The notes under the pieces are model-generated. The model was not told the origin of the DNA. It worked only from the letters and a program-made list of their open reading frames with translations, and ran no database searches. This document shows, piece by piece, positions 1 through 64,000 of a stretch of 64,000 bases of DNA. The position numbers and the translations under genes were made by a program. Where the stretch lies: assembly GCA_964553925.1 (NCBI GenBank), contig CAZKNR010000128.1, forward strand, positions 2,017 through 66,016, read 5' to 3'. How positions within the stretch are numbered: position 1 is the stretch's first letter; every line of letters begins with the position of its first letter. Origin of the DNA: an uncultured Acidobacteriota bacterium. GTDB lineage: Bacteria; Acidobacteriota; Vicinamibacteria; Marinacidobacterales; SMYC01.

Positions 1-1256
1 CCGAGCTTCACGTCGTTGCGCACCAGGCGGTCCGGCGGGATCAAGGGATGACCGAGACCCTCCGCCTCGAAGAGCGCCTTCTCCGCGTTCTCCTCGGGCG
101 TCGTGGGGAAGACGTCCTCGGGGTTCTCGAAGCCGTAGCTCGCGAGTGCGAGGAGCGCGTCGAGCTCGCCCACCGCCTCGAGCCACCGCGAAACCTGAGG
201 TCCCGAGACGCGCCGCCAGGCCTCGATGGCGAACGCGAACTGCGTTCCCCAGAGAAGGAGGGCGGCGATCGGAGCGAAGAGCTGATTTCTCCGGGCGTCG
301 AGATACTCGATGAGACGCGCGAGACGCCGGATTCTTGCCGATGCCCCGTCGTCGTCGGACCGGAGCCGGCTCTGAAGCGAGAGCAAGTGATTCGAGACGA
401 AGCTCTGGCTCTCGAGAACGCCGAGGAGGGAGGCGAGAATGGCGAGATCCCGGGCGGGAGCCTCGGCGGCGGAGAGGACGGCGCTCGTTCGAGGACGAAA
501 GAAGAGTGCGAAGGAGGCGCTCACTGCGACAGACGCGAGAAACACCGCGCGGTCCACCCGGGAGGCAAGCCACAAGATCGCGAGCGCCGTGGTCGCGGCG
601 CCGAGGGCGAACGCCGTCCACCTAAGGGCGGCCGATGCGAGGAGAAGCGGCCCACCTGCCCACCTCTCCAGGGCCTCGGGATCGGAAATCTCGTCCTCTT
701 CCGCGGGCTCCGACGCGACTCTCTCTCGAAGGTCGGCGAGCGGCCGCAGCTCGGAGACGGCCTCCTGCCGCAGACGAACCTCCTCGAGAGTCGCGGGGGC
801 TTTCAGCCAGGAGGCGAGGGTCTTCGTTCCCCAGGGGCTCACCGTGATATCGAGAAGCTCGAAGAGCGAGCCCTTGCCGAAGAGGTCGAGATCCCGCGCG
901 TAAGGATGGTCCCGATCGAAGAACCGCTCGCCCGTCCTTCCCTTCCCCTGCCAGGTCCCTTCGAGCCTTTCGATCCCCCGGAGGTAGAAACGCTCGGCGC
1001 GCTCGGCGCGCGTCAGAGCGTCGTGGAGGCGCAGGTGAACGGCAAGAAGCGCTCCGAAGAGAACCACGGGCACGAGGAGAACGGGCCAGCTCGAAGGCGT
1101 ACGCTCCCAGACGAACCACAGCAGGGCGACGAAGGCGACGACCGCCGCGAGCCGGGCGTACGAGACGAGAGCCACCTTTCGTTTGCGCAGGGCTCTTTCG
1201 CGCTCGCGCTCTAGATGCCTCTCCCGGTACAGGGCGAGGACCTCGGATCGGCTCAT
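1..1256 (-). CDS. MutS-related ATPase (MutS-like core/clamp region, membrane-anchored N-terminus); N-terminal part only, runs off the left edge
   Basis: Not in the ORF track because there is no stop in the window. Hand translation from ATG 1256-1254 gives MSRSEVLALYRERHLE..., then two hydrophobic segments, then DRDHPYARDLDLFGKGSLFELLDITVSPWGTKTLASWL...EVRLRQEAVSEL. This is typical of MutS-family proteins. It ends with GLGHPLIPPDRLVRNDV, just before the expected Walker A. The ATG overlaps the ruvA stop (TGATG). Listed + ORF 48..1214 is its antisense shadow. Confidence 0.65.
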   Translation of the reverse strand, partial: MSRSEVLALYRERHLERERERALRKRKVALVSYARLAAVVAFVALLWFVWERTPSSWPVLLVPVVLFGALLAVHLRLHDALTRAERAERFYLRGIERLEGTWQGKGRTGERFFDRDHPYARDLDLFGKGSLFELLDITVSPWGTKTLASWLKAPATLEEVRLRQEAVSELRPLADLRERVASEPAEEDEISDPEALERWAGGPLLLASAALRWTAFALGAATTALAILWLASRVDRAVFLASVAVSASFALFFRPRTSAVLSAAEAPARDLAILASLLGVLESQSFVSNHLLSLQSRLRSDDDGASARIRRLARLIEYLDARRNQLFAPIAALLLWGTQFAFAIEAWRRVSGPQVSRWLEAVGELDALLALASYGFENPEDVFPTTPEENAEKALFEAEGLGHPLIPPDRLVRNDVKL

Positions 1257-1861
1257 CACCCGGAGAGCTTCCGCAGCACCCGTTTCAGCGCTCCTTCGAA
1301 AGAGATCTCCGGCTCTTCGCGGAGCGCCGCCTCGACGCTCTTCTCCGCCGAGGGTCGCGGGAACCCGAGGTTCGCGAGCGCCGAGAGCACGTCTTCCCGG
1401 AGCGCTTCGGCGCGGCTCAGCGGAGCTTTGGAAGCATCCTCCGACCCGACGGGACCGAGCTCGGCCATCTTGTCGCGGAGCTCGACCACGAGTCTTTCCG
1501 CGGTCTTTTTCCCGACACCGGGGATCGAGCTCAAGCGCCTCAGGTCGGACGAGCGTATCGCATCGACCAGCGCTTTCGGCTCGAGACCCGACATGACCTT
1601 CAGCGCGAGGGCCGGGCCGACGCCGTTCACGCCGATCAGGCGCTGAAAAAGGCGCTCCTCGGTTACGCTCGCGAAGCCGTAAAGGGCGAGGACGTCTTCG
1701 CGCACGTGGGTGTACACGTGGAGCGACACCTCCGACCCTTCCTCGGGAAGCTCGTAATACGTGGACACGGGAATGAAGAGCTTGTAGCCCACGCCGTTAA
1801 CGAGCACCACGAGCTGGCTCGGCGACTTCCGGGTGAGGCGGCCTTCGAGGTAGGCGATCAA
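1256..1861 (-). CDS. ruvA: Holliday junction branch migration complex subunit RuvA
   Basis: MIAYLEGRL...VVLVNGVGYKLFIP; helix-hairpin-helix motifs LIGVNGVGPALALKV and IPGVGKKTAERLVVEL; 4-nt overlap with ruvC. Confidence 0.95.
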   Translation of the reverse strand: MIAYLEGRLTRKSPSQLVVLVNGVGYKLFIPVSTYYELPEEGSEVSLHVYTHVREDVLALYGFASVTEERLFQRLIGVNGVGPALALKVMSGLEPKALVDAIRSSDLRRLSSIPGVGKKTAERLVVELRDKMAELGPVGSEDASKAPLSRAEALREDVLSALANLGFPRPSAEKSVEAALREEPEISFEGALKRVLRKLSG

Positions 1862-2358
1862 AGCGCCTTCGACACTTTCTCGAGGTAGCGCATCCGGTGA
1901 GCGTGGCAGAGTGCCACCGCGAGCGCGTCGGCGACGTCGTTGGGCTCGGGCGGCTCCTTGAGCCCGAGGAGGAGCGCGACCATCTTCTGGACCTGCTGTT
2001 TGTCGGCGCGCCCGTAGCCCACCACCGCCTGCTTCACCTCGAGCGGCGAGTACTCGAAGACCGCGAGCCCCCGGGCGACCCCGGCGATGAGCGTCACCCC
2101 GCGCACGTGGCCGAGCCTCAAGGCGCTCTTCACGTTCGTGGCGTAAAACAGGTCCTCCACCACCACTTCCCCGGGCCGGGTTCGATCGAGAACCTCGACG
2201 ATGCCCTGGTGGATGAAGTGGAGCTTCTCGGGGAAAGAAAAGCTCGCGGGTGTTTTGATGACGCCGTACTCGACCACCGAATGCCGATGGCCGTCGGAAT
2301 CGATGGCACCGAAGCCCGTTGCCTGAGTGCCTGGGTCGATCCCGAGGATTCGCACCAC
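1858..2358 (-). CDS. ruvC: Crossover junction endodeoxyribonuclease RuvC
   Basis: MVRILGIDPGTQATGFG..., VVVEDLFY, VKQAVVGYGRADKQQV, DVADALAVALCH. Sits between yebC and ruvA. Confidence 0.95.
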   Translation of the reverse strand: MVRILGIDPGTQATGFGAIDSDGHRHSVVEYGVIKTPASFSFPEKLHFIHQGIVEVLDRTRPGEVVVEDLFYATNVKSALRLGHVRGVTLIAGVARGLAVFEYSPLEVKQAVVGYGRADKQQVQKMVALLLGLKEPPEPNDVADALAVALCHAHRMRYLEKVSKAL

Positions 2359-2359
2359 G

Positions 2360-3112
2360 TCACTTCGACATCGCTGCTTCGATCTCTTTTTCCTCGATGT
2401 CGAAGTTCGCCCAGACGTGCGTCAGGTCGTCGTGCTCCTCGAGGGCCTCCATGAGCTTCAGCATCTGCAGCGCCTGCTTGCCCTCGAGCTTCACGCTGGT
2501 CTGCGGGATCATTCCCAGCTCTTCCATCGCGATCGGAATCCCCTTGGCTTTGAGGGCGTCGCGAACGGCGGGGAACGCCTCGGGCGGGGTGAAGATCTCC
2601 CAGTTGCTCTCGTCTTCCTTGACGTCCTCGCCTCCGGCCTCGAGAACGATCTCGAGGAGCGTCTCCTCGGGGGCGTCCTTGCGCTCGACGACGATGTAGC
2701 CCTTCTTGTGGAACATCCATCCCACCGAGCCGGCTTCACCGAGGTTGCCTCCGTACTTGGCGAACGAATGACGGACCTCGCCCACCGTGCGGTTGCGGTT
2801 GTCGGTCGTCGCTTCGATGAAGACCGCGACTCCGCCAGGGCCGTAACCCTCGTAGCTCACCTCTTCCAGGTTGAAGCCTTCGAGCTCCCCCGTCCCTTTC
2901 TTGATGGCGCGCTCGATGTTGTCCTTGGGCATGTTCTCCGCCTTGGCCTTTTCGACGCCGAGGCGGAGGCGGGGGTTGAAGTTCACGTCACCGCCGCCGG
3001 TGCGGGCGGCGACGGTGATTTCCTTGATGATCTGGGTGAAGGCCTTGCCTCGCTTGGAGTCGATGGCGGCCTTCTTGTGCTTGATCGAATGCCACTTGGA
3101 ATGTCCGGACAT
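2360..3112 (-). CDS. yebC: YebC/PmpR family DNA-binding transcriptional regulator
   Basis: [25 protein letters not shown]...[14 protein letters not shown]; classic yebC-ruvC-ruvA order. Confidence 0.95.
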
Positions 3113-3182
3113 GGCGAAAATCCTAGCATGAGCGGAGGAATCCCTCCAGTGTGACGTCTGGACCTCGGGCTCTCAGGGCGCG

Positions 3183-4703
3183 TCAGTCCGCGCCCAGATG
3201 AAGACGGCGCTTTTGGGCGGGGAATGCCTCGTCGGCGCTTCTCTCGGGCGTAAGAAGAGAGACGGCTATGCCCACGACGAACGCGAGCGGGATGGTCACG
3301 AGCCCCGGGTTCCGAAGGGGGAAGTACGCCTCCTCGCGGCCGAGGACGCTCACCTGGATGGTAGGCGAGAGGTAGATCAGGACCAGCGCCGAGAGCGTTC
3401 CGGCGATCATGCTCGCCTGAGCGCCACGGGTAGTGAACGGCCGCCAGAAGATGGAGAGGACCAGCGCGGGGAAGTTGGCGCTCGCGGCGATGGCGAAGGC
3501 GAGGCCCACCATATAGGCGACGTTTTGCCCTTTGAACACCACGCCGAGGACGATGGCAAGGGCGCCGAGAAGGACCGTCGCGAGGCGCGCCACGACGAGC
3601 TGCTCGCGCTCGGGCGCCTCTCCCCGGCGCACCACGTTCACCCAGAGATCGTGCGAGAGCGCGGCCGCTCCCGAAAGCGTGAGGCCCGCCACCACCGCGA
3701 GGATGGTCGCGAACGCGACGGCGGAGATGAACCCGAGAAAGCCCCTTCCCCCGACCGCGGCCGCGAGAAGCGGCGCCGCCATGTTCCCGCCGGGGTCCGC
3801 CGCCCGGACCGCGTCTTGTCCCACGAGGACCATGGCCCCGAAGCCGAGAATGAACGTGAGCAGATAGAAAAAGCCGATGAAGGCGGTGGCGTAGCTGACG
3901 GAAGTTCTCGCCGTGCGGGCGTCGGGCACGGTATAGAAGCGCATGAGAATGTGCGGGAGCCCCGCGGTTCCGAGCATCAGCGCGAGGCCGAGAGAGATCG
4001 CATCGATAGGGTCGGAGACGAGCTGACCCGGGGCGAGGACGGCCTCGCCGTAGCGCTCCGCCGCGGCGGCGAAAAGCAGAAGCGGATTGAGTGAGAATCG
4101 CAGGAGTACCATGAGCGCCAGAAGAAAGGCGCCTCCCAGGAGGAGAACCGCTTTCACGATCTGGACCCAGGTCGTCGCGATCATCCCTCCGAAGAGCACG
4201 TAGAGAAGCATCACTCCGCCGGTGATGACCACCGCGACCTCGTAGGACAAGCCGAACAGAAGCCGAATCAGATTCCCCGCCCCCACCATCTGAGCGATGA
4301 GGTAGAAGGAAACGACGGAGAGGGTCCCGAAGGCCGCGGCGATTCGCACCGGGCGCTGCGAGAGCCGGTAGGCCACGACGTCGGCGAACGTGTACTTGCC
4401 GAGGTTCCGGAGGGGCTCGGCGATGAGGAACATCACGATGGGCCAGCCCACGAGAAATCCGATGGAGTAGATGAGGCCGTCGAACCCGGAGAGGGCGACG
4501 AGTCCGGCGATGCCGAGAAAGCTCGCGGCGCTCATGTAGTCCCCGGCGAGCGCGAGCCCGTTCTGAAGTCCGGTGACGCTTCGCCCCGCCGCGTAGAAGT
4601 GCTCCGCCGTCCGGGTCTTCCGCGCCGCCCAGTAGGTGATGCCGAGGGTGAGACCGATGAAAGCGAAGAAGAACCCGATGGCCACGGGATCGACCCCGCC
4701 CAT
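3183..4703 (-). CDS. actP: Cation/acetate symporter (sodium:solute symporter family)
   Basis: Multi-TM protein with [33 protein letters not shown] and [12 protein letters not shown] motifs. I moved the start to ATG 4703 ([13 protein letters not shown]...). The first 78 codons of the listed ORF are Arg/Asp-rich and overlap the DUF485 gene. TGATG overlap with that gene. Confidence 0.85.
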
Positions 4704-4990
4704 CAATCCTGTCCTCGAAGAGAGCTCACGGTGCGATCGTAGTGACCGTTGGCCCAGCGAACGTAAATCCAGATGAAGATCCAGGCGGAGACGATCACGA
4801 GCGCCCCCAGAAGGATCCCGAGGCTCAGGCCGGGAACGACTATCGTCCCGAGAAGGGGCTTCGCGAAGGCCACCAGAAGGATGAAGCTGAAGTAAACCGC
4901 CATCATCGCCGCGGTGAGCGTCAGAGCGAGCCGCCATTGGGCGGAGGCGAGGTCCGAGAGCGCGGTCTTATGGTCTTTCATGAGAGGCAT
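4703..4990 (-). CDS. DUF485 (YjcH-like) small inner-membrane protein
   Basis: Two-TM protein of about 95 aa (…[24 protein letters not shown]…[21 protein letters not shown]) immediately upstream of and overlapping actP, the conserved yjcH-actP pairing. Start taken at MPLMKDHK (4990); ATG 4981 is also possible. No SD seen. Confidence 0.75.
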
Positions 4991-5001
4991 GAGAGGGGAG
5001 T

Positions 5002-5838
5002 TCAGTCGTCGAAGACGAACGTCGGCTCCTGGTAGTAGCGCACCTTGTGCTCGGAGACCTTGTGCCGCATCTCCTCCACGAGCCACCGCCGCTTCTCTTC
5101 GAGCGGGAGGTTCGACTTCAGGAGGGGCAGCCGAAGGTTGAATCCGAGCACACGGCGGGGAACGAGGATGCGGGTGACCCCTGATGGAAGGAGATGGCCT
5201 CCCTCGGCGACCGCGCGCACGTCGGACTTGGCGAAATCGGGGAACGAGACCAGGGCTCCGAAGTGGGGATGGTGCTGCCGCAGCGCGGCCACGTCCGAAT
5301 GGTTCACCCGGTCCATGCGCGCTTCCCCGCGGTAGTAGACGCCGACCACGGCATGGAGGTTCTCGACGCGGGCGGCGAGGCTCCCCCGATCGTAGAGATG
5401 AAGGGATCGATCCTCCGCCGTGGTGACCGTCGCGAGGAATCCCTCTTGGTTCGCGGAATCCTCGGGGCGGCCCTCTCTCACGGACACGCCGGGAATCTCC
5501 CGCGCCTTCAACAGGAGCTCCCGCGCCTCGATGTCACGGACCACGTGGTTCCAGTGCCGGACTTCGAGATTCTCGTTCTCGAAGGGCTCGACCTGAACGA
5601 TCAAGTGGGGGATGTCGAGGTTCTGTACGGCGGAGACCCGATTGGCCCCGTCGAGGAGAAGGAACCGGTCGCTTCCCGGGAGGCTCGCGACGATGGGAGG
5701 GTTCTTCAGGATCCCGTCGGCGGAGAGGCGGTCGATGAGGCGGGTCACCCTCTCGAGGTCGACCCTCTCGTGCAGGAGGAGGTCGGCCACGGGAACGATC
5801 CTGAGATCGGGAAAACCCCCGGACGGCTCGGTCATCAC
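5002..5838 (-). CDS. ParB/Srx-fold (ParB N-terminal-like) domain protein with an uncharacterised C-terminal half
   Basis: N-terminal IVPVADLLLHERVD...KNPPIVASLPGSDRFLLLDGANRVSAV resembles the ParB-N/DGxxR box, with N in place of the usual H. The C-terminal ~150 aa are not recognisable. GTG 5838 / ATG 5835 overlaps the stop of the upstream xre gene. Confidence 0.5.
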   Translation of the reverse strand: MMTEPSGGFPDLRIVPVADLLLHERVDLERVTRLIDRLSADGILKNPPIVASLPGSDRFLLLDGANRVSAVQNLDIPHLIVQVEPFENENLEVRHWNHVVRDIEARELLLKAREIPGVSVREGRPEDSANQEGFLATVTTAEDRSLHLYDRGSLAARVENLHAVVGVYYRGEARMDRVNHSDVAALRQHHPHFGALVSFPDFAKSDVRAVAEGGHLLPSGVTRILVPRRVLGFNLRLPLLKSNLPLEEKRRWLVEEMRHKVSEHKVRYYQEPTFVFDD

Positions 5839-6197
5839 TGATTACTGACTAGTGTTTTGCGCCGGCGGGTCTTTCGCCGCGCGGCATCGACCAGCTCGTC
5901 GATCGCCTCCTGCGGCAAGCCGTCTATCGCCCGGAGAATCTCGGCCGCCTGGCGGGGCTGGCGGTAGATGATTCGTCTCAGATCGCTCCCGACCCGTCCG
6001 GCGAGAGCGAGGAACTCGTCGGGATCCTGATCGAGGGCCCTCGCGATCCGCACCACTTTGGATTCGGCGGGAGGCGGAAAGACGTCACGCTCGATGGGTG
6101 CGAGGTACGTAGGGCTCATCCCGACGCTTCTCGCGAACTTTGCGATGCTGATGTTTTTCTCTTCACGGAGCTTCCGGAGCATCCTTCCGAACTTCAT
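5835..6197 (-). CDS. XRE-family helix-turn-helix transcriptional regulator
   Basis: MKFGRMLRKLREEKNISIAKFARSVGMSPTYLAPIERD is a typical HTH_3 motif. Start moved to ATG 6197; the upstream 40 codons of the listed ORF are Arg-rich and unlike protein. Confidence 0.7.
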   Translation of the reverse strand: MKFGRMLRKLREEKNISIAKFARSVGMSPTYLAPIERDVFPPPAESKVVRIARALDQDPDEFLALAGRVGSDLRRIIYRQPRQAAEILRAIDGLPQEAIDELVDAARRKTRRRKTLVSNQ

Positions 6198-6392
6198 CAC
6201 CGCGGCCTCCCTCCGGCGCCGGGAGACACGGTCGAGACGTTCCCGACGGCGGGACGGCGAAACCGGCTTCTCGGCGGCGCCATGAATGATTCGCTCTCTG
6301 GGAAGAGCAGGGCGCAAACGACGCGGAGCGGATTCTATTGAAGGCGGGCTCGGCCGGTCAAGAAGAGCCCTGCTCGAGTTTGCCGCGCGTCT

Positions 6393-7586
6393 CTACGGCT
6401 CCAACCAATCGGTAAGGTGGACCAGGGTCCCTCCCTCCGCCTTGCTCAGCTTGACGGCGTTCAAGCCCAGGTGGTTCTCCCCGTCGAAGTTGATCGGGTG
6501 AGACAGGAAGTTCTCGTCCCAATCGTGGATGGTCTCGAGCGACACGAGGAGCTTGAGGCGCGTGAGCTCTGGTCCCGAGCGCTTCAGCCCTTCGACGAGG
6601 ACCTCGGCGCGGGAGAGGCCCCAGAGGGCGTAGGTTCCGAAATGCAGGCCTTCGCCGTACTTCTCGATGATTGCCAGCGCCCGTACCGCTCCCGGCTCGC
6701 TCGAGTCCGGCTCGGGGATGCTCGAAGCGACGATCGCCCCTTCCCAGCCGGCGCCGGCGAGGTCGAACATCACGGGGTCCGCGAGAATCTGGCTTCCGAC
6801 GATCTGGGGCTTGTAGCCCTCGATGGCTCCCATGCCCTTCACCAGCGCCGCGGCGCCCTCGGCGATCGTCCAGACGAAGATCAATTCGACTCCGTCATCC
6901 TTGAACTTTTGGGCGGCGGCCGACAGATCGGAATCGCCCACCTTGTACGTTTGCGCGACCGCGATCTCCTTGCCGGTATTCCGCAGACCGAGGCGCAGGC
7001 CCTCCTGGCCCTCGCGGCCGAAGGCGTCGTCCTGGTAGAGGAGTCCGTACTTCGTGGCCGGGAGATTCTCGGAGGCGTACTTCGCGAGAATCCTTCCCTC
7101 GGTTACGTAGGACGGAAAGGTCGAGAACACGTACGCGTTCATCGGAGACGTCAGAGCCCGGGCGCCGGAGCCGGGATTGATCCACGGGAGGAACTCGTTC
7201 GCGATGTAATCCTTGACCGCGAGACAATTCGCGGTGCCGCTCCCGCCGAGGATCGCGAACACCTTCTCTACCTCCACCAGCTCCTTGGCCACCGCGGGAG
7301 TCTTCGACGGGTCGTACGCGTCGTCCTTCATGAGAAGGCGCAGCTTTCGTCCGTGGACTCCGCCCTCTTCTTCGTTCACGTAACGGAAGTAAGCTTCCAT
7401 CGCTTTGGCGATGCTCGACAGGTGGGATGCGGGCCCGGTCAAAGGCGCCCAAGTGCCGATTAGAATCTCGTCGTCCGTGACGCCGACTTCGGTGGCTCCG
7501 CAGGAGCCGAGCGCGAGAGCGGTGCTGATTGCGAGAATTAGCGAAGCCCAAGCTGGGCCGGTGGTGTTCTTTGGTTCCATTTTCAT
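6393..7586 (-). CDS. ABC-transporter substrate-binding lipoprotein (Leu/Ile/Val-binding, Peripla_BP_6-like); orphan, with no permease or ATPase nearby
   Basis: Signal peptide with lipobox-like ALALGSCG. Then ILIGTWAPLTGPAS, FRYVNEEEGGVHGRKLRLLMKDDAYDPSKT, FAILGGSGTAN. Start at MKMEPKN (7586). Confidence 0.8.
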   Translation of the reverse strand: MKMEPKNTTGPAWASLILAISTALALGSCGATEVGVTDDEILIGTWAPLTGPASHLSSIAKAMEAYFRYVNEEEGGVHGRKLRLLMKDDAYDPSKTPAVAKELVEVEKVFAILGGSGTANCLAVKDYIANEFLPWINPGSGARALTSPMNAYVFSTFPSYVTEGRILAKYASENLPATKYGLLYQDDAFGREGQEGLRLGLRNTGKEIAVAQTYKVGDSDLSAAAQKFKDDGVELIFVWTIAEGAAALVKGMGAIEGYKPQIVGSQILADPVMFDLAGAGWEGAIVASSIPEPDSSEPGAVRALAIIEKYGEGLHFGTYALWGLSRAEVLVEGLKRSGPELTRLKLLVSLETIHDWDENFLSHPINFDGENHLGLNAVKLSKAEGGTLVHLTDWLEP

Positions 7587-7659
7587 ACCGATGGTTGCTG
7601 ATTGGATTCTGGCGAGGCCCCGATGGGACCTTCCGAAGCGAGCCATCCTAGCACGACAA

Positions 7660-7668
7660 TGATATAAT
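7660..7668 (+). promoter_or_regulatory. Extended -10 promoter element (TGATATAAT)
   Basis: TGnTATAAT match lying 46 nt upstream of ATG 7715; an AAGAGGA SD lies 7 nt before that ATG. Confidence 0.4.
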
Positions 7669-7714
7669 CTTCTCGATTTCCCACAGTTTCACCGAACATA
7701 AGAGGAACTCGACC

Positions 7715-7909
7715 ATGAGCGACGACTTGGAAGTCGAAGACGACATCTTCCTCGAGGAAGGGGTGCTCTACTGCAGCTGCGGAGCACCCATCGAAGCCGA
7801 TGATGCCTCCGGGATGATCGAGCGCGCGTCCGGGCGCGAGTTCGTGACTTGCCCTCAGTGCGACATGAAACACTTCGCCGAGAGCGGCCGCTTCCGGCTC
7901 GACGAATAG
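7715..7909 (+). CDS. Small acidic zinc-ribbon-like protein (CSC...CPQC)
   Basis: 64-aa ORF with good SD (AAGAGGA) and an upstream extended -10. Cys pairs YCSCG and TCPQCD. Confidence 0.5.
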   Translation: MSDDLEVEDDIFLEEGVLYCSCGAPIEADDASGMIERASGREFVTCPQCDMKHFAESGRFRLDE

Positions 7910-7929
7910 AGGGCGGTCCGACGGAGGCG

Positions 7930-7961
7930 GGAGCGCCTCGGTTGCACTCGAGACGCTCCCC
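7930..7961. terminator. Strong hairpin between convergent genes (possible bidirectional terminator, no U-tract)
   Basis: GGGAGCGCCTCG-gttgcact-CGAGACGCTCCC; 12-bp stem with one mismatch. Confidence 0.3.
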
Positions 7962-8040
7962 GTCTGGGCCCGACGTAGCGCCGGTCAGCCAAGCGGAAAC
8001 CAGTAAACGACGGGCTCGGCTTGAGGGAGCCTCCGGAAGA

Positions 8041-8409
8041 CTAGTACGCGGACTCGAACTCGTCGTCGTTATCGTCGGCGAGACCGCCCTCGGGCTCTTC
8101 GAAGCCGCCCTCCGGAGCCGATTCACCGCCCCAAGAACCGCCCTCGCCACCCGTGGTTTCCCAAGGCGGCGTTGCCGGGGCGGCCGGAGCCGCAGGTTTT
8201 GGAGTGGTAGCGGCCTTCTTGGGCGCAGCCGGCTTGGCTTTCTTCGCGGACTTTGACTTTTTAGCCTTCGCCGTCTTCTTGGCCGCTTTCTTGGTGGCCT
8301 TTTTGGCGGCTTTCTTGCCGGCTTTCTTCGTCGCCTTGCGCTTCGAAGCCTTCTTCGTGGCCTTCCGGGCGGCCTTCTTTTTCGTGGTCTTTTTCTTTTT
8401 CTTTTTCAT
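8041..8409 (-). CDS. Histone H1-like lysine/alanine-rich nucleoid protein with acidic Gly/Glu C-terminal tail
   Basis: MKKKKKKTTKKKAARKATKKASKRKATKKAGKKAAKKATKKAAKK...PKPAAPAAPATPP, followed by WETTGGEGGSWGGESAPEGGFEEPEGGLADDNDDEFESAY. GGAGG SD lies upstream. Confidence 0.7.
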   Translation of the reverse strand: MKKKKKKTTKKKAARKATKKASKRKATKKAGKKAAKKATKKAAKKTAKAKKSKSAKKAKPAAPKKAATTPKPAAPAAPATPPWETTGGEGGSWGGESAPEGGFEEPEGGLADDNDDEFESAY

Positions 8410-8445
8410 TTGAGCTGCCTACCTCCATCGAGCGCCGAATCGCTT

Positions 8446-8465
8446 CCGTGACATTCCGTGACATT
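8446..8465. repeat. Perfect tandem 10-bp repeat (CCGTGACATT x2) in the leader/promoter of the H1-like gene
   Basis: Seen directly, 37-56 nt upstream of ATG 8409 on the minus strand. Candidate operator. Confidence 0.5.
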
Positions 8466-8768
8466 GGCTTTGGAACGGCATCCACTGACCCGCGGTCGAG
8501 AATAACATTGTCGCTTGTCAACGTCACCTCGGACCACCCGTGAGCCCCCGTTCGTTCTTCGCGTTCGCATTCGCCTCCGAACCCGGACCGGCGTCTCGAT
8601 CTGAACCTTCGATTTGTGAGAGTCTTGGCACGATGCATTCATCGAAGTGAGTTCGGGCGGGGATTCTAGTCGGCATTGCGTCGGGCTGTCAAAGGTGTTT
8701 CTAATAGCCGGGTGCGGCAAATCCGCGAACCCGGCGCGAGCGGAGAAAGAGATACGGAAAGAGCAAAC

Positions 8769-9617
8769 ATGGAGCGAGTCCTCACCTACAGCCGGTTCGT
8801 GAAGATCGAGCACACGCTCTTCTCGTTCCCGATCCTCCTGAGCGGGGCGCTTCTCGCTCGGGGAGAGCTCTCCCTCCGGACGCTCCTCCTGATCCTCGCG
8901 GCGGGCACCGGCGCGAGGACCGCGGCGCTCGGCTTGAACCGCATTCTCGACCGCGAAATCGATGGGCAGAACCCGCGCACGGAAAAACGCGAGCTTCCTT
9001 CGGGCGCCATGTCGGCGACGGAGGCCTGGGCCGTGACCGGTGCCGGGGTCGCTGTCTTTCTCGCCGCGGCCTGCGGGATTTCGCCCCGGTGCCTCCTGCT
9101 GGCCCCGATTCCCCTCGCGATCTTCCTCATGTATCCGCTTCTCAAGCGCTTCACGATTCTGGCCCATCTCGGGGTCGGCGCGGCACTCGCCATGGCGCCG
9201 CTCGGCGCCTGGTACGCGGTGCAGCTCGACTTTGGTGATTTCGGGAGCGCCTTGCTGCTCTCCCTTTTCACGCTCTTCTGGGTGGCCGGGTTCGACATCA
9301 TTTACGCGACGCTCGACCAGGATTTCGATCGGTCCAAAGGACTCCACTCGCTGCCGTCTCGGCTCGGCAAGGATCGGGCGCTTCGGGTCTCGGCCGCGTT
9401 CCATGCCGCCGCCTTCCTTCTCCTCGGAATCCTGTACCTGCGCGCTCTCGAGGGTCCCCTCGCAGCGCTATTCCTCGGTCTCATCGGCGCGCTCCTGAAA
9501 GCCGAGCACACCCTCGCGAGCGACGTCGACCTCGCGTTCTTCAAGATCAACGCCGTGGTGGGATTCGCGGTCTTGGGGTTCATCGCTCTCGGCCTCTATC
9601 CTCCCTTCGTGTCCTGA
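8769..9617 (+). CDS. UbiA-family aromatic prenyltransferase (futalosine-pathway MqnP-like)
   Basis: MERVLTYSRFVKIEHTLFSFP..., Asp-rich motifs NRILDREIDGQNPRT and GFDIIYATLDQDFD. Immediately upstream of ubiX and the mqn genes. Start at ATG 8769. Confidence 0.85.
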   Translation: MERVLTYSRFVKIEHTLFSFPILLSGALLARGELSLRTLLLILAAGTGARTAALGLNRILDREIDGQNPRTEKRELPSGAMSATEAWAVTGAGVAVFLAAACGISPRCLLLAPIPLAIFLMYPLLKRFTILAHLGVGAALAMAPLGAWYAVQLDFGDFGSALLLSLFTLFWVAGFDIIYATLDQDFDRSKGLHSLPSRLGKDRALRVSAAFHAAAFLLLGILYLRALEGPLAALFLGLIGALLKAEHTLASDVDLAFFKINAVVGFAVLGFIALGLYPPFVS

Positions 9618-10168
9618 TGCGCTACGTCGTCGGAATCACCGGATCCTCGGGGGTCATCTACGGGGTGAAATTTCTCGAGCGTTGTCCCGGCGAAAAATTC
9701 CTCATCGTGTCCGAGTGGGGCCGGCGGGTGCTGGACCACGAGCTCGGTCTCACCGTCGACGATCTCGCGCCCTACGTGAAAGCCGTCTTCCGCGACGACG
9801 ACCTCGCGGCTCCTTTTTCCTCGGGCTCCAATCGCCACGATGGCCTCATCCTCCTCCCTTGCAGCGTCTCGACCCTCGGGAAGATCGCGAGCGGGATCGC
9901 TGACACTCTCGTGACCCGGGCGGCGCAAGTCGCGCTCAAGGAGAGGATGCGCCTGGTCGTTGGTATCCGCGAGACCCCGCTCTCCTCCATCGCTCTCGAG
10001 AACGCGCTGAAGCTCTCGCGGGAGGGCGCCATCGTCATGCCCGTCTCCCCTCCCTGGTACAAGAACCCCGAGTCGATGGACGACGTGGTGAACGGATTCG
10101 TCGACAAGGTGCTCCCGCTCATCGGGGTCGGAGTCGCCGGCGGCTGGAGATCGGAGGAGATTTCCTGA
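9617..10168 (+). CDS. ubiX: Flavin prenyltransferase UbiX family
   Basis: MRYVVGITGSSGVIYGVKFLE...LPCSVSTLGKIASGIADTLVTRAA...RETPLSSI. TGATG overlap with the prenyltransferase gene. Confidence 0.9.
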   Translation: MRYVVGITGSSGVIYGVKFLERCPGEKFLIVSEWGRRVLDHELGLTVDDLAPYVKAVFRDDDLAAPFSSGSNRHDGLILLPCSVSTLGKIASGIADTLVTRAAQVALKERMRLVVGIRETPLSSIALENALKLSREGAIVMPVSPPWYKNPESMDDVVNGFVDKVLPLIGVGVAGGWRSEEIS

Positions 10169-10217
10169 AACTGGCGGCCACCGGGTGGGTGTGTAAGAAT
10201 CTCGTTCGAGAGTCCCC

Positions 10218-11315
10218 ATGCCGCTAGCCGTAGAAGACATCGTTTTCCACGACCAGGCCCTGGTCCCGGTTTGGGACAAGGTTCGGAGTCGGGAACGCCT
10301 CGATTTCGACGACGGCCTTGCCGTCCTGAAGAGCTGGGATCTGACCGCCATCGGAAAGATGGCGGACTTCGTCAAGCGCGGCAAGTCCGGCAACGACGTG
10401 TTCTTCGTCATGAACCGGCAGATCAATCCCACGAACCTCTGCGTCCTCGACTGCGTGTTCTGCGACTTTGCCGCGAGACCCGGCGACGCCCACGCCTACG
10501 AGATGACCATCGAAGAGATCCTGGGAAAGCTGACGCCGGAGCTTTCGGAAGTCCACATCGTCGGCGGTCTCCACCCCAAGTGGAAGTTCGAGCAGTACCT
10601 CGGGATCATGGAAGCGATCCACGAGGCCTACCCCACGATCCAGATCAAGGCCTGGACCGCGGTCGAGATCGACTGGTTCGCTCGTATCGCGAAGTTGGAA
10701 GTACCCGAGGTTCTCGAGCGGCTCCAGGAGGCCGGGCTTCAGTCTCTCCCCGGAGGCGGCGCCGAGGTTTTCTCCGAGAGAGTCCGGGAGGCGACCTTCA
10801 AGCACAAGATGGGTGCCGAAAGGTGGCTCGAGATTCACCGCATCGCCCACCGGATGGGGATTCCCTCGAACGCGACGCTCCTCTACGGGCACATCGAGAC
10901 GTACGAGGAGCGGGTCTCTCACATGATGCGGCTGCGAGAGGCGGAGGACGAGAGTCCGGGGTTCCTCTCCTTCATTCCGCTAGCGCTCCAGCCGGGTGCC
11001 ACGGGGCTCGCCGAGCGGCAGGCGTCCGCCATCGAGGACCTGCGAACGGTGGCCGCGGCGCGGCTTCTCCTCGACAACTTTCCCCACATCAAATCCTACT
11101 GGATCATGCTCGGCGAAGAGATCGCGTCGGTGGCGCTGAACTTCGGCGCGAGCGATCTCGACGGCACCATCGGCGAGGAGCGCATCGCCCACTACGCGCA
11201 GGCGAAGAGCGCCGTCGGTCTCGCCCGCGACAAGCTGGTCGAGATGATCCGCGAGGCGGGTAAGCGTCCGGTGGAGCGCGACGCCCTCTATAACGTCGTT
11301 GAAGCCTACGACTAA
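10218..11315 (+). CDS. mqnE: Radical SAM aminofutalosine synthase (MqnE-type; the MqnE versus MqnC assignment is from memory of C-terminal motifs)
   Basis: CVLDCVFCDF CxxxCxxC cluster, HIVGGLHP, LPGGGAEVF, FIPLALQPG, SYWIMLG...GASDLDGTIGEERI. Confidence 0.75.
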   Translation: MPLAVEDIVFHDQALVPVWDKVRSRERLDFDDGLAVLKSWDLTAIGKMADFVKRGKSGNDVFFVMNRQINPTNLCVLDCVFCDFAARPGDAHAYEMTIEEILGKLTPELSEVHIVGGLHPKWKFEQYLGIMEAIHEAYPTIQIKAWTAVEIDWFARIAKLEVPEVLERLQEAGLQSLPGGGAEVFSERVREATFKHKMGAERWLEIHRIAHRMGIPSNATLLYGHIETYEERVSHMMRLREAEDESPGFLSFIPLALQPGATGLAERQASAIEDLRTVAAARLLLDNFPHIKSYWIMLGEEIASVALNFGASDLDGTIGEERIAHYAQAKSAVGLARDKLVEMIREAGKRPVERDALYNVVEAYD

Positions 11316-11320
11316 ACCCC

Positions 11321-12085
11321 ATGCGCTTGGTCGTGGGTCAGATCTCGTACCTGAACAGCCAGCCGTTCTATCCGCTCCTCCTTGGGGAGCACCGGCTCAT
11401 CCCCACACCCCCGAGCGAGCTCGGCCGCATGGCGTCCCGGGGCGAGATCGACGCGGGGCTCCTCGCGACCGCCGACTATCTGGTGAACGCCGAGCGCTAC
11501 GAGCCGGTGGGCGGGCTCGGGGTCGCGAATCGCGAGGAAGTGCGAAGCATCCTTCTCGCGAGCAAACGGCCGATCGAAGCGCTCGACGGCGCGCTCGTGG
11601 GAATCACCGAAGAGACATCGACTTCGGCGCGGCTCTTGAGGCTCGTCCTCGAAGACCGCTACGCCGTTTGCCCTCGGGCCTACGTGCGCGGCGCGAGGAC
11701 CGAGACGGACGCGTTTCTCGTCATCGGAAACGAGGCGTTGAGCCAGAACGTGAGGCCCACCCCCGGCTTCCCCCATCGCTACGATCTTGCTTCGGAGTGG
11801 TGGGCCTGGACAGGGCTTCCCTTCGTCTTCGCCCTCTGGGCCATCCGCCGATCCCTTCCGGAGAACGTGAAGCGAAGATTTGAAGATCTCCTCTCTCGCT
11901 CGTTCGAGCTCGGCATGTCCCAGGTCGACGAGATCGCGGCGGAGTTCGCGGGGGAGCTCGGCCGCGCCGAAGATCTCGCTTCCTATCTGCGGAATTTCCA
12001 CTACCGGCTCGGACCCGAGGAGATGCGCGGACTCGCGGAGTTCCGGCGCCTGGTGCTCGAGCGCGACCTGCTGAGGCCGATGTGA
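11321..12085 (+). CDS. mqnA: Chorismate dehydratase MqnA (VitK2_biosynth fold)
   Basis: MRLVVGQISYLNSQPFYPLL is the MqnA-type N-terminus, not the SPCPNDTF of MqnD. Lies between two mqn radical SAM genes. Confidence 0.75.
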   Translation: MRLVVGQISYLNSQPFYPLLLGEHRLIPTPPSELGRMASRGEIDAGLLATADYLVNAERYEPVGGLGVANREEVRSILLASKRPIEALDGALVGITEETSTSARLLRLVLEDRYAVCPRAYVRGARTETDAFLVIGNEALSQNVRPTPGFPHRYDLASEWWAWTGLPFVFALWAIRRSLPENVKRRFEDLLSRSFELGMSQVDEIAAEFAGELGRAEDLASYLRNFHYRLGPEEMRGLAEFRRLVLERDLLRPM

Positions 12086-13179
12086 CGATGAACTCCACCG
12101 CCGATCGCTTTGGCGCCATACGGGAGAAAGTCCGGAGCGAGAGACGGCTCGACCGGGACGAGGGATTATTCCTTCTCGGGGAAGCACCGCTTCTCGACCT
12201 GGGACAGCTCGCGATGGAGGCCAGGAGGCGGCGCTTTCCCGACCCCGTCGTCACCTTCGTCATCGACACCAACCCGAACTACACCAATGCCTGCAACGTC
12301 GATTGCACGTTCTGCGCTTTCTATCGGCCCCCGGGACACCACGAGGCCTACACCCACACCATCTCCGAGATGATGGAGAAGATCGATCGGGCGGTCGAGC
12401 GCGGCGTCACCACCGTCCTGATGCAGGGAGGGGTCAACCCCGATCTTCCCTTCGATTACTACGTCGAAATGGTCCGGACGGTGAAGGAAAGATTTCCCGG
12501 CGTCACTCCCCACTTCTGGTCCGCCGCCGAGATCGACGGTATGGCCCAGGTCTCGGGCCTGCCGGTCCGGGAGGTGCTGAAGCGGCTGAAAGAGGCGGGA
12601 CAGAGCACTCTTCCGGGCGGGGGCGCCGAGATTCTTTCCGAGCGCGTGCGGCGAAAGATCTCCCACAAGAAAGGCATGGGCGCGAGCTGGCTCGACGTGC
12701 ACCGCGAGGCCCATTCGCTCGGCTTCCGTTCGACGGCGACGATGATGTACGGCCACGTCGAGACCGACGAGGACGTGGTCGAGCACCTCGACGGAATTCG
12801 CGCCCTCCAGGACGAATTCCACGGGTTCACCGCTTTCGTCCCCTGGAGCTTCAAGCCGGGCAACACCCCTCTCGAGAAGAAGTACCCGCGCCACGCCGGT
12901 CCCAACCAGTACCTGCGCATGCTCGCGGCGTCGCGGCTCTACCTCGACAACTTCGATCACGTGCAGGCCTCGTGGTTCTCCGAAGGAAAGAAGACGGGCC
13001 AGGTCGCGCTTCACTGGGGCGCGGACGACTTCGGAGGAACTCTGTTCGAAGAAAACGTCCACAGGGCGACGGGCTTCGTGAACCAGACCACGACGGACGA
13101 AATCAAGATCCTCATTCGAGAAGCCGGCTTCCGCCCCGCCCAAAGAACGACGACCTACGAGATCCTGGAATACTTCTAG
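12082..13179 (+). CDS. mqnC: Radical SAM cyclic dehypoxanthinyl futalosine synthase (MqnC-type)
   Basis: CNVDCTFCAF cluster, LMQGGVNP, LPGGGAEIL, FVPWSFKPGNTPL, VQASWFSEGKKTGQVALHWGADDFGGTLFEENV. GTG 12082 overlaps the mqnA stop; ATG 12088 is an alternative start. Confidence 0.75.
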   Translation: MTMNSTADRFGAIREKVRSERRLDRDEGLFLLGEAPLLDLGQLAMEARRRRFPDPVVTFVIDTNPNYTNACNVDCTFCAFYRPPGHHEAYTHTISEMMEKIDRAVERGVTTVLMQGGVNPDLPFDYYVEMVRTVKERFPGVTPHFWSAAEIDGMAQVSGLPVREVLKRLKEAGQSTLPGGGAEILSERVRRKISHKKGMGASWLDVHREAHSLGFRSTATMMYGHVETDEDVVEHLDGIRALQDEFHGFTAFVPWSFKPGNTPLEKKYPRHAGPNQYLRMLAASRLYLDNFDHVQASWFSEGKKTGQVALHWGADDFGGTLFEENVHRATGFVNQTTTDEIKILIREAGFRPAQRTTTYEILEYF

Positions 13180-13191
13180 GTTTTTCCGGGT

Positions 13192-14178
13192 TTATTCCGC
13201 TTTCAATGGGCGGGTCATTAGCTCCCGCATGACTTCCTCAGGAGTAGTCTCGCCTCGGAGCAGCCGTTCCATCTGAAGGACGATCGGCATCTCGACGCCG
13301 TGCTCCTTCGCGAGGGCCACCGCCGCGTGAGTGGTTCTGACGCCCTCGGCGACCTGCTCCATCCCCGCAAGGATGTCCTCGAGCGAGCGGCCCTTTCCGA
13401 GCTCGATCCCGACTTGCCGGTTGCGTGAGAGATGGCCGGTGCAGGTGAGCACCAGGTCTCCCATGCCCGCGAGCCCGGCGAGCGTTTCTCGCCGCCCTCC
13501 CATCGTCTCTGCCAGGCGCGAGATTTCGGCGAGCCCCCGGGTCATGAGCGCCGCTTTCGGATTGTGCCCGAGACCGAGGCCGGTCGCGACCCCGGCCGCG
13601 AGGGCGATCACGTTCTTGAGCGCTCCGCCGAGCTCCACGCCGAGGACGTCGTCGTTGGTGTAGATACGGAAGCTCGGTGTCGAGAAACACGCCTGGATCT
13701 CTTTCGCGCCTTCGAGAGCCGCGCACGCGGCGACCAGCGCCGTCGGCTCTCCGAGGGCGACCTCGCGGGCGAAAGTCGGCCCCGAGAGGACCACGGGGAC
13801 GGCGCCTTCGAGCGTTTGCGAGATCACCTCGCTCATGCGGAAGTGGGTCGTCTCCTCGAGACCTTTGGTCGCGCTGATGACGCTCGCGATATCCCGAGCA
13901 AAAGGCGCGATCTCGGATGCGATCGGGCGCATGTAGGGCGAGGGCACGGCGAGAACGAGGACTTCGGCGCCGCGAGCGGCCTCCTCGAGACTCCCGGTCG
14001 TCCTCAGGCTCGCGGGGAGCGAGATTCCCGGGAGAAAACGCTCGTTCTCACGGCGCTCGCCGATTGAGCGCCGCACGTCCTCTTCACGGCACCAGAGGAC
14101 GACCTCGAGCCCGTTCTCGGAAAGGATTTTGGCGAGAGCGGTTCCCCATCCACCCGCCCCGATGACGGCGATCTTCAC
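13192..14178 (-). CDS. gpsA: NAD(P)H-dependent glycerol-3-phosphate dehydrogenase
   Basis: VKIAVIGAGGWGTALA..., GLEETTHFRMSEV, ALKNVIALAAGV. Start moved to GTG 14178, preceded by AAAGGAGGAAG. The listed ORF adds 32 implausible codons. Confidence 0.9.
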   Translation of the reverse strand: MKIAVIGAGGWGTALAKILSENGLEVVLWCREEDVRRSIGERRENERFLPGISLPASLRTTGSLEEAARGAEVLVLAVPSPYMRPIASEIAPFARDIASVISATKGLEETTHFRMSEVISQTLEGAVPVVLSGPTFAREVALGEPTALVAACAALEGAKEIQACFSTPSFRIYTNDDVLGVELGGALKNVIALAAGVATGLGLGHNPKAALMTRGLAEISRLAETMGGRRETLAGLAGMGDLVLTCTGHLSRNRQVGIELGKGRSLEDILAGMEQVAEGVRTTHAAVALAKEHGVEMPIVLQMERLLRGETTPEEVMRELMTRPLKAE

Positions 14179-14197
14179 GTCTTCCGGGCTTCCTCCT

Positions 14198-14365
14198 TTA
14201 CTCCTCGTCGCCGAAGAAGAAGAAATCCCCGCACTGTTTCGAGCAGAACGTGCGCCCGTTACGGTCGGCCGCACATTCGTTGCAGTAATACTTGAAGCAG
14301 ATCACGCATTTCTTGATGGTGCGGTCTGGTTCGGTCGCCTCGCAGCGCCAGCACTTGTCGTCCAT
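14198..14365 (-). CDS. Small B-box-type zinc-finger protein (8 Cys, 55 aa)
   Basis: MDDKCWRCEATEPDRTIKKCVICFKYYCNECAADRNGRTFCSKQCGDFFFFGDEE. It is the C-terminal end of a spurious 421-aa ORF that is antisense to tilS. ATG 14365 has a GAGGACGAG SD. Confidence 0.6.
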   Translation of the reverse strand: MDDKCWRCEATEPDRTIKKCVICFKYYCNECAADRNGRTFCSKQCGDFFFFGDEE

Positions 14366-14395
14366 GGCTCTCGTCCTCTCGCCAGGCGGGTGAGT

Positions 14396-14425
14396 TTGAC
14401 AGCTTTCTAGAAACTCTTCTATCAT
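14396..14425 (+). promoter_or_regulatory. Sigma70-like promoter (TTGACA-N17/18-TATCAT) upstream of tilS
   Basis: Seen directly, about 95 nt upstream of tilS ATG 14519. Confidence 0.4.
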
Positions 14426-14518
14426 GATACACTTAGACGGAACTCCAGGCGAGCGCGAGAGCGTCATCCAGAATCGACTCGGTCCAATTTTGCGCCGAAG
14501 GAGTGGTGTCCTCGAGCG

Positions 14519-15997
14519 ATGCTGACTTCGAAAGTCATCCGAACCATCGACCGGTACCGAATGGTCCATCCGGGCGACCGCGTGCTCGTCGGCCTTTCCG
14601 GCGGCGCCGATTCGGTCGCGCTCACGGAGCTCCTCGTCGAGCTGAAACCTCGCTTCGGGATCTCGCTGGTCCTCGCCCACTTGAACCACGGCCTGCGCGC
14701 GGAGGCCTCCGAGGACGAAGCTTTTTGCCACTCGCTTTCGGAAAGGCTGTCGCTTCCCTTCGTGTCGGGCCGGGTCGACGTCTTCGAGCGAGCGCGCAAG
14801 AACAAACGCTCGATCGAAGCCGAGGGCCGCAACGCCCGCTATGAGTTTCTGGAAGCCCAGGCGGCGCATTTCGGCGCCCAGAGAATCGCCGTCGGCCATA
14901 CCCTCGACGATCAGGCGGAGACGTTTCTCCTGCGTCTTCTCCGCGGCTCGGGCTCGCGTGGACTTGGAGCGATTCATCCGGTCAGGGCGATCAAGGCGGT
15001 CACGGCCGTCAAGGACGGCGGAATCGTTCGCCCCCTGATCGAAGTACGGAGGCGGGAGATCGAACGCTACCTCGAAGAGAGAGGGGCGAGTTTTCGTGAA
15101 GATCCATCGAACGCCGACCCCAGGTTCACCCGGAACCGAATCCGACACGAGGAGCTCCCGCGGCTTTCGTCGGCATACAACCCCCGGCTCGTCGAGACTC
15201 TTGCCCGCAGCGCGTCGCTCCTCAGGGACGAGGAGGAGTGGATGGAGGCGGAAACGAGGGAGGCTTTCGACGGATTGGCCGCCGTATCGCGGGACGAGAT
15301 CCGGCTCGACAAGAAAGCGCTCTCTCGCCACCCGCTCGCTCTCCGGCGCCGTTTGATCCGCCTCGCGATCGAGCGGCTTCGGGGACTCGGCAACGTCTCT
15401 CACCGTCACATCGAGGACGTCCTGGCCTTGGCGGAGGAGGGTCAAAGCGGCCGCGAGCTGCACCTTCCGGAGCTCGTGGTCGAGCTCTCCTTCGACCAGA
15501 TGCGATTTCGTCTGGGTTCGACGGCGCGGGCGTGGAAAGCGCGCGAACGGGGCTATAATGGCTTCGAGTACCTATTGTCGATTCCATCCCGAGTCCGGAT
15601 TCCAGAGGGCCTCGGAACCCTCTCGACACGGATCGAGGAGCCGAATCGAGCGCTGCCGGATCGAGAGCTGCCGAATCGAGATGCCCCACTACCCTTTGGG
15701 AATGCGGTCATGGTGGGATTCGACGGACGCGTGCCGGAGCTCAAGGTGAGAAGCCCCAGGCCAGGGGACCGGTTCCACCCTCTGGGAGCGCCCGGGTCGA
15801 AGCCGCTCTCGCGCTATCTTATGGACAGGAAAGTGTCACGAGACTCGAGGTCGCGGGTTCCGCTTTTGGTGCGCGGTCTTTCGAGTCTCGGTGATTCTGG
15901 TGAGGAGATCCTCTGGGTGGTAGGACATGGAGTTTCCGAAGCATCCCGGGTTTCGCCCGGCTCGTCCCGGCTCTCGTTTCGTTGGGAGACCGTATGA
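14519..15997 (+). CDS. tilS: tRNA(Ile)-lysidine synthase
   Basis: PP-loop VLVGLSGGADSVAL, LAHLNHGLR, IAVGHTLDDQAETFLLRLLRGSG. Confidence 0.9.
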   Translation: MLTSKVIRTIDRYRMVHPGDRVLVGLSGGADSVALTELLVELKPRFGISLVLAHLNHGLRAEASEDEAFCHSLSERLSLPFVSGRVDVFERARKNKRSIEAEGRNARYEFLEAQAAHFGAQRIAVGHTLDDQAETFLLRLLRGSGSRGLGAIHPVRAIKAVTAVKDGGIVRPLIEVRRREIERYLEERGASFREDPSNADPRFTRNRIRHEELPRLSSAYNPRLVETLARSASLLRDEEEWMEAETREAFDGLAAVSRDEIRLDKKALSRHPLALRRRLIRLAIERLRGLGNVSHRHIEDVLALAEEGQSGRELHLPELVVELSFDQMRFRLGSTARAWKARERGYNGFEYLLSIPSRVRIPEGLGTLSTRIEEPNRALPDRELPNRDAPLPFGNAVMVGFDGRVPELKVRSPRPGDRFHPLGAPGSKPLSRYLMDRKVSRDSRSRVPLLVRGLSSLGDSGEEILWVVGHGVSEASRVSPGSSRLSFRWETV

Positions 15998-16512
15998 GCG
16001 CCGGCGACGGACTCCGGGTGCTCTTCACCGAGGAGGAGATCCGCGGGCGGGTGAAGGAGCTCGGGCTCAGGATCACCCGGGACTTCGCCCCGGAGAACGT
16101 GGCTTCGGTCGGGATCCTTCCCAACTCCATGGTGTTCATGGCGGACCTGATACGGTCGATCGATCTCCCGCTCACCTGCGATTTCCTCAAGGTGGGCTCG
16201 TCGGATGCCCGCCGCGTCGATATCGCGTTCGGAAACGCGACCGATTTCAGCGGCCGCGACGTATTGTTGATCCAGGGAGTCGTCGATACCGGGGTCACGC
16301 TCTCGTTCATCACCGGACACATCCAGGAGACGTGGAAACCCCGGTCGCTGAAAGTGGTGGCGCTCATCAACCGAGAGGCGCACCGGAAAGTCGACTGTCC
16401 CGTGGACTACGCCTGCTTCGAGCTCGAACAAGAGGGCTTCGTCGCGGGCTACGGACTGGGTTATGAGGAGCAGCATCGCGGAGCCCCGTTCATCGGCTTC
16501 GCGGCTTCGTAG
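15994..16512 (+). CDS. hpt: Hypoxanthine phosphoribosyltransferase homolog (divergent active-site motifs)
   Basis: Conserved tilS-hpt-ftsH position and overall HPRT-like layout (...FMADLIRSI...CDFLKV...FVAGYGLGY...). The PRPP loop reads VLLIQGVVDTGVT rather than VLIVEDIIDxGxT. ATGA overlap with the tilS stop. Confidence 0.75.
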   Translation: MSAGDGLRVLFTEEEIRGRVKELGLRITRDFAPENVASVGILPNSMVFMADLIRSIDLPLTCDFLKVGSSDARRVDIAFGNATDFSGRDVLLIQGVVDTGVTLSFITGHIQETWKPRSLKVVALINREAHRKVDCPVDYACFELEQEGFVAGYGLGYEEQHRGAPFIGFAAS

Positions 16513-16560
16513 CTCCCTTCGAATTATGACCTCGAGAAATCTTTCGATTCGGAGGCACCC

Positions 16561-18492
<1,932 letters not shown>

Positions 18493-18585
18493 CTACGCTT
18501 ACCGAGCGAAGGATTTACTAAGCTAGCGAGCTAGCTCAGCCGCGGCTTCGTCGAGGCGCTCGGTGATTTTATCGAAAGGCCGGAA

Positions 18586-19503
18586 GTGCGCGCTCTGACC
18601 TTCCGAGCGAAGAACGAGAGACTGAAGCTCGGGGAGACGACCGCCCTCATGGGAGTGGTGAACGTCACCCCCGATTCTTTCTACGCGGGAAGCCGTCGTC
18701 TCGACCCCGACGAGGCGCTCGCCTTCGCCCTCAATCTGGCGGAAGCGGGCGCGGACATCGTCGATATCGGGGGCGAGTCGACCCGTCCGGGTGCCTCCGA
18801 AACCGCCGTCGAGGAAGAGATCCGTCGAGTGGTGCCGGTGGTTTTGCGCCTTCGCCCTCTATCTCGCGTCCTCATCTCCGTCGATACCCGAAGGGCGGCA
18901 GTGGCGGAACGGGCGCTCGACGCCGGGGCGGACATCGTCAACGACGTCTCCGCTCTTGCCGATTCCCGAATGGCGGCGGTCGTCGCCCGCGCGAAAGCGG
19001 GTCTGGTGCTCACGCACATGAAGGGAGCGCCCTCGACGATGCAGGCTTCGCCTTCCTATCGAGACGTGGTCGCCGAGGTCACGGAGTATCTCGGGCGCGC
19101 GATCGAAAAAGCGGAATCGTCCGGGGTCGCGAGCGAATCCATCCTCGTCGACCCCGGCATCGGCTTCGGAAAGACTCTGGAGCACAATCTCACTCTCCTC
19201 AGAAACCTCGCGGCGCTCTCGCAGCTTTCGAAGCCCATCCTCGTCGGGACCTCGCGCAAGAGCTTCCTCGGACAGATCCTTTCGGCGGCACCCGCCCGCG
19301 ACGCCGGGAGCGACGAGGAAGAACGGATTTTCGCCACCGCGGCGAGCGTCGCCTGCGCGGTGCTCCTGGGGGCCTCCGTGGTGCGGGTCCACGACGTCCG
19401 CGAAATGCGCCAGGTGGTAGCGGTCGCCGATGCCATCAAGAACCTAAGTGCTTCGGGCGTGCCTTTCCCACGGGGCGTGGCGCTGTCCGAGGGGACCCCA
19501 TGA
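18586..19503 (+). CDS. folP: Dihydropteroate synthase
   Basis: LMGVVNVTPDSFYAG, GADIVDIGGESTRPGA, VDPGIGFGKT, VRVHDV. Confidence 0.9.
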   Translation: MRALTFRAKNERLKLGETTALMGVVNVTPDSFYAGSRRLDPDEALAFALNLAEAGADIVDIGGESTRPGASETAVEEEIRRVVPVVLRLRPLSRVLISVDTRRAAVAERALDAGADIVNDVSALADSRMAAVVARAKAGLVLTHMKGAPSTMQASPSYRDVVAEVTEYLGRAIEKAESSGVASESILVDPGIGFGKTLEHNLTLLRNLAALSQLSKPILVGTSRKSFLGQILSAAPARDAGSDEEERIFATAASVACAVLLGASVVRVHDVREMRQVVAVADAIKNLSASGVPFPRGVALSEGTP

Positions 19504-20384
19504 GCGGCTACGCGGACGAGCTCGTCCAGTTCCTCGAGGCGCTCGGGCAAAGGCTCTCGTGGATCGCGGTCCTCGATATCGCCATCGTCAGCTATCTCGT
19601 CTACAAGCTCCTCCAGCTCATCCGCGGAAGCCGCGCCTTCCAGATGGTCGTGGGGACAGTCGTGCTCGTGGCCTTCTTCTTCGCCTCGCAGTGGGCGGAG
19701 CTTTCGACCGTCAACTGGATCCTCCAAAAATCGCTCGCTTACATCGGCTTCGCCATCATCGTGCTCTACCAGCAGGAGCTCCGTAAGGCGCTCGCTTCGA
19801 TCGGGCAAGCGCCGCTCTTCCGGTTCCTGAATCCTTCGTCGAGCCAGGAAACGCTCGATGAAATCGCGTTCGCGGTTTCGAGCCTCGCGCAGCGGCGCAT
19901 GGGGGCCATCGTCGTCCTCGAGCGCGACATCGGGCTCCGGGGATACGTCGAGGGCGGCATCCTTCTGGATGCCGTCGTCAATTACGACCTGCTGCTTTCG
20001 ATCTTCAATCCCAAGTCTCCTCTCCACGACGGCGCTGTCATCATCCAGGGAGATCGAATCGCCGCCGCGGCGTCGTTTCTCCCCATCTCCATCAACCCCC
20101 AGCTCTCGAAGGAGCTCGGCACCCGGCACCGGGCGGCGATCGGAATCACCGAGGACACCGACGCCGTCGCCATCGTGGTCTCGGAGGAAACGGGGATGGT
20201 GAGCCTGGTGGAAGACGGTGCCATGGTCTCCGGTCTCGAGGCGGAGTCCTTCCGATCGCGGCTCAAGGAGGCCATGGGGCAGGCGGAGGCGCCGGTTGCG
20301 GCTCGCGAGTCCGCGGAAGCGCCAAAAACAGCTGGAGAAGCCGCGGCCGAAGACACCGCGGAGGCGAGCTTGGGGAAGCGATGA
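19500..20384 (+). CDS. cdaA: Diadenylate cyclase CdaA (membrane-anchored DAC domain)
   Basis: Three N-terminal TM segments, GAIVVLERD, SPLHDGAVII, LGTRHRAAIGITEDTDAVAIVVSEETG. ATGA overlap with folP. Confidence 0.9.
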   Translation: MSGYADELVQFLEALGQRLSWIAVLDIAIVSYLVYKLLQLIRGSRAFQMVVGTVVLVAFFFASQWAELSTVNWILQKSLAYIGFAIIVLYQQELRKALASIGQAPLFRFLNPSSSQETLDEIAFAVSSLAQRRMGAIVVLERDIGLRGYVEGGILLDAVVNYDLLLSIFNPKSPLHDGAVIIQGDRIAAAASFLPISINPQLSKELGTRHRAAIGITEDTDAVAIVVSEETGMVSLVEDGAMVSGLEAESFRSRLKEAMGQAEAPVAARESAEAPKTAGEAAAEDTAEASLGKR

Positions 20385-21283
20385 GAGAGCATCTGGGTCA
20401 GAAGGCGATCTCGCTTTTTCTGGGCTTTTCCCTGTGGTACGCGGTGGCGCGCGAGCAGGAGGCGGAGTTCTCGCTCTCCATTCCCATCGAGCTCCGGGAC
20501 CTCCCCGAGGGGCTCGAGGTGATCGAAGAGTCCGTGCAACAGGCCGAGGTCCGGCTTCGCGGCCCCGCGGAGATTCTCCGCCGGCTCACCCCAAAGGACG
20601 TCAACATCGGGGTCGACCTCGAGGATGCCGAGCCGGGAGAGCGGATCGCCTATCTCACCCCGCGAGAGGTCGGGGCGCCGTTCGGAGCCAGGGTGATGAG
20701 AGTCACTCCGACCAGCGTCCGGGTCGTGCTCGATCGCACCGTGGAGAGGACCGTCGAGGTGATTCCCCGGGTCGTAGGCTCGCCCGCCGAAGGCTTCGAG
20801 CTCTACCAAATCGATCTCTCGCCGGAAACAATCGACGTCGTAGGCCCCGCCTCCCACGTTTCCGGCCTCGAGCAAGTGACGACCGAGCCGGTCTCCGTGG
20901 ACGGGCTTCGAGAGCCTTACTCCCGTCTGGTGCGGGTCGAGCTCGACCCGCTGGTGAGGATCGAACGGGAGCTGAACGTCGCCCTCACCCTCGAGGTACG
21001 CGAGGAGCACCGGCGCCGCGAGCTCTCGGGGGTGGCCGTAAGGAGCCTTCCGGAAGACAAAGCCGCCAGACTCACGCCGGGCACGGTCAAGGTCCGGCTC
21101 GAGGGCCCGAAGAGCCTCGTCGACCAGCTCCGGGCCGAGGACCTTCTCGCCCAAGTTCAGCTCTCGGATCTCCCGCCCGGACGACACTCCGTGGCTCCGG
21201 CCATCGTCTTCTCTTCTCCCGAAGCGAGCTCGATCGAGATTCTCTCGATCGAGCCCGAACAGATTCGAGTTCTCATACAATGA
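20381..21283 (+). CDS. cdaR: YbbR-domain protein (CdaA regulator CdaR)
   Basis: N-terminal TM, repeated beta-rich YbbR-like modules, ATGA overlap with cdaA, upstream of glmM. Confidence 0.7.
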   Translation: MREHLGQKAISLFLGFSLWYAVAREQEAEFSLSIPIELRDLPEGLEVIEESVQQAEVRLRGPAEILRRLTPKDVNIGVDLEDAEPGERIAYLTPREVGAPFGARVMRVTPTSVRVVLDRTVERTVEVIPRVVGSPAEGFELYQIDLSPETIDVVGPASHVSGLEQVTTEPVSVDGLREPYSRLVRVELDPLVRIERELNVALTLEVREEHRRRELSGVAVRSLPEDKAARLTPGTVKVRLEGPKSLVDQLRAEDLLAQVQLSDLPPGRHSVAPAIVFSSPEASSIEILSIEPEQIRVLIQ

Positions 21284-21304
21284 AACAATGGGTTTGGAGC
21301 AAGT

Positions 21305-21412
21305 GCAAGAAAGGGGGATGGGGAGATGGGAGGAGATAGGGAGATCAATCAGGACCGATCGGACCAATTTATCCCCCTATCTCCTCCTGTCCCCATATCC
21401 CCCTTGTATTGG
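21305..21412. repeat. G-rich palindromic intergenic element, copy A (arms of about 40 nt, about 25-nt loop)
   Basis: Left arm GCAAGAAAGGGGGATGGGGAGATGGGAGGAGATAGGGAGAT. Right arm ATCCCCCTATCTCCTCCTGTCCCCATATCCCCCTTGTATTG, an imperfect reverse complement of the left arm. Related to 29892-29992. Confidence 0.8.
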
Positions 21413-21446
21413 ATTTCCTTAGCGTAATTGAGGAGCGAAGTACTAA

Positions 21447-22799
21447 GTGAAGTTGTTTGGAACCGACGGAATTCGCGGCATTGCCTACGAGCCTCCTCTC
21501 GACCGCGCCACAGTGACCCGGATCGGTCTCGCCCTCGCGCGGAATCTCGACGCTCGTAGCCCGAGAGTGCTCCTCGGCCGCGATACTCGCCGGAGCGGAC
21601 CCGATCTGGAGCGGTGGCTCATGAGCGGGCTCGCGAAAGGCGGCGCCACTGCCGAGTCGGCGGGAGTGATCACGACGCCGGCCGTCGCTTTTCTCACCCG
21701 GAGCGAAGGGTTCGACGCGGGTGTCGTGCTCTCCGCTTCGCACAATCCGTATCGCGACAACGGCATCAAAGTGTTCACCGCGGCGGGGTCGAAATCGAGT
21801 GCGGATCTCGAGGCCCGGATCGCTCGCGACGTCGCCCGAGTGGAAAACGTTCCCGAGGCCGCGGAGACCCTCGAGACAAGCTCCGCCATCTCGGATCCCG
21901 ACCCAAGGTTCGAGGAGCTCTACCTCGACCATCTGCTCGCGGCCGTCCCTCACGAAGCCAGGGCGCGGCTCCCGAAGAAGGAGATCGCGCTCGACTGCGC
22001 GAACGGAGCCGGATACCGTGTGGGCCCGCGGCTCCTGAGAGAGCTCGGGCTCGTGGTCCATCCGCTCTTCGCGGAACCGAACGGGGAGAACATCAACCAA
22101 CAGTGCGGCTCGACCTCTATGAGCGCCGTAAGCTCCGCGGTGGTCGAGAGGGGATGCGATCTCGGGGCCGCCCTCGACGGCGACGGAGATCGCCTCCTGA
22201 TGGTCGACGCAAGCGGCCGGGTGATCGACGGCGACGCGCTCCTCCTTCTTTGCGCCCGGCGCTTGAGGAAGGAAGGACGCGCCCGAGCCGTCGTGGCCAC
22301 GGTGATGAGCAACATGGCTCTCGAGCGGGCCCTCGCCGAGGAAGGGATGGAGCTCTATCGCGCCCCGGTCGGCGACAAGTTCGTCGCCCAGGAAATGGCG
22401 GACCGTAATATCATCCTGGGCGGTGAGCAGTCGGGACACATCATCTTCGGCGACTACGGCTCGACGGGCGACGGTTTGCTGACACTCCTCCAGGTGTTGC
22501 GCGTGCTGGCCCTCGAGGGCCGGAGCCTCGGCGAGCTCGGGCGACTCGATCCGTTTCCCCAGGTGCTTCTGAACGTACGGGTGAAAGAGCGACCCGAGGT
22601 GAGGGACGTGCCGGCGCTCGCGCGGGCAATCGACGAAGCCGAAAGAAGGCTCGGAAGCCGCGGCCGGGTGCTGGTGCGTTACTCGGGCACCGAGCCCTTG
22701 CTGCGCATCATGATGGAGGGGCCCGAGCGGCCCGAGATCGAATCCCTGGCGAAGAGCGTCGAGGACGCCGCGAGGGCCTCGATCGGGGAGACGGCATGA
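21447..22799 (+). CDS. glmM: Phosphoglucosamine mutase
   Basis: (V)KLFGTDGIRG, VLSASHNPYRDNGIKVF, ALDGDGDRL, GGEQSGHI. GTG start. Confidence 0.95.
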   Translation: MKLFGTDGIRGIAYEPPLDRATVTRIGLALARNLDARSPRVLLGRDTRRSGPDLERWLMSGLAKGGATAESAGVITTPAVAFLTRSEGFDAGVVLSASHNPYRDNGIKVFTAAGSKSSADLEARIARDVARVENVPEAAETLETSSAISDPDPRFEELYLDHLLAAVPHEARARLPKKEIALDCANGAGYRVGPRLLRELGLVVHPLFAEPNGENINQQCGSTSMSAVSSAVVERGCDLGAALDGDGDRLLMVDASGRVIDGDALLLLCARRLRKEGRARAVVATVMSNMALERALAEEGMELYRAPVGDKFVAQEMADRNIILGGEQSGHIIFGDYGSTGDGLLTLLQVLRVLALEGRSLGELGRLDPFPQVLLNVRVKERPEVRDVPALARAIDEAERRLGSRGRVLVRYSGTEPLLRIMMEGPERPEIESLAKSVEDAARASIGETA

Positions 22800-23542
22800 T
22801 CGAGCTCGGAGTCACGCTCAACGCCGTAGCGCTTCTCCGCGAGTCCCGGAAGACCAGGGGCCCGGATCCGGTGTTCGCCGCGTTCCTGGCGGAACAGGCA
22901 GGAGCTTCCGCGATCAACGTTCAGCTCAGGAGCGATCGGCGCCACATCCAGGAGCGGGACGTGCGTCTTCTGCGGGAGTCCGTGGGGGTGGAGCTCAACC
23001 TGGCGATTACGCCGAGCCAGGAGATGATTCGATTCGCCCTCACCGCGAAGCCGGATCGTGCGACCTTCATCCCCGAGAGGCTCGAGGCGGCGGGCGGCGG
23101 CGGATTGGACGTGCTCCTCAACACCCCTCAGCTCAAGGAGCGGATGCGGGAGATGCGAGAGAGCTCCATTCTCCCGGGAATCCTCATCGACCCCTCGATC
23201 GACCAGGTCAAGGCCGCGCATCAGGTGGGGGCCGCGGGGATTACCATCGCGACCGAGGCCTTCGCCGCGGCAAGCGACCAGGTGGGTCTCGCGCGCGACC
23301 GTGAGGCCATCGACCGGGAGCTTCAGAAGCTCTCGGATTGCGCCCGCCTCGGTTCCAAGCTGGATCTCCACGTCAGTGTCAGCCACGGACTGAACTTGCG
23401 TAAAGCGCGCCTTTTGCTGGACGTCCCGGGCCTCGCCCGGGTCGACGCCGGTCATGCCCTGGTTTCGAGAGCGGTCATGATCGGGTTTGCCGCCGCCGTC
23501 GAGGAGTGGGTCGAGCTTCTTCAAGGGCGGCCCAAAAATTGA
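22796..23542 (+). CDS. pdxJ: Pyridoxine 5'-phosphate synthase
   Basis: LGVTLNAVALLRESR, INVQLRSDRRHIQERDV, ELNLAITP, ATFIPE, SHGLNL. ATGA overlap with glmM. Confidence 0.9.
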   Translation: MIELGVTLNAVALLRESRKTRGPDPVFAAFLAEQAGASAINVQLRSDRRHIQERDVRLLRESVGVELNLAITPSQEMIRFALTAKPDRATFIPERLEAAGGGGLDVLLNTPQLKERMREMRESSILPGILIDPSIDQVKAAHQVGAAGITIATEAFAAASDQVGLARDREAIDRELQKLSDCARLGSKLDLHVSVSHGLNLRKARLLLDVPGLARVDAGHALVSRAVMIGFAAAVEEWVELLQGRPKN

Positions 23543-23567
23543 CGGTCTCGCATTTCTTTGCTAAATT
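23539..23567 (+). promoter_or_regulatory. Sigma70-like promoter (TTGACG-N17-TAAATT) upstream of lepB
   Basis: Seen directly; overlaps the pdxJ stop. AAGGA SD lies before TTG 23611. Confidence 0.4.
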
Positions 23568-23610
23568 CAATGACTTAGGGGGCTTCTGCGCCTCGAAGGA
23601 TGACGTCTAG

Positions 23611-24339
23611 TTGAGCTCCAAACAGAAGCAATCTGAGGCCCCGGACGACAAGTCCGACAAGTCCACGGTCCGGGAGTACTTCGAGTCGATCTGCGTCGCT
23701 GTGATCCTCGCTCTCTTCGTGCGAACGTTCGTCTTCCAGGCGTTCAAGATTCCGACTGGATCGATGGAGGAGAACCTCCTCGTCGGGGACCATCTCATCG
23801 TCAACAAGATGCTCTACGCCCCTACGGCGACGGGACTCGAGCAGAAGCTCATGCCGGTCAGGAAAGTGAAGCGCAAGGACGTCGTGGTCTTCAAGTTCCC
23901 GAACGAGCCCGAGCGCGATTTCATCAAGCGGGTGGTCGCTCTTCCGGGAGAGCGCATCCGCATCGAGAACAAGAAGGTCTTCATCGACGGCGAGCCCCTG
24001 GACGAGCCCTACGCGCATTTCCTCGAGGTTCCGGGCACGGACGAGAACGTCTACTCCGACCCACGGGGAGACAACATGCACGAAATCGTCGTCCCTGAAG
24101 GGCACTACTTCGTCATGGGTGACAATCGCGACAACAGTCACGACAGCCGGTTCTGGGGCACCATGCCCGGAGACCTGCTCAAGGGGCGCGCGCTCATGAT
24201 CTACTGGTCCTATAACGCGCCGGATGGAAAAGACGCTTACTTCAAGGAAGGCTGGGAGCGGGCCAAGGAAGTCCTGTCGGTCATTTGGTATTTCCGCACC
24301 CACACCCGCTGGAGTCGATTCTTTCATCTCGTGCGCTGA
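23611..24339 (+). CDS. lepB: Signal peptidase I
   Basis: IPTGSMEENLLVGDHLIVNK, FIKRVVALPGERIRI, YFVMGDNRDNSHDSRFWG. TTG start. Confidence 0.9.
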   Translation: MSSKQKQSEAPDDKSDKSTVREYFESICVAVILALFVRTFVFQAFKIPTGSMEENLLVGDHLIVNKMLYAPTATGLEQKLMPVRKVKRKDVVVFKFPNEPERDFIKRVVALPGERIRIENKKVFIDGEPLDEPYAHFLEVPGTDENVYSDPRGDNMHEIVVPEGHYFVMGDNRDNSHDSRFWGTMPGDLLKGRALMIYWSYNAPDGKDAYFKEGWERAKEVLSVIWYFRTHTRWSRFFHLVR

Positions 24340-24385
24340 CGGACCCATCTATGGGTGATGCAAAGCCTTCTCTGTACCAGGAGGA

Positions 24386-24757
24386 ATGTCGATGAGAAGC
24401 ATGAAAGGTGAGCGCGGCGCGATCACAATGGGCCTGGTCGTGGCGATTTTTATCGCCCTGTTTGCCGCCTACGAAGCGAAACAGTTCGGCCCAATCCTCC
24501 TGAGACAGTTTCAGTTCCAGGATTTCGCCATGGAGGCGGCGAAGTTCGGGGTGTCGAAGGATGCAAACGCCATCGCCAGCGAAATAGCATCCAAGGCGGC
24601 CGAGCTCCGATTACCCATCACTAAAGAGATGGTCAAAGTGGCGAAGTCGGGCACCCATGTCCGGATCCAGACGGTCTACGAGCTTTCCGTCGAATGGCTG
24701 CCCGGAAAACCCTACAAGTGGAAGGTGACCGTGGACGAGGAGAGCCAGATCTTCTAA
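24386..24757 (+). CDS. Small membrane-anchored protein, DUF4845-like (often found after lepB)
   Basis: N-terminal KGERGAITMGLVVAIFIALFAAY anchor plus a soluble part of about 90 aa. The architecture and position resemble DUF4845, from memory only. Confidence 0.4.
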   Translation: MSMRSMKGERGAITMGLVVAIFIALFAAYEAKQFGPILLRQFQFQDFAMEAAKFGVSKDANAIASEIASKAAELRLPITKEMVKVAKSGTHVRIQTVYELSVEWLPGKPYKWKVTVDEESQIF

Positions 24758-24762
24758 CTCAA

Positions 24763-25284
24763 CTAAGCCGGGCTTTTGGAGCCGCCGCCGTCCGCGCGGC
24801 GCTTGAGAAACGACACCTTCTCGCGCTCGGCCTCGGTCTCGCTCATCAACTGAATCAGGTTGCGCAGGTTCGCGATGGCCGCGAGGATCGAGTTCAGGAC
24901 TTGCCGTTTTTGCATCTTGAGCTCGAGGATGTCCTTCTCGATCTCGTGAGCTCGTGACTGCGCCGCCTCGACGAGACGGTCGGCGGCGAGCTCGGCCTCC
25001 TTGAGAAGCATCTGCGACTGCTTCCTGGCATTCTCTTTCAGCTCTTCCGAGGTTCGCTGGGCGGCGACCAGCGTGTTCTTCAGAATTTCCTCGCGCTGGT
25101 GATGCTCGGAGAGAAGTGCCGTCAGACGCCGCACTTCCTCCGACATTTTCTCGTTGTCGGAGCGCAAGTGCTCCATCTCCTCCGAGACGGCGTTGAGGAA
25201 CATCCGCACTTCCGATCCGTCGAGACCGCGAAAGGTCCGTTGCTGGAACTCGTGCCGCTGGATGTCTAGTGGGGTTAGTTTCAT
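24763..25284 (-). CDS. divIVA: DivIVA-domain protein
   Basis: MKLTPLDIQRHEFQQRTFRGLDGSEVRMFL followed by coiled coil. Downstream of yggS. Confidence 0.85.
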   Translation of the reverse strand: MKLTPLDIQRHEFQQRTFRGLDGSEVRMFLNAVSEEMEHLRSDNEKMSEEVRRLTALLSEHHQREEILKNTLVAAQRTSEELKENARKQSQMLLKEAELAADRLVEAAQSRAHEIEKDILELKMQKRQVLNSILAAIANLRNLIQLMSETEAEREKVSFLKRRADGGGSKSPA

Positions 25285-25293
25285 CCTTACTCC

Positions 25294-26040
25294 TTATGGT
25301 CCGAATCTTGACGATACCGTCGGCGCCAGGGATTCACCCGCCGCGGAACGAGGGCCGAACAGCGCCGTCCCGACTCGAATGAACGTCGCGCCCTCTTCGA
25401 TGGCGATCTCGAAATCGTGGCTCATTCCCATGGAGAGCTCCCGTCCCGCGAGACCTTGGCCGAAGGCCTCGGCGCCGAGCTCCCGGAGACGGCGAAAGTA
25501 CGGCCGAACGGCTTCGGCGTCGGGCACGAACGGCGGAAGCACCATCAACCCGTCGACCCTGAGGCGCGGAAGCCCCGTCAGGCTCTCGAGCGTGGCAAGG
25601 AGCTCCTTCTCCGGGAGGCCGAACTTCGTAGGCTCAGAGGCGAGATCCACCTGGACCAGCACAGGCTGCACTTTGCCGATTTCCTCGGCGGCACGATCGA
25701 TCTTGTGGCCGAGCTCGACGCTGTCGAGGGAGTGGATCCGGTCGAAAAGGGCGACCGCCTTCTTCACCTTGTTCTTTTGAAGGTGCCCCACCAGATGCCA
25801 CTTGGGAGAGCTCCCATCGCGGGCCTCGAGTGCTTCGAGCGACGGGATCTTGCCTTCCGCCTCTTGCACCCGGTTCTCTCCAAGGTCGGTGACTCCCGCC
25901 TCGACCACGGTAGTCACTTCCTCGACGGTGCGGGTCTTCGTCACCGCGACCAGGGTGACGTCGCCGGGGCGTCTCCCCGCCCGGCGGCAGGCGCTTTCCA
26001 TCCGATCGCGGATTCTGGCGAGACGAGAGGGGATCTCCAT
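25294..26040 (-). CDS. yggS: YggS-family pyridoxal-phosphate homeostasis protein
   Basis: VTLVAVTKTRTVEEV, GENRVQEA, WHLVGHLQKNKVKKAV, SMGMSHDFEIAIEEGATFIRVGTALFG. Confidence 0.9.
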   Translation of the reverse strand: MEIPSRLARIRDRMESACRRAGRRPGDVTLVAVTKTRTVEEVTTVVEAGVTDLGENRVQEAEGKIPSLEALEARDGSSPKWHLVGHLQKNKVKKAVALFDRIHSLDSVELGHKIDRAAEEIGKVQPVLVQVDLASEPTKFGLPEKELLATLESLTGLPRLRVDGLMVLPPFVPDAEAVRPYFRRLRELGAEAFGQGLAGRELSMGMSHDFEIAIEEGATFIRVGTALFGPRSAAGESLAPTVSSRFGP

Positions 26041-26105
26041 GTCAAAAACGTCAAAGACGGCGGTCGTTGTTCCGAGTGTCCGGCTAAAAGCGTGTGAGTT
26101 CAGCT

Positions 26106-26134
26106 ATTATACGCGCACGAACTTCGCCGTGCAA
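26106..26134 (-). promoter_or_regulatory. Sigma70-like promoter (TTGCAC-N17-TATAAT) for yggS-divIVA
   Basis: Seen directly on the minus strand, about 65 nt upstream of ATG 26040 and just downstream of the queD stop. Confidence 0.5.
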
Positions 26135-26139
26135 AATAC

Positions 26140-26517
26140 TCACATCTCGCCATAGGAGGCGCTGTAAGTCGGCGCCTCCCATACCCGGACCCGTCGCAGC
26201 GTAACTTCCCGGGGAAGCCTCTTTAGGAGCTCTCCATGGAAGAAGCGCGCGAGGTTTTCCGTCGTCGGGTTTTCACGATCGAACGGAGGGATCTCGTTGA
26301 TGTGGCGGTGGTCGTAAGGTGCTATGACCTCTTTCAGCTTGGCCTCGAGCTCGAGGAAATCCAGCACCAGGCCGGCATCGGGAAGCCCCTCGGCGGCGAC
26401 GAACGCCTCCACCCGGAAGTTGTGCCCATGGAGGGGCTCCAGATCGGCCTTGTATCCGCGAAGCTGGTGGGAAGCGGCGAATGTGGTCTCCGCCGAAATC
26501 TCGTAGCGCAGTGTCAT
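26140..26517 (-). CDS. queD: 6-carboxy-5,6,7,8-tetrahydropterin synthase (QueD/PTPS family)
   Basis: FAASHQL...HGHNFRVE...DHRHINE...ENLARF...VRVWE. Confidence 0.85.
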   Translation of the reverse strand: MTLRYEISAETTFAASHQLRGYKADLEPLHGHNFRVEAFVAAEGLPDAGLVLDFLELEAKLKEVIAPYDHRHINEIPPFDRENPTTENLARFFHGELLKRLPREVTLRRVRVWEAPTYSASYGEM

Positions 26518-28499
26518 GTCGTCAATCCGAAAAATCTCTCGACCTCGTCCCGATCGTGGGTGAGGCGATAGGGAGGAAGGCTGGAAAAGAAGCGCTTCCC
26601 ATAGGCCATCGTGGAAAGCCGGCTGTCGAGAACCGCCACCACACCCCGATCGGACTTCGATCGGATGAGCCGGCCGAGTCCCTGCTTCAGGGTGAGAACG
26701 GCCATCGGCACCTGGTACTCCGCGAAGGCGTTGCCGCCGGTGCCCGTGACGAAGTCCATCCGCGCCGATACCAGCGGGTCGGAGGGGACGGCGAAAGGGA
26801 GCTTGTCGATCACCACCAACGAGAGCTGCTCGCCCATCACGTCCACCCCCTCCCAGAAGCTCGAAGTCGCGAGGAGGACCGCGCCCGGAGTCTCGCGGAA
26901 GGAGTCGAGGATCTCTCCCCGCGACGCCTCTCCCTGCACGAACAGCGGAAACGGCAGATCCGGCTCGAGCTCCTCCCGCACCGCGTGCAGGTTGGCAAAG
27001 CTCGTAAAGAGAAGGAAGGCCCGGCCGCGGCTAAGGTCGAGAAGGAGCCGGATCTCGTCCGCGGCGCTTTTCGTGAACCCCGGGTCTTTCGGCGGGGGAA
27101 GATGACGGGGGACGTAGAACAGGGCCTGCGAGCGGTAATCGAAGGGAGAAGGCAAAAGACGACCCCGGCCGGTCTCGACCCCGAGTCGTGAAGAAACATA
27201 GTCGAAGGATTCGTCGACCGCGAGCGTCGCCGAGGTCAGGACCACGGAGCGCTTCCGGTCGAGAAGCATGCTCCGCACCATGGGCGCGACGCGGATGGGC
27301 GACGAGCGGAGCGCGACCGACCGCTCGCGCCTCTCGCACCACGAGACCGCTTCGGGATCGGCGGCGCCCACGATCACCTGGAGATCGATGTCGATCTCCC
27401 CCGCCCGACGCGAGAGGGCGACTGTGCTGTCGTCCGGATCGGGAATCCCCTCGAGCCCCTCCCGGATCCGCGCAAGCTCCCGGCGAAAGCGGTCGATGGC
27501 GTGTTCTTGCTCGAGAGTGACGCTCTTCGGGCGGAGGCGATACCGGTCTTCCTTGCCGTCCCTCGGCCGGTACGACTGGAAGAGCTCCTGGCCCGCCCCT
27601 CGGAGCCGCTTGAGCTCGGAGACTGCCCGATTCGCTCTCGATCTCTCTTTGCGGCTGTTCCAGGCTTTTTCCGTGTCCCCTACGAGTTCTTCCACCGTCG
27701 CGCTCGACACGGTGAGCCCGAAGTTCGCCGTGGCCACGTCTTCGAGCTGGTGCGCCTCGTCGAGCACGAGATGATCGTAATCGGGAATGACCTCGCCGTA
27801 GGACCCCTGCCGCACCACCAGATCGGCGAACAGAAGGTGGTGGTTCACGACGATGATCTCGCTCTCCGCCGCCCGTTGCCGGATCTTCGTCACGTAGCAA
27901 CGGTCGAAGTCCGGGCATTCCTTCCCGGTGCAGTTCTCGCTGCGCGCCGAGATGCCTTTCCAGAAATCGAGCTTCTCGGGAACGCCAGGGATCTCGGAGC
28001 GATCCCCGGTCTTCGTCATCTGGCTCCACCGCTGAAGGGTCTCGAAATGAGAGGCTTCCTCGAAGAAGCGAAACCCGGGCTGCAGCTGGAACTGGGCGAA
28101 CCGCGCGAGGCAGAGGTAGTTCCCACGGCCCTTCATCAGGCAGGCGGTGAACGGCACGTTGAGGGCCTTCCGCACCAGCGGGATGTCCTTGTAGAAGAGC
28201 TGCTCCTGGAGGTTTTTCGTCCCGGTCGAGATGACGACTCTCTGCCCCGAGAGGATGGCGGGGATGAGATAGGCGAGGGTCTTGCCCGTCCCCGTTCCCG
28301 CCTCGACCATGAGCTCGCCCCCCTCGCGCAGGACGCCGGCCACGGCGGCGGCCATCTCCTGCTGGGCCTCGCGATGCTCGAAGCCCGGAAGGCTCAGGGC
28401 GAAGGGGCCGCTCGGGCCGAGAATCTCCCTCACCCGCTCGGGGTCGAGGGCGTCGAGTCCCCGCTCGACCCCGTTGAGACTTTCGCTTCGCGCCATCAA
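26514..28499 (-). CDS. dinG: ATP-dependent DNA helicase, DinG/XPD-like (DEAH box, probable Fe-S domain)
   Basis: EAGTGTGKTLAYLIP, Cys-rich insert (CLMKGRGNYLC...NCTGKECPDFDRC), VLDEAHQLED, LLATSSFWEGVD. ATGA overlap with queD. Confidence 0.85.
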   Translation of the reverse strand: MMARSESLNGVERGLDALDPERVREILGPSGPFALSLPGFEHREAQQEMAAAVAGVLREGGELMVEAGTGTGKTLAYLIPAILSGQRVVISTGTKNLQEQLFYKDIPLVRKALNVPFTACLMKGRGNYLCLARFAQFQLQPGFRFFEEASHFETLQRWSQMTKTGDRSEIPGVPEKLDFWKGISARSENCTGKECPDFDRCYVTKIRQRAAESEIIVVNHHLLFADLVVRQGSYGEVIPDYDHLVLDEAHQLEDVATANFGLTVSSATVEELVGDTEKAWNSRKERSRANRAVSELKRLRGAGQELFQSYRPRDGKEDRYRLRPKSVTLEQEHAIDRFRRELARIREGLEGIPDPDDSTVALSRRAGEIDIDLQVIVGAADPEAVSWCERRERSVALRSSPIRVAPMVRSMLLDRKRSVVLTSATLAVDESFDYVSSRLGVETGRGRLLPSPFDYRSQALFYVPRHLPPPKDPGFTKSAADEIRLLLDLSRGRAFLLFTSFANLHAVREELEPDLPFPLFVQGEASRGEILDSFRETPGAVLLATSSFWEGVDVMGEQLSLVVIDKLPFAVPSDPLVSARMDFVTGTGGNAFAEYQVPMAVLTLKQGLGRLIRSKSDRGVVAVLDSRLSTMAYGKRFFSSLPPYRLTHDRDEVERFFGLTT

Positions 28500-28545
28500 A
28501 GGACCCTGACCAATGCAGGACGAGATCGGGGCAGACTTCCCGCCT

Positions 28546-29808
28546 TCATGAAACCAGGCTGGGGTAGAGGGGGAAGCCCGAAGTGAGCTCTCGCACGTCC
28601 CTCGCCACGCTCTCGAGCTCGGACGGCCGCTCCCGGCCCCGGAGCGCCCGCGCGATGAACCGAGAAACGCGCTTCATCTCCTCTTCCTTCATCCCGCGGC
28701 TCGTGAGCGCCGGGGTCCCGAGACGGACGCCGCTCGCGACGAGAGGCGGCCTCGTATCGAACGGGATCACGTTCTTGTTCGCCGTGATTCCGGCCTTCTC
28801 GAGAGCTTCCTCCGCTTCCTTGCCCGTGATGCCGCTCGCGCCCACGTCGACGAGGACCAGGTGGTTGTCGGTGCCGCCGGAGACGAGGCGGAACCCCTCT
28901 TCTTTCAGCCCCTCCGCGAGAGTCGCGGCGTTCGACACGATCTGCCGGGCGTAGTCCCGGAACGAACTCTCGAGCGCCAGCTTGAGACAGACGGCCTTCG
29001 CCGCGATGACGTGAACCAGAGGTCCGCCCTGGATTCCGGGGAAGGTGACGCGGTTGATGTCCTTGGCGTGGGCCTCGCGCGAAAGAATGAGGCCGCCCCT
29101 TGGCCCGCGGAGGGTCTTGTGAGTGGTGGTGGTGACGAAGTCTGAATGGGGCACGGGGCTTTCATGGACGCCTCCCGCGACGAGCCCCGCGATGTGAGCC
29201 ATGTCCGTCACGACCTTCGCCCCCACTTCGTCCGCCGCTTGCCGGAACCGCGCGAAATCGATCCGGCGCGGATAGGCGCTGGCACCCACGAGGATCATCT
29301 TCGGCCGGTTTTTACGCGCGAGCTCGATAACGGCGTCGTAGTCGATCTGTTCGTCCTCGCGCCGGACGCCATAGGGGACGACTTTGTAGAGGCGCCCGGA
29401 GAAATTCAGCGGATGTCCGTGAGTGAGGTGCCCCCCGTGCGAGAGGTCCATACCCATGAAGGTGTCCCCCGGGTCGAGGAGCGTGAGGTATACCGCCATG
29501 TTGGCCTGGGTCCCGCTGTGCGGCTGAACGTTCGCGTGCTCGGCGGAAAAGAGCTCTTTAGCGCGCGCGATCGCGAGCCGCTCTACCACGTCGGCGAACT
29601 CACAGCCTCCGTAGTAGCGCCGGCCGGGGTAGCCCTCCGCGTACTTGTTCGTGAAGACCGAGCCCGTGGCCTCGAGGACCGCGAGGCTCACGAAATTTTC
29701 GGAGGCGATGAGCTCGAGACCGCCGCCCTGGCGATGGGTCTCCTTCAGGATCGCGGAGGCGATTTCCGGATCCGCCTGTCTCAGCGAAACCTGCAGCTCC
29801 TGGCCCAC
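28546..29808 (-). CDS. glyA: Serine hydroxymethyltransferase
   Basis: [41 protein letters not shown] start lies 5 nt after AGGAGGAG. Confidence 0.95.
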
Positions 29809-29891
29809 GGGCGCTCCTCCTGAAGAAGGCCCATCTTAACGGTTCCCGCCGAAAGGCGCGAACCTCGGTACTGCGCTGCCCTACTCAAAAT

Positions 29892-29992
29892 CCAATACAA
29901 GGGGGATACGGGGATAGGAGGAGATACGGGGATAAAATTGGACCCAATAGGTCTCCCCATCTCCTCCCATCTCCCCATCCCCCTTGTATTTC
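29892..29992. repeat. G-rich palindromic intergenic element, copy B (reverse orientation relative to copy A)
   Basis: Left arm CCAATACAAGGGGGATACGGGGATAGGAGGAGATACGGGGAT matches the reverse complement of the copy A right arm. Right arm TCTCCCCATCTCCTCCCATCTCCCCATCCCCCTTGTATTTC matches the reverse complement of the copy A left arm. Confidence 0.8.
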
Positions 29993-30120
29993 TTTTTGCG
30001 GCTAGGCGGCCCGCCCCGGGGTACGCACTATCGCACACCTCGGAATTCGGTTACACTGGTTGGGTTCTCGTTCATTAAAGGACAAAATCAGCGCTACCCA
30101 GGCTAGATGGGGCCGTAAGT

Positions 30121-30984
30121 TTGGACAAACAGAGGGACAGGCTCCCACGGTTGGCGCCCGAATCCGCGGACGGAGGCGGAGGCGGGGAAGAGCCGGCCTC
30201 GCGCATTCCCGAAGAAGCGGGGGAGATCTACGAGCTCGTGGAGGAGTCGGGCGTCGCCGCGCTCCCCGAGCCTTCGCCGCCGCCGCCTCCTCCCCCGCGT
30301 CCGCAAGCACCCGTGCTCCCCGAGGAAACGATTCAAGAGCTGCGCGCGCTCCGGGCCAAGCTCGAAAACAAGGACCGCCAGATCGAGCAGGTCATGGAGG
30401 CCTACCGCGGCAAGAAAGAGGAGACGGAGAAGCTCCGAACGCGCATCGAAAAGACCGAGCGGCGGAAATTCGAGCAGTCGAAGGGCGACTTCATCGCGCG
30501 CTTCGTGGAAGTGCTCGACAACCTCGACCGCGCCATCGATTCGATCGAGAACGCCTTCGATCCGGACTCCGTGCTCCAGGGGATCATGCTCGTGCGCTCC
30601 CGCCTGGTCCAGCTCCTCAAGGAAGAGGGGCTCGAGAAGATCTTCGTCCGGGGTCAGACGTACGACCCCACGCACAGCGAGGCCGCGGGTCTCGAGGACG
30701 TGCCCAACGAGTCCCAGGATGGAATGGTGCTGAAGGAACTGCAGCCCGGGTACATGCTGAAGGGATCTCTCCTGCGCGTCGCCCGCGTCGTAGTCGGGCG
30801 ATACGGCACCGATTCCGCGCAGCCAGGCGCCGCTTCCGATCCGGGAGCGATAGCGGTAGCGCCTCCGCCTTCAAAGCCACGCGAGCCGGGAGACGGCGAC
30901 CAGTCCGGCTCTTCGTGGGAGGCGGACAAAGCAGCACACGAGCTCGAGTTCAGCGAGGACGGCGTCGACTTCAGTAACGAGTGA
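30121..30984 (+). CDS. grpE: Nucleotide exchange factor GrpE (with Pro-rich N-terminal and a C-terminal extension)
   Basis: Coiled coil, then FIARFVEVLDNLDRAI, GIMLVRSRLVQLLKEEGLEKI, FDPTHSEA, GYMLKGSLLRVARVVV. TTG 30121 start is uncertain. No dnaK or dnaJ adjacent. Confidence 0.8.
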   Translation: MDKQRDRLPRLAPESADGGGGGEEPASRIPEEAGEIYELVEESGVAALPEPSPPPPPPPRPQAPVLPEETIQELRALRAKLENKDRQIEQVMEAYRGKKEETEKLRTRIEKTERRKFEQSKGDFIARFVEVLDNLDRAIDSIENAFDPDSVLQGIMLVRSRLVQLLKEEGLEKIFVRGQTYDPTHSEAAGLEDVPNESQDGMVLKELQPGYMLKGSLLRVARVVVGRYGTDSAQPGAASDPGAIAVAPPPSKPREPGDGDQSGSSWEADKAAHELEFSEDGVDFSNE

Positions 30985-32758
30985 GACGCATCCCGTAGAA
31001 ACGGACGGCTGCCTCGCGGTAGCGGCGGGAAAGTCTCACGGTCTCACCGTAGCGCAGCACCAGGCGGTTTAGACCCTCCTGAAGGAGCTCCGCCTTCACC
31101 ATCACCCCTTTCCTCTCTGGTTCGGGTCCTTCCAGAAACAGAAGCCCCGCGGGGCGATCGTTCAGCTCGACTGCGGTCTCGACCGCGCCCGCCGCCGCGG
31201 CCATCGAGAGATCGATCGCCAGATCGGAAGGCTCCGCTCCCACCGGCAGCACGAAGAAGAGCTCGGAGCTCTCGCCCTTAGACAGTCGCTCGGTTCCGTA
31301 GGCGCCTGGGCGCGGCGGATCGAATCCCTCTCCGAAAAAGGGAAGCTCGCCCGCGCCAATCTCGACCGAGGCCGTCCCCGCGGGAAGCGTCGTCCCCATG
31401 AGGACGCCGCGCTCCGGCACTTCGTGCACGGAAATCCACGCGCCGAGGGCATCACTCGTTGGAAATTGCCCGACCTCTCTGAGGCGGGAGACGTCGATCC
31501 CCGGCGGATAGCCCGAGTAGAACACCCAGTCGAAGTTTCCGGCGAAGACTTGCTCCTCGACCCGGAGCCGATGGACCCGGAACCGTTCCTCGTCGAGTCG
31601 CGGCGTCCATTGATCCTGGAGAACGCGGCTGCCCTCGGGGATGGCGGAGAGCGCCCAGACAAGGGCGCGATCGGCGGGAGACGGCCTCCCGGCGCGTTTC
31701 CAGAGCTCGAGGCTCCCGAAGGCAGGCCCGGCAAGGAGCAGGAGCGCGAGCGCCCATCGGGCTCTTCCGCCGGTCCGCGAGACGGAGGAAGCGGCAAGAA
31801 GGGCGGCCGCGGGGAGGAGAGGAAGGGCGTGGCGCGGGAAGGCTCGATCGAACAACGCGAAGACCAGAAGGTAGATCGCCGGATAACCGAGGACGATGAG
31901 CCGTCTCGGCTCGCGGGTCCAAAGCGCCGCCGCCACTCCGAAGAGCGCGAGGGTCGCCCCCACGAGCCCAACCCCGCCCGTCGCGAGCGATTCCAGGACC
32001 TCGAGCGCGGCGTTCATATGACTCGCCCGGTAGTAGCCGAAGTGCCTCTCGACTCCCCGCGCCGATTCCAGAAGATTCACGAAGGTGTAGGGGCTTGCGA
32101 TCGCGAAAGCGGCGAGAGCCGCTGAAAGCCCCGCAAGAGTCCATCCGCGGCTCCTCTTTGGCTCGGGGGCGAGCATCGCTGCCATCGCATAGGGAACGAC
32201 GGTGAAAGCCCCCGTGTACTTCACCGCGGTCGCGAGACCCACCGCAAGTCCGGCCAAGAGGTACCGGCGAGGTGCGGGTGATTCCTGAAGCCGAAGCGCC
32301 GCGAGAAGTGCCGTGGCGACGAAGAGGCCGAGCATCAAGTCAGGGTTGACGACCGCCGATTCGCGAAACGCGAGGGGAGAAAACGCGCTCAGAGCCGCCG
32401 CGATACCGGCGCCCCAGGGAGAAAGGAAACGAAGTCCGCAGGCGAAAACCACGGCGGCGGTCGCGACTCCGGCGGCGAGAGTCATTCGTCTCGCTTCGAG
32501 ATAGAACTCGCCGCGTGGAATCTCCGCGAGAGAGCGGGAATCGGTGACGAGACGCACCTCTACCGGAATCCTCTGCAGATAGAAATGAAGGCCGGGGTAG
32601 CCGGGGTGCCGCTGATCGAAGTCCCCCCGCTTGACCATCTCGAGCACGTTCTCGACGACCTCGCCCTCGTCGGGCCCGATGTAGTGCTCGACGTCATGAG
32701 ACGCGATAGGCCAGCGAGCGAGAAGGGCGGCAGAGACGATGAAGCCCGTGAAGAGCAC
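30971..32758 (-). CDS. Membrane glycosyltransferase, family 39 / ArnT-PMT-like, with C-terminal extracytoplasmic domain
   Basis: About 10 TM segments, an early DE-containing loop (HYIGPDEGEVVEN), and a soluble tail of about 200 aa. Adjacent to nucleotide-sugar genes. Confidence 0.55.
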   Translation of the reverse strand: MLFTGFIVSAALLARWPIASHDVEHYIGPDEGEVVENVLEMVKRGDFDQRHPGYPGLHFYLQRIPVEVRLVTDSRSLAEIPRGEFYLEARRMTLAAGVATAAVVFACGLRFLSPWGAGIAAALSAFSPLAFRESAVVNPDLMLGLFVATALLAALRLQESPAPRRYLLAGLAVGLATAVKYTGAFTVVPYAMAAMLAPEPKRSRGWTLAGLSAALAAFAIASPYTFVNLLESARGVERHFGYYRASHMNAALEVLESLATGGVGLVGATLALFGVAAALWTREPRRLIVLGYPAIYLLVFALFDRAFPRHALPLLPAAALLAASSVSRTGGRARWALALLLLAGPAFGSLELWKRAGRPSPADRALVWALSAIPEGSRVLQDQWTPRLDEERFRVHRLRVEEQVFAGNFDWVFYSGYPPGIDVSRLREVGQFPTSDALGAWISVHEVPERGVLMGTTLPAGTASVEIGAGELPFFGEGFDPPRPGAYGTERLSKGESSELFFVLPVGAEPSDLAIDLSMAAAAGAVETAVELNDRPAGLLFLEGPEPERKGVMVKAELLQEGLNRLVLRYGETVRLSRRYREAAVRFYGMRLTRY

Positions 32759-32812
32759 CGCGCCCCGAAACGATCTCAGTACTTCACTCCTGCAGAAGAA
32801 GAAAAATCTTAC

Positions 32813-33757
32813 CTAGAGCCTCGAGCGCCAGTCGTCTAAGAGGTCGCGGAGGGTTTCGTGCAGGGAATATCGCGGGGACCAGCCGGTCTCGGTCTTGAGT
32901 CTCGCCGGGTCCCCGACGATCAAGGGAGCGTCGAGAGCGTGATACCGCTCGGGATCCACCACCACCTGTACGGGAGAGCGGGACTGCCGAACCAGCTCCT
33001 CCAGAACCTCGCCGATCGAGACCGCCTCGCCGCGGCAGACGTTGTACGGCCGGCCCGGCTCTCCTCTCTCCACGATCGCGGAGTAGGCGGCGGCAACGTC
33101 ACGGACGTCGGTGAAGTCCCTACGGGCTCCAAGATTCCCAACGCGGATGACGGGCTCCCGCGTTCCTTTCTCCACTTCCGCCACCTGGCGGGCGAAGCTC
33201 GACGAGACGTAGGAGTCGGCCTGCCCGGGCCCGGTATGGTTGAACGACCGCGTGACGTACACCGGAAGCTCCCCGGACCAGAACGAGCGGCGCCCCAAGA
33301 GCTCCTGAGAGGTCTTGCTCACGGCATACGGCGTGAGCGGTTTTTGCTCTTGCTCCTCTCCGATCGGCTGGGCCTCGGCCGGCACGTCCCCGTACTGCTG
33401 GGCCGAGCCCACGAGGAGCAGCCGCGGTTTTCGGCCCGTCTCCGTCGCCGCCGACAGGAGGTTGTGAGCGCCGATGATGTTGGTCTCGAGCGTGCGCCGG
33501 GCCTCCTTCCACGATCCCTCCGGATTGGAGAAGGCGGCGAGATGGAAGATTGCGTCCGGAGCGAAGTCGCGGAGGGCCGCGCCGAGTGCCGCCTCGTCGA
33601 GGATGTCGAGCGGAAACACCTCGACCCGCGGCCCGAGAGAGCCCGGTCCTCCGTCCGTGGGATGAACGAGGCCAGAGACCTCGTGGCCTTGGGAAAGCAG
33701 ATGCGTTGTGAGATGGCGCCCGACGAAGCCAGCGGCTCCGGTGACCAGCGCGCGCAC
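32813..33757 (-). CDS. SDR-family GDP-4-dehydro-6-deoxy-D-mannose reductase-like (Rmd-like)
   Basis: MRALVTGAAGFVGRHL, TPYAVSK, FNHTGPGQ, RRDFTDVRDV, YNVCRG. The Rmd versus epimerase assignment is inferred from the FNHTGPGQ motif and the gmd neighbour. Confidence 0.65.
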   Translation of the reverse strand: MRALVTGAAGFVGRHLTTHLLSQGHEVSGLVHPTDGGPGSLGPRVEVFPLDILDEAALGAALRDFAPDAIFHLAAFSNPEGSWKEARRTLETNIIGAHNLLSAATETGRKPRLLLVGSAQQYGDVPAEAQPIGEEQEQKPLTPYAVSKTSQELLGRRSFWSGELPVYVTRSFNHTGPGQADSYVSSSFARQVAEVEKGTREPVIRVGNLGARRDFTDVRDVAAAYSAIVERGEPGRPYNVCRGEAVSIGEVLEELVRQSRSPVQVVVDPERYHALDAPLIVGDPARLKTETGWSPRYSLHETLRDLLDDWRSRL

Positions 33758-34720
33758 TCAGCCGGTCTCCGCTCTCCAGTAGTCGAGCATGTCGCGGAGC
33801 GTTCGATCGTACGGAATCGTCGGCTCCCAGCCCGTGGCCTTCCGGAACTTGGAGCTGTCGCCGAGGAGAACGGGCACGTCCGAGGGCCGGAGCCTTTCGG
33901 GATCTTCCCGCACCTCGACTTCGAGCCCCGACATACGAATGAGCTCGTCCAGGACCTGCTGGATCGAGTAGTCCTTTCCGGTGCAGATGTTGTAGACCTC
34001 GCCCGGCTCGCAGCCGCCGTCGAGCGCGAGCCAGTAGGCGCGCACCATGTCCCGCACGTCCGTGAAGTCGCGGCGGGCTTCCAGGTTTCCGACGTGGATG
34101 ACCGGGGGTTTCTTGCCCTTCTCGATGGCCGCGAGCTGCTTCGCGAAATTCGACGAGACGAAGACGTCCCCTCGGCGCGGTCCGTCGTGGTTGAAGCCGC
34201 GGGTCCGCACCACCTTGGTCCCGAAGCTCTTGAAGTACTGATAGCCGAGATAGTCCTGACCCACCTTGCTGACCGCGTAAGGGGAAAGGGGCCTCAGGGG
34301 GTTCGTCTCCCGGATGGGGAGCTCGTGCTCGAGCACGAGTCCGTACTCCTCGCTCGAGCAGGCGATCTGGATCCAGGGATCGATGCGGGCGGCGCGGACC
34401 GCTTCGAACAGGTTGAGCTGTCCGAGGATGTTCGTGGTGAGCGATTCCGCGGGCGCGTTCCAGGATGAGGGGACGAAGCTCTGCGCCGCGAGATGGAAGA
34501 TGCGGTCCGGCCGAACCCTCTCGATGAGCCCGGTGACCGAGCTTTGATCGCGGAGGTCGCACTCCAGAAGCTGGATCTTCGATTCGATGCCCCGGATGTT
34601 CTCGGTCCGGCTGCGCCAGCGCTGGGTGCCGTAAACCTCGGATCCGGGATGCTCGGAGAGAACGTACTCCGCCAGATGGCTCCCGGCGAAGCCGGTGATT
34701 CCAGTAATCAGTACGCGCAA
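33758..34720 (-). CDS. gmd: GDP-mannose 4,6-dehydratase (short form)
   Basis: (L)RVLITGITGFAGSHLAEY, HLAAQSFV, SPYAVSK, FNHDGPRRG, RRDFTDVRD. Start set to TTG 34720 with an AGGAG SD. The listed 703-aa ORF fuses it with an out-of-frame read of the upstream gene. Confidence 0.7.
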   Translation of the reverse strand: MRVLITGITGFAGSHLAEYVLSEHPGSEVYGTQRWRSRTENIRGIESKIQLLECDLRDQSSVTGLIERVRPDRIFHLAAQSFVPSSWNAPAESLTTNILGQLNLFEAVRAARIDPWIQIACSSEEYGLVLEHELPIRETNPLRPLSPYAVSKVGQDYLGYQYFKSFGTKVVRTRGFNHDGPRRGDVFVSSNFAKQLAAIEKGKKPPVIHVGNLEARRDFTDVRDMVRAYWLALDGGCEPGEVYNICTGKDYSIQQVLDELIRMSGLEVEVREDPERLRPSDVPVLLGDSSKFRKATGWEPTIPYDRTLRDMLDYWRAETG

Positions 34721-34734
34721 GCGATGACTCCTAT

Positions 34735-35670
34735 TCAGTGTCGCGGGGCCCCACCCCCGCGACTCTCGCTTCGCGACTCGCCTTCGGCTCGCGCTGCGCT
34801 CGGGTTGAGGACTCCTGATAGGTAGTCGTGGAGGGCTTCCCTCCAGCTTTTGACGGTTCGGCCCGCCGACTTTTCGAAACGCTCGACCGAGAGGACCGAG
34901 TAGCGCGGCCGGGGCGCGGGACGATTCAGATCGGCCGCCTGGATCGCCCGGATCCTGGCGGGGGAGAGGGCGAGCTCGTCCGCGACCGCATGACCGAGCG
35001 CGAGCCAGCTCGCTTCGCCCTGGTTGACGAAGTGGAAAAGACCGCGATGTTGCCCCTCGGCCAACGTCAACATCGCCGCCGCGAGCTCTCGGGCGCTCGT
35101 CGGAGAGCCCGTCTGATCCGCAACGAGAGGAAGATCCTCGCTCCGGCGGAGACGCTCCCGCACCCAATCGACGAAGCCCTTCCCGGGTCCGTAGAGCCAG
35201 CCGGTTCTCACGATGATATGGCTCTCGGGACAGGTCTCGGCCACCGCCCGCTCGCCCTCGAGCTTCGACCTTCCGTAGCTCGAGAGCGGACGAGGAGTTT
35301 CCTCCTCGCGGTAAGGAGCCGTGGCCTCCCCGTCGAAGACGTAATCCGTGCTGACATATAGAATGAGGGCCCCGACCTCGCGCGCGCACTTGGCGACCAC
35401 CCGGGCGCCCGTGGCATTGACTTCCAGGGCCTTTTCGGGCGCACGCTCGGCGCCATCGACGTCGGTTTCGGCGGCGCAGTGTAGCACGGCTTCGGGGGAA
35501 AACTCCCGGAACGCCCGGAGGACGCCGTCCCGATCGACGACGTCGAGGCGGGCGCGCCTCGCGGCGTGCACGCGGGGAGAAACGAGGCCGAGCACCTCGT
35601 GATTGGGAGCCGCGAGGCGCACCAACTGCCCTCCCACGAGTCCAGAGGCGCCGGTGACGAGAATCCTCAC
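34735..35670 (-). CDS. rfbD: dTDP-4-dehydrorhamnose reductase-like (RmlD family)
   Basis: MRILVTGASGLVG, VLHCAAETDVD, STDYVFDG, SSYGRSKLEGE, RTGWLYG. Confidence 0.75.
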   Translation of the reverse strand: MRILVTGASGLVGGQLVRLAAPNHEVLGLVSPRVHAARRARLDVVDRDGVLRAFREFSPEAVLHCAAETDVDGAERAPEKALEVNATGARVVAKCAREVGALILYVSTDYVFDGEATAPYREEETPRPLSSYGRSKLEGERAVAETCPESHIIVRTGWLYGPGKGFVDWVRERLRRSEDLPLVADQTGSPTSARELAAAMLTLAEGQHRGLFHFVNQGEASWLALGHAVADELALSPARIRAIQAADLNRPAPRPRYSVLSVERFEKSAGRTVKSWREALHDYLSGVLNPSAARAEGESRSESRGGGAPRH

Positions 35671-35673
35671 GGT

Positions 35674-37830
35674 TTAGTAGCTCGACGATCTTGTGCCGCC
35701 GAGAGACGTGCCGAAGCTTCCGATGTTCGCGAGAGTGATCCCGAACCGAAACGTGTTCTCGTCGCGGAAGTTGCCGAAGTTGTACCGGTTGTAATCGAAG
35801 AGGAAACCGCAGCACTGCACGTCGTACTCGATCCCGGCGCGCATGTGCCGAAGGATCTTGAGCGACCAATCGTAGCTGGACTCGAAGTTCGCCCGGAGCC
35901 CCGAAGTCAGGTTCACCCGTCCTCCGAGGCGGAAGCTCGACCTCACGATGCCGCGGTCGGGGATGTTCCGCCGCGTCCAGACTCCCGAAACCGACCCCCA
36001 GTCTCCCGAGAAGCTCCCGGCGGTGCTGGCCGAGCGGACCGCCTTGAAGCTGATGTCGTAGTCGAGATTCCAGCTCGCGGTGAGCGATCGCGACGGACGA
36101 AAGTTCACCCGGGAAGTGATGGGTGAATAGCTGCTGGGGGTGCCATCGGCGGTGAAGTAGGGGGTCGAGAACTGCGCATCGTAGAGCGAGGCATTGACGT
36201 CGAAGAAGTATCTCTGCGAGACCACCCAGGTGAGCATTTCCGTCGGGTTGGCCTGCTCTTTGCCGTCGACCATCCGCTTCGCGAGGAATCGGTTCACGAT
36301 AGAAAAGGCCACCTGGTTCGTCCCGGGAATGTAGTCGTTGCCGTCGAATTTCGGTATGAGGTCGAAGTCCTCGATCCGGCTCCGGTAGCTCCAGACCATC
36401 TGCGGCTCGATGACGTGCTTGAAGCGCGCGGCGTAGCCGTTGTCGGGGGTGTTGAAGATCCGGGCGAACGTCGGACCCCTCATGTCGAACCCGGTCTCGA
36501 CGTACTGCCGAGCGATGGCCTCGTCCTCGACGAAGGCTCCCCTTGCGGTCTGCGAGGCGGTGTAGTGGGTATAGCGGCCGGTGACGCTGGTGCGAAACGT
36601 TAGATAGCTGAGGCCGGTGAAGGGATAGGAGACCGTGGGCGCTACGTCGAACCGCTGGTACTCGATGAGCTGGCTTCCGCTGGTCCTGGACAGGGACACG
36701 ACCTCGCTGTCGAAACCGAAGAGGATGGGGGTCGGCCCGATGCGCGTCGCTCGTCCGCCGAGACTTACCTGCGGCAAGACCTCCCGCACCGCGACGCTTT
36801 CCCCGAACGCGGTGTCGTTTCGATCGAAGAGGACGCGGAGGCTGTACTGGCCGAAGGATTTCGCGATCGTCCCCGAGGCGCGCTTCGATCTCTGGGTGGC
36901 GCGATCGTAGTTCTCCTGAAAGCTCTGCTGAAAATCGAAGCTCGAGAAGTAATCGACCCGCGCCACCGAGCGGAAACCCCCGGGCAGTTCCTGGTTCGCG
37001 GCGCCGAGGATGGTGTACTCGCGCGCTCCGGTCTCCGAATCGTTGAGGAAGAACGTATTCACCTGCCCGCGCGAGGCGTCGCTCGCGACGTAGCGATATT
37101 CGGCGGAGGCCGCGTTTCCCACCAGGGAGAAGCGCTCGTACGCGAGGGTCGCGTCCATGGAGCGGCTGATGGCCCAGAAGAACCCCTGGTCGAAAATGTA
37201 TCCCTTGAGGGAGGAGTGCCCGATCTGAGGAAGAAGCAGTCCCGTGGCGCGCCCTTGCTCGTCGATGGGGTAGTAGAGAAACGGTGCGTAAAAGATCGGG
37301 AGCGACTTGAGCTTAAAGAGGGTATGGTGAAGGGCCACGTGGTGGTCTCGTTTCATCCGGGCTTTCCCCGCGGTGAACTGCCACCGCGGAGTCGGCTGGG
37401 CGCAGGAGGTGAAAGCGCCGCCCTCGATCGCGTAGACGTCCTCGGACTCCTTCTCGATGATGTCGCCGTAGAAGTACAGATCCGCTCCGGCGCGGCCGTG
37501 GGCGTTGAAGAACCGGCCGGTCTTGGTGTTCAGGTCCGCTTCCATCCGGGTGGCGATGATCTTCTGGTCGCCCTGCTCGTAGACGACGTTGCCCTCGGCG
37601 ATTACCCGCATTTCCTCGTCCCAGAACTCGACCCGGTCGGCGGTGATATGGACGTCGCCGGAGCGGAGATCGACGTACCCTTCGGCTCTCGCATGACCCT
37701 TCGCGACCTGCTCCTGGCGTTCCGCTTTGAGAGTGACGTCCTGGGTTTCCTGACCGGGGCTCTGGGCGAAAGACGCTCTGGCGGTGAGGACGAGGAGGAG
37801 CGGGATGGGTGCAAGGGGACTCCTGAGCAT
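35674..37830 (-). CDS. lptD: LPS-assembly outer-membrane protein LptD (OstA family)
   Basis: Signal peptide MLRSPLAPIPLLLVLTARASFAQ. OstA-like N-domain (GYVDLRSGDVHITADRVEF...AEGNVVYEQGDQKIIATRMEADLNTKTG), then a large beta-barrel ending in an aromatic residue. Start moved to ATG 37830. Confidence 0.78.
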   Translation of the reverse strand: MLRSPLAPIPLLLVLTARASFAQSPGQETQDVTLKAERQEQVAKGHARAEGYVDLRSGDVHITADRVEFWDEEMRVIAEGNVVYEQGDQKIIATRMEADLNTKTGRFFNAHGRAGADLYFYGDIIEKESEDVYAIEGGAFTSCAQPTPRWQFTAGKARMKRDHHVALHHTLFKLKSLPIFYAPFLYYPIDEQGRATGLLLPQIGHSSLKGYIFDQGFFWAISRSMDATLAYERFSLVGNAASAEYRYVASDASRGQVNTFFLNDSETGAREYTILGAANQELPGGFRSVARVDYFSSFDFQQSFQENYDRATQRSKRASGTIAKSFGQYSLRVLFDRNDTAFGESVAVREVLPQVSLGGRATRIGPTPILFGFDSEVVSLSRTSGSQLIEYQRFDVAPTVSYPFTGLSYLTFRTSVTGRYTHYTASQTARGAFVEDEAIARQYVETGFDMRGPTFARIFNTPDNGYAARFKHVIEPQMVWSYRSRIEDFDLIPKFDGNDYIPGTNQVAFSIVNRFLAKRMVDGKEQANPTEMLTWVVSQRYFFDVNASLYDAQFSTPYFTADGTPSSYSPITSRVNFRPSRSLTASWNLDYDISFKAVRSASTAGSFSGDWGSVSGVWTRRNIPDRGIVRSSFRLGGRVNLTSGLRANFESSYDWSLKILRHMRAGIEYDVQCCGFLFDYNRYNFGNFRDENTFRFGITLANIGSFGTSLGGTRSSSY

Positions 37831-37840
37831 CGACGCCCGA

Positions 37841-37848
37841 ATTATACT
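37841..37848. promoter_or_regulatory. Palindromic -10-like core (ATTATACT / AGTATAAT) in the 27-bp lptD / radical SAM divergent spacer
   Basis: TATACT lies 9 nt before GTG 37858 on the + strand. TATAAT lies 10 nt before ATG 37830 on the - strand. No SD on either side. Confidence 0.35.
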
Positions 37849-37857
37849 AAACGCATC

Positions 37858-39234
37858 GTGAAGCGACGGCCGGTGCTCCTTTTGTCCTGCTACGAGCTTG
37901 GGCATCAGCCTCTGGGCCTCGCTCTGCCTCTGGCATTTCTGCGGAATGCCGGGCTCGAAGCGCGGGGCATCGACCTCGCCGTCGACCCCCTCGATGAGGA
38001 CGCCGTTCGGGGCGCTGACTTCATCGGGATCTCGGTCCCGATGCACACCGCCCTTCGGATCGCGCTCGGCCTCCTCCCGCGGCTCCGGGTTTTGAACCCG
38101 CGAGCCCACCTGTCGTTTTACGGCCTCTACGCCACCCTCAACGCCGAGCTCCTTCTGTCCTCGGGCGCGAGCTCCGTCCTGAGCGGCGAGCTCGAGGAGG
38201 AGCTGGTGGCGATCGCCCGGGGCGCCCGGGGAGCCGCGCCGGGGCCAAGGGCGCCCATTCTGAAGCGACTGAGCTTTCCCACCCCGGCCCGGAGCGGCCT
38301 TGCGTCCCTCGATCGATATGCCCGGCTCGAGATCGGCGACGAGACGCCAAAGCTAGTGGGCGCCGTCGAGACCACGAGGGGCTGTCTGCATCTCTGCCGG
38401 CATTGTCCCATCCCTCCGATTTATCAGGGACGGTTCTTCGTCATTCCGCAGGAGACCGTGCTCGCCGACGTGCGGCAACTGGTCGAGGCGGGCGCGAGCC
38501 ACATCGATTTCGCCGACCCCGACTTTCTGAACGGTCCGGGCCACGCGCTCTCGGTAGCGCGCGCCCTCCACGGCGAGTTTCCTCGCCTGAGCTTCAACTT
38601 CACGGCGAAGATCGAGCATCTCGTGAAACACCGCCGGCACCTCGGTGACCTCTCGGAGCTCGGCTGCCTTTTCGTGATCTCGGCCGTCGAGTCCCTGAGC
38701 GACCGGGTCCTTCGGGAGCTCGACAAGGGCCACGACCGCGAAACCGTATTCGAGGCCCACCAGGCGCTTCGTGAGGTCGGGATCGCCCTCAGGCCCACGT
38801 TCGTCCCCTTCACCCCCTGGACGACTCGCGAAGACTACGCGGATCTTTTTCACTGGATCGCGCGGGAGGGCCTCGTGGAGCACGTCGACGCCGTCCAGCT
38901 CACCCTGCGGCTTCTCATCCCTCCGGGCTCGCTTCTCCTCGAGAACGAGAGTCTAAAGTCGGTTCTGGGAGAGCTCGACCCTCGTGCCTTGACCTACCGA
39001 TGGACCCACCCCGATTCGGAGATGGACCGGCTCCAGGAGGCCGCCGTCACCGTGGTCGAGAAGGGGGTCGCCCGCGGCCGCTCGAACCACGCGATGTTTC
39101 ATGAGCTCGCGGAACTGGTGCTGGGGGAGCTCGTGGAAGCTTCTCCAATCCCCGCCCGCGCCCCCCGGCTCACCGAGGCCTGGTTCTGCTGAGCGGAGCC
39201 CCAAGGGGACCGGTTCGGTCCCCGGAGCGGGTAG
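37858..39234 (+). CDS. B12-binding-like/radical SAM protein with C-terminal C-U-A-E-P tail (probable selenoprotein; in-frame TGA at 39190-39192 read as Sec)
   Basis: (V)KRRPVLLLSCYELGHQPLG N-domain. CLHLCRHC radical SAM cluster. The ORF track stops at ...EAWFC-TGA, but the frame continues AEPQGDRFGPRSG to TAG 39232-39234 with a SECIS-like hairpin. Start set to GTG 37858; codons upstream are antisense to lptD. Confidence 0.7.
39205..39223 (+). promoter_or_regulatory. Putative bacterial SECIS hairpin
   Basis: GGGGACC-GGTTC-GGTCCCC: perfect 7-bp stem with a G/U-containing 5-nt loop. The stem starts 12 nt after the in-frame TGA, and 19 nt separate the TGA from the loop. Confidence 0.6.
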
Positions 39235-39244
39235 GCGAATACAG

Positions 39245-39250
39245 TATAAT
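39245..39250 (+). promoter_or_regulatory. Consensus TATAAT -10 box 6 nt upstream of the nfu ATG (possible leaderless transcript)
   Basis: cAGTATAATcgtggcATG; no SD between the box and the ATG. Confidence 0.35.
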
Positions 39251-39256
39251 CGTGGC

Positions 39257-39847
39257 ATGGAAGAAATTCGCATCACCGCCGAGCCCAAGGACAATTCGAA
39301 TTGCCGATTCGTCGTCGACCGTCCCCTGTACCCCGATGGTTCGGCGTTCTTCGGAAACAAAGAGCGCGCCGCGGGCTCCGGCCTCGCGGAGAAGCTCTTC
39401 GCCATCGAGGGCGTGTCTTCGGTCATGATCCAGGACAACCTCGTAACCGTGACCGCCGAGAGCGGTGGAAACTGGACGCCGATCGCGAAGCAGGTGGGAA
39501 CCACCATCCGCGCCGTCCTCGGGAGCGGAGAGAAAGCGGTCTCGGATACGGTCCTCTCCTCGATTCCGGATGCGGACTCGATCAAGAAGAGGGTCCAGAG
39601 CGTCCTCGATCAGGAGATCAACCCCGCGGTCGCGGCCCACGGGGGATGGGTGGAGCTCATCGACGTCAAGCGGAACGAGGTCTTCATCCGTATGGGCGGG
39701 GGTTGCCAGGGCTGCGGAATGGCGGATGTGACCCTGAAACAAGGCGTGGAAAAGTCGATTCGCCAGGCGATCCCAGAGGTCGGCGCCATCATGGACACCA
39801 CCGACCACGGGTCGGGCCGCAATCCCTACTACGCTCCCGCGAAGTAG
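39257..39847 (+). CDS. Two-domain Nfu/NifU-type Fe-S cluster scaffold/carrier
   Basis: N-terminal Nfu_N-like domain (ITAEPKDNSNCRFVVDRPLY...FAIEGVSSVMIQDNLVTV). C-terminal NifU domain (INPAVAAHGGWVELIDV...MGGGCQGCGMADVTLKQGVE). Confidence 0.85.
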   Translation: MEEIRITAEPKDNSNCRFVVDRPLYPDGSAFFGNKERAAGSGLAEKLFAIEGVSSVMIQDNLVTVTAESGGNWTPIAKQVGTTIRAVLGSGEKAVSDTVLSSIPDADSIKKRVQSVLDQEINPAVAAHGGWVELIDVKRNEVFIRMGGGCQGCGMADVTLKQGVEKSIRQAIPEVGAIMDTTDHGSGRNPYYAPAK

Positions 39848-39848
39848 C

Positions 39849-41096
39849 TCAAATAATTTCGAACGACAAAAGCGCGTGCGCCTCACGAAGCGCACGTTCG
39901 ACGCTTTCGGGGTCCGCGGCGCGCGCAAAGATGAACCCGAGGTAGCTCGATCCTTCGGGAAGCGGGACCAGGGTCTTCCCCGGATGCGCGGTGATGGTTA
40001 CCTCCTCGATCCCGGAGACCGCCCGGGCGTCCTCGAGCCCGCGCGTCCCCTCCAGCTTTCCGCCTTTCGGGATCGGGATCATCATCACCCCCGAGGATCC
40101 CGCCTCACGCGCGAGCTCCTCGACGTCCCGGCCCAGGGCGTGTCGAAGGAGGAGCTCTTCGAGCGAGACCCCGAGGCCGAAGCGCAGCGTCCGCGAGCAT
40201 AGCCCTCCGATGGAGCGCCCGGCGATCTCGATCATGACTGGCGCGGCCGGGGACTCGCCCCTCAAGCGAAGCTCGGCGTGAATCGGACCGTGGCGAAGCC
40301 CTATCGCCCGCGCGGCATCGGCGCTCACCCGGGCAATCTCCTTTTGGATCGCTTCCGGGAGCCGTGACGGCGTCACGTAGATCGTCTCCTCGAAGAACGG
40401 CCCTATCAAAGGATCGGGCTTGTCGAAGATCGCGAGAGGGCGGAGCCTTCCGTCCGTGAGAAGGCCTTCGAGAGCGACCTCGCGTCCGTCCACGTACTCC
40501 TCGATGAGCACCGAATCGCCTTCGTCGCCCCCGTGCGCTCGCATCTCCGGAGTCGCCAGGAATGCGGAGAGCCACTCGAATCTTCGAACGAAGCTCTCCC
40601 GGTCGTCCACCCGAACGACTCCGCGGCTGCCCGAGAGAAACACCGGTTTCAATACCAGCGGATAGGTGAGGCCGCGCGCGAGTAGACGCGGGTCATCACC
40701 GGTGCGAGCGAGGGTGAAGGACGGTTGGGGAACGCCGCCCGTGGCGAGGGCCTCGCGCATGCGGTGCTTGAGACGCGCCCTCGACGCGGCCTCGGGGGAG
40801 TTGTGGGGCAGGCCGAGCGCAGCGGCAACCGCCGCGGCGGCTACGCCTGTCTCTTCGTCCACCGGGACTACCGCGTCAAGGGGATATCGCGCGTGAAACT
40901 CCCGGGCGCGGGCGACGGCGCCCTCGAGCTCGAGAAAGTCGAGAGTGAGCAGGCCATCCGGCTGGAAGCTCTCGAGGGTGCTCGTCTCCTCCGACCCCAC
41001 GACCACTTCGATGCCGAGACTCTTGGCCGCGTCCAGGAAATCCCGCGTCCGATACGTGGACGTAGGCAACAGCAAGAGGACCCGCTCCCCGCTCAT
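39849..41096 (-). CDS. ATP-grasp domain enzyme (carboxylate-amine ligase type, specificity unknown)
   Basis: MSGERVLLLLPTSTYRTRDFLDAAKSLG, YPLVLKPVFLSGSRGVVRV, LIEEYVDGREVALEG, GPIHAELR, MIEIAGRSIGG. Start moved to ATG 41096. Confidence 0.75.
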   Translation of the reverse strand: MSGERVLLLLPTSTYRTRDFLDAAKSLGIEVVVGSEETSTLESFQPDGLLTLDFLELEGAVARAREFHARYPLDAVVPVDEETGVAAAAVAAALGLPHNSPEAASRARLKHRMREALATGGVPQPSFTLARTGDDPRLLARGLTYPLVLKPVFLSGSRGVVRVDDRESFVRRFEWLSAFLATPEMRAHGGDEGDSVLIEEYVDGREVALEGLLTDGRLRPLAIFDKPDPLIGPFFEETIYVTPSRLPEAIQKEIARVSADAARAIGLRHGPIHAELRLRGESPAAPVMIEIAGRSIGGLCSRTLRFGLGVSLEELLLRHALGRDVEELAREAGSSGVMMIPIPKGGKLEGTRGLEDARAVSGIEEVTITAHPGKTLVPLPEGSSYLGFIFARAADPESVERALREAHALLSFEII

Positions 41097-41446
41097 TAGC
41101 TGGACGTTAACACGGAATGAGCGTGTCGTTTCCAAGGATCGATAATTCAACAAAATGAAACTCGATTCAGAAATCGAAATCCGCCCGGGCGTCGTTCCAA
41201 GAACGCGAAGATCCATCCATGGCGCCGGATCCATTCCTCGCGCGCGACGATCGAGCTCGACCGCCGAAGTATGGAGAGTCATCGATTTGCTCGAGACCGC
41301 CTGAGCCGCGCGCCGTGGCACGTCGGTTGCAGTCTCGAATCGCAGGCGCGGAGCACCCGAGTCTCCGTTTCGATGAGGAGATTCAATAATCCAAATCGAC
41401 GGGTTCTCGGGCTCTCGCGTCTTCCGTGAAAGGAGATGCATTTCTC

Positions 41447-44338
41447 ATGAAGAAGAAACTCTTAGCTCTCGTTCCGATGGTGCTCCTCACCCTCGGCTCT
41501 CTCGCATCGGCCCAGACCGCGGGAGAGATCCAGGGTGTGGTGACCGACACGCAAGGCCTCACCATGCCCGGCGTCACGGTGACGCTTGGAGGAGAGGCGG
41601 TCCTCGGAGCGCAGATCGCCATCAGTCTCGAGGATGGATCGTTCCGCTTCCGCGGACTCCGGCGAGGGTCGTACAGCCTTCGCTTCGAGCTCCAGGGCTT
41701 CCAGACGCTGAACCGCGAGGGCGTCATCGTCGAAGGCAACCGTACCGTCACCCTGAACGTGGGCCTTCAGCTCGCGACGATCTCGGAAACGGTGACCGTC
41801 ACCGGCGAGTCGCCGGTGGTGGACGTCAAGAATACGTCCCTCAGCAACGAATTCGGGGCGACGGAGCTCTCCGACGTTCCGAGCGCGACCGACGTCTGGT
41901 CGGTCTTGAGCCAGACCCCCGGCGTTCGCATGCGCGGCTACGACGTGGGCGGAAGCCACAAGAGCCAGCAGATCGGCTACGAGAGCTTCGGCGTCCGCCG
42001 GCAGAACCGGGTCATTTCGGACGGCGTCGACTCGACCGAAGGGACCAGCGGCACCGGGTTCTATTACGACTACTACTCGATCGACGAGTTCACGACGTCC
42101 GCCGCGGGCGCCGACGTGGAGATGAACTCTCCCGGCTCACAGGTGGTAATGACGCTGAAGAGCGGGGGCAACGAGTTCTCCGGTCTCTACCACGCCGACT
42201 ACGAAGGAGAGAGCTTCGTCTCCGACAACCTCGACGACGACCTCAGGGCCCGAGGCTATACCGGAAACCCGAACCTCCTTTTCTGGGAGACCCACTTCGA
42301 TCTCGGCGGACCCATCGTCACCGATAAGGCGTGGTTCTACGGTTTCTACAACCATTTCCGGATCGACAAACAGATCTCGGGCGTCAACCCGGACGTGGCC
42401 ACCGATCTCGGGGACTTCGATCAGTTCGGAGGAAAGCTCACCCTGCAGCTCACGCAGAAAGACCAATTCATCGGCTACAGCCAGTGGGGCTTGAAAGAGA
42501 AGCCGCTTCGGGGCCTGTCGACCTTGATTCCGCCGGAGTCGATCCTCGCCCAGGCGAGCTGGTCGTGGGCCCACAAGGCCGAGTGGCAGAGGGTCTGGAA
42601 CGATCGCGCGTTCAGCAACGTTCAGGTCAAGTATTTCGGCTTCGGCTGGCCGATGGTGCCCGCCGTGGATCCCGGAAGCAACCCGCCGCGCATCGACAGT
42701 GCGACGTCGCTCCGGAGCGGCGCCGGTTGGAATAACACCAACCCTCCCTTCACCCTCGACCGATGGAAGCCGCAGGTCACGGCGACGATGAGCTACTACA
42801 TGCCCGACACCTCCAACTGGGCCGGGAGCCTCGACTGGAAGTTCGGCTTCGACTGGCAGATCGACTCCTCCCAGTACGGTTCGAACGGGAACTCGGGTCC
42901 CATCCGCTACTTCGACAACAGTCTCCTCGGCCGTCCACGTAACGTCGACGAGATCGCTCTTTTCAGCGTGCCCGCGGAAGGGCGCGTCGGGGCCGACAAC
43001 CGCGACAAGACGACGGCGTTCTTCGTGCAGGACACCTGGACGCTGAACGACCGGCTCACCATGAATCTCGGCTTCCGCTTCGGACGCCAGCAGGCGTACT
43101 ACCTGGACTCCGAGCTCACGCCGTTCTTCTCGGAGTTCTTTCCCACGGGGACCATCGAGGGGCAGACGCTCACCACGTGGAACAACTTCGCTCCCAGGCT
43201 CGGCGTCACGTACGACATCAGCGGCCGGGGCAAGACGATCGTCAAGGGTCACTACGGCCGCTATTACAACAACATCGCCGACACTCTATCGACGGGGAAT
43301 CCCGCAAACGTGGCCTGGGTCCGGCGCAAGTTTCTCGATCAGAACCAGAACGGACTCTATGACGGACCGGCGGAGCTTGGAGCCGTCGTCACTCAGGCGG
43401 GAACCGTGGGCTCGAGCCTCGCGGGAGCGAGGGGAACGGCCGTCAATCCCGATCTGAAACCCGCCTTCGCCGACGAGTTCAGCGGTTCGCTCGAGCACGA
43501 GATCTCGACCGACAGCTCGCTCCGGTTCTCCTACGTCCGCAAGCAGCAGCGAAACGACTACGGACAGTGGAACCGGGCGCAGCAGAACCCGCTGTTCGCG
43601 GGGCAGGGTATCCCCTGCGGCGACTCCGTCTTCCCCTGTCCCCTCGATCCTTTCACGGGCCAGCCGCTTCGCGTCCAGCGGGTTGCCTCTTCCGCGGCCA
43701 ACGTCCAGGATCAGGTGATCGATACCTTCCCCGGAAGCGACGCCAACTTCGACACCCTCCAGCTCGCGTACACCCGCCGCTTCGGCGACAACTTCTTCAT
43801 CCAGGGAAGCGGCGACTATCAGTGGCGCGACGAGCTGAGGCGCGCCGACGCCGAGGCCCAGGACCCGCTCACGGCCGATCCTCTCGACGTCGGCTGCGAC
43901 GTCGGCGGAGCCACCACCTGCTGGCAGAACCACAGCCTCGACGTCCCCTTCCGCCAGGAGAACACCAACTGGGGCGCGCGCCTGCTCGCCCGCTACGTGT
44001 TCCCGAAGGAAATCGGGCTGTCTGGCAACGTTCGCTATCAGAGCGGCTGGCCCTGGGCGCCGATCCATCGCGTCAACATCCCCGGCTCGGGAACGCTACC
44101 CATCTTCCTCGAGAACGTGGACCAGAACCGCTCTGAAGACGTGACCATCGTCGACCTCAGGGTAGAGAAGGGCTTCACCCTCGGCCCCGGCCGGCTCACG
44201 GGCATGCTGGACCTCTACAACCTCTTCAACAGCAACTCGGAGGTGAACTTCAACCTTCGAACGGGCACGAGATTCCGCAACATCATCGCCGCCCTCGACC
44301 CGCGCGCGTTCAAGATCGGGATTCGCTACCAGTTCTAG
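41447..44338 (+). CDS. Large outer-membrane beta-barrel, TonB-dependent-receptor-like with N-terminal CarboxypepD_reg domain (paralog 1)
   Basis: Signal peptide MKKKLLALVPMVLLTLGSLASAQ. GVVTDTQGLTMPGVTVTL...GSFRFRGL, VTVTGESPVVDV plug-like region, C-terminal ...FKIGIRYQF. AAAGGAGA SD. Confidence 0.85.
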   Translation: MKKKLLALVPMVLLTLGSLASAQTAGEIQGVVTDTQGLTMPGVTVTLGGEAVLGAQIAISLEDGSFRFRGLRRGSYSLRFELQGFQTLNREGVIVEGNRTVTLNVGLQLATISETVTVTGESPVVDVKNTSLSNEFGATELSDVPSATDVWSVLSQTPGVRMRGYDVGGSHKSQQIGYESFGVRRQNRVISDGVDSTEGTSGTGFYYDYYSIDEFTTSAAGADVEMNSPGSQVVMTLKSGGNEFSGLYHADYEGESFVSDNLDDDLRARGYTGNPNLLFWETHFDLGGPIVTDKAWFYGFYNHFRIDKQISGVNPDVATDLGDFDQFGGKLTLQLTQKDQFIGYSQWGLKEKPLRGLSTLIPPESILAQASWSWAHKAEWQRVWNDRAFSNVQVKYFGFGWPMVPAVDPGSNPPRIDSATSLRSGAGWNNTNPPFTLDRWKPQVTATMSYYMPDTSNWAGSLDWKFGFDWQIDSSQYGSNGNSGPIRYFDNSLLGRPRNVDEIALFSVPAEGRVGADNRDKTTAFFVQDTWTLNDRLTMNLGFRFGRQQAYYLDSELTPFFSEFFPTGTIEGQTLTTWNNFAPRLGVTYDISGRGKTIVKGHYGRYYNNIADTLSTGNPANVAWVRRKFLDQNQNGLYDGPAELGAVVTQAGTVGSSLAGARGTAVNPDLKPAFADEFSGSLEHEISTDSSLRFSYVRKQQRNDYGQWNRAQQNPLFAGQGIPCGDSVFPCPLDPFTGQPLRVQRVASSAANVQDQVIDTFPGSDANFDTLQLAYTRRFGDNFFIQGSGDYQWRDELRRADAEAQDPLTADPLDVGCDVGGATTCWQNHSLDVPFRQENTNWGARLLARYVFPKEIGLSGNVRYQSGWPWAPIHRVNIPGSGTLPIFLENVDQNRSEDVTIVDLRVEKGFTLGPGRLTGMLDLYNLFNSNSEVNFNLRTGTRFRNIIAALDPRAFKIGIRYQF

Positions 44339-44359
44339 GTGATCTCGGTCGAAACGTTT

Positions 44360-44388
44360 GGGGCGGAGCTTCGGCTCCGCCCTTTTTA
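44360..44388 (+). terminator. Rho-independent terminator
   Basis: GGGGCGGAGC-ttcg-GCTCCGCCC followed by TTTTT, 22 nt after the OMP stop. Confidence 0.8.
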
Positions 44389-44394
44389 TGCCGT

Positions 44395-44580
44395 CTAGCG
44401 ACCGCTCGGTCTTCGGTGCTGCCCAGGCACAGAGGGCGGCTGCAGAACGACGACGTTGGTGCCTTCGGCATATTCGGCAGCGTGCTTTCCGCGGACTCCT
44501 CCACATAGGGCGCTGAAGTCATACTCTGGACGCATGGTGTCTTTGTCTTCAAACCGCTTCGCCTTGGTCTGTTTCTTCAT
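44395..44580 (-). CDS. Small hypothetical protein with an antitoxin-like EYDFS...GVRGK motif
   Basis: 61-aa ORF 4 nt downstream of the GWxTD gene: MKKQTKAKRFEDKDTMRPEYDFSALCGGVRGKHAAEYAEGTNVVVL... The motif is recalled from small antitoxin-like proteins. No partner toxin is present. Confidence 0.3.
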   Translation of the reverse strand: MKKQTKAKRFEDKDTMRPEYDFSALCGGVRGKHAAEYAEGTNVVVLQPPSVPGQHRRPSGR

Positions 44581-44584
44581 AGAT

Positions 44585-46693
44585 CTACTTCGAAGCTCGC
44601 TCGGCCTTCAGCTTCAGGACGAGCTCCCGCACCTCTGGCTGAGCGGGGTCGAGGGCGAGGGATTGCTCGAAGAGCTCGACGGCTCGCGCGGCATCCTGGA
44701 GCCGATACTGAGAGCTCGCGAGGGCGTTCAGAAGCGAGGGCTGGGGCCGGCGGAGCGGAAGCGCCTTCTCCAGAAGCTCCGCCGCCCGGGCGAAATCGCC
44801 CCGACGGAAGTAAGCCTCTCCGAGCGGCGCCAGGATCTCGTAGCGGTCCTTGACCTCGGCGTAGACGGGTTCGAGAAGGGTCACGACTCTCTCGTAGTCC
44901 CCCGCCTGGAGGGCGAGCCGGGCCAGATGCTCCCGAGCGAGCCCGAGCTTCGGGTTTTCCTGAAGCGCTCGCTCGAATCGTTCGGCCGCTTTCGCGGGGT
45001 CGTTTCGTGCCAGATACTGTTCTCCGAGCATCGAGGAGACGAGCCCGGGAATTTCGGGGCGCACCTGAGGCGCCGCGGCGCGCGAGAGCGGCCGGGGAAT
45101 CGAGGTCCGCGGGGAAACGGTGAACGAAGCGGAAGCCTGCTCCAGAACGCTTCCGTTCTCGTCGACGAGCTCCGAGCGCAGGAGGAATCGGCCTCCCTGA
45201 AACTTCTCGAGGGAGAGCTCCTGAACGAGGGGGCTCGCGATCCGTTCCTTCAGCTCGACACTCTGGTCGATCATCGTCCCGCCCCCGGGCTCCTGGCTTT
45301 CCACCAGGAGCCGGATCCGAGAGGCCGGAGGCGCGTCATGCGGGATCGCCACGGTCATGGTCTCTCCGATGGCGAAGACGGCGCTCGGGTTGGGAAGGAT
45401 CTCGATCGTCCCGAACCGGTACGCGCGATACAGCGGCGCTCCCGGCTTCAGTTCGGAGCCATAGCCGAGGAGGAGCCCGCGGAGAGATCTCCCGCTTTCA
45501 GCAGGCACGTCCACTTCCTTGTCGAGGAGCGTGTAGCTCTTGGCGCAATCCTTCTCGACGCGGCTCGGGCAGGCGCGGTTTCTCAAGATCACCCGAAAGT
45601 TGTAGGCGCCGGGCACGAGCGGAGTCATTCCGGAGTACGCGAAGGGACGGTGGAGGGACGCCTGCTGCGCTTCTTTGAGCGTGACGAAGGACTCGTTGCG
45701 GCTCTGGAGCACGACGACGTTGGGGTCGTCCCGAAGAACCGCTTCGACCGATACGATGAACGCGGAGCCGTAGACTCCCCTCTCCTTATCGAGCACGAAG
45801 GCGATGTTCTCCGGCGGAATCTCGATGACCCAGTGGACGAACGAGACCCCGCCGTCTCCCTCGAGGACGTCGACCGCCCCCGCGCTCGCGACGTACCGGA
45901 AGAGGTAGTCGCTCTCGACGGCCCCGCGCTCGAAGTCGAGCCTCTCGGCGTAGCTGGTGTCGAGCCCATGGAACGGGATTCTCACGATCTGATCCATGAG
46001 CTCCATGGTGCCGAAGGAGACACCCGAGAACTGCGCGGTGTCGCCCTCGTCGGTGCGGAAGGACAAAGCGGCCTGCGCGAGCTCCGGGTCGACCTCGTTC
46101 AGCTTGTCGTAGGCTCTCTCGACGTCCTGGCGGAAGTCCGCGCTCTTGGCGTCCGTTCCCGTCAGAAGGGCCTGGGGACCATCGAGGACCGGGCTATAGA
46201 TCTCGAGCTCCCCCGCGCCGTGCCGTTGAAAGAACAGCAGGAAAAAAAACGGCGGAAGCCCGTAGCGCTTCAGATCGGGGTTGTCGTAGAACCAGAGCTC
46301 CGAGGAGTAGACCGCGTCGCTTCCGTCGAAGTTCTGGCGGTTGCGCGGAGGCCCGAGGAGTATGTAGTAGCGGCCGCGGTCCGTCTCGAAGCCCTCCCGG
46401 AACGTGTCGCGGCCGAAAAACTCGTTGACGTAAGCGAGCCTCTTGTAGTGCTCGTCCTTATACTCGTTCTCGAGCGTCGCCGGGTTCTCGTCGCGTTTGC
46501 GCCAGAAGGCATCGACGAACGCCTCCCGCTCCTGCTCGGATTCGAGACCGAGGAACACGTCGCGCTCGACCTCGCTGATGAGGTACGGGACCTCGTCCGT
46601 AAGCCACTTCTTGTGGTGCTCCGGGAGCCCCTCTATGCGATCCTGGGACGAAGCGAGAAGAGCCCCCGCGAGGATAAGCCCGAACATTTGCAT
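44585..46693 (-). CDS. GWxTD-domain protein with C-terminal TPR repeats
   Basis: HHKKWLTDEVPYLISEVERDVFLGL..EREAFVDAFWRKRD, GFETDRGRYYILLGPP (GWxTD-type core). TPR repeats at the C-terminus. The true start may be the third codon ATG 46687 (MFGLIL...). Confidence 0.75.
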   Translation of the reverse strand: MQMFGLILAGALLASSQDRIEGLPEHHKKWLTDEVPYLISEVERDVFLGLESEQEREAFVDAFWRKRDENPATLENEYKDEHYKRLAYVNEFFGRDTFREGFETDRGRYYILLGPPRNRQNFDGSDAVYSSELWFYDNPDLKRYGLPPFFFLLFFQRHGAGELEIYSPVLDGPQALLTGTDAKSADFRQDVERAYDKLNEVDPELAQAALSFRTDEGDTAQFSGVSFGTMELMDQIVRIPFHGLDTSYAERLDFERGAVESDYLFRYVASAGAVDVLEGDGGVSFVHWVIEIPPENIAFVLDKERGVYGSAFIVSVEAVLRDDPNVVVLQSRNESFVTLKEAQQASLHRPFAYSGMTPLVPGAYNFRVILRNRACPSRVEKDCAKSYTLLDKEVDVPAESGRSLRGLLLGYGSELKPGAPLYRAYRFGTIEILPNPSAVFAIGETMTVAIPHDAPPASRIRLLVESQEPGGGTMIDQSVELKERIASPLVQELSLEKFQGGRFLLRSELVDENGSVLEQASASFTVSPRTSIPRPLSRAAAPQVRPEIPGLVSSMLGEQYLARNDPAKAAERFERALQENPKLGLAREHLARLALQAGDYERVVTLLEPVYAEVKDRYEILAPLGEAYFRRGDFARAAELLEKALPLRRPQPSLLNALASSQYRLQDAARAVELFEQSLALDPAQPEVRELVLKLKAERASK

Positions 46694-46702
46694 TAGTATA
46701 GC
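46694..46702. promoter_or_regulatory. Entire 9-bp divergent intergenic spacer TAGTATAGC, a face-to-face -10-like core
   Basis: + strand: TAGTAT, 6 nt, then ATG 46706. - strand: TATACT, 6 nt, then ATG 46687. Confidence 0.35.
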
Positions 46703-48964
46703 GTGATGGCGCGAGCGAAGAAGGCTGCCGCGGTCGCTGTCCTTGCGCTTGCCGCTCCCGTGCTCTACTTGACGATCCTGCGCGACCGCAACAGCAGCCC
46801 GACGGGTTGGAACCTCGTCCTGGTGAGCGTCGATACGCTACGAGCCGACCACCTCTCGAGCTACGGGGCCACGTTCATCCGGACGCCTCATATGGATCGA
46901 CTGGCCTCCGAGGGCGTCCTTTATGAGAACGTCTCGACCGTCGCCCCCACGACCCTTCCCGCCCATGCTTCGCTATTCACGGGCCTGACCCCCCTCGCGC
47001 ATGGAGTCCACGACAACGTCGGGTTCTACCTCGACGACCGATTGCCGACACTCGCGGAGCACCTGAAGGGCCAAGGGTACGACACCGCGGCCTTCGTCGG
47101 CGCATTCGTCCTGGACTCGCGCTTCGGGCTCGACCGCGGCTTCGATCTGTACGACGACGACGTCGAAGGGGGGGAGGAGGACATCGCTTCCGGCTTCGTC
47201 GCCCAGAGGCGAGGCGCCGAGGTCCTCGAGAGCGCTCTCGCCTGGGTCGGCTCTCGCGGCGAGACCGCAGGTCCGTTCTTTGCGTTCGTTCACTTCTACG
47301 ACCCTCATACCCCGTACGAGGGGACGTACGAAGGGTCAGCGGGGTATCGAGCCGAAGTGGCGTACGTCGATTCGCTCGTGGGCCAGCTCCTCTCCTTCCT
47401 CGACGCGCGGGGACTGAGCGAACGAACCCTCGTCGTTCTCACCGCCGACCACGGGGAGTCCCTGGGCGAGCACGGCGAGGCGACTCACGGCCTCTTTCTT
47501 TACGAGTCGACCCTCAGGATCCCGTTGATTCTCCGTTACCCCGGAGCCCCGGCCGGAAGCCGCATATCGCGTCCTACCCACATCACCAGTGTCGCCGCCG
47601 AGGCCCTCGAGATCCTGCGGGTTTCGCCGATGCCCGTTCGAAGGGAGCAGCCCTTCTACGCGGAGACCTTCGTTCCCCGGCTTCACTACGGCTGGAGCGA
47701 GCTTCGGAGCCTGACCCGGTGGCCGCACAAGCTCGTGATGGCCCCCAAGCCCGAGCTCTACGACCTTTCGAAGGACCCGGGGGAAACGAAGAACCTCGTC
47801 GAGGAGCTGCCGGAAGTGGCGAAGGCCCTCGCGAGCGAGCTCGAGACCATGACCATGACGCCCGTCGTGCCGCGGAACGTGGATCGAGAGACGCTCGAAA
47901 GGCTGAAGAGCCTCGGCTATGCCGGCTCAGCCGCTCCCTCGACGGGCGAGCTTCCCGATCCCAAGGACCGGCTCGAGATCTATCGGGTCCTGAACGATCC
48001 CGCGACCCAGAGCCTTCGACCCGAGGACGGCGCAGCCTTCGAGAAAGCTCTCGCCGCCTTGAAGGACATCCTCACGCGCGAGCCTCGTATTCCGAGAACC
48101 TACGCGCTCTACGGCGAGCTCCTGCTTCAAGGGGGGCGAGCTAGGGAGGCCGCGGATGTTTTCCAGGAACTTGTGGCACTCGACAAGACGAGCTTCGAGG
48201 GCCATTACGGCCTCGGGGTCGCCGTCCAGAAATTGGGTCGAGAGGTTGCGTCAGTAGAGGCCTTCGGGAGAGCGGTAGAGATCGATCCTCGGAACACGAA
48301 GAGCTACTTGCGCCTCTCCGAGGTCGAGATTAGCCGCGGAAACCCGGATGCCGCGGAAGGTTGGCTGCGAAGAGCGATCGCCGTTCACGAAGATCGGGTC
48401 CTGGTGGATCGTCTCGCACAGCTGCTGCTGCAAACGGGAAAAGGCCCGGACGCCCGAAGGCTCCTGGAAGGGCTCGCCGCGAAGGCGCCGAACGACCCTC
48501 TAGCCGCGTACAACCTGGGACAGCTCCTGCTCGTGGAAGGAGAGACTGAAAGCGCTCTCGTCGAGCTCCGGCGGGCCGCCGCCCTCGCGCCTTTCGAGCC
48601 CGACGTGCACCAGGCGCTCGGAAGCGCCCTCGCGCTTTCTGGCAGCCGCGAGGAAGCGGTCGAGTCCTTCCGCCGCGCCGTCGAGCTCTCTCCCTGTTTC
48701 GCCGCCGCTCACGCGAATCTAGGCGCGGCCTATGCCGAGTTGGGCCGCCTTTCGGAGGCCGTCGCCGCGCTCGAGAAAGCTGTTTCCTGCGATTCGAGTT
48801 ACGCCGCCGGATTCAAGAACCTCGCCGCGATCCAGTTCCAAATGGGGAATTTGGACCGGGCCGTCGCCGCGATGAGGGGAGCTCTGAGAGCGAGTCCCAA
48901 GGACCCCGAGATCGAGGCGGCTCTCCGCGAGCTTCTCGCACTTCAAAGCCGCCACAAAAAATAA
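46703..48964 (+). CDS. Sulfatase-like (alkaline-phosphatase superfamily) enzyme fused to C-terminal TPR repeats (paralog 1)
   Basis: LVLVSVDTLRADHLSSYG, APTTLPAHASLFTG (Thr-type nucleophile, not CxPxR), LTADHGESLGEHGE. About 330 aa of TPR. Confidence 0.8.
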   Translation: MMARAKKAAAVAVLALAAPVLYLTILRDRNSSPTGWNLVLVSVDTLRADHLSSYGATFIRTPHMDRLASEGVLYENVSTVAPTTLPAHASLFTGLTPLAHGVHDNVGFYLDDRLPTLAEHLKGQGYDTAAFVGAFVLDSRFGLDRGFDLYDDDVEGGEEDIASGFVAQRRGAEVLESALAWVGSRGETAGPFFAFVHFYDPHTPYEGTYEGSAGYRAEVAYVDSLVGQLLSFLDARGLSERTLVVLTADHGESLGEHGEATHGLFLYESTLRIPLILRYPGAPAGSRISRPTHITSVAAEALEILRVSPMPVRREQPFYAETFVPRLHYGWSELRSLTRWPHKLVMAPKPELYDLSKDPGETKNLVEELPEVAKALASELETMTMTPVVPRNVDRETLERLKSLGYAGSAAPSTGELPDPKDRLEIYRVLNDPATQSLRPEDGAAFEKALAALKDILTREPRIPRTYALYGELLLQGGRAREAADVFQELVALDKTSFEGHYGLGVAVQKLGREVASVEAFGRAVEIDPRNTKSYLRLSEVEISRGNPDAAEGWLRRAIAVHEDRVLVDRLAQLLLQTGKGPDARRLLEGLAAKAPNDPLAAYNLGQLLLVEGETESALVELRRAAALAPFEPDVHQALGSALALSGSREEAVESFRRAVELSPCFAAAHANLGAAYAELGRLSEAVAALEKAVSCDSSYAAGFKNLAAIQFQMGNLDRAVAAMRGALRASPKDPEIEAALRELLALQSRHKK

Positions 48965-48989
48965 AGGGGCGCGGCCGAAGCCGCGCCCC
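48956..48989 (-). terminator. Rho-independent terminator for OMP paralog 2; the hairpin is shared with the convergent + gene
   Basis: Minus strand: GGGGCGCGGC-ttcg-GCCGCGCCCC, then TTTATTTTTT. Confidence 0.75.
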
Positions 48990-49013
48990 TCGGGTTCGAA
49001 ACGAGAGACCCGC

Positions 49014-51881
49014 TTAGAACTGGAAGCGAACGCCGAGCTTGAGGACGCGCGGATCCAGAGCGGCGATGATGTTGTTGAAGGTCCTCCCGGACGTGATGAA
49101 GAAGTTCGCCTCCGTGTTGGAGTTCATCACGTTGTAGACGTCGACGAGGCCGCTGAGCTTGTAGCCGCTACCGAAGGTAAAGCCCTTTTCCACGCGGATA
49201 TCGACGAGGGTGACCCTGTCGGAGTAGTTGTTGTTGATGTCCTCGAGGAAGACCGACTGGGTTCCCGAGCCGGGCACCGCGACCGGGTAGATGACCGCCC
49301 AGGGCCAGCCGCTCTGCATCCGCAGGTTCGCGGACAGAGCGATGTCCTTGGGCAGGACGTAGCGGCCGAGGAGACGGAAGTTCCAGTTCGAGCTGTCCTG
49401 GATGTTGTCGACCGACGGGTTGTGATTCTGCCAGAAGAGGACCGAGATCGGATCCGCGACGAGCGGGCTGGTGCTGACCGCCGCGGCCCGGCGGCGCTCG
49501 TTCCTCAACTGGTAGTCGAAGCTCGTCTGGACGAAGAAGTCCTCGGTGAACCGTCGCTGAAACGCGATCTGGAACGTGTCGTAGTTGTCGTCGTCGTACC
49601 CACCGGGGAACGTGTCGATGTTCGGCGCCTGCGCGTTGGCCGACGCATCCGGCACGCGCTCCAGACTGAGCGTCTGACCCGCGAACTGGCCGGGACAGCC
49701 GGTGCAGGTCGTGGTGAACGGAACTCCCCTCTCGAGAAGCGGGATCACCTGCGCGCGGTTCCAGGTGCCGAAGTCGTTCCGGAGCTGCTTTTTCACGTAA
49801 GAGAATCGCAGCGACGTGTCGGGCATGAGCTCATGCTCCACCGAGGCGCTGAACTCGTCGGCGTACGAAGGGGTCATGTTCGGGTTCACCGGGGTTCCCT
49901 GGGCGTTCGCAAGGCTCGATCCCACCGTGCCCGTCTGGCCGACTCGTGTCCCGAGCTCGCTGTCGCCGTCATAGAGCCCGTTCCGGTTCGGATCGAGGAA
50001 CTGGTAGGTCACGGTCGCGACACCCGCGGGGTTCCCGGTCGAAAGCCGGTCGGCGATGTTCTGGAAGTAGCGCCCGTAATGGCCTTTCAGGATGGTCTTT
50101 CCGGTTCCCGCGAGGTCATAGGTGACGCCTAGACGAGGAGCGAAGTTGTTCCAGGTGAGCAGATTCTGGCCCTCGATCGTCCCCGCGGGGAAGAACTGGG
50201 TGAGCTCCGGATTGAGCTCGGAGCTCTCGTAGGCGGCCGTTTGACGATGGAACCGGAATCCCAGGTTCAGCGTCATCCGGTCGTTCGGCGCCCAGGTGTC
50301 CTGAATGAAGAACGCGGTGTGGGTGTTGCGGTTGTCGTTCTGGTTCGCGCCGTCGGCTTTCACGTTGAAGAAGCGAATCTCGTTCACGTTGAACGGCCGT
50401 CCCAGGTTGCTGTTGTCCATGTAGCGGGTCGAGCCCGAGTTCGAGTTGAACCCGTACTGCGACGAGTCGATCTGCCAGTCAAAACCGATCTTCCAGTCAT
50501 GGCTTCCGCCCATGTTGGGCATGTAGTAGTTCGTGGTCGCCGTGACCTGGGGCTTCCAGCGGTCGAAGGTGAATGGCGGGCCGGCGGTGGGACCGACGTT
50601 CCATCCCGCGCCGCTCTGGCTGTTGTTCGAGATGTCGAACCGAGGCGGGTCGACGTCAGGATCGACCTTCGGCACCATGGGCCAGCCGAAGCCGAAGTGC
50701 TTGAGCTGGAAGTTCGTGAACATCCGGTCGCTCCAGACTCGCTGCCACTCGGCCTTGTGCACCCAGGACCAGCTGTCCTGCGAGAGCACCGCATCGGGCT
50801 CGATGGCCGCAGAGAGACCCCGGTTCGGCTTCTGCTTCAGGCCCCACTGGCTGTAGCCGATGAACTGGTCTTTTGGGGTGAGCTGGAACGTGACCTTGCC
50901 GCCGTAGCCGTAGAAGTTCCCGATGTCGGTCGCCACGTCGATCGGGACTCCGGAGATCGCCTTGTCGATCCGGAACCGGTTGAAGAAACCGTAAAACCAG
51001 GCCTTGTCCTTCACGATGGGACCGCCGGCATCGGCGTGGATCTCGTAGAAGATCAGGTTCGGGTTTCCGGTGTAACCGCGAGCCGCCGTCTCCTCGTCGA
51101 GGTTGTCGGCGACGAAGCTGTCGCCCTCGTAGTCCGCGTGAAACAGGCTGGAGAAGTCGTTACCCCCGCTCTTCATGGTCATCATGACGAAAGAGCCGGG
51201 CGCCGTCATCTCGACGTCGCCGCCGGCGGCCGTCGTCGTGAACTCCTCGACGGAGTAGTAGTCGTAGTAGAAGCCCGTTCCGCCGGTGCCCTCGGTCGAG
51301 TCGACGCCGTCGGAGAGGACACGGTTCTGGTTGCGAATGCCGAAGCTCTCGTAGCCCACCTGCTGGCTCTTGTGGCTTCCGCCGACGTCATAGCCCCGCA
51401 TACGCACGCCGGGGGTTTGGCTCAGCACCGCCCAGACGTCGGTCGCGCCCGGAACGTCCTGAAGCTGCGCGACCCCGAACTCGTTGCTGAGAGCGGTGTT
51501 GCGAACGTCGACGACGGGCGACTCACCGGTGACGGTGATCGTCTCGGCGACCGTCGCCACATCGAGCCCGGCGTCCACGGTGATGGTCCGCGTCCCGCCG
51601 ACGATGATGCCCTCGCGGTTCAGGGTTTGGAACCCCGCGAGCTCGAACATGAGATTGTACGATGCAGGCCGCAGCGCTCGGAACCGGTAGGTCCCGTCGT
51701 CCACGGTCACCGCCGTCTGCGCACCGAGAACGGCTTCACCGCTTAGAGTCACGCTGACGCCCGGGAGCACCAGCCCCTGCGCGTCCGTGACTTTCCCTTC
51801 GATCGCGCCAGTCGTCTGCGCGAAAGCCCCCGAAGCGAGGCCGAGCGCCACGACCGGCAGCACAAATAAGAGTCGACGCAT
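49014..51881 (-). CDS. Large outer-membrane beta-barrel, TonB-dependent-receptor-like with CarboxypepD_reg domain (paralog 2)
   Basis: MRRLLFVLPVVALGLASGAFAQ, GKVTDAQGLVLPGVSVTL, ITVTGESPVVDV, ends ...LKLGVRFQF. Collinear with 41447-44338 throughout. Start set to ATG 51881, 9 nt after AGGAGGA. Confidence 0.85.
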   Translation of the reverse strand: MRRLLFVLPVVALGLASGAFAQTTGAIEGKVTDAQGLVLPGVSVTLSGEAVLGAQTAVTVDDGTYRFRALRPASYNLMFELAGFQTLNREGIIVGGTRTITVDAGLDVATVAETITVTGESPVVDVRNTALSNEFGVAQLQDVPGATDVWAVLSQTPGVRMRGYDVGGSHKSQQVGYESFGIRNQNRVLSDGVDSTEGTGGTGFYYDYYSVEEFTTTAAGGDVEMTAPGSFVMMTMKSGGNDFSSLFHADYEGDSFVADNLDEETAARGYTGNPNLIFYEIHADAGGPIVKDKAWFYGFFNRFRIDKAISGVPIDVATDIGNFYGYGGKVTFQLTPKDQFIGYSQWGLKQKPNRGLSAAIEPDAVLSQDSWSWVHKAEWQRVWSDRMFTNFQLKHFGFGWPMVPKVDPDVDPPRFDISNNSQSGAGWNVGPTAGPPFTFDRWKPQVTATTNYYMPNMGGSHDWKIGFDWQIDSSQYGFNSNSGSTRYMDNSNLGRPFNVNEIRFFNVKADGANQNDNRNTHTAFFIQDTWAPNDRMTLNLGFRFHRQTAAYESSELNPELTQFFPAGTIEGQNLLTWNNFAPRLGVTYDLAGTGKTILKGHYGRYFQNIADRLSTGNPAGVATVTYQFLDPNRNGLYDGDSELGTRVGQTGTVGSSLANAQGTPVNPNMTPSYADEFSASVEHELMPDTSLRFSYVKKQLRNDFGTWNRAQVIPLLERGVPFTTTCTGCPGQFAGQTLSLERVPDASANAQAPNIDTFPGGYDDDNYDTFQIAFQRRFTEDFFVQTSFDYQLRNERRRAAAVSTSPLVADPISVLFWQNHNPSVDNIQDSSNWNFRLLGRYVLPKDIALSANLRMQSGWPWAVIYPVAVPGSGTQSVFLEDINNNYSDRVTLVDIRVEKGFTFGSGYKLSGLVDVYNVMNSNTEANFFITSGRTFNNIIAALDPRVLKLGVRFQF

Positions 51882-51964
51882 GATTTCCATTCCTCCTAAA
51901 TTCGTCCCTGAAAGACCGCCGTCAGGGGCGAAAGCGTTGGGCACCGGGACCGGCGGCGCTCTGG

Positions 51965-51994
51965 TATATAGCAAGCGATATGCCAGAGATTCAA
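51965..51994 (-). promoter_or_regulatory. Sigma70-like promoter (TTGAAT-N18-TATATA) upstream of OMP paralog 2
   Basis: Seen directly on the minus strand, about 85 nt upstream of ATG 51881. Confidence 0.35.
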
Positions 51995-52100
51995 AGGCGG
52001 GCCTCGAACTTAAGGCATTGAATAACCTGAAGTTGCACAGAGGCAAAAAAGGGGGGGCTTACGGGAATGATTCGGATATTCCGATCTCCGGATCCGTGAT

Positions 52101-53020
52101 TCAATTTGTTGGATCTATGACCCGCCATTCCCGGAGAAGTCCCCGCGCTTTCTGAAGGTCTTCCGCCGTAGCGACCGTCGGGGGCTTCCCGCACGAACCG
52201 CTCGAGGTAGAAGATGGCCTCCTGACGGGAGCGGTCGGAAAAAGCTCGAGCGGATTCAACATCGCATCGAACTGTGTCGAGCTCGAGGGCACGCTCGAGG
52301 TGCCGCACCGCCCCCGCCCCGTCCCCGCGCGCGAGAGCGAGGGACCCGAGGTTGTTCAACGCGCTCGCGGAGCTCGGATCGAGCTCGAGCACACGCGCGA
52401 ATTCCCTCTCGGCGTCTTCGGTTCGCCCCATCCGCGCGTAGGCCACTCCGAGATAGTTGTGCGCTTCCGCGAAGTCGGGGTGGTCGGACGCGAGGCCCTC
52501 GAGGAGCGCGAGCGCACGAGGTAGATCCGAGACCTCCATCAAGTACGAGCCGAGGAAGAAGCGAGAGATCGGTGACGCCTCTCGACGCGGCCTCTTCGAG
52601 AACCCGCACGGCTTCGGGGGTCCTTCCGAGCTGAAGGAGCGCGTAGGCAAGCTTCTGGTAGGCGAAGGACGAACGCGGTTGCTTCTCGAGGATCTCGCGC
52701 AGGGGCGCGAGCGCTTCCTCCGTCGGGCCATCCTGGAACCGATCGCTCGCCTCGTCGTGCATTGCCACGAAGGCAATGAGCCGTTTTGGGTCGTGTACGT
52801 CGTCTTGCGCTCGCGGGCGGTAGGCGCGACGAGATACCCAGGCTCTCGAGCCTCTTCATCGTCTCCTCATTGGCCGAAGTGCTCAATGGAGCCGCCCCCT
52901 GGGGCTCGCCCGGAGGCCCGTCGTCCTGGCCGACGTGGTGCGGCTCTGCTCCAAGAACGCCCTTTGACTCCGAGGTCGAAGAAGAGCGACGTTGAGGTTT
53001 TGGGACAGCTTCGTCTTCAT
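52101..53020 (-). pseudogene. Decayed 3' fragment of a sulfatase-TPR paralog (multiple frameshifts, internal deletion, sulfatase domain missing)
   Basis: Pieces in three frames align in order to the C-terminal half of 58254-60419. They are LFFDLG; ETMKRLESLG; DDVHDPKRLIAFVAMHDEASDRFQDGPTEEA...QPRSSFAYQKLAYAL; then EAHNYLGVAYARMGR...VLELDPSSASALNNLGSLALARG; then QFDAMLNPLEL; YLERFVREAP; AEDLQKARGLL. Confidence 0.6.
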
Positions 53021-54102
53021 CAAGACAGCACGTTCACGATGCAGTGAGTGTTGCCTCCGAGGGCATGAGTGACGTCGCGGAGCGGGCTCGGCTCGTAGCC
53101 CAGCTCGCGGTAGAGGTCGAACGCGACCGCTGCTTTGCCGCGGAGCGCTCTGCGGTCCACGACCGTCGCGTCTTCGCTCAACTCCCCGGGGAAGACCGGC
53201 AGCAGAACTCTCTTCCTTCCCGCCTCGCGGTCGAAGAAGGGCACGACGTTGACGGAGGAGCGGTAGCGCTCGAGATCCGACGCCTGGTGGTCGATAAACG
53301 AGACACGATAACCGAGCCCGCGGAGCTGGTCGGCGTAGTACCGGAGCTGCCGCGCTTCGGTCTCGAGACCGCCGCCCTCGAGCCGGCACGCGACCGCGAT
53401 CCGGTTCTCAAGAATGACGAAGGCCTGGTCGATGTGCTGGAGAAGCGGCGTCTGCGCCTCCTTCCCCATCTCGACGATTTCGATACCGCCGAACGTCGCG
53501 GCGACGTCGTCGAGCACCTGGCGCCGGGAGAGGGTCTCACCCGAGGCGGCGATAGTTCTCGAAATGTCGTTGCTGCCCACGAGAACAAGGCTCCTGTCGA
53601 ACGCCAGATTTCCACCCTCGAAGACGAACGGAGCTTCAATAACGGACTCTGCTCCAAAGACGATCTCGGCCACGCGCTTGCGATCGGCGGACATCTTTCT
53701 CGGGAGACCCATGGAGTTGGGCATCCTCCGGGCGACGAGGAAACGCTCTCGCCCTTCGAGGACGATGGACTCTCCGAGGTCCTGCGCCCAGAGCTCGATC
53801 TCGATCGCGGGGTCGTCCACGAGGTGAAGGCTCGCACCTTCGAATCCTGGCGGCTCTCGTCTCGCGACGATATCGACCGTCGTATAAGAAGGTAGGACGT
53901 TCCGTAGATCCCGAAAGGCGACCTCGAGGAACCGAGCAAGGGCCGCGGGATCGGTATCGCCCGAGGCATCGGGAAGGCAAACGAGCGCTCTCGAGAGCGT
54001 CCTTTCGTACTCGGGCCGCACCGGCGGCCTTTCGAGCCCCGGGAGCCGCAGAAGCGAAGCGGCGCCCATCCCGAGGATCTCCCGGCGGGTCATCTCGACC
54101 AT
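53020..54102 (-). CDS. Guanidino-group-modifying enzyme superfamily protein (agmatine deiminase / amidinotransferase-like) with Tat-type signal
   Basis: N-terminal MTRREILGMGAASLL twin-arginine motif. C-terminal GGNTHCIVNVLS resembles the catalytic-Cys end of agmatine/peptidyl-arginine deiminases. Confidence 0.55.
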   Translation of the reverse strand: MVEMTRREILGMGAASLLRLPGLERPPVRPEYERTLSRALVCLPDASGDTDPAALARFLEVAFRDLRNVLPSYTTVDIVARREPPGFEGASLHLVDDPAIEIELWAQDLGESIVLEGRERFLVARRMPNSMGLPRKMSADRKRVAEIVFGAESVIEAPFVFEGGNLAFDRSLVLVGSNDISRTIAASGETLSRRQVLDDVAATFGGIEIVEMGKEAQTPLLQHIDQAFVILENRIAVACRLEGGGLETEARQLRYYADQLRGLGYRVSFIDHQASDLERYRSSVNVVPFFDREAGRKRVLLPVFPGELSEDATVVDRRALRGKAAVAFDLYRELGYEPSPLRDVTHALGGNTHCIVNVLS

Positions 54103-54157
54103 CGAAGCGGAGTCTAGCCCAAGTGGTAGCGGCCGAGCCTTTGCGCTACTGTTTCTC

Positions 54158-56071
54158 TTGATGCTGGCATCGTTGCTCCTGCTTCTGGCCGCGGCCTCGC
54201 CCGGCTACGTTGGGGCGAAGGCCTGCCTCGGCTGCCACGCCGACGTCTACACCCATTGGAACGCCTCCCGGCACAGCAAGATGGTGCGCCCGGCAAGCCC
54301 GGAGGGAGTACGCGGCGACTTCTCGGTGAAAGAGGCCACGCTTCGGGACGAAACCTACCGTTTCGAAGCAAGAGACGGTAAGTATTTCATCACCGAGTCC
54401 AAGCTCCTGGGAAAGAAGACCCGCCACCGCATTCTCTACACCCTCGGAAACCGCCGGATCCAGCATTACCTCACGAGGCTCGAGGATGGCCGGATCGTGG
54501 TCCTTCCGCCGTCCTGGGACGTGCTCCGCAAGGAGTGGTTCCACAACATGGAGATCGTGGGCCCGGACCCCGAGACCGGTGTCGCGGTCCAGGTCTGGAA
54601 CCTGAACTGCTTCGGCTGCCACGTCAGCCAGGAGGAGCGGAACTTCGACCTCGAGACCCGGACGTACGACACCGATTGGGTCGACTTCGGAACGAGCTGC
54701 GAGCGCTGCCACGGACCGGGGAGCGATCACGTGGATCTCTATACGAACCTTGAGGGCGCCAAGGCGGATACGGGAGACAGCGCCATCGTCGTCCAGACCC
54801 GGCTCGACCCCGCACGAAGCACCATGGTCTGCGGCCAGTGTCACTCGCTCCGGGACGCGATCTCGCTCGACTTCGTCGCCGGAGCGAATTACTACGACTT
54901 CTTCTTCCCGCAGCTCGAGTACGGTCTGCCGCAGGACCACGACCCCGCCTGGTACCTCGACGGTTCGACACGGCGCTTTTCCAACGACACGCTCGGTCTG
55001 TGGCTCAGCCGCTGCTTTCTCGAGGGCGGGGTCACCTGCGTCGATTGCCACACCGACCCCCACGACACCGAGATCGAGAAGAACGCAGGGATCCGGCCCG
55101 CGGCAAGCGCCATTTGTACGCGTTGCCACGAGGCGATCGGAAACGATGTCGCCGCGCACAGCCGCCACCCGGAGGCGAGCGCGGGAAGCTCCTGCGTCGA
55201 GTGCCACATGCCGCGAAGCGTCGTCAGCATCAAGGCAAAGATCCGCGATCATGGAATCAGCCTTCCCGCCCCCGAGAACACCGAGCGCCACGGAATCCCG
55301 AACGCCTGCAACAACTGCCACGAGGACCGGACGCCCTCCTGGGCGGCGGCGACGCTCGATACCTGGTTCCCCGGAAGCCGCACCCGCCGCCAGAAGCTCC
55401 TGGATCGAGCGGACACTTTCAGTCGGGCAAAAGCGGGAAACGATCCGGAGGTCGTTGCTCAGCTCGTGGCGCTCGCAGCGAACGAGTCGGAGCCTCCGCT
55501 CATTCGGGCGAACGCAGTCGGCTATCTTGGAAGCTTTCCGTCGGATCCCAGAGTCCAGCCGGCGCTCTTACGGGCGTTCGGCTCGAACGAGCCCGTCATC
55601 CGCGCCATCGCCATGCCCCAGATCGGAAAACTCAAGCCCTCGCGGGTCGAGAGCGTTACCCCGTTCCTGGTAAGGGCCCTCGACGATGAAATGGCGACCG
55701 TTCGCATGGGCGCCGCGTTCGCTCTCATGAGTCTCGGAGTCCAGACCCTCGAAGGAGAGGCGAACCTGAAATTCGACGCCGCGAAAAAGATCTACGCCGA
55801 GCGCGCCGCGACGTCTCCCGATCACGCCCCGACGCAGCTCGCCCTCGGAAAGTTCCACGTACTGAACCACGATCTCGCTTCCGCCGCGGCGGCCTTCGCG
55901 GCGAGTCTGAAACTCGACCCCGGTCAGAAGGACGCAATGTACTACCAAGCGATCGCCCGCCTGGGGGAGGGCCGAGTCGAGGAAGCGCGGCGGCTTCTCG
56001 AAGCGGTGGACGAGAAGAGCGACTTCCACCAGGCCGCCCGCGCCCTCCTCGCTACCTTGCCGAAGCGGTAG
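54158..56071 (+). CDS. Octaheme c-type cytochrome fused to C-terminal HEAT-like and TPR repeats
   Basis: Signal peptide. Eight CxxCH motifs: CLGCH, CFGCH, CERCH, CGQCH, CVDCH, CTRCH, CVECH, CNNCH. Then IRANAVGYLG / VIRAIAM / TVRMGAAFAL HEAT-like repeats and TPR. Confidence 0.8.
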   Translation: MMLASLLLLLAAASPGYVGAKACLGCHADVYTHWNASRHSKMVRPASPEGVRGDFSVKEATLRDETYRFEARDGKYFITESKLLGKKTRHRILYTLGNRRIQHYLTRLEDGRIVVLPPSWDVLRKEWFHNMEIVGPDPETGVAVQVWNLNCFGCHVSQEERNFDLETRTYDTDWVDFGTSCERCHGPGSDHVDLYTNLEGAKADTGDSAIVVQTRLDPARSTMVCGQCHSLRDAISLDFVAGANYYDFFFPQLEYGLPQDHDPAWYLDGSTRRFSNDTLGLWLSRCFLEGGVTCVDCHTDPHDTEIEKNAGIRPAASAICTRCHEAIGNDVAAHSRHPEASAGSSCVECHMPRSVVSIKAKIRDHGISLPAPENTERHGIPNACNNCHEDRTPSWAAATLDTWFPGSRTRRQKLLDRADTFSRAKAGNDPEVVAQLVALAANESEPPLIRANAVGYLGSFPSDPRVQPALLRAFGSNEPVIRAIAMPQIGKLKPSRVESVTPFLVRALDDEMATVRMGAAFALMSLGVQTLEGEANLKFDAAKKIYAERAATSPDHAPTQLALGKFHVLNHDLASAAAAFAASLKLDPGQKDAMYYQAIARLGEGRVEEARRLLEAVDEKSDFHQAARALLATLPKR

Positions 56072-56361
56072 GAATGAGCAAGACAAAGTACATCCAAAGT
56101 CTCGCGAACTGATGTCCGACGCGTCCGATTTATCCGAGGTGCCAGAAATTACGACGGAGCAACTTGCCGGTGCGCGAGTGCGACTCGATCTAAAAGACGT
56201 GCCCCAAGGGAAGACCCGCGTCACGTCCGACCTGACACGACCTCATAGGTGAAGCCTTCCCGAGCCGACTCCTCATCCACGAAGACTCTCTTGACGGGAT
56301 CTTCGGTGGTCTGGACGGAGATCCGTCTTGGCGAAGGGGAAAGCGTATGAGGAGCGAAATT

Positions 56362-58257
56362 CTAGGGCTCCCGGATCTCCACCAGGCGGTTGGTCTCGAT
56401 CGGCCCCGTAAGTTTCTGTTCCTTGCCCGAGGGCCATAGCACGTCGATGCTTTCGACCGCTCCCGCGTCACCGAGTCCGAAGTAGAGCGGGAGATCGCTC
56501 TGGGAGAGATACCCGGACTTGCCATCATTCACCCGGGTATAGCTGGCGCCGGAGGCGCTGACCACCACTCGCGCGCCGATAGCGGAGCGGTTCGAGACCC
56601 GGCCCACGAGCTTCACCTTCAGGAACCGGATGGCTTTTCTCTCACTCAGGTCGCTCATCAGAACCATGGGGCCGTCGTTGAACTCGTTGGTCACGACGTC
56701 GAGGTCTCCGTCGTCGTCAAGATCGAAGATCGCCGACGACCGGCTCGCGAGGGAGCCCCAGACTTCGACCTTGCCCGTCAGACCGTTGGCTTTGACCAGG
56801 GGGTGCTCCTTGTTCTCTCCCGACGCATCCAGGAGAAAAGCCAGGCCCGCGGTGCGCCCTCCCCTCCTTGGCTCGACGCCCAGGATGAACTCGCTGTCGC
56901 GGAACTTCGCTCCGCGGTCGTTCAGCAACAGGGTGTTGATGCCGTAGCGAAAGGGAAAGTTCATCCCCGACGTGATGAAGACGTCCTCGAAGCCATCGGC
57001 GTTCAAGTCGCCGACACTGAAGCCCCACGGCCACCAGTTCTCGACGCCGAGAGCGTCCGATATCTCGGTCAGCTTTCCCCCTCCATCGTTGCGGTAGAAC
57101 GCGTTTCCGTAAATGGCGTTGCCCCCGCTTCGGAGGAACCGCTCATCCCAGGGCATCCTCGATTTGAGCTTCTCGCGCTCAGGACCCACCTCTTCGCTCA
57201 TATCGGAGTGCATGTCGGTGACCATCACGTCCATGTCGCCATCGTTGTCGAAATCGAAAGCACCGATACCCATGGAGCCCCATGGGGTCCTGGGGAACAT
57301 CGCCCGGGTCTTTCTCGAGAAGCGCGTCCCCCCCGCGTTCTCGTAATACTGATCGTGTCCCTGCATGTTCAAGACGTAGAGGTCGGGAAAGCCGTCTTGG
57401 TTCAGGTCCATGGGGCTCGCGTCTCCGGTCCAGGCGTCGTCTACGAGCCCCGCTTCCTCCGTGACGTCTTGGAAACGGCGACCGCCGAGGTTCCGATAAA
57501 GGATGCTGCGCTCGGTGCGCTCCGGCTTCAGGTGACCCCCGAAGGCGTCGAGCACCCCGACGTAGTAGCCGCCGGGGCCCAATTGGTCCGTGGTATAGAC
57601 ACCGACGTTGCAGAGGTAGAGATCGAGGAGACCGTCGCGGTCGTAATCGAAGAACACCGAGGCCGAAGAGTGGCCGGAGTAATCGCTTCCCGAGGCTTTG
57701 GAGATATCGCGAAACCGGCCGGTTCCGTCGTTCTCGAAGAGGGCGTTTCCGTATCGGACCGTGGTCACGTAGAGATCAGGATCGCCGTCGTTGTCGACGT
57801 CGCCGAACGAAGCCGCGACCGGGATGCGGCCGGGGAGAGCCACGCCCGCCCGTTCAGTGACGTCCTCGAATCGTCCTTGACCGAGGTTGCGCCAGAGAGC
57901 GTTCGGCCCCGTCTGGTTGGTGAAGTAGAGGTCGAGCTTTCCGTCCGAATCCACGTCGGCGACGGCGATTCCGTTTCCGTGGTCGTAGTGGACGGCCTTG
58001 TGATGGACCCCCGAGTCTTCCGTCATCTGGTTCCGGAAGGTGATCCCGCTTTCCTCGACGAGGTCGCGGAACCGGAAGTCGTGAAACACTCCGATCTCTC
58101 CTGCGGATTTGAGTTGCTCTTCCCTCCTGCTTTCGAGCCAGGGCGGCTGGTCGACGCCCTCGGGGAAATAGATTCGTTTCGTCTCCGGTGTCTGCACGGC
58201 GCTCCAAAGGATCGCTCCCATGGCGAAGGCTCTCAGATGCATTTGGTCCTCCTTCAT
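56362..58257 (-). CDS. CRTAC1-family protein (FG-GAP/VCBS repeats plus C-terminal ASPIC/UnbV domain), copy 1
   Basis: Repeated DxDxDGxxD..Y..N...N.L..N.G.G.F.DV motifs. C-terminal GARVVVSASG...GKSGYLSQSDLPLYFGLG. 4-nt overlap with the upstream sulfatase-TPR gene. Confidence 0.8.
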   Translation of the reverse strand: MKEDQMHLRAFAMGAILWSAVQTPETKRIYFPEGVDQPPWLESRREEQLKSAGEIGVFHDFRFRDLVEESGITFRNQMTEDSGVHHKAVHYDHGNGIAVADVDSDGKLDLYFTNQTGPNALWRNLGQGRFEDVTERAGVALPGRIPVAASFGDVDNDGDPDLYVTTVRYGNALFENDGTGRFRDISKASGSDYSGHSSASVFFDYDRDGLLDLYLCNVGVYTTDQLGPGGYYVGVLDAFGGHLKPERTERSILYRNLGGRRFQDVTEEAGLVDDAWTGDASPMDLNQDGFPDLYVLNMQGHDQYYENAGGTRFSRKTRAMFPRTPWGSMGIGAFDFDNDGDMDVMVTDMHSDMSEEVGPEREKLKSRMPWDERFLRSGGNAIYGNAFYRNDGGGKLTEISDALGVENWWPWGFSVGDLNADGFEDVFITSGMNFPFRYGINTLLLNDRGAKFRDSEFILGVEPRRGGRTAGLAFLLDASGENKEHPLVKANGLTGKVEVWGSLASRSSAIFDLDDDGDLDVVTNEFNDGPMVLMSDLSERKAIRFLKVKLVGRVSNRSAIGARVVVSASGASYTRVNDGKSGYLSQSDLPLYFGLGDAGAVESIDVLWPSGKEQKLTGPIETNRLVEIREP

Positions 58258-60419
58258 TCGCCGAAAGCCTGCAGCATGGCTCGGGCCTTTTCGATGTCGG
58301 CCCGGTATCGCTGAGGCGGAGCTTCTCGGGCGAATCGCTCGAGGTAGGGAACCGCTTCCCGGGGAGAGGCGTCCGCGAGAGCCAGGGCCAGGTTGAAGAG
58401 CGCGTCGAACTGCCCGGGATCGCTCTCGACGGCGCGGCGCCAGAACTCGATGGCCTTCGGCATCTCCCCGCGCCGGGCGTGGGCGAATCCGAGACCGTTC
58501 AGCGCTGTCGCGGCGGCAGGGTCGATTTCGAGCGCCCGATTCAGATGGCCGACCGCTTCCTCGATCTTCCCTTGAGACAATGCGAGAGAGCCGAGATTGT
58601 TGTAGGCGGACGCCGAGCTTGGGTCGAGCTCCAGGACGCGTTCGAGCTCGTTGCGGGCATCGGCGAAACGACCGAGACGCCCATAGGCGATTCCGAGGTA
58701 GTTGTGCCCCTCGGCATAGTCAGGCTCGCGTTGGACCAGAGCCTCCAGGAGGCCCACCGCTTTTTCGAGCTCGCCGACGTCGAGGAGATAGGCGCCCAGC
58801 AGCCCGAGGAGTGCTGTATCCGAGAGGCCGCTCCGAACCGCGCCCTCGAGAATCGCCACCGCCTCTGCGATCCGGCCAGTTTGGTGCAGAGCGTAGGCGA
58901 GGCTCTGGTGAGCTTCGGAAGAGCGCGGCTGTCTTCCGACGATACCCTCGAAGATCGCGATCGCCTCCTCGGTCTGTCCTTCGCCGAAAAGCTCGCTGGC
59001 CTCGTTGTAGGCGTTGCTGATGTCGATGAGCCTCTTGGGGTCGTCGGCCTCGGTGTACTCACCCTTCCTGTTCTGGACGGGGGCCGTCAGATATCCCAGG
59101 GCGCGGAGCTTCGTAAGCGTCTCTCGATCGGGAGGCGCAACCGAAACCACCTCGCTTCCGGCCGAGATCCCGTCGAGAGTTTCCGAAAGCCGGCGGACGA
59201 GCCCCGTCTTCTGGTGATAGAGGTTCTCCTTCTCGTTCGGGTCCGAACCGAGGTCGTAGAGCTCCGGTGTGGGGAGGCGGATGAGCTTTTGGCCGTCCTC
59301 AACGACACCGGTGAGAGGCGCCCAGTCCTGGGTCAGGTGGGGGTTGAGCGCTTCGAAGTAGGAGGCCGGCGCTTCGTATCGAATCTCTCCCGTCAGGTAG
59401 GGCCGGAGACTCTGTCCCACGATGCGCTCCGGAGCTGGAACCGAAAGCAGGTCGAGGAGAGTGGGCAACACGTCGATATGCCGCACTGCCTCGGAGAAGA
59501 CCTGCGGTCGAAGTCCTTTGGCCCAGAGGATCCAGGGAACCCGGAGGGTCGATTCGTAGGCGAACGTCCCATGGGTCCTCTCGCCGTGCTCGCCCAGGGA
59601 TTCGCCGTGATCTCCGACGACGACGAGGACGGTTCCATCGAGACGACCCGAAGCCGATAGGCGCTCGAGGAACGTTCCCAGAGTGGTGTCGACAAAGGCG
59701 ACCTCCGCGCCGTAGAGATCGTTCGGGAACTTTCGCGCGAGCTCGGGAGGCGGGCGGTACGGGGCATGGGCGTCGTACAGATGCATCCAGGCGAACCATG
59801 GCGCTCGGGCTTCTCCAATCCATCGCTCCGCCGAGGAGACGACCGCGTCGGCGGGGCGCTCCAGCTGGGCGAAGCTGAGGAAACCCCGCTTCTCACCATA
59901 GTAGTCGTCATAGACGTCGAACCCCCGGTTCAACCCGAAGCGGGCGTCGAGGACGTATGCGCCAACGAATGCACCGGTCTGGTACCCCGCGTCTTGCAGC
60001 GTCGTCGCGAGCGTCGGAAGGGACTCGCTCACCCGAAACGTGCCGTTGTCGTGGACTCCGTGCTCGGTGGGATAGAGCGACGTAAAGAGGGAAGTGTGCG
60101 CGGGAAGAGTCAGCGGCGCGTGGGCGAGGACGCGTTCGAAGCGAACGCCCTCGCTCGCCAGCCGGTCCAAATGCGGAGTGAGACCCGCCTTCGACCCGTA
60201 GCTCCCGAGCCGGTCGGGCCTCAGCGTGTCGATGGTGACGAAAAGCAGGTTCCGCCCCTCGAAGGCGCCGTGCGCCACCGACTGGCGCGGCGGCGAGAGC
60301 CAGAGCCCAACCGCCGCGACCACGGCGGCAACCGCGAGACCCGCGAGCGCGAGTCCGGTTCTCGAAGAGAGCCGCACGGAGGGACTCGTTTTCTCGGATC
60401 GATTGCCTCGCCGGCTCAT
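58254..60419 (-). CDS. Sulfatase-like enzyme fused to C-terminal TPR repeats (paralog 2)
   Basis: TM anchor, LLFVTIDTLRPDRLGSYG, APLTLPAHTSLFTS, VVGDHGESLGEHGE, long TPR tail ending YLERFAREAPPQRY... Start moved to ATG 60419. Confidence 0.8.
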   Translation of the reverse strand: MSRRGNRSEKTSPSVRLSSRTGLALAGLAVAAVVAAVGLWLSPPRQSVAHGAFEGRNLLFVTIDTLRPDRLGSYGSKAGLTPHLDRLASEGVRFERVLAHAPLTLPAHTSLFTSLYPTEHGVHDNGTFRVSESLPTLATTLQDAGYQTGAFVGAYVLDARFGLNRGFDVYDDYYGEKRGFLSFAQLERPADAVVSSAERWIGEARAPWFAWMHLYDAHAPYRPPPELARKFPNDLYGAEVAFVDTTLGTFLERLSASGRLDGTVLVVVGDHGESLGEHGERTHGTFAYESTLRVPWILWAKGLRPQVFSEAVRHIDVLPTLLDLLSVPAPERIVGQSLRPYLTGEIRYEAPASYFEALNPHLTQDWAPLTGVVEDGQKLIRLPTPELYDLGSDPNEKENLYHQKTGLVRRLSETLDGISAGSEVVSVAPPDRETLTKLRALGYLTAPVQNRKGEYTEADDPKRLIDISNAYNEASELFGEGQTEEAIAIFEGIVGRQPRSSEAHQSLAYALHQTGRIAEAVAILEGAVRSGLSDTALLGLLGAYLLDVGELEKAVGLLEALVQREPDYAEGHNYLGIAYGRLGRFADARNELERVLELDPSSASAYNNLGSLALSQGKIEEAVGHLNRALEIDPAAATALNGLGFAHARRGEMPKAIEFWRRAVESDPGQFDALFNLALALADASPREAVPYLERFAREAPPQRYRADIEKARAMLQAFGE

Positions 60420-60420
60420 C

Positions 60421-60537
60421 TCTCGCGCACGAGTATAGTATCGGCTGTGGTTCTGTGCCGAACCGTCGTCCTGACGGGTCTCTCCGCCCCGCGCGTCGGT
60501 ACTTTCCGAGCCGAAGCGCCTCCAGAACGAGGGTGAC
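60421..60537. repeat. Direct repeat DR-L: degenerate copy of the promoter and first ~30 codons of the TPR gene
   Basis: Aligns to 61811-61930. The first 21 nt (TCTCGCGCAcGAGTATAGTAT) differ at one position. The rest is roughly three-quarters identical by eye, with small indels. Translation VVLCRTVVLTGLSAPRVGTFRAEAPPERG* compares with (V)LLCRTLVLMALFRLAQSELSEAKRLQSEGDY. Confidence 0.75.
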
Positions 60538-60715
60538 TTTGAGACACGCTCATGACCCGCGCCAGACCCCCCGCCGTTTCGTGAACGCGGCCGCACAGGC
60601 TCGTCTTCATAATCTCGAAACCGCCGTACGTACCGACTCGGATCCCCGCGAGGCCTACAACGACATACCTGGCCAAGATCCCCAACTCAGGTAAGCACCC
60701 CCAATCCGGAGGAGG

Positions 60716-60745
60716 TTGACATTTGGTTGCAGGGGAAGCTAAAGT
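60716..60745 (+). promoter_or_regulatory. Sigma70-like promoter (TTGACA-N18-TAAAGT) for the Xre-RES operon
   Basis: Seen directly, about 30 nt upstream of ATG 60775, which has a GAGGAGGA SD. Confidence 0.45.
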
Positions 60746-60774
60746 CGGAGCAGAACCCTCGAGGAGGAATCTCG

Positions 60775-61224
60775 ATGAGAACGATCGCCGAGCTCGTTCG
60801 GCTGGACCCGATTGAGGCTGCCGAGAAAGTCCTCGAAGCCCATCGAGAGCGGACGGAGTGGCTCGACGAGTTCGCCGAAGCCCTCGATCGGCGGCGTTCC
60901 GGACGGACGCTCCACCGCATACTAGCCGTGTGGGGTCTGAACCAATCGGAAGCGGCGGGTCTATTCGGCGTGGCGCGCCAGGCCGTCAGCAAGTGGCTGG
61001 ATCGAGGCGTTCCCGCGGAGCGAGCCGAAGCCATCGCGGAGCTGGCCGCCGCTACGGACCTCTTGGTCCGGCACGTCAAGCGCGACCGGATCCCGGCTGT
61101 CGTGCGCAGGCCCGCTGCGGCTCTCGGTGGGAAGTCCCTCGTCGAGCTCGTCTCCGCCTCCCGTCCCCATGACGTGCTCGAGGCCTGCCGGTCGATGTTC
61201 GACTTCGAACGAGCGCAAGCCTAG
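60775..61224 (+). CDS. Antitoxin, Xre/MbcA/ParS-like (HTH plus DUF2384 toxin-binding domain)
   Basis: LNQSEAAGLFGVARQAVSKWLDRG HTH. C-terminal RIPAVVRRPAAALGGKSLVELV...VLEACRSMF is DUF2384-like. Immediately upstream of the RES gene. Confidence 0.75.
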   Translation: MRTIAELVRLDPIEAAEKVLEAHRERTEWLDEFAEALDRRRSGRTLHRILAVWGLNQSEAAGLFGVARQAVSKWLDRGVPAERAEAIAELAAATDLLVRHVKRDRIPAVVRRPAAALGGKSLVELVSASRPHDVLEACRSMFDFERAQA

Positions 61225-61250
61225 ATTCAGCTGCCAAGATTCCCCGAAAC

Positions 61251-61796
61251 GTGCGGACGGAGACGCTACCCCATCGACACGAGTGGTGGCGCATCGCGAA
61301 CCCTGCGTGGGATAACCCGCTCGACCCCAGCTATGCGCAGGCGCGTGGCGGTCGCTGGAACCCACCCGGCAGCTTCCCGACACTCTACTTCAACCAAGAC
61401 ATCGTGACCGCTCGCCTCAATCTCCGAACGTTCATTGCAGGGTGGCCCTACGAACCGGAAGATCTCCGAGACGAGACCGGCCCCCTGCTCGTCGGCGCAT
61501 ACCTACCCCGAAACCAGCGAGTTGTTGACGTGCACTCACGAGAGGGCGTTGCCGCCGTGAACCTTCCCGCGTCCTACCCTCTGAACGCCACTGAGGGGCG
61601 GGGCGAGCTCGTGCCTCATTCCAAGTGTCAGCCCATCGGTCAGCAGGCGAAGGAACGCGGACTTCGGGGCGTTCGCTGCCGCTCGTCCCGGGTACGGGAT
61701 GGCGCCGGTCGAGAGCTGGCATGGTTTCCGGCGACGGCGAGGAGTCGGGCACGGCAAAGAACCGCGCTTCGTTTCGAACGATGGTTCTGGGGCTAA
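61251..61796 (+). CDS. RES-domain toxin (MbcT/ParT-like NAD+-targeting family)
   Basis: WRIANPAW..., ARGGRWNPPGSFPTLYF (R), ...E..., GVRCRSSRV (S). GTG start 26 nt after the antitoxin stop. Confidence 0.8.
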   Translation: MRTETLPHRHEWWRIANPAWDNPLDPSYAQARGGRWNPPGSFPTLYFNQDIVTARLNLRTFIAGWPYEPEDLRDETGPLLVGAYLPRNQRVVDVHSREGVAAVNLPASYPLNATEGRGELVPHSKCQPIGQQAKERGLRGVRCRSSRVRDGAGRELAWFPATARSRARQRTALRFERWFWG

Positions 61797-61810
61797 CAGG
61801 TGAGAGAGCC

Positions 61811-61930
61811 TCTCGCGCATGAGTATAGTATTGACTCGTGCTCTTGTGCCGAACCCTCGTTTTGATGGCACTGTTCCGCCTCGCGCAGTCCGAGCTCTCC
61901 GAGGCGAAGCGACTCCAGAGCGAAGGTGAC
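61811..61930. repeat. Direct repeat DR-R: functional promoter and 5' end of the TPR gene
   Basis: See DR-L. Begins 14 nt after the RES stop. TATAGT (61824-61829) lies 8 nt before GTG 61838. Confidence 0.75.
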
Positions 61931-63112
61931 TATCCGCAGGCGATCGCTCTTTTGGAGAGCTACCTCCGGGAGGAGCCTGATGACTCCGAAGGAGGAACGC
62001 TCCTCGCGTGGCTCTACGTCCAAACGGGAAGGCAAGATCGGGCTATCGAGACCTACCGAAGCCTCGTGAGTCGTCATCCTGACGAGGCCGACCTCCACAA
62101 CAGCCTCGGCGCACTCCTGTTCAAGAAGCGCGCGCTCGGGGAAGCGGAACACGAGCTCGAGACCGCCGTCACCCTCGACCCCTCGTTGGTAATGGCCCAC
62201 TACAACCTCGGCCTTCTGAGGTTCGAGCAAGGCGAGCTCGAAGGCGCCGCGCGGTCTTTCGAGCGCGCCCTCTCGCTCGATCCGAATAAAGCCCATTATC
62301 ATTTCAGCCTCGCGCGAGCGTACCGGGCGTCGTTCGAGTTTGGGAAAGCGGCGGCTGCGTTCCATGCGGGTCTCGCGCTTTCCCCTCCGCCCGACGTCGC
62401 CCGTCCCGCTCGTCTCGAGCTGGCCTTGACGCTGAAGCACGACGGCCGGCTCAACGATTCGGAAACGGAGCTCCGAAACCTCGTTGCCGCCGACGCTGCC
62501 GACGGCGAGGCGCTCTTCCAGCTCGGGCGGCTCTACCTCGCCATGAACCGGTATCCGGAGGCGGAAGGGGTGTTTCGACGGTTGACCGACGTGAGCCCCG
62601 GCTACGCCCCGGCCCATTTCATGCTCGGGTTCGTTTCGTACCGGGAGGACGATCCCGAGAAGGCGCTCGCCTCGTTCCGAAAGCTCCTCGAGCTCACGCC
62701 CGACCACGCCGAGGGACGCTACTACCTCGGGATGAGCCTCCAGAAGCTCGGGGATCGCGAAGGAGCGCGGGAGGCCTTCGAGGAGACCCTTCGCATCGAT
62801 CCGGAGCACGTGAGCGCAAGCTACAACCTCGGGCTACTACTCGCCAGGGAAGGCGAGCGCGAGGAATCCCGGAGGAGAATCGAGGCGTTTCGCGAGCTCG
62901 GCGAGCGAAAGGAGCGACTTGCCGCGCTCGAAGAGCGAGTCCGCTGGGATCCAGGAAACGCGAAGTTCTATTTCGACGTGGGCCAGGAGTACTCGCGGCA
63001 GAAGAGGACGAAAGAGGCTCTCCAGGCGTTTCAGCGAGCCCTCGAGATTGAGCCGGATCTGGCCGCCGCGGAGGTCGCGATCGCCGAGCTCCTCGCGAGC
63101 CGAGCCCCGTAG
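61838..63112 (+). CDS. TPR-repeat protein
   Basis: Signal/anchor-like N-terminus, then about 10 TPR units (e.g. AHYNLGLLRFEQGELEGAARSFERALSLDP). Followed 4 nt later by a CRTAC1-like gene. Confidence 0.75.
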   Translation: MLLCRTLVLMALFRLAQSELSEAKRLQSEGDYPQAIALLESYLREEPDDSEGGTLLAWLYVQTGRQDRAIETYRSLVSRHPDEADLHNSLGALLFKKRALGEAEHELETAVTLDPSLVMAHYNLGLLRFEQGELEGAARSFERALSLDPNKAHYHFSLARAYRASFEFGKAAAAFHAGLALSPPPDVARPARLELALTLKHDGRLNDSETELRNLVAADAADGEALFQLGRLYLAMNRYPEAEGVFRRLTDVSPGYAPAHFMLGFVSYREDDPEKALASFRKLLELTPDHAEGRYYLGMSLQKLGDREGAREAFEETLRIDPEHVSASYNLGLLLAREGEREESRRRIEAFRELGERKERLAALEERVRWDPGNAKFYFDVGQEYSRQKRTKEALQAFQRALEIEPDLAAAEVAIAELLASRAP

Positions 63113-63116
63113 CTCG

Positions 63117-64000
63117 ATGATCCGCGCCTCTCTCTGGATGCTCGTCGCCTCCTCGGCTCGATTCGTCGACGTTACTGATGAGGCCGGGATCGTGTTTCAC
63201 CACCGGAATGGAGGCGGCGCCGACAAGCACATCGTCGAGACGATGTCGGGCGGCGGCGGTTTCTGGGACTACGACGGCGACTCCGACCTGGACGTCTACC
63301 TGCTGAATGGCGCGGCGCAACCCGCGCTCTACCGAAACGAGGGCGGGCGGTTCCTCGACGTGACGGAGGTGGCGGGACTGAAAGTGTCAGGATATTCCAT
63401 GGGTTGCGCGGCGGCGGACTACGACAACGACGGAGACCTCGACCTGTTCGTCTCGAGCTTCGGACCGGGCCACCTCTATCGGAACGAAGGGGACGGGACG
63501 TTTACCGAGGTGACCCAGACGGCGGGAGTGGGGGCCGCCGAGTTCGCCGCGAGCGCCGCCTTCGCGGACATCGAAGGCGATGGGGACCTCGATCTCTATG
63601 TGACCACCTACATCGAGTACCGGCTCGATAACCCGGTGTACTGCGGCGATCGAACGCTCGGGGTAAGGACCTATTGCCATCCCAACAACTACCCTGGCGC
63701 GCCCGACCTCCTCTACCGGAACGAGGGCGATGGGACGTTCTCCGACGTGTCGGTCGAAGCCGGTGTGAGCCTGAAAGAGGGCCGGGGTCTGGGGGTGATT
63801 TTCACCGACTACGAGGAGGACGGCGATCCGGACATCTACGTCGCGAATGACACGATGATGAACTACTTCTTCCGGAACCTGGGCGCCGGTCGATTCGAAG
63901 AAGATGCCCTCGCCATGGGGCTGGGATTCGACGAGGACGGGCGCGCGGAGGGAAGCATGGGCATAGACGCCTCCGACTACGACGGCGACGGGAAGCTTGA
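63117..64000 (+). CDS. CRTAC1-family FG-GAP/VCBS repeat protein, copy 2; 5' part only, runs off the right edge
   Basis: Not in the ORF track. Hand translation from ATG 63117: MIRASLWMLVASSARFVDVTDEAGIVFHH...WDYDGDSDLDVYLLNG...LYRNEGGRFLDVT...DYDNDGDLDLFV...LYRNEGDGTFTEVT... Confidence 0.75.
   Translation, partial: MIRASLWMLVASSARFVDVTDEAGIVFHHRNGGGADKHIVETMSGGGGFWDYDGDSDLDVYLLNGAAQPALYRNEGGRFLDVTEVAGLKVSGYSMGCAAADYDNDGDLDLFVSSFGPGHLYRNEGDGTFTEVTQTAGVGAAEFAASAAFADIEGDGDLDLYVTTYIEYRLDNPVYCGDRTLGVRTYCHPNNYPGAPDLLYRNEGDGTFSDVSVEAGVSLKEGRGLGVIFTDYEEDGDPDIYVANDTMMNYFFRNLGAGRFEEDALAMGLGFDEDGRAEGSMGIDASDYDGDGKL

Follow-up and report, generated by a model that had tools for sequence, protein, structure and literature searches.

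Genes and features at the cdaR-glmM junction

The window, by which we mean the whole 64,000-nt stretch of DNA analysed, carries on its forward strand the genes folP, cdaA, cdaR, glmM and pdxJ, in which every junction is a 4-nt overlap except that between cdaR and glmM, which is occupied by the element described here (copy A). The first-pass annotation had placed this element inside one operon, and the overlapping stop and start codons all round, with the element site as the sole open junction, agree with that placement. A second copy (copy B) lies between the divergent genes glyA and grpE. Both window copies are flanked by housekeeping genes, not by cassette arrays, and copies of the family are dispersed among housekeeping genes in general. 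The genes concerned were the following:

18586-19503, + strand, folP, operon gene (Pfam)
19500-20384, + strand, cdaA, operon gene (Pfam)
20381..21283, + strand, cdaR, encoding a YbbR-domain protein, the upstream gene (Pfam YbbR, 1.6e-25)
21447..22799, + strand, glmM, encoding phosphoglucosamine mutase, the downstream gene, full-length (Pfam PGM_PMM_I-IV)
22796-23542, + strand, pdxJ, operon gene (Pfam)
28546-29808, - strand, glyA (Pfam)
30121-30984, + strand, grpE (Pfam)

Spurious open reading frames run through repeats of this kind and can mislead gene calling.

A G-rich hairpin is present between cdaR and glmM. The two imperfect reverse-complement arms of about 40 nt that the annotation had described were found as segments of 39 nt each (21311-21349 and 21367-21405), 82% complementary and 17 nt apart. 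Folding of the RNA from 21295 to 21425 gave -70.1 kcal/mol, compared with -43.7 +/- 4.1 kcal/mol for dinucleotide-shuffled sequences (z -6.5; none of 200 reached it), and the hairpin of copy B folded at -64.3 kcal/mol (z -7.85). The very long hairpin that had been predicted is therefore borne out, by folds far beyond shuffles, at both copies. The arm pattern AAGGGGGAT N0-2 GGGGA N2-4 GGAGGAG had four matches in the window, one per arm, where 0.00 were expected, and a profile search of the window returned the two known copies only. Copy B, previously noted at 29892-29992, is genuine (29886-29998, with its main hairpin at 29894-29990), but it has the opposite orientation: its profile score was 112.8 bits on the minus strand versus 62.1 on the plus strand, and copy A (+) could be aligned with copy B (-) at 84% column identity. 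Because the two copies are mutually inverted, the element has a distinguishable head and tail. The extent first given for copy A, 21305-21412, does contain the hairpin; the unit itself is longer and runs from 21285 to 21447, as judged from empty orthologous sites and from other copies. The parts of both copies and two remnants were mapped as follows:

21281..21284, + strand, TGAA including the cdaR stop, left half of a possible 4-bp target duplication (from the sequence; not general)
21285..21447, + strand, copy A, the entire inserted unit of 163 nt, occupying the full cdaR-glmM spacer (empty sites in L030, L151 and L154; head extension, tail and module 3 recurring in other copies)
21285..21310, + strand, A-rich head ACAATGGGTTTGGAGCAAGTGCAAGA, homologous to ..GCAAAGGGTTTGGAAGAGTGTAAGAAAG of other copies and adjoining the upstream stop (alignment of 54 copies with flanks)
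21311..21405, + strand, main hairpin: G-rich arm 21311-21349, apical part 21350-21366, C/T-rich arm 21367-21405 (fold and inverted repeat)
21406..21420, + strand, T-rich tail GTATTGGATTTCCTT (from the sequence; family consensus ..CCCCCTTGTATTGGATTTCCTT)
21421..21447, + strand, module 3 AGCGTAATTGAGGAGCGAAGTACTAAG, which includes GAGGAG and ends in the G that opens the glmM GTG (recurrence of the GAGCGAAGTACTAAG core)
21448..21451, + strand, TGAA, right half of that possible duplication; read together with the G before it, GTGAAG.., the start of glmM (sequence and full-length open reading frame)
29869..30007, - strand, copy B, whole unit, between the divergent glyA and grpE, its tail facing the start of glyA (alignment, profile, empty relatives)
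29894..29990, - strand, main hairpin of copy B (fold with z -7.85 and inverted repeat)
18493..18522, + strand, module-3-only remnant without a hairpin, CTACGCTTACCGAGCGAAGGATTTACTAAG, directly after the ftsH stop (full element at that site in L081, L069 and L030)
32775..32812, - strand, another remnant lacking the hairpin, GTAAGATTTTTCTTCTTCTGCAGGAGTGAAGTACTGAG, flanked by the stop of an epimerase/dehydratase-family gene (Pfam GDP_Man_Dehyd, Epimerase) and by the start of a PMT-family gene (module search)

The repeat unit is polar and modular

Copy A represents the short form of the unit, made of head, hairpin, tail and module 3. Its tail, together with the two closing T's of the stem, reads CCCCC-TTGTATTG, with 5 T in 8. 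Copy B has a degenerate module 3 (GCAGCGCAGTACCGAGG). The family consensus runs, in order, (GTG)TAAGAAAG or AGAAATACAAG, then GGGGGATGGGGAGAT(R)GGAGGAGATGGGGAGAT, then GAATCAGGACCTATTGGCCAATTT, then ATCTCCCTATCTCCTCCTGTCCCCNTATCCCCC and finally TTGTATTGGATTTCCTT, and its ends are AAGAAAG/ATACAAG-GGGGGAT and ATCCCCC-TTGTATTGG (65 copies; flanks of 54). The arms, about 39-47 nt across the family, form terminal inverted repeats and are built of purine units of about 7-8 nt; in an arm-pair scan, 95 of 107 pairs lay no more than 60 nt apart.

Two further modules continue many copies beyond the tail. Module 2 (CTTTGCGCCCTTGCG.. repeats) had 107 matches: 40 followed closely after a hairpin, 15 were inverted and lay on the head side, and 46 were away from hairpins. 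Module 3 (..CGTAATTGAGGAGCGAAGTACTAAG; ..GAGGAGCGAAGTACTAAG) was followed through its GAGCGAAGTACTAAG core, for which 14 matches with at most 2 mismatches were detected in 1.26 Mb; 11 of these followed a co-oriented hairpin at no more than 200 nt, several of them adjoining a start codon. The end of module 3 fell 0-2 nt ahead of the start codon in 4 of the 9 cases measured. In the fullest copies the palindromes are nested, in the order mod3'-mod2'-hairpin-mod2-mod3, as in the L040 composite, with termini CTTAGTAC...GTACTAAG and a fold of -189 kcal/mol over 380 nt.

Copies are dispersed across Vicinamibacteria-like genomes

The family was searched by scanning metagenomes with a 23-base arm pattern and then with a profile built from five copies. 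The pattern scan recovered at least 120 loci, all of 60-67% GC except four at 52-56%, and the profile identified at least 144 elements, some 130 or more of them distinct, among the matched loci (1.26 Mb). These distinct copies lie at unrelated loci. The element is not a local duplication, the outcome that the annotation had proposed to check genome-wide and one that is excluded by this count. Only 9 copies were recovered independently of the search pattern, too few to inform on the conservation of the core GGAGGAGAT/ATCTCCTCC. No match to the arm pattern was found in the viral contigs scanned.

Copies came from freshwater-sediment contigs of about 64% GC, assigned to Vicinamibacteria-like Acidobacteriota. 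The nearest named homologues of CdaR belong to Vicinamibacteria (64-71% identical), and loci in Acidobacteriota metagenome-assembled genomes (MAGs) are orthologous to the metagenome loci; judged by sequence similarity, the host lineage is Vicinamibacteria-like. In public freshwater-sediment DNA runs that contain the window, summed contig depth over element versus flanks was 20-27x (X1), about 100-170x (X3) and about 90x (X4), and contigs in these three runs break inside the element. The lineage itself is covered at about 25-30x in the sediment samples of runs X1 and X2. Element-bearing sequences were also present, as unstranded contigs, in the RNA-labelled run X11.

When one genome per species was scanned, the arm was detected in Acidobacteriota MAG loci (L006, L009, L019), in a contig binned as Spirochaetales (L020) that is near-identical to copy A and in six or more Pirellulales/Planctomycetaceae MAGs. 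Two cyanobacteria gave looser matches; the remaining ones were chance or coding by appearance. The planctomycete elements have the same arms of about 30 nt around variable interiors of 50-230 nt, a likeness that may stem from a shared enzyme or from convergence.

Copy A is a derived insertion at an overlapping gene junction

Orthologous sites were compared in relatives. L112, which is 97.7% identical to the window, also has copy A, and L100 (96%) also has copy B. Site A is empty in L030, L151 and L154, whose glmM ATG shares bases with the cdaR stop (ACAATGA..), and L155 has no spacer either, its two genes lying end to end. Other relatives have a 40-nt spacer (L152, L153) or an unrelated GC-rich spacer of 105 nt (L081, L069). 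The overlapping or abutting genes in relatives indicate that copy A is a derived insertion. In the window the junction reads ACAATGAA[21285..21447]TGAAGTTGTTTGG, with TGAA on both sides, and the glmM start is now a GTG made of the last G of the element and the following TG. The N-terminus of GlmM, (M)KLFGTDG, is kept; that of relatives is MxxLFGTDG (MKTV in L151). GTTTGGA, present on both sides of copy A, was considered as a target duplication and rejected, the left GGGTTTGGA being the element head in many copies.

Site B is empty in L081, L151, L152 and L154. The ftsH-folP site is filled in L081, L069 and L030, in L081 with TTAG[..]CTAG flanks, and is empty or holds a remnant in the window, L112, L151 and L152. 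The annotation had listed a miniature mobile element among its options, and this option gains support from the dispersed copies, from presence and absence at orthologous sites and from the empty ancestral state in outgroups. In the filled/empty pairs L123/L132 and L128/L036, about 20 nt were replaced and no clean duplication was seen, so that, with relatives 6-20% diverged in these comparisons, a constant target duplication is not established. Relatives with only 83-94% identity in the flanks still have many filled sites in common; by these comparisons copies of the family are long-lived where they sit, a behaviour also reported for REPINs.

Copies favour gene 3' ends

Genes in the matched loci were called with a GC3-based caller that reproduces all Pfam-confirmed genes of the window, on which alone it was validated. 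Placement relative to these genes was as follows:

Convergent spacers occupied: 29/117 (24.8%)
Divergent spacers occupied: 11/102 (10.8%; Fisher p 0.008 versus convergent)
Tandem spacers occupied: 40/377 (10.6%)
Tandem copies of clear orientation, with the genes versus against: 24 versus 7 (p 0.003)
Gene on the head side, same strand versus opposite: 55 versus 13
Distance from stop to element: median 14 nt; 40/55 within 30 nt
Distance from tail to start, co-oriented tandem copies: median 22 nt; 14/24 within 30 nt
Distance from head to start, seven anti-oriented copies: 9-2343 nt, median 64

Copies favour the 3' ends of genes, and occupancy was 2.3 times higher in convergent than in divergent spacers. 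Since a stop codon is tolerated at the head and a start codon at the tail or module 3, the unit is polar. Strand-specific insertion combined with a gene-strand bias could give rise to an orientation bias of this sort.

The hairpin is kept mainly through sequence conservation

RNAalifold applied to the MAFFT alignment gave a poor consensus of 10 pairs, a result of register shifts in the periodic arms, and for that reason the consensus fold was mapped onto the alignment and its pairs were counted. In 65 copies of the 42-pair helix, 90.5% of cells held standard pairs, compared to 89.5% with shuffled partners, and pairs changed on both sides were no commoner than in shuffles; when the partner columns were slid, pairing fell to 53-62%. 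This weak covariation indicates that the helix is kept mainly through sequence conservation, a pattern to be expected of a repeat that is young or diverges slowly. The sense-strand consensus contains five G.U pairs and no A.C pair, and the sense RNA was more stable than the antisense RNA in 46 of 61 copies (-61.0 versus -55.7 kcal/mol). Both the G.U pairs and the fold asymmetry favour a strand-specific hairpin, of RNA or of single-stranded DNA; they are largely inherited from one master sequence and come close to a single observation.

The element was not called in a scan for the terminator consensus, owing to the loop limit of 3-8 and to an imperfect T-run. On the other strand, the tract that follows the stem reads, by eye, TTTCTTGC in copy A and TTGTATTT in copy B. 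No sigma-70-like promoter was detected in 1.2 kb around copy A and glmM starts 22 nt past the profile match of this copy, which argues that copy A is no tight terminator. About half of the co-oriented tandem copies likewise leave no room for a promoter, so that read-through has to be frequent.

Once transcribed along with the host operon, the element would form a long hairpin with an A-rich tract before it and a U-rich tract after it. Between the ends of convergent genes such a hairpin could serve as a terminator, possibly a bidirectional one, or as a barrier to 3'-exonucleases. Inside operons such as folP-cdaA-cdaR/glmM-pdxJ, a leaky attenuator or a point of mRNA stability or processing would be most likely, and copy A would allow expression levels to differ between the two halves of the operon on either side of it. 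Insertion exactly into the ATGA overlap of cdaR and glmM would also have broken translational coupling. In Firmicutes, GlmM is reported to bind CdaA and restrain it, and the relative dosage of the cdaA-cdaR-glmM proteins may accordingly matter.

Mode of spread

Searches for a mobilising enzyme covered the 1.26 Mb of loci. Using the Y1 transposase of L156 as query, tblastn found no further Y1/HUH-like open reading frame, and a six-frame scan for HUH/Y1 motifs detected none except in that locus, where the Y1_Tnp gene belongs to an IS200-like insertion with unrelated ends. Pfam analysis of open reading frames between neighbouring copies returned housekeeping genes and no transposase. In the arm-pair scan, no pair of the acidobacterial family enclosed an open reading frame, and arms hundreds of nt apart were seen at one planctomycete and one cyanobacterial locus only. 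The lack of a constant target duplication, the persistence at fixed sites and the strand-asymmetric pairing together provide a lead: single-strand spread by an HUH/Y1 enzyme of the RAYT/TIRYT type would fit better than that of a DDE-type MITE. A sharply defined acidobacterial TIRYT group has been described, with the terminal inverted repeat (TIR) motif GGGGWSAS (PMC3733652); the arm sequence was searched for in the supplement of that paper and none was found.

Comparison with known repeats and RNA elements

Dispersed palindromic repeats are well studied in Proteobacteria; to our knowledge, next to nothing has been described of them in Vicinamibacteria and other uncultured Acidobacteriota. The family is previously undescribed and of a known kind, that of dispersed palindromic non-autonomous repeats, here in a phylum that has been little studied. 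No Rfam family matched at gathering thresholds in the whole window, and at E<=10 the only matches were to generic miRNA-precursor hairpins (46) and snoRNAs (two, by chance), scoring 12-37 bits versus thresholds of 42-137. A match to a known Rfam or REP family, which the first-pass annotation had named as the finding to look for against a new family, did not occur, and no GTAG/CGTC tag was present. A tRNA/tmRNA scan found none. Integron attC sites were rejected as an identity, the copies being dispersed among housekeeping genes and no GTTRRRY core being visible in the consensus; CRISPR was rejected on context.

A close likeness is to the REPIN/RAYT and TIRYT TIR repeats (PMC3116915, PMC3337134, PMC3733652). 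Like the present family, they have two inverted arms of about 40 nt with a short spacer, which form a hairpin of about 100 nt, and they are extragenic. Copies number from tens to hundreds in both cases, target sites are not consistently duplicated, orthologous sites stay occupied for long periods and one strand shows G.T/G.U pairing. For comparison with the TIRYT motif GGGGWSAS, GGGGACAG occurs in the reverse complement of the C-rich arm. In contrast to REPINs, no GTAG/CTAC or CGTC/GACG tag stands at the arm ends (65-copy consensus, 54 flanks), and for this reason the element is not filed as a REP. The arms are, moreover, not small REP stem-loops, outer palindromic modules and a polar tail are present, and no RAYT or TIRYT gene was found in the 1.26 Mb of loci.

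Correia elements of Neisseria (CREE/NEMIS) are likewise inverted-repeat elements of about 100-150 bp beside or between genes (PMC2649163, PMC5039591). They are transcribed with their neighbours into a hairpin that RNase III binds or cleaves, and the expression of adjacent genes can be altered (PMC2649163, PMC5039591). They offer the best functional parallel to a copy inside an operon. Their TA target duplication, IHF site and promoter-forming ends were not seen here, and their sequence is unrelated. The intrinsic bidirectional terminators share the A-rich tract, the G/C-rich stem, the U-rich tract, the position after stops and the convergent enrichment, but here the stem is about 45 bp and not 5-14 bp, the apical region is about 17-25 nt and the U tract is interrupted (UUGUAUUGGAUUU). 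BIMEs and other REP mosaics have classical roles as stabilisers of mRNA 3' ends and weak terminators. The enterobacterial BIMEs resemble the present family in being mosaics of short modules around palindromic units, located after stops and between cistrons, whereas the module sequences differ and the family described here has nested palindromes and a far longer central hairpin. In architecture and placement the family matches REP/BIME- and Correia-type elements, whose hairpins at 3' ends terminate transcription weakly or in both directions, block exonucleases or serve as substrates of RNase III (PMC3184786, PMC2649163).

Weighing of the alternative explanations

We read the family as a REPIN/MITE-like non-autonomous mobile repeat that is probably an intercistronic or 3'-end RNA hairpin once transcribed, and we give this reading a probability of about 0.6. 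That the copies form a mobile or dispersed repeat family is very probable; the RNA-hairpin role, argued by analogy with other repeats, is tentative, and we would put it somewhat below an even chance. Its main competitor is a purely selfish or neutral repeat, in which the biases would reflect tolerance of insertion and strand-specific insertion and the hairpin would be a by-product of inverted-repeat ends. The weak covariation, a loop that is as conserved as the stems, the avoidance of divergent, promoter-bearing spacers and the two hairpin-less remnants (18493-18522 and 32775-32812), which suggest that the hairpin is dispensable and gets deleted, are all in keeping with such a repeat. Against it, convergent spacers are enriched 2.3-fold over tandem ones too and not just over divergent ones, sites remain filled across 6-17% flank divergence, head and tail keep a polar geometry towards stop and start, and the G.U pairing is asymmetric in favour of the sense strand. 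None of these points is decisive, and we regard a selfish repeat as rather unlikely though worth keeping in view. A classical MITE of DDE type, that is, a deletion derivative of an insertion sequence sharing its terminal inverted repeats of about 40 bp, would account for the long inverted arms, for the MITE-like layout of the planctomycete arms around variable 50-230-nt interiors and for TGAA/TGAA at site A and TTAG/CTAG at the L081 site. We consider it improbable, in view of the lack of a consistent duplication at other filled/empty pairs, of acidobacterial arm pairs that enclose no open reading frame and have no transposase beside them, and of full-length composites whose palindromic layers reach beyond the arms.

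Two readings centred on copy A itself fared worse. Position directly upstream of glmM in a conserved operon would suit a dedicated regulatory RNA of cdaA-cdaR-glmM, such as an attenuator or a riboswitch-like glmM leader, evolved in place. The same sequence beside at least about 130 unrelated genes refutes this through the family distribution, the junction is a 4-nt overlap in relatives and no Rfam family matched; we give a dedicated leader practically no credence. The annotation had also called the G-rich arm capable of forming a G-quadruplex (G4), from which a G4 or i-motif switch in DNA or RNA, competing with the hairpin, could be imagined. The runs of G5, G4 and G3 are genuine and the sense arm of copy B contains the canonical motif (four runs of G>=3, loops of 1-7 nt), but copy A fails this rule, the last loop of its left arm being 8 nt, and the motif is found in only 19 of 70 copies on the G-rich sense strand (27%) and in 9 of 70 on the antisense strand, owing to a common variant, GATAGGAGGAGAT / GATAGGAGG, that removes a G-run. 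With a competing hairpin of about -60 to -70 kcal/mol, a G4 switch is very doubtful, and quadruplex capability finds no support as a defining property of the family.

Taking the preferred reading of a mobile repeat with a transcribed hairpin further, we can imagine a polar 'intercistronic cassette', in which a stop-proximal hairpin is joined to a start-codon adaptor (module 3). Such a cassette would colonise the 4-nt overlaps of essential operons while sparing the downstream gene, so that cistrons once coupled in translation would be set apart by a hairpin. A putative TIRYT-like HUH enzyme would move the cassette, and the recognition arm of this enzyme, about 30 nt long (AAGGGGGAT..GGGGA..GGAGGAGAT), common to Acidobacteriota and Planctomycetota, would imply transfer between phyla. 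This is a speculative extension that we think has only a small chance of being right in full.

Biological significance

The family offers a clean, polarised case of a repeat entering a translationally coupled junction, here in the c-di-AMP and cell-wall operon cdaA-cdaR-glmM. Its notable particulars are a start codon regenerated on insertion, a unit that is both polar and modular, the nesting of palindromes and an arm that also occurs in Planctomycetota. The arm in common with planctomycete elements and the nested modules provide leads on the origin and movement of the repeat. If the proposed RNA role is true, the family would mark many transcript ends in genomes that have no terminator model.

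Hairpin-less remnants of the G-rich element

The window contains remnants of the G-rich element that lack the hairpin:

18493-18522, + strand: hairpin-less remnant (module 3), directly 3′ of the ftsH stop codon
32775-32812, - strand: hairpin-less remnant (module 3 with traces of head and tail), directly 3′ of the stop codon of an epimerase/dehydratase-family gene

The gene upstream of the 32775-32812 remnant matched Pfam GDP_Man_Dehyd and Epimerase. Because a complete element is found at the ftsH-stop site in three other loci (L081, L069 and L030), the window lineage seems to have lost the hairpin at 18493-18522 by deletion.

Other features of the window

Within glmM (21734-21787), contig depth in the public freshwater-sediment DNA runs rose 4-10x for ~50 nt, probably because the highly conserved PGM/PMM phosphoserine-loop region recruits contigs from many other genomes. 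Elsewhere, two genes, one GWxTD-TPR and one sulfatase-TPR, are enclosed by inverted paralogues that share ~74% nucleotide identity across 1.2 kb:

41426-44338, + strand: CarboxypepD_reg / TonB-dependent-receptor-like outer-membrane protein gene
49014-52046, - strand: CarboxypepD_reg / TonB-dependent-receptor-like outer-membrane protein gene

Related and unrelated elements in other loci

Arms of ~30 nt (AAGGGGGATATGGGGATNNGGAGGAGAT) common to the acidobacterial family were observed in loci from Pirellulales/Planctomycetaceae MAGs (L007, L013-L018, L022-L024 and L026), where the interiors vary (50-230 nt) and fold energies range from -42 to -119 kcal/mol; L024 and L026 carry one arm only. A copy of the acidobacterial family with the conserved loop and tail (107 bits) lies at 5092-5213 of L020 (contig CAZPNB010000280.1; 5.4 kb, 64% GC), which is labelled as a Spirochaetales MAG; either the contig was mis-binned or the element was transferred.

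The close relative L100 carries a 157-nt palindrome (4232-4387) between the helicase and glyA genes, which is absent from the corresponding site of the window (28551/28552). Its arms are built of (CACAGAG)n-like units, periodic at ~7 nt, and it represents a second hairpin-repeat family. In L013 and L023, CACGGAGA repeats resembling these arms adjoin the planctomycete elements.

In L156, a more distant Vicinamibacteria-like relative, an IS200-like Y1_Tnp (PF01797) gene (15640-16239, - strand) is inserted between yggS-like and PTPS genes. The sister locus L155 lacks this insertion, whose ends show no relation to the G-rich element.

Module 2 is a repeat family in its own right

Searching the 1.26 Mb of loci yielded 107 matches to module 2 (CTTTGCGCCNTTGCG-type repeats), distributed over L030-L149 (for example L040:2000-2170 and L081:13400-13475), and none in the window. 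Since 46 of these matches have no G-rich hairpin adjacent to them, module 2 is a separate repeat family.

Follow-up and report, generated by a model that had tools for sequence, protein, structure and literature searches.

The gene for a radical SAM protein on this DNA from an uncultured Acidobacteriota bacterium is called as an open reading frame that ends at a TGA, and the locus raises the question of whether this TGA ends the protein or encodes selenocysteine (Sec), and what a Sec residue would do in such an enzyme. The whole 64-kb stretch of DNA that was analysed is called the window here. The TGA lies at 39190-39192 directly after the codons for ...RLTEAWFC, and the same frame continues through the tail AEPQGDRFGPRSG to a TAG, just as the first-pass annotation had read it. 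Coordinates of the features are collected in Table 1.

Table 1. Features of the radical SAM gene and its neighbours in the window.
Feature	Position	Strand	Details and basis
Predicted full selenoprotein gene, CUAEP-tail radical SAM protein	37858..39234	+	458 codons including Sec, GTG start to TAG stop
N-terminal B12-binding-like (Rossmann-type) domain, residues 7-119	37876..38214	+	Pfam PF02310, 33.3 bits vs cutoff 32.1
Radical SAM core domain, residues 170-331	38365..38850	+	Pfam PF04055, 50.3 bits
CLHLCRHC (CxxxCxxC), [4Fe-4S]-binding motif, C176, C180, C183	38383..38406	+	Sequence
Predicted Cys-Sec dyad, TGC (Cys443) then TGA (Sec444)	39187..39192	+	Comparison of 160 related loci
Predicted post-Sec coding tail AEPQGDRFGPRSG	39193..39231	+	Conserved AEP, wobble variation
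Predicted true stop codon TAG	39232..39234	+	Sequence
bSECIS-type hairpin	39205..39223	+	5' arm GGGGACC 39205-39211, loop GGTTC (GGUUC) 39212-39216, 3' arm GGTCCCC 39217-39223
Nfu-type Fe-S cluster carrier gene (Nfu_N + NifU)	39257..39847	+	Pfam PF08712, PF01106; NCBIfam NfuA-like C-terminal half
L-amino-acid-ligase-type ATP-grasp gene (LAL)	39849..41096	-	Pfam ATP-grasp_4, LAL_C2, ATPgrasp_N

The family name given in the first-pass annotation is real: NF040546 of NCBIfam is the 'CUAEP/CCAEP-tail radical SAM (seleno)protein'. The profile search with the extended protein, which the annotation had proposed, gave 617.3 bits (E = 1.6e-185; curated cutoff 500), and the alignment of protein residues 6-453 with profile positions 1-466 of 468 extends beyond the Sec site. 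The C-terminus, ...PRLTEAWFC-U-AEP, has the C-[U/C]-A-E-P motif of NF040546 after the conserved PRLTExWF stretch. The B12-binding-like N-domain and the CLHLCRHC cluster, also claimed from the letters, were borne out by Pfam matches and by the sequence; the three cysteines of the cluster are invariant in 79 family members, and the PF02310 match is barely over its cutoff. The gene is a genuine member of NF040546, with a full-length HMM match, the identical C-U-A-E-P motif and the same domain layout, and its protein is 87% identical to a Vicinamibacteria MAG protein to which NCBI has already given the family name. The selenoprotein itself was already known, in that the family had been curated beforehand as a selenoprotein family. 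The window copy differs from most members in having Q-G-D-R after AEP, where T-x-x-Q is commoner, and a GGUUC hairpin loop, where AGUU(N) is commoner; both features are common to its closest relatives. The family is named, as uncharacterized, in Haft & Gwadz (bioRxiv 10.1101/2022.07.06.499078), the sole paper found that mentions it, in agreement with the first-pass annotation on this point. [quoted passage not shown]

To judge the TGA, the codon at this position was compared in 160 related loci spanning at least 10 phyla. It is TGA in 138, TGC in 15 and TGT in 6 loci, and the Cys preceding it is invariant. Most of 120 database homologs end at ...WFC, while the Cys forms run on as CCAEPT..Q; one natural Cys form is found in Thermogemmatispora carboxidivorans. 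This alignment had been named as a check in the first-pass annotation, and its expectation held, with TGC or TGT at exactly the Sec codon, AEP kept after it, and the same tail in the TGA orthologs. AEP follows the Sec/Cys codon in 137 of 148 distinct contexts, and the tail A-E-P-T-x-x-Q is conserved in the family while third codon positions vary synonymously; for the tail Pro codon, third-position entropy is 1.83 bits with the first two positions invariant. The closest relatives (81-86% identical) likewise show synonymous differences in the tail Ala and Pro codons. Within 10 codons past the TGA, an in-frame stop is absent from all 126 distinct TGA contexts, whereas the two alternative frames have one in 30 and 8 contexts. 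Signs that the region past the TGA is non-coding were looked for, but neither frameshifts nor in-frame stops were seen, and variation falls at third positions.

The hairpin described in the first-pass annotation is present as claimed, starting 12 nt past the TGA, and its reading as SECIS-like has held up, because it fits the published bacterial SECIS (bSECIS) model, covaries and is specific to TGA forms. The model of Zhang & Gladyshev, as summarised in PMC13188914, sets a loop of 3-9 nt with G in the first two loop positions, a stem of 4-16 bp, a spacing of 16-37 nt and a minimum free energy (MFE) of -7.5 kcal/mol or lower. The window hairpin lies within all four constraints, with 7 bp, a loop that begins with GG, 19 nt from UGA to loop, and -14.8 kcal/mol when folded alone; ViennaRNA renders it with 8 bp and a GUU loop. 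All four constraints hold in 112 of 126 TGA contexts but in only 1 of 22 Cys contexts (Fisher's exact p = 3e-15). Across the family, stems of the hairpin are 6-7 bp long, and the loop, AGUU(N) or GGUUC, begins 19-20 nt past the UGA. By a register-aware count, the 6-bp stem core is 98-100% paired, with exchanges of CG/UA, GC/AU and AU/GC/CG. In a single-register alignment of 64 loci, 93% of cells pair, compared with 24-59% in slid controls, and the same 64 loci carry 76 double-sided stem changes versus 21 in shuffles, with 0 of 500 shuffles reaching 76. Loops in the family fall into two registers, of 4 and 5 nt, and for this reason RNAalifold recovered only 4 pairs from the ungapped 126-sequence alignment. 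A covariance model from which the window was left out gives a single match in it, at 39190-39227 (31.8 bits, E = 4e-9); the next has 8.7 bits. The local fold alone is unremarkable for a stretch of 74% G+C (z-score -1.49; 21 of 200 shuffles fold as well). It is the comparative data, rather than the fold energy, that mark the hairpin as more than chance. Rfam searches of the whole window at the gathering threshold, and of 39100-39300 in a permissive scan, gave no SECIS or other credible family. This element, in contrast to the general bacterial consensus that it resembles, is family-specific. Since it lies inside the coding tail, the predicted SECIS would double as codons for the conserved peptide G/D-Q/R-F/L-G-P. 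As a terminator, the hairpin was ruled out by the missing T-run.

On these comparisons we estimate at about 90% the probability that the UGA is read as Sec with the hairpin as its SECIS and that the short open reading frame is a truncation artefact. In translation, the UGA at 39190-39192 would be decoded as selenocysteine, SelB and Sec-tRNA(Sec) would use the hairpin as their bacterial SECIS element, and the protein would end ...W-F-C-U-A-E-P-Q-G-D-R-F-G-P-R-S-G; the call stopping at ...WFC would then be the artefact. The absence of selA, selB, selC and selD from the window, noted in the first-pass annotation, stands, since ARAGORN found no tRNA, including tRNA-Sec, in the 64 kb and tblastn with E. 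coli SelA, SelB and SelD gave no match there at E <= 1e-5. In several Blastocatellia loci, selD adjoins the orthologous gene.

The same absence of Sec machinery from the window would fit two other readings of the TGA. It may be a real stop, with the hairpin terminating transcription, stabilising the mRNA or regulating the Nfu gene and with conservation of RNA structure only; the position of the hairpin between the called stop and the next gene and the modest z-score of the local fold agree with this. However, no T-run follows the hairpin, which is also absent from the terminator scan, and the 12 nt before it are conserved as Ala-Glu-Pro-Thr codons with wobble variation. Cys-type orthologs translate through the same position into the same peptide, the first 10 codons past the TGA are free of in-frame stops in every one of the contexts counted above, and the Cys forms have lost the hairpin, although a terminator or regulator should have persisted in them. 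We regard a real stop as extremely unlikely. Alternatively, the gene may be a fossil in a lineage that has lost Sec decoding, its protein ending at ...WFC and either working or decaying without the tail, and here too the missing selA, selB, selD and tRNA-Sec are what one would see in the window. Yet the hairpin is perfect (7-8 bp with the GGUUC loop) and the frame stays open through the tail; the 81-86% identical relatives keep this arrangement, with synonymous differences. Lineages that abandoned Sec have TGC or TGT at this codon instead of a retained TGA, and, by analogy with ArsL, which makes no product without its Cys tail, a tail-less enzyme would probably be inactive. A fossil gene is therefore very unlikely in our judgement.

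With Sec decoding as the preferred reading, the nearest characterised family becomes of interest for function. This is ArsL (NF040542), the second-best NCBIfam match of the window protein with 290.2 bits, aligned over profile positions 1-416 of 423 and hence over almost the whole profile, although the score is under the cutoff of 450 bits; the third-best radical SAM family has 45 bits. ArsL moves the ACP group of SAM onto arsenite via an ACP radical. The arsenite is bound by the RCCLKC tail at the C-terminus of ArsL, and without this tail no product forms. Both proteins have a B12-like N-domain, a CxxxCxxC core and a variable linker, and both end in a short tail with vicinal Cys. The tails themselves are not alignable: the window protein has C-U-A-E-P with no third Cys (C-U/C-A-E-P in the family) in place of R-C-C-L-K-C, so that its dyad offers two soft ligands against three cysteines in ArsL. 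The arsM, arsQ and arsR neighbours of ArsL were not found, the family neighbours being Nfu, LAL and DUF169 instead; ORF clustering over 159 loci, in which arsM was not queried by name, gave neither arsM nor another arsenic gene as a conserved neighbour. While arsQML is distributed mostly in Proteobacteria, the CUAEP family spans a very broad range of phyla (Acidobacteriota, Methylomirabilota, Planctomycetota, Gemmatimonadota, Chloroflexota and others).

A sequence search of the PDB found no structure of ArsL or of the CUAEP family, and structural relatives were sought with an AlphaFold model of a Cys-type homolog (P0085) that is 54% identical to the window protein. With this model, Foldseek gave AprD4, TsrM, OxsB and MgmA as the closest solved folds (E = 3e-20 to 1e-16, TM about 0.6-0.7), AprD4 being the best match, and MiaB is also among the closest. 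AprD4, TsrM, OxsB and MgmA are radical SAM enzymes with an N-terminal cobalamin-binding-type domain. They have only 15-18% sequence identity, none ends in a tail of the Cys-Sec or Cys-Cys kind, and the reactions they carry out (dehydration, methylation) are unrelated to that of ArsL.

Two neighbouring genes recur with the radical SAM gene. The Nfu-type gene begins 22 nt downstream in the window, and the LAL gene is convergent with it. The best PDB relative of the LAL protein is BL00235 (3vot; E = 1.6e-37), and this closest solved relative makes Met-Gly and Met-Met. In ORF clustering over 159 loci, no neighbours other than Nfu, LAL, DUF169 and MFS recurred, but the clustering was polluted by the long shadow ORFs of high-G+C DNA, and counts were therefore taken by tblastn with defined neighbour proteins in the 80 loci having flanks on both sides. 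By this count, 47 loci have Nfu no more than about 4 kb from the radical SAM gene and 46 have LAL near it, in shuffled gene orders and across phyla, while 25 of the 80 carry none of the neighbour genes.

By analogy with ArsL, we propose as a tentative function, one which we consider possible but rather doubtful, an ArsL-like ACP chemistry on a soft atom held at the Cys-Sec pair, with roles for LAL and Nfu. The [4Fe-4S] cluster would cleave SAM reductively to the ACP radical, as in ArsL, and this radical would be attached to a soft heteroatom, such as As, Se or S, that the vicinal Cys-Sec pair holds on the flexible tail at the C-terminus. This would yield a gamma-substituted 2-aminobutyrate, i.e. 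a methionine-like amino acid, which the neighbouring L-amino-acid ligase may join to a second amino acid, while the Nfu protein may supply or repair the Fe-S cluster. Points for such chemistry are the rank of ArsL among NCBIfam matches, the Nfu and LAL neighbours, and the Met-Gly and Met-Met made by the LAL relative. Points against it are the ArsL score below cutoff, the unalignable tails and two ligands in place of three, together with the lack of a conserved arsenic neighbour and the 25 of 80 loci without neighbour genes; in addition, AprD4, TsrM, OxsB, MgmA and MiaB do other chemistry.

The protein may instead be a selenoprotein with a conventional 5'-deoxyadenosyl radical, possibly cobalamin-dependent, in which the Cys-Sec pair is not a substrate holder but a redox-active selenenylsulfide, a hydrogen-atom donor or a ligand of an auxiliary metal site, and we give this about an even chance. 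The combination of a B12-binding-like domain with a radical SAM core agrees with it, as do the predicted closest folds, namely AprD4 (a diol dehydratase), the cobalamin enzymes TsrM, OxsB and MgmA, and MiaB, and the ArsL score under cutoff. In mammalian thioredoxin reductase, a C-terminal vicinal Cys-Sec pair is the redox centre, and this is a precedent for such a role. On the other hand, ArsL is by far the nearest family, with 290 bits versus at most 45 for every other radical SAM family, and has the same layout of core, variable linker and short Cys-rich tail. An amino acid as product would also suit the conserved ligase neighbour, and CU motifs occur mainly in proteins handling heavy metals or organometallics (Haft & Gwadz, bioRxiv 10.1101/2022.07.06.499078).

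In annotation, the gene model should gain 14 codons and a selenoprotein label. A scan of species-representative genomes gave 569 confirmed stretches of the CUAEP family, whose members occur very widely among phyla of soil, groundwater and marine habitats. In the papers searched, the family is nowhere described as a sister of the C-As bond-forming ArsL, nor are a family-wide SECIS with clear covariation or the company of an Nfu-type carrier and an L-amino-acid ligase described for it. The CUAEP selenoprotein, Nfu and LAL might even form a widespread undescribed pathway of three genes, in which an ArsL-type ACP radical is added to a heteroatom held by Cys-Sec to give a new methionine-like amino acid and then a dipeptide, although we consider this unlikely as a whole. 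The gene set sometimes also has DUF169, an ATG22-like exporter or selD, and the heteroatom is possibly selenium, sulfur or a non-arsenic metalloid. The kinship with ArsL, the covarying SECIS and the company of Nfu and LAL together provide a concrete testable hypothesis for an orphan selenoenzyme. If the pathway is real, its radical SAM protein would be the first enzyme of this class to form a carbon-heteroatom bond with the substrate presented by selenocysteine.

The radical SAM gene of the window is, judged from its sequence, a member of NCBIfam family NF040546. With Cys substituted at the Sec position, its 458-residue product gave 617.3 bits (cutoff 500) and aligned to profile positions 1-466 of 468, so that the tail encoded after the TGA was included. 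The name given in the first-pass annotation, "CUAEP/CCAEP-tail radical SAM (seleno)protein", is that of this family, and the B12-binding-type N-domain described there was found, together with the radical SAM domain, by domain search; the CLHLCRHC motif was likewise present. The nearest database proteins (at most 87% identical) belong to metagenome bins of Vicinamibacteria (Acidobacteriota), and one already carries the NF040546 name at NCBI. Selenoprotein status is known already at the family level, the window gene adds one more case to a curated family, and its automatic naming by the NCBI pipeline is expected. Coordinates of the features are listed in the table.

Features of the window around the radical SAM gene
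Feature	Position	Strand	Remark
Large ORF	35674-37831	-	LptD-like by eye only; start (37831) 26 nt from the radical SAM GTG (37858, +), a divergent pair with almost no intergenic space
Mechanical ORF call	37216-39192		Exceeds the real radical SAM start by about 214 codons; high-G+C shadow effect
Radical SAM gene	37858-39234	+	458 codons including Sec
[4Fe-4S]-type motif CLHLCRHC	38383-38406	+	Read in the sequence
TGA, proposed Sec codon	39190-39192	+	Preceded by ...PRLTEAWFC
Hairpin GGGGACC-GGTTC-GGTCCCC	39205-39223	+	12 nt past the TGA
TAG, stop of the tail	39232-39234	+	Preceded by A-E-P-Q-G-D-R-F-G-P-R-S-G
Nfu-type Fe-S carrier gene (Nfu)	39257-39847	+	Start 22 nt past the true stop of the radical SAM gene
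L-amino-acid-ligase-type ATP-grasp gene (LAL)	39849-41096	-	Convergent with the Nfu gene
Long paralogous ORF	41426-44338	+	970 aa
Long paralogous ORF	49014-52046	-	1010 aa

The in-frame TGA, the tail and its TAG read exactly as had been claimed. The majority of the best 120 database homologs terminate exactly at ...WFC, which we attribute to gene callers halting at the Sec codon, and a minority run on as ...WFCCAEPT..Q... The aligned codon was compared in 160 related loci (80 each from species-representative genomes and metagenomes) and was TGA in 138, TGC in 15 and TGT in 6. After removal of identical downstream contexts (126 TGA and 21-22 Cys, 148 distinct), the tripeptide following this codon was AEP in 137 of the 148, the Cys types included, with SEP or TEP in 10 others; this contradicts the outcome the first-pass annotation had named as adverse, that orthologs end at WFC with no conservation downstream. 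The tail Ala and Glu codons vary only at the wobble position, and in the Pro codon the first two positions never change and the third takes all four bases (entropy 1.83 bits). In none of the 126 TGA contexts is the frame closed by a stop in the 10 codons after the TGA; in the other two frames, stops occur there in 30 and 8 contexts. Synonymous changes in the tail Ala and Pro codons separate the window from its four nearest relatives (proteins 81-86% identical). Since all of these are properties of translated sequence, the region after the TGA has, at the sequence level, a coding pattern and not that of an untranslated spacer. In the closest relatives (L081:4548-4590, L082:7308-7350 and L001:1432-1474) the tail stop is a second TGA, 12 codons past the Sec-TGA; here TGA serves as both Sec and stop within 40 nt, the two presumably told apart by nothing but where the SECIS hairpin lies.

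ViennaRNA gave the window hairpin 8 bp and a GUU loop (-14.8 kcal/mol in isolation). The local fold is statistically ordinary for a stretch of 74% G+C (z-score -1.49; 21 of 200 shuffles as stable), and its significance must therefore rest on comparison with related sequences. Among the TGA loci, the position of the hairpin is fixed, its 5' arm occupying nt 16-22 from the U of UGA, and the loop is AGUU or AGUUN, or GGUUC in the clade of the window. In a register-aware count over the 126 contexts, base pairing is kept at stem positions 1-5 in 98-100% of sequences and at position 6 in 90%, with compensatory exchanges of CG/UA (104/19), GC/AU (94/27 and 108/14) and AU/GC/CG (72/26/6). In a single-register alignment of 64 loci, from which the window and its close relatives were left out, 93% of cells are paired versus 24-59% with the partner slid by 1-3 columns, 76 cells show both-sided changes versus 21 ± 3 in shuffles, and the observed covariation score was reached by 0 of 500 shuffles. 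A covariance model built from these 64 loci found a single match in the 64-kb window, at 39190-39227 (31.8 bits, E = 4e-9), the runner-up (8.7 bits) being this palindrome read on the reverse strand.

Published bSECIS constraints (PMC13188914) allow loops of 3-9 nt and stems of 4-16 bp, with G in the first two loop positions, a UGA-to-loop distance of 16-37 nt and an MFE of at most -7.5 kcal/mol. All are satisfied at the family position in 112 of 126 TGA contexts versus 1 of 22 Cys contexts (Fisher's exact p = 3e-15), and by the window hairpin (7 bp, GGUUC, 19 nt, -14.8 kcal/mol). On this comparative evidence the hairpin is a SECIS element, as its first description had suggested. Bacterial SECIS elements are family-specific, so that the lack of a matching family in Rfam is expected. 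An intrinsic terminator was considered and rejected because no T-run follows the hairpin. The sole Cys form with a bSECIS-type hairpin, that of Thermogemmatispora carboxidivorans (L066; 8 bp, 3' of TGT, L066:11375-11430), looks like a recent Sec-to-Cys replacement. This locus and L067, both Thermogemmatispora, have longer tails with extra CC pairs (...SCCGSS...SGCCSVGH).

Reading of the TGA as Sec is thus supported by the Sec/Cys pair, the coding tail and the SECIS comparison, and the gene shows every sequence-level hallmark of a bacterial selenoprotein gene. As noticed initially, the window carries no Sec machinery: it contains no tRNA gene, and E. coli SelA, SelB and SelD as tblastn queries gave no match within the 64 kb. 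The gene could be regarded as a decaying selenoprotein relic, but its hairpin is perfect and its tail frame open, and both are conserved among close relatives, which argues against this. Elsewhere, in several Blastocatellia-type loci, selD (selenophosphate synthetase) adjoins the cassette on the strand opposite to the ligase gene: some 3 kb ahead of the radical SAM gene in L007, L106, L110 and L117, at about 10 kb in L041, and incomplete at contig ends in L016 and L094. The radical SAM protein of L007 is a Cys (TGC) form. L043, labelled as an archaeal Nitrosotalea sp. bin, has a tail and SECIS nearly identical to those of L040 (Dormiibacterota). Misbinning is the probable explanation, not an archaeal member of the family.

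The family is called uncharacterized in the one paper of the searched literature that mentions it (Haft & Gwadz, bioRxiv 10.1101/2022.07.06.499078), in agreement with the first-pass annotation, and CU motifs are rare and mostly found in proteins handling heavy metals or organometallics (same source). The second-best NCBIfam match was ArsL (NF040542), which scored 290 bits across profile positions 1-416 of 423, short of its cutoff of 450. Since all other radical SAM families scored at most 45 bits, ArsL is, by profile score, the sister family. The ArsL enzyme, a radical SAM protein of non-canonical type, splits SAM into methylthioadenosine and a 3-amino-3-carboxypropyl (ACP) radical, which is added to arsenite bound by three cysteines of the C-terminal RCCLKC tail; without this tail, SAM cleavage is retained and product formation abolished. 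The window protein differs from ArsL in score, tail motif and gene context, and on these grounds is not ArsL. An AlphaFold model of a Cys-type member (mean pLDDT 94.6; about 70-90 in the tail region) has AprD4, TsrM, OxsB, MgmA and MiaB as its closest solved folds; no ArsL structure was found in the PDB search.

Among 80 loci flanked by 2.5 kb or more on each side, Nfu is a neighbour in 47, LAL in 46, both together in 41 and DUF169 in 13, and 25 have none of the three. Gene order and strand vary between phyla, LAL being upstream in Blastocatellia, downstream in Methylomirabilota and Nitrospirota, and convergent in Vicinamibacteria and Thermogemmatispora. Since the genes are kept together despite rearrangement, their distribution points to functional linkage of Nfu, LAL and the radical SAM gene. 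The closest solved relative of LAL is BL00235 (E = 1.6e-37), which produces Met-Gly and Met-Met. A DUF169 (COG2043) gene, absent from the window, lies beside the radical SAM gene in 28 loci, from Planctomycetota, Nitrospirota and elsewhere (e.g., L080:3154-3861 and L064:6891-7598), as a rule directly downstream of it. In L004 (12165-13481, -) and six other Blastocatellia-type loci, Nfu is followed by an ATG22-like major-facilitator transporter gene, which could encode an exporter of a small-molecule product. The two long paralogous ORFs of the window are very similar in their N-terminal regions (…GVVTDTQGLTMPGVTVTLGGEAVLGAQ… vs …GKVTDAQGLVLPGVSVTLSGEAVLGAQ…) and may be duplicated outer-membrane proteins.

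One tentative reading, to which we give a probability of roughly 0.3, is ArsL-like chemistry: the Cys-Sec dyad on its flexible tail would offer a soft atom to the ACP radical, yielding a methionine-like gamma-substituted 2-aminobutyrate that LAL would join to a second amino acid, while Nfu would load or repair the radical SAM cluster. Against it, the dyad supplies two ligands versus three in ArsL, ars genes are not among the conserved neighbours, and the neighbours are missing in a third of loci. Conventional 5'-deoxyadenosyl chemistry, with the dyad acting as a redox pair, has about an even chance of being correct. That the family represents a widespread Sec-dependent pathway of carbon-heteroatom bond formation yielding a dipeptide is an unlikely extension of the ArsL-like proposal.

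In the literature searched, we found no description of a quantitative SECIS consensus and covariation for NF040546, of its sister position to ArsL as a clue to function, or of the conserved Nfu-LAL neighbourhood (with or without DUF169, MFS and selD). With the SECIS consensus, the ArsL kinship and the Nfu-LAL neighbourhood, an orphan selenoenzyme becomes a testable case.

Follow-up and report, generated by a model that had tools for sequence, protein, structure and literature searches.

Insertion of a RES-Xre toxin-antitoxin cassette into a compact bidirectional promoter region, with duplication of the target, in a Vicinamibacteria-like acidobacterium

How can a foreign toxin-antitoxin (TA) cassette come to lie inside the promoter region that two divergent genes share, when both genes still have a working start? 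This question is raised by one locus in the window, by which we mean the whole stretch of 64,000 nucleotides that was analysed (the features of the locus are collected in Table 1). The insertion host is a Vicinamibacteria-like soil acidobacterium, and the target is a compact bidirectional promoter region. At empty sites, the start codons of the divergent sulfatase-TPR and TPR genes are 26-28 nt apart, their -10 hexamers overlap, and the upstream promoter region of either gene falls within the first codons of the other; symmetric bidirectional promoters have been described (PMC12825309, PMC10268837). In the window, the ATG of the sulfatase-TPR gene (60419) is 1 nt from the left repeat, DR-L, whose minus strand carries a promoter-like TCGGCA-N18-TATACT (60461-60432) that would serve this gene. 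The GTG start of the TPR gene (61838) lies only 8 nt downstream of the TATAGT in the right repeat, DR-R, and therefore the TPR mRNA is probably leaderless or nearly so. These promoter and leaderless-mRNA assignments were made entirely from consensus matches and conservation. The TPR frame from the GTG is preserved in L026, L025, and L032, where the sole indel is one of 6 nt, and in L008 a TATAAT is followed 8 nt later by an ATG. Orthologs of the sulfatase-TPR gene in L001, L026, and L032 have about 90% nucleotide identity.

Table 1 Features of the locus, in window coordinates
Feature	Coordinates	Strand	Basis or remark
Sulfatase-TPR gene, left neighbour	58254..60419	-	Pfam Sulfatase E=1.4e-42 and TPR families
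DR-L, left copy of the duplicated target	60420..60538		Promoter core 60421-60441 and decayed, frameshifted copy of the first 93 nt of TPR (60447-60538)
Left spacer, foreign part of the insert	60539..60700		Common to L001 only (81.6% identity, with indels)
Mobile TA unit: promoter, antitoxin, and RES toxin	60701..61800	+	Identity to L041, L043, and L001
Cassette promoter-like site TTGACA-N18-TAAAGT	60716..60745	+	Consensus; conserved in cassette copies elsewhere
Antitoxin, 149 aa	60775..61224	+	HTH and MbcA/NatR-like fold (AF2, Foldseek)
RES-domain toxin, 181 aa, MbcT-like	61251..61796	+	PF08808, AF2 and Foldseek
Secondary deletion scar	61801..61809		About 159 nt lost, compared with L001 and L002
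DR-R, right copy of the duplicated target	61810..61931		Promoter core 61811-61831 and genuine first 93 nt of TPR
TPR gene, right neighbour	61838..63112	+	Pfam TPR families

The original prediction, made from the sequence of the window, was that the cassette is flanked by two direct repeats of about 120 nt, and the alignment bears this out. DR-L and DR-R are identical in 97 of 122 columns (79.5%) with three 1-nt gaps, and the alignment score is 113, compared with a mean of 20.8 and a maximum of 31 in 500 dinucleotide shuffles and a best score of 35 among 308 real windows of the same 64 kb. A chance repeat is thus excluded by the shuffle statistics, and an assembly artefact was rejected because the same junctions recur in the window, L001, and L002, which are independent assemblies. 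Both repeats begin with the 21-mer that had been noticed, TCTCGCGCAYGAGTATAGTAT, which occurs at positions 60421 and 61811 only, even with 3 mismatches tolerated (expected number 0.00). As had also been claimed, DR-R encodes the real N-terminus of the TPR protein and DR-L a broken copy, the coding remnant of which ends in VVLCRTVVLTGLSAPRVGTFRAEAPPERG and a stop. This remnant is not a conserved peptide, because it is frameshifted differently in L001. The length of about 120 bp holds for the window but not for the original duplication, which amounts to about 180 bp in L001 and L002.

If the repeats are a duplicated target, relatives lacking the cassette should show the two neighbouring genes back to back with one repeat copy, as the original prediction had put it. 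Exactly this empty site is present in L026 and L032, and their single copy matches both DR-L and DR-R. Contigs L007-L012 were rejected as empty sites, being too rearranged (the order in L008 is TPR<->ASPIC->sulfatase). The filled site was found in L001 and L002, with junctions and spacers as in the window. On the left, the insert joins the TPR sequence 93 nt into the gene, after GGTGACTAT, so the proposed insertion about 90 nt into this gene with duplication of the target stands in its position. In L001 and L002, the right copy continues into a decayed sulfatase 5' end, and the duplicated stretch covers both gene starts: about 55 nt from the 5' end of the sulfatase coding sequence, the intergenic core of 28 nt, and the first 93 nt of the TPR gene. 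Duplication of about 180 bp of the target has left each gene with a copy that still serves it, the left one for the sulfatase gene and the right one for the TPR gene, and so an insertion into a 28-nt bidirectional promoter could survive. The suggestion that both promoter copies remain under selection fits this arrangement, in which each copy keeps one working gene start.

The proposed size of the insert, about 1.27 kb, did not stand: the inserted fragment is about 1.4 kb long and consists of a 1.1-kb TA unit and two foreign spacers. The left spacer is absent from the other cassette copies, and no source of the spacers turned up among the loci retrieved or in the rest of the window. The idea that the spacers are more decayed target, which would make the duplication longer, was rejected, as their alignment scores equal those of shuffles (z <= 2.1). 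The right junction lies about 14 nt beyond the RES stop, as first observed (the stop ends at 61796 and DR-R begins 13-14 nt further on), because the window has secondarily lost about 159 nt. At the position of this scar, L001 and L002 carry a (CTAA)n run, a spacer of about 115 nt, and the decayed sulfatase 5' end of about 55 nt, and the lost stretch is flanked by two TCTCG motifs (L001 3430 and 3589). A later deletion between these two motifs removed the decayed sulfatase half-copy of the window.

The cassette is not confined to this site. A search for the same RES-Xre cassette elsewhere had been suggested as a check, and the cassette was found in unrelated contexts: the TA unit is 94.7-95.2% identical to those of L041 and L043 and 78-86% identical to those of L044, L005, L042, and L006, all of which have unrelated neighbours. 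L041 and L043 have 61 nt more in common on the left relative to the window, which indicates that the TA unit has no fixed ends. Long flanking repeats around the cassette were not found at L041, L044, or L005, and L043 contains only an 11-nt match to the 21-mer, inside a hairpin loop. In line with the earlier statement that no mobility gene is present, the neighbouring genes in the window include neither an integrase nor a transposase, L001 has no integrase nearby, and the ends of the insert lack terminal inverted repeats. The duplication of about 180 bp, the variable flank length, and the lack of inverted repeats and of a nearby transposase do not agree with an insertion sequence, transposon, or MITE; nor is there an integrase among the neighbours or an attC-type palindrome at the 3' boundary of the cassette, as an integrase-driven island or integron cassette would have. 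No terminators, no Rfam match, and no meaningful match to the PADLOC defence-system models were found.

The 21-mer might nevertheless be an attachment core, with the cassette as the last remnant of an island whose integrase has been lost. Integrative elements that enter gene ends often supply a replacement end, and an insert bounded by identical 21-mers resembles one between attL and attR. However, the 21-mer is the native promoter and is found in empty sites, the homology goes beyond it by about 55 nt leftward and about 100 nt rightward, and cassette copies of 95% identity occur at unrelated sites that lack it. Given also that no integrase lies near the locus in the window or in L001, we regard site-specific integration as very improbable.

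Which state is the older one can be judged from the -10 hexamer and from the relative divergence of cassette and flanks. Between the window and L001, identity reaches 96.6% in the TA unit, against 90% and 85.5% in the flanks, and the TPR side of L001 is nearer to the empty L026 (93.6%) than to the window. The similarity of the flanking genes interleaves filled and empty genomes, which would suit an ancestral filled state from which recombination between the repeats excised the cassette precisely, and such deletions are possible between direct repeats. Yet excision would retain the TATAGT of both repeat copies, and the hexamer is TATAAT at each of the four sites that are empty or likely so. The empty sites therefore did not result from excision, and the filled allele has a single origin. 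The cassette is also younger than its flanks (96.6% vs 85-90%), and an ancestral filled state has, in our judgement, next to no probability. After its origin, the filled allele was probably passed among related lineages through homologous recombination within the genes on either side.

The two repeat copies have changed unequally. Compared with four other sites, DR-L has 13 unique changes and DR-R has 0, while the sulfatase half-copy of DR-R in L001 and L002 has 6. The sequence comparison thus points to decay, after the duplication, of the two half-copies that were no longer used. The DR-L copies of the window and L001 have only 6 differences in about 105 nt, and the adjacent spacer is 18% different. 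Such slow change of DR-L since the two lineages split, despite 13 older unique changes, would also fit a copy that had already diverged when it arrived.

A Campbell-type integration would provide such a copy. It assumes a circle on which the TA operon and the spacers lay together with a homeologous sulfatase/TPR promoter segment from a related strain, and which was integrated by one homologous crossover in the identical core. In that case, the halves of the two repeats that are not in use would have been foreign from the outset instead of decaying in place. It would explain why perfect identity is confined to the core with about 80% on either side, why 13 changes in DR-L were fixed before the split of the window and L001 and only 6 after it while the spacer diverged by 18%, and why three linked DR-L sites match the L032/L027 allele when DR-R has the L026/L025 allele. 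Nevertheless, the circle requires that the cassette already lay beside the same promoter segment, which merely moves the problem back. No such element was found, and the other cassette copies have neither the core nor flanking repeats. Moreover, TATAGT in both copies and TATAAT at the empty sites would require the rare variant in donor and recipient alike, and most of the differences seen in DR-L are absent from all four other alleles, as decay predicts. We consider the Campbell-type route unlikely, though the most serious of the alternatives.

We conclude that the locus probably arose when a foreign piece of about 1.4 kb was inserted once, without a transposase, together with a target duplication of about 180 bp that preserved the bidirectional promoter. 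This account starts from the insertion itself, the empty site, the extent of the duplication, the pattern of decay, the ability of the cassette to move from one context to another, and the folds of its two proteins, all of which we take as established. The insertion would have been carried out by host recombination, with neither transposase nor integrase. Most likely, each end of the fragment would have been joined illegitimately, at a replication fork, to one of two sister copies of the target, an event that would duplicate the overlap, and the survivors would be limited to products that retained both promoters and both gene starts.

The cassette itself encodes a TA pair whose predicted structures place it in the RES-Xre (MbcTA-like) kind, so that no new kind of system is involved. 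The two genes are arranged in the order antitoxin then toxin with a gap of 26 nt, and the pair stays together at every locus that spans both genes (L001, L005, L006, L041, and L044) as well as in L043, where the contig ends inside RES, and L042, which ends inside the antitoxin gene. The predicted promoter of the cassette could be confirmed as a consensus match conserved in the copies elsewhere, and a conserved block that overlaps it, GGTTGACATTYGGTTGCA, is a candidate operator.

The assignment of a RES toxin proved right: PF08808 matches residues 12-173 with E=2.4e-11 and 44.3 bits (cut-off 23.2), and NCBI names the homologs RES family NAD+ phosphorylase. Sequence-only searches against the PDB were weak (MbcT, E=0.0011, for the toxin; MbcA, E=0.13, for the antitoxin profile), and structure prediction was therefore required. 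In Foldseek, the toxin model (AF2, pLDDT 82.6) matched MbcT best (6fkg_A, E=2e-7, TM 0.67), followed by ParT (4e-4), VPA0770 (7e-4), the P. putida RES protein (9e-4), and NatT (5e-3). We compared the catalytic set of MbcT, that is the R-E-S motif R47-E69-S126 with R27 and Y58, in which R47 and Y58 are essential for toxicity (PMC6436930). R35 and Y46 of the toxin are invariant and aligned with these two residues, S145, a possible counterpart of S126, is nearly invariant, and the invariant R14 probably corresponds to R27. At E69, the E of R-E-S, the toxin has the invariant Asn N57. By analogy with MbcT, the toxin would deplete NAD+.

The antitoxin had been called an Xre/DUF2384 protein, which agrees with its predicted fold but not with the family model. 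PF09722 (DUF2384) is absent from the antitoxin and from 120/120 homologs, the protein is missed by the Pfam and NCBIfam antitoxin models, and its HMM matches are limited to sub-threshold HTH ones. Its AF2 model (pLDDT 90.4) matched NatR (8qnl, E=6e-5), MbcA (6fkg_C, E=2e-4), and VPA0769 (2e-3) with TM values of 0.56-0.74, normalised by target length. Thus, the model supports an antitoxin that is MbcA/NatR-like by fold and not a member of Pfam DUF2384, and it would represent a widespread RES-associated subfamily that current HMM libraries overlook. The C-terminal part of the antitoxin would block the toxin, and it may also repress the cassette promoter.

The movement of chromosomal TA pairs that have no mobility genes of their own is poorly documented, and this locus offers a clean comparison of filled and empty sites with exact junctions, the filled allele being common to lineages that differ more in their flanks than in the cassette. 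It is a clean yet fairly ordinary example of the spread of a TA pair. A wider reading would be that chromosomal TA cassettes without mobility genes may spread by fork-associated or sister-chromatid illegitimate joining, with target duplications of hundreds of bases; we regard this as unlikely. If it were true, the cassette could come under host control through the duplicated bidirectional promoter: the DR-L copy would still fire rightwards into the TA operon, and the DR-R copy would still fire leftwards and yield an antisense RNA over the 3' end of the toxin gene, starting about 14 nt from the toxin stop in the window.

Our literature search returned no direct precedent of a TA insertion with a long target duplication, and the nearest parallels come from two directions. 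In Streptococcus pneumoniae, when a cassette hits a needed gene, the survivors carry a duplication that results from interchromatid integration (PMC3784515). These merodiploids likewise have a foreign cassette between two copies of the target, one of them intact, and survival depends on retaining a working copy. However, their duplications are 100-900 kb long and arise via IS-derived repeats, whereas the one described here measures about 180 bp and shows no repeat at its joints, and integration between sister chromatids, reported there as the source of the duplication, is a process that we infer here. Integrative elements with attL and attR also have direct repeats around the insert and an interrupted gene that is still functional, but the present insert has no integrase, its repeats are the duplicated native target, and the cassette copies elsewhere stand at unrelated sites without repeats. 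As for the TA pair, MbcT-MbcA of M. tuberculosis (PDB 6FKG; PMC6436930) also has the antitoxin gene upstream of a RES toxin of about 180 aa, and MbcA is among the matches of the antitoxin model as MbcT is the top structural match of the toxin model. Nevertheless, sequence identity to this pair is only about 20%, the antitoxin here is extended at its N-terminus by a helical part of about 50 aa, and an invariant Asn replaces E69 of MbcT. ParT ADP-ribosylates Prs without NAD+ degradation and thus differs from the NAD+ degraders, so the exact chemistry cannot be read from the fold. NatR of the NatR-NatT system of Pseudomonas aeruginosa (PDB 8QNL; PMC11535050) is the best structural match of the antitoxin, although NatT, with 250 aa, is larger than the toxin here. 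NatR-NatT, ParS-ParT (6D0I), and the Xre-RES pair of P. putida (6GW6, 9R35; PMC12204516) all have the same operon order as the cassette, and the toxins of all of them were recovered by the toxin model.

The cassette is flanked by two direct repeats, which is confirmed by a local alignment of the left repeat (DR-L) with the right repeat (DR-R), in which 97 of 122 columns were identical (79.5%), with three 1-base gaps. The alignment score of 113 exceeded both those of 500 dinucleotide-preserving shuffles (mean 20.8, maximum 31) and the maximum of 35 found against 308 other windows of the 64 kb. The 21-mer TCTCGCGCAYGAGTATAGTAT, with which both repeats start, occurred within the window only at 60421 and 61811, even when 3 mismatches were tolerated. 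The stretch inspected was 59800-62400, and the ORF list agreed with the original prediction that DR-R encodes the true N-terminus of the TPR protein and that DR-L encodes a broken copy of it, a truncated look-alike ending in a stop. The divergent left neighbour, the sulfatase-TPR gene, most plausibly starts one base from DR-L and encodes MSRRGNRSEK... followed by a membrane anchor.

Features in the window
Feature	Position	Strand	Detail
746-aa ORF	44456-46696		in sulfatase/ASPIC/cytochrome cluster
Second sulfatase-TPR paralog	52276-52916		TPR-only remnant
360-aa ORF	53020-54102		in sulfatase/ASPIC/cytochrome cluster
Sulfatase-TPR gene, most plausible start	60419	-	ATG
DR-L	60420-60538
Shared TA unit	60701-61800		from immediately 5' of TTGACA to CAGG past the stop
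Block GGTTGACATTYGGTTGCA	60713-60731		overlaps -35 of cassette promoter
Antitoxin	60775-61224	+	149 aa; upstream ORF; sub-threshold HTH matches only
RES toxin	61251-61796	+	Pfam RES E=2.4e-11, over curated cut-off
DR-R	61810-61931
TPR gene, start	61838	+	GTG; 424 aa; start within DR-R

An empty site had been predicted in relatives, with the two genes back to back and one copy of the repeat, and a search of metagenome contigs using the TPR protein recovered it. In L026 and L032, the sulfatase-TPR and TPR genes lie back to back, spaced 26-28 nt, with a single segment per contig that aligns to DR-L as well as to DR-R; the truncated contigs L025 and L027 have a similar appearance. The proposed insertion of the cassette in the TPR gene with target duplication is supported, and the corrections concern the size of the duplication, a deletion in the window, and the family label of the antitoxin. 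The left junction, between GGTGACTAT and GAGACACGC, lies 93 nt inside the TPR gene. Comparison with the target ruled out that the spacers are more of the decayed target, and they had no match among the other fetched sequences.

Two related contigs from JGI soil metagenomes (L001 and L002; RES 95% identical to that of the window) carry the cassette at the identical position, with the same left junction and left spacer. The RES stop is followed there by a (CTAA)n run, a ~115-nt spacer, a decayed sulfatase 5' copy of ~55 nt including the start codon, the core (the promoter stretch between the two gene starts), and the TPR gene. By this right side, the original duplication covered both gene starts and measured ~55 + 28 + 93 nt, roughly 180 bp, so the claimed length of ~120 bp describes the window but not the original event. 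The window lacks ~159 nt present between two TCTCG motifs (L001 3430, 3589), and this loss accounts for the right junction being only 14 nt past the RES stop, as had been noted. The (CTAA)n microsatellite of ~7 units directly 3' of the RES stop TAA (L001 3387-3416, L002 723-752) is missing in the window and in L041, another contig with the cassette, and seems to have grown from GCTAAC at the stop. The antitoxin-RES gap (window 61225-61250) is 15 nt longer in L001 (2800-2840), where CCAAGATTCAGC-like sequence is locally repeated.

In a consensus scan, the DR-L minus strand showed TCGGCA-N18-TATACT, whereby the sulfatase -35 falls in TPR codons 4-6, and the DR-R plus strand showed a site that contains TATAGT. 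The two -10 hexamers have 4 bp in common. Because the TPR start codon is 8 nt 3' of the -10, in the window and likewise in L008 (a Vicinamibacteria MAG), the TPR mRNA is probably leaderless. Judging by consensus matches and conservation, an insertion at any point here would separate one or both genes from their promoter or start, and only duplication of the region would prevent this. Pseudo-symmetric bidirectional promoters are known in bacteria (PMC12825309, PMC10268837), and the overlapping hexamers resemble them. L008 (2700-5010) has the arrangement TPR <-> ASPIC -> sulfatase in place of TPR <-> sulfatase -> ASPIC, and its sulfatase has its own upstream core copy with a 6-nt insert (CTCTTACGCACGAcccgccAGTATAGTAT), which indicates that the gene cluster was rearranged around the promoter motif.

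The RES assignment was upheld by Pfam. Homologs of the toxin number more than 1,300; many are 65-95% identical and in different phyla, and some are annotated 'RES family NAD+ phosphorylase'. Its AlphaFold model (24 homologs as input, pLDDT 82.6) matched MbcT best (E=2e-7, TM 0.67), followed by ParT, VPA0770, the P. putida RES toxin, and NatT. In a profile-to-PDB alignment, invariant R35 and Y46 aligned to MbcT R47 and Y58, both essential for MbcT toxicity (PMC6436930), and the R-E-S Glu of MbcT (E69) stood opposite an invariant Asn of this subfamily (N57, window 61419-61421) in a profile match that spans just 44 residues. The 'DUF2384' label of the antitoxin was not supported by HMMs, because PF09722 was on record in 0 of its 120 best homologs; Pfam and NCBIfam gave nothing beyond the sub-threshold HTH matches. 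The antitoxin model (pLDDT 90.4) matched NatR (E=6e-5), MbcA (2e-4), and VPA0769 (2e-3) over ~105 residues, all antitoxins partnering RES toxins. These matches and model folds indicate that the pair is an MbcTA-like RES-Xre module, whose antitoxin is divergent and carries an N-terminal extension.

Look-ups of close homologs showed that the promoter-antitoxin-RES unit recurs beside unrelated neighbours. These are a kinase-like gene upstream and a radical-SAM-like gene downstream in L041 (95.2% identity to the window), an SNF2/DUF3670 helicase upstream in L043 (94.7%), a BNR-like gene upstream and DUF433 downstream in L044, L005, and L003 (~85%), and a PQQ_2 gene upstream in L006 (79%); L042 (84%) is too short for neighbours to be visible. 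The unit has no fixed ends, since the left-side homology of L041 and L043 exceeds that of either with the window by 61 nt. No long direct repeats surround the cassette at L041, L044, or L005, and neither inverted repeats at the insert ends nor Rfam families in the insert were found. The block GGTTGACATTYGGTTGCA, at the same place in L001, L041, L043, L044, and L006, is kept even in copies only 78% identical overall, with variable bases after it, and is a candidate operator for the antitoxin. Upstream of the L043 cassette, a hairpin (3760-3830) has in its loop CTCATGAGTATAGTGG, an 11-nt match to the window promoter core that is probably coincidental or a frequent -10-like motif.

Compared with four other alleles, the TPR part has 13 differences private to DR-L and 0 to DR-R, and the sulfatase half-copy in DR-R of L001/L002 has 6 unique changes, so decay has affected the halves out of use and spared those in use. 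TATAGT is in both repeat copies but TATAAT at every empty or likely empty site; thus, the empty sites did not come from excision, and the filled allele has a single origin. Similarity of the flanking genes interleaves filled with empty genomes; the sulfatase genes are equidistant (88.5-90.5%) among the window, L001, L026, and L032, and the TPR side of L001 is 93.6% identical to empty L026 vs 85.5% to the window, whereas the TA units of the window and L001 are 96.6% identical. Identity between these two along the locus is a recombination mosaic, as the sulfatase N-terminal tail and membrane-anchor part (60210-60406) is 74-79% identical amid adjacent 100-nt blocks at 92-98%. This pattern suggests that the filled allele spread among related lineages by homologous recombination.

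The host is an acidobacterium close to Vicinamibacteria, in whose MAGs the counterparts of the sulfatase show 74-79% identity to it. The second paralog lacks in the window the ~1.1 kb encoding the sulfatase domain and is full in L009 and L012, between orthologs of the 360-aa ORF and of window 49014-52046. This ORF is kept in both (72-75% identity), and neither it nor the 746-aa ORF has a Pfam family at E<=1e-5.

Since no transposase, integrase, defined ends, or repeats at other insertion sites were found for the cassette, host recombination is the likeliest route of insertion. The two ends of an incoming fragment would have joined the target at positions overlapping by ~180 bp, which requires two target copies; these would be sister duplexes at a fork, with duplication of the overlap as the result. 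In the main rival reading, a circle already bearing a homeologous promoter segment would have integrated in Campbell fashion. This is favoured by the uneven divergence of DR-L and the three linked DR-L sites in common with L032/L027, but it calls for an unobserved element and for the TATAGT variant in two carriers independently. The long duplication is a side effect of a single insertion that hit a very compact promoter and not a new mobility system, and the TA pair is an additional member of the already known RES-Xre kind. In S. pneumoniae, a cassette integrating in a needed gene leaves survivors with a duplication, by interchromatid integration (PMC3784515); that outcome, shown by experiment there, is conceptually similar to the locus described here.
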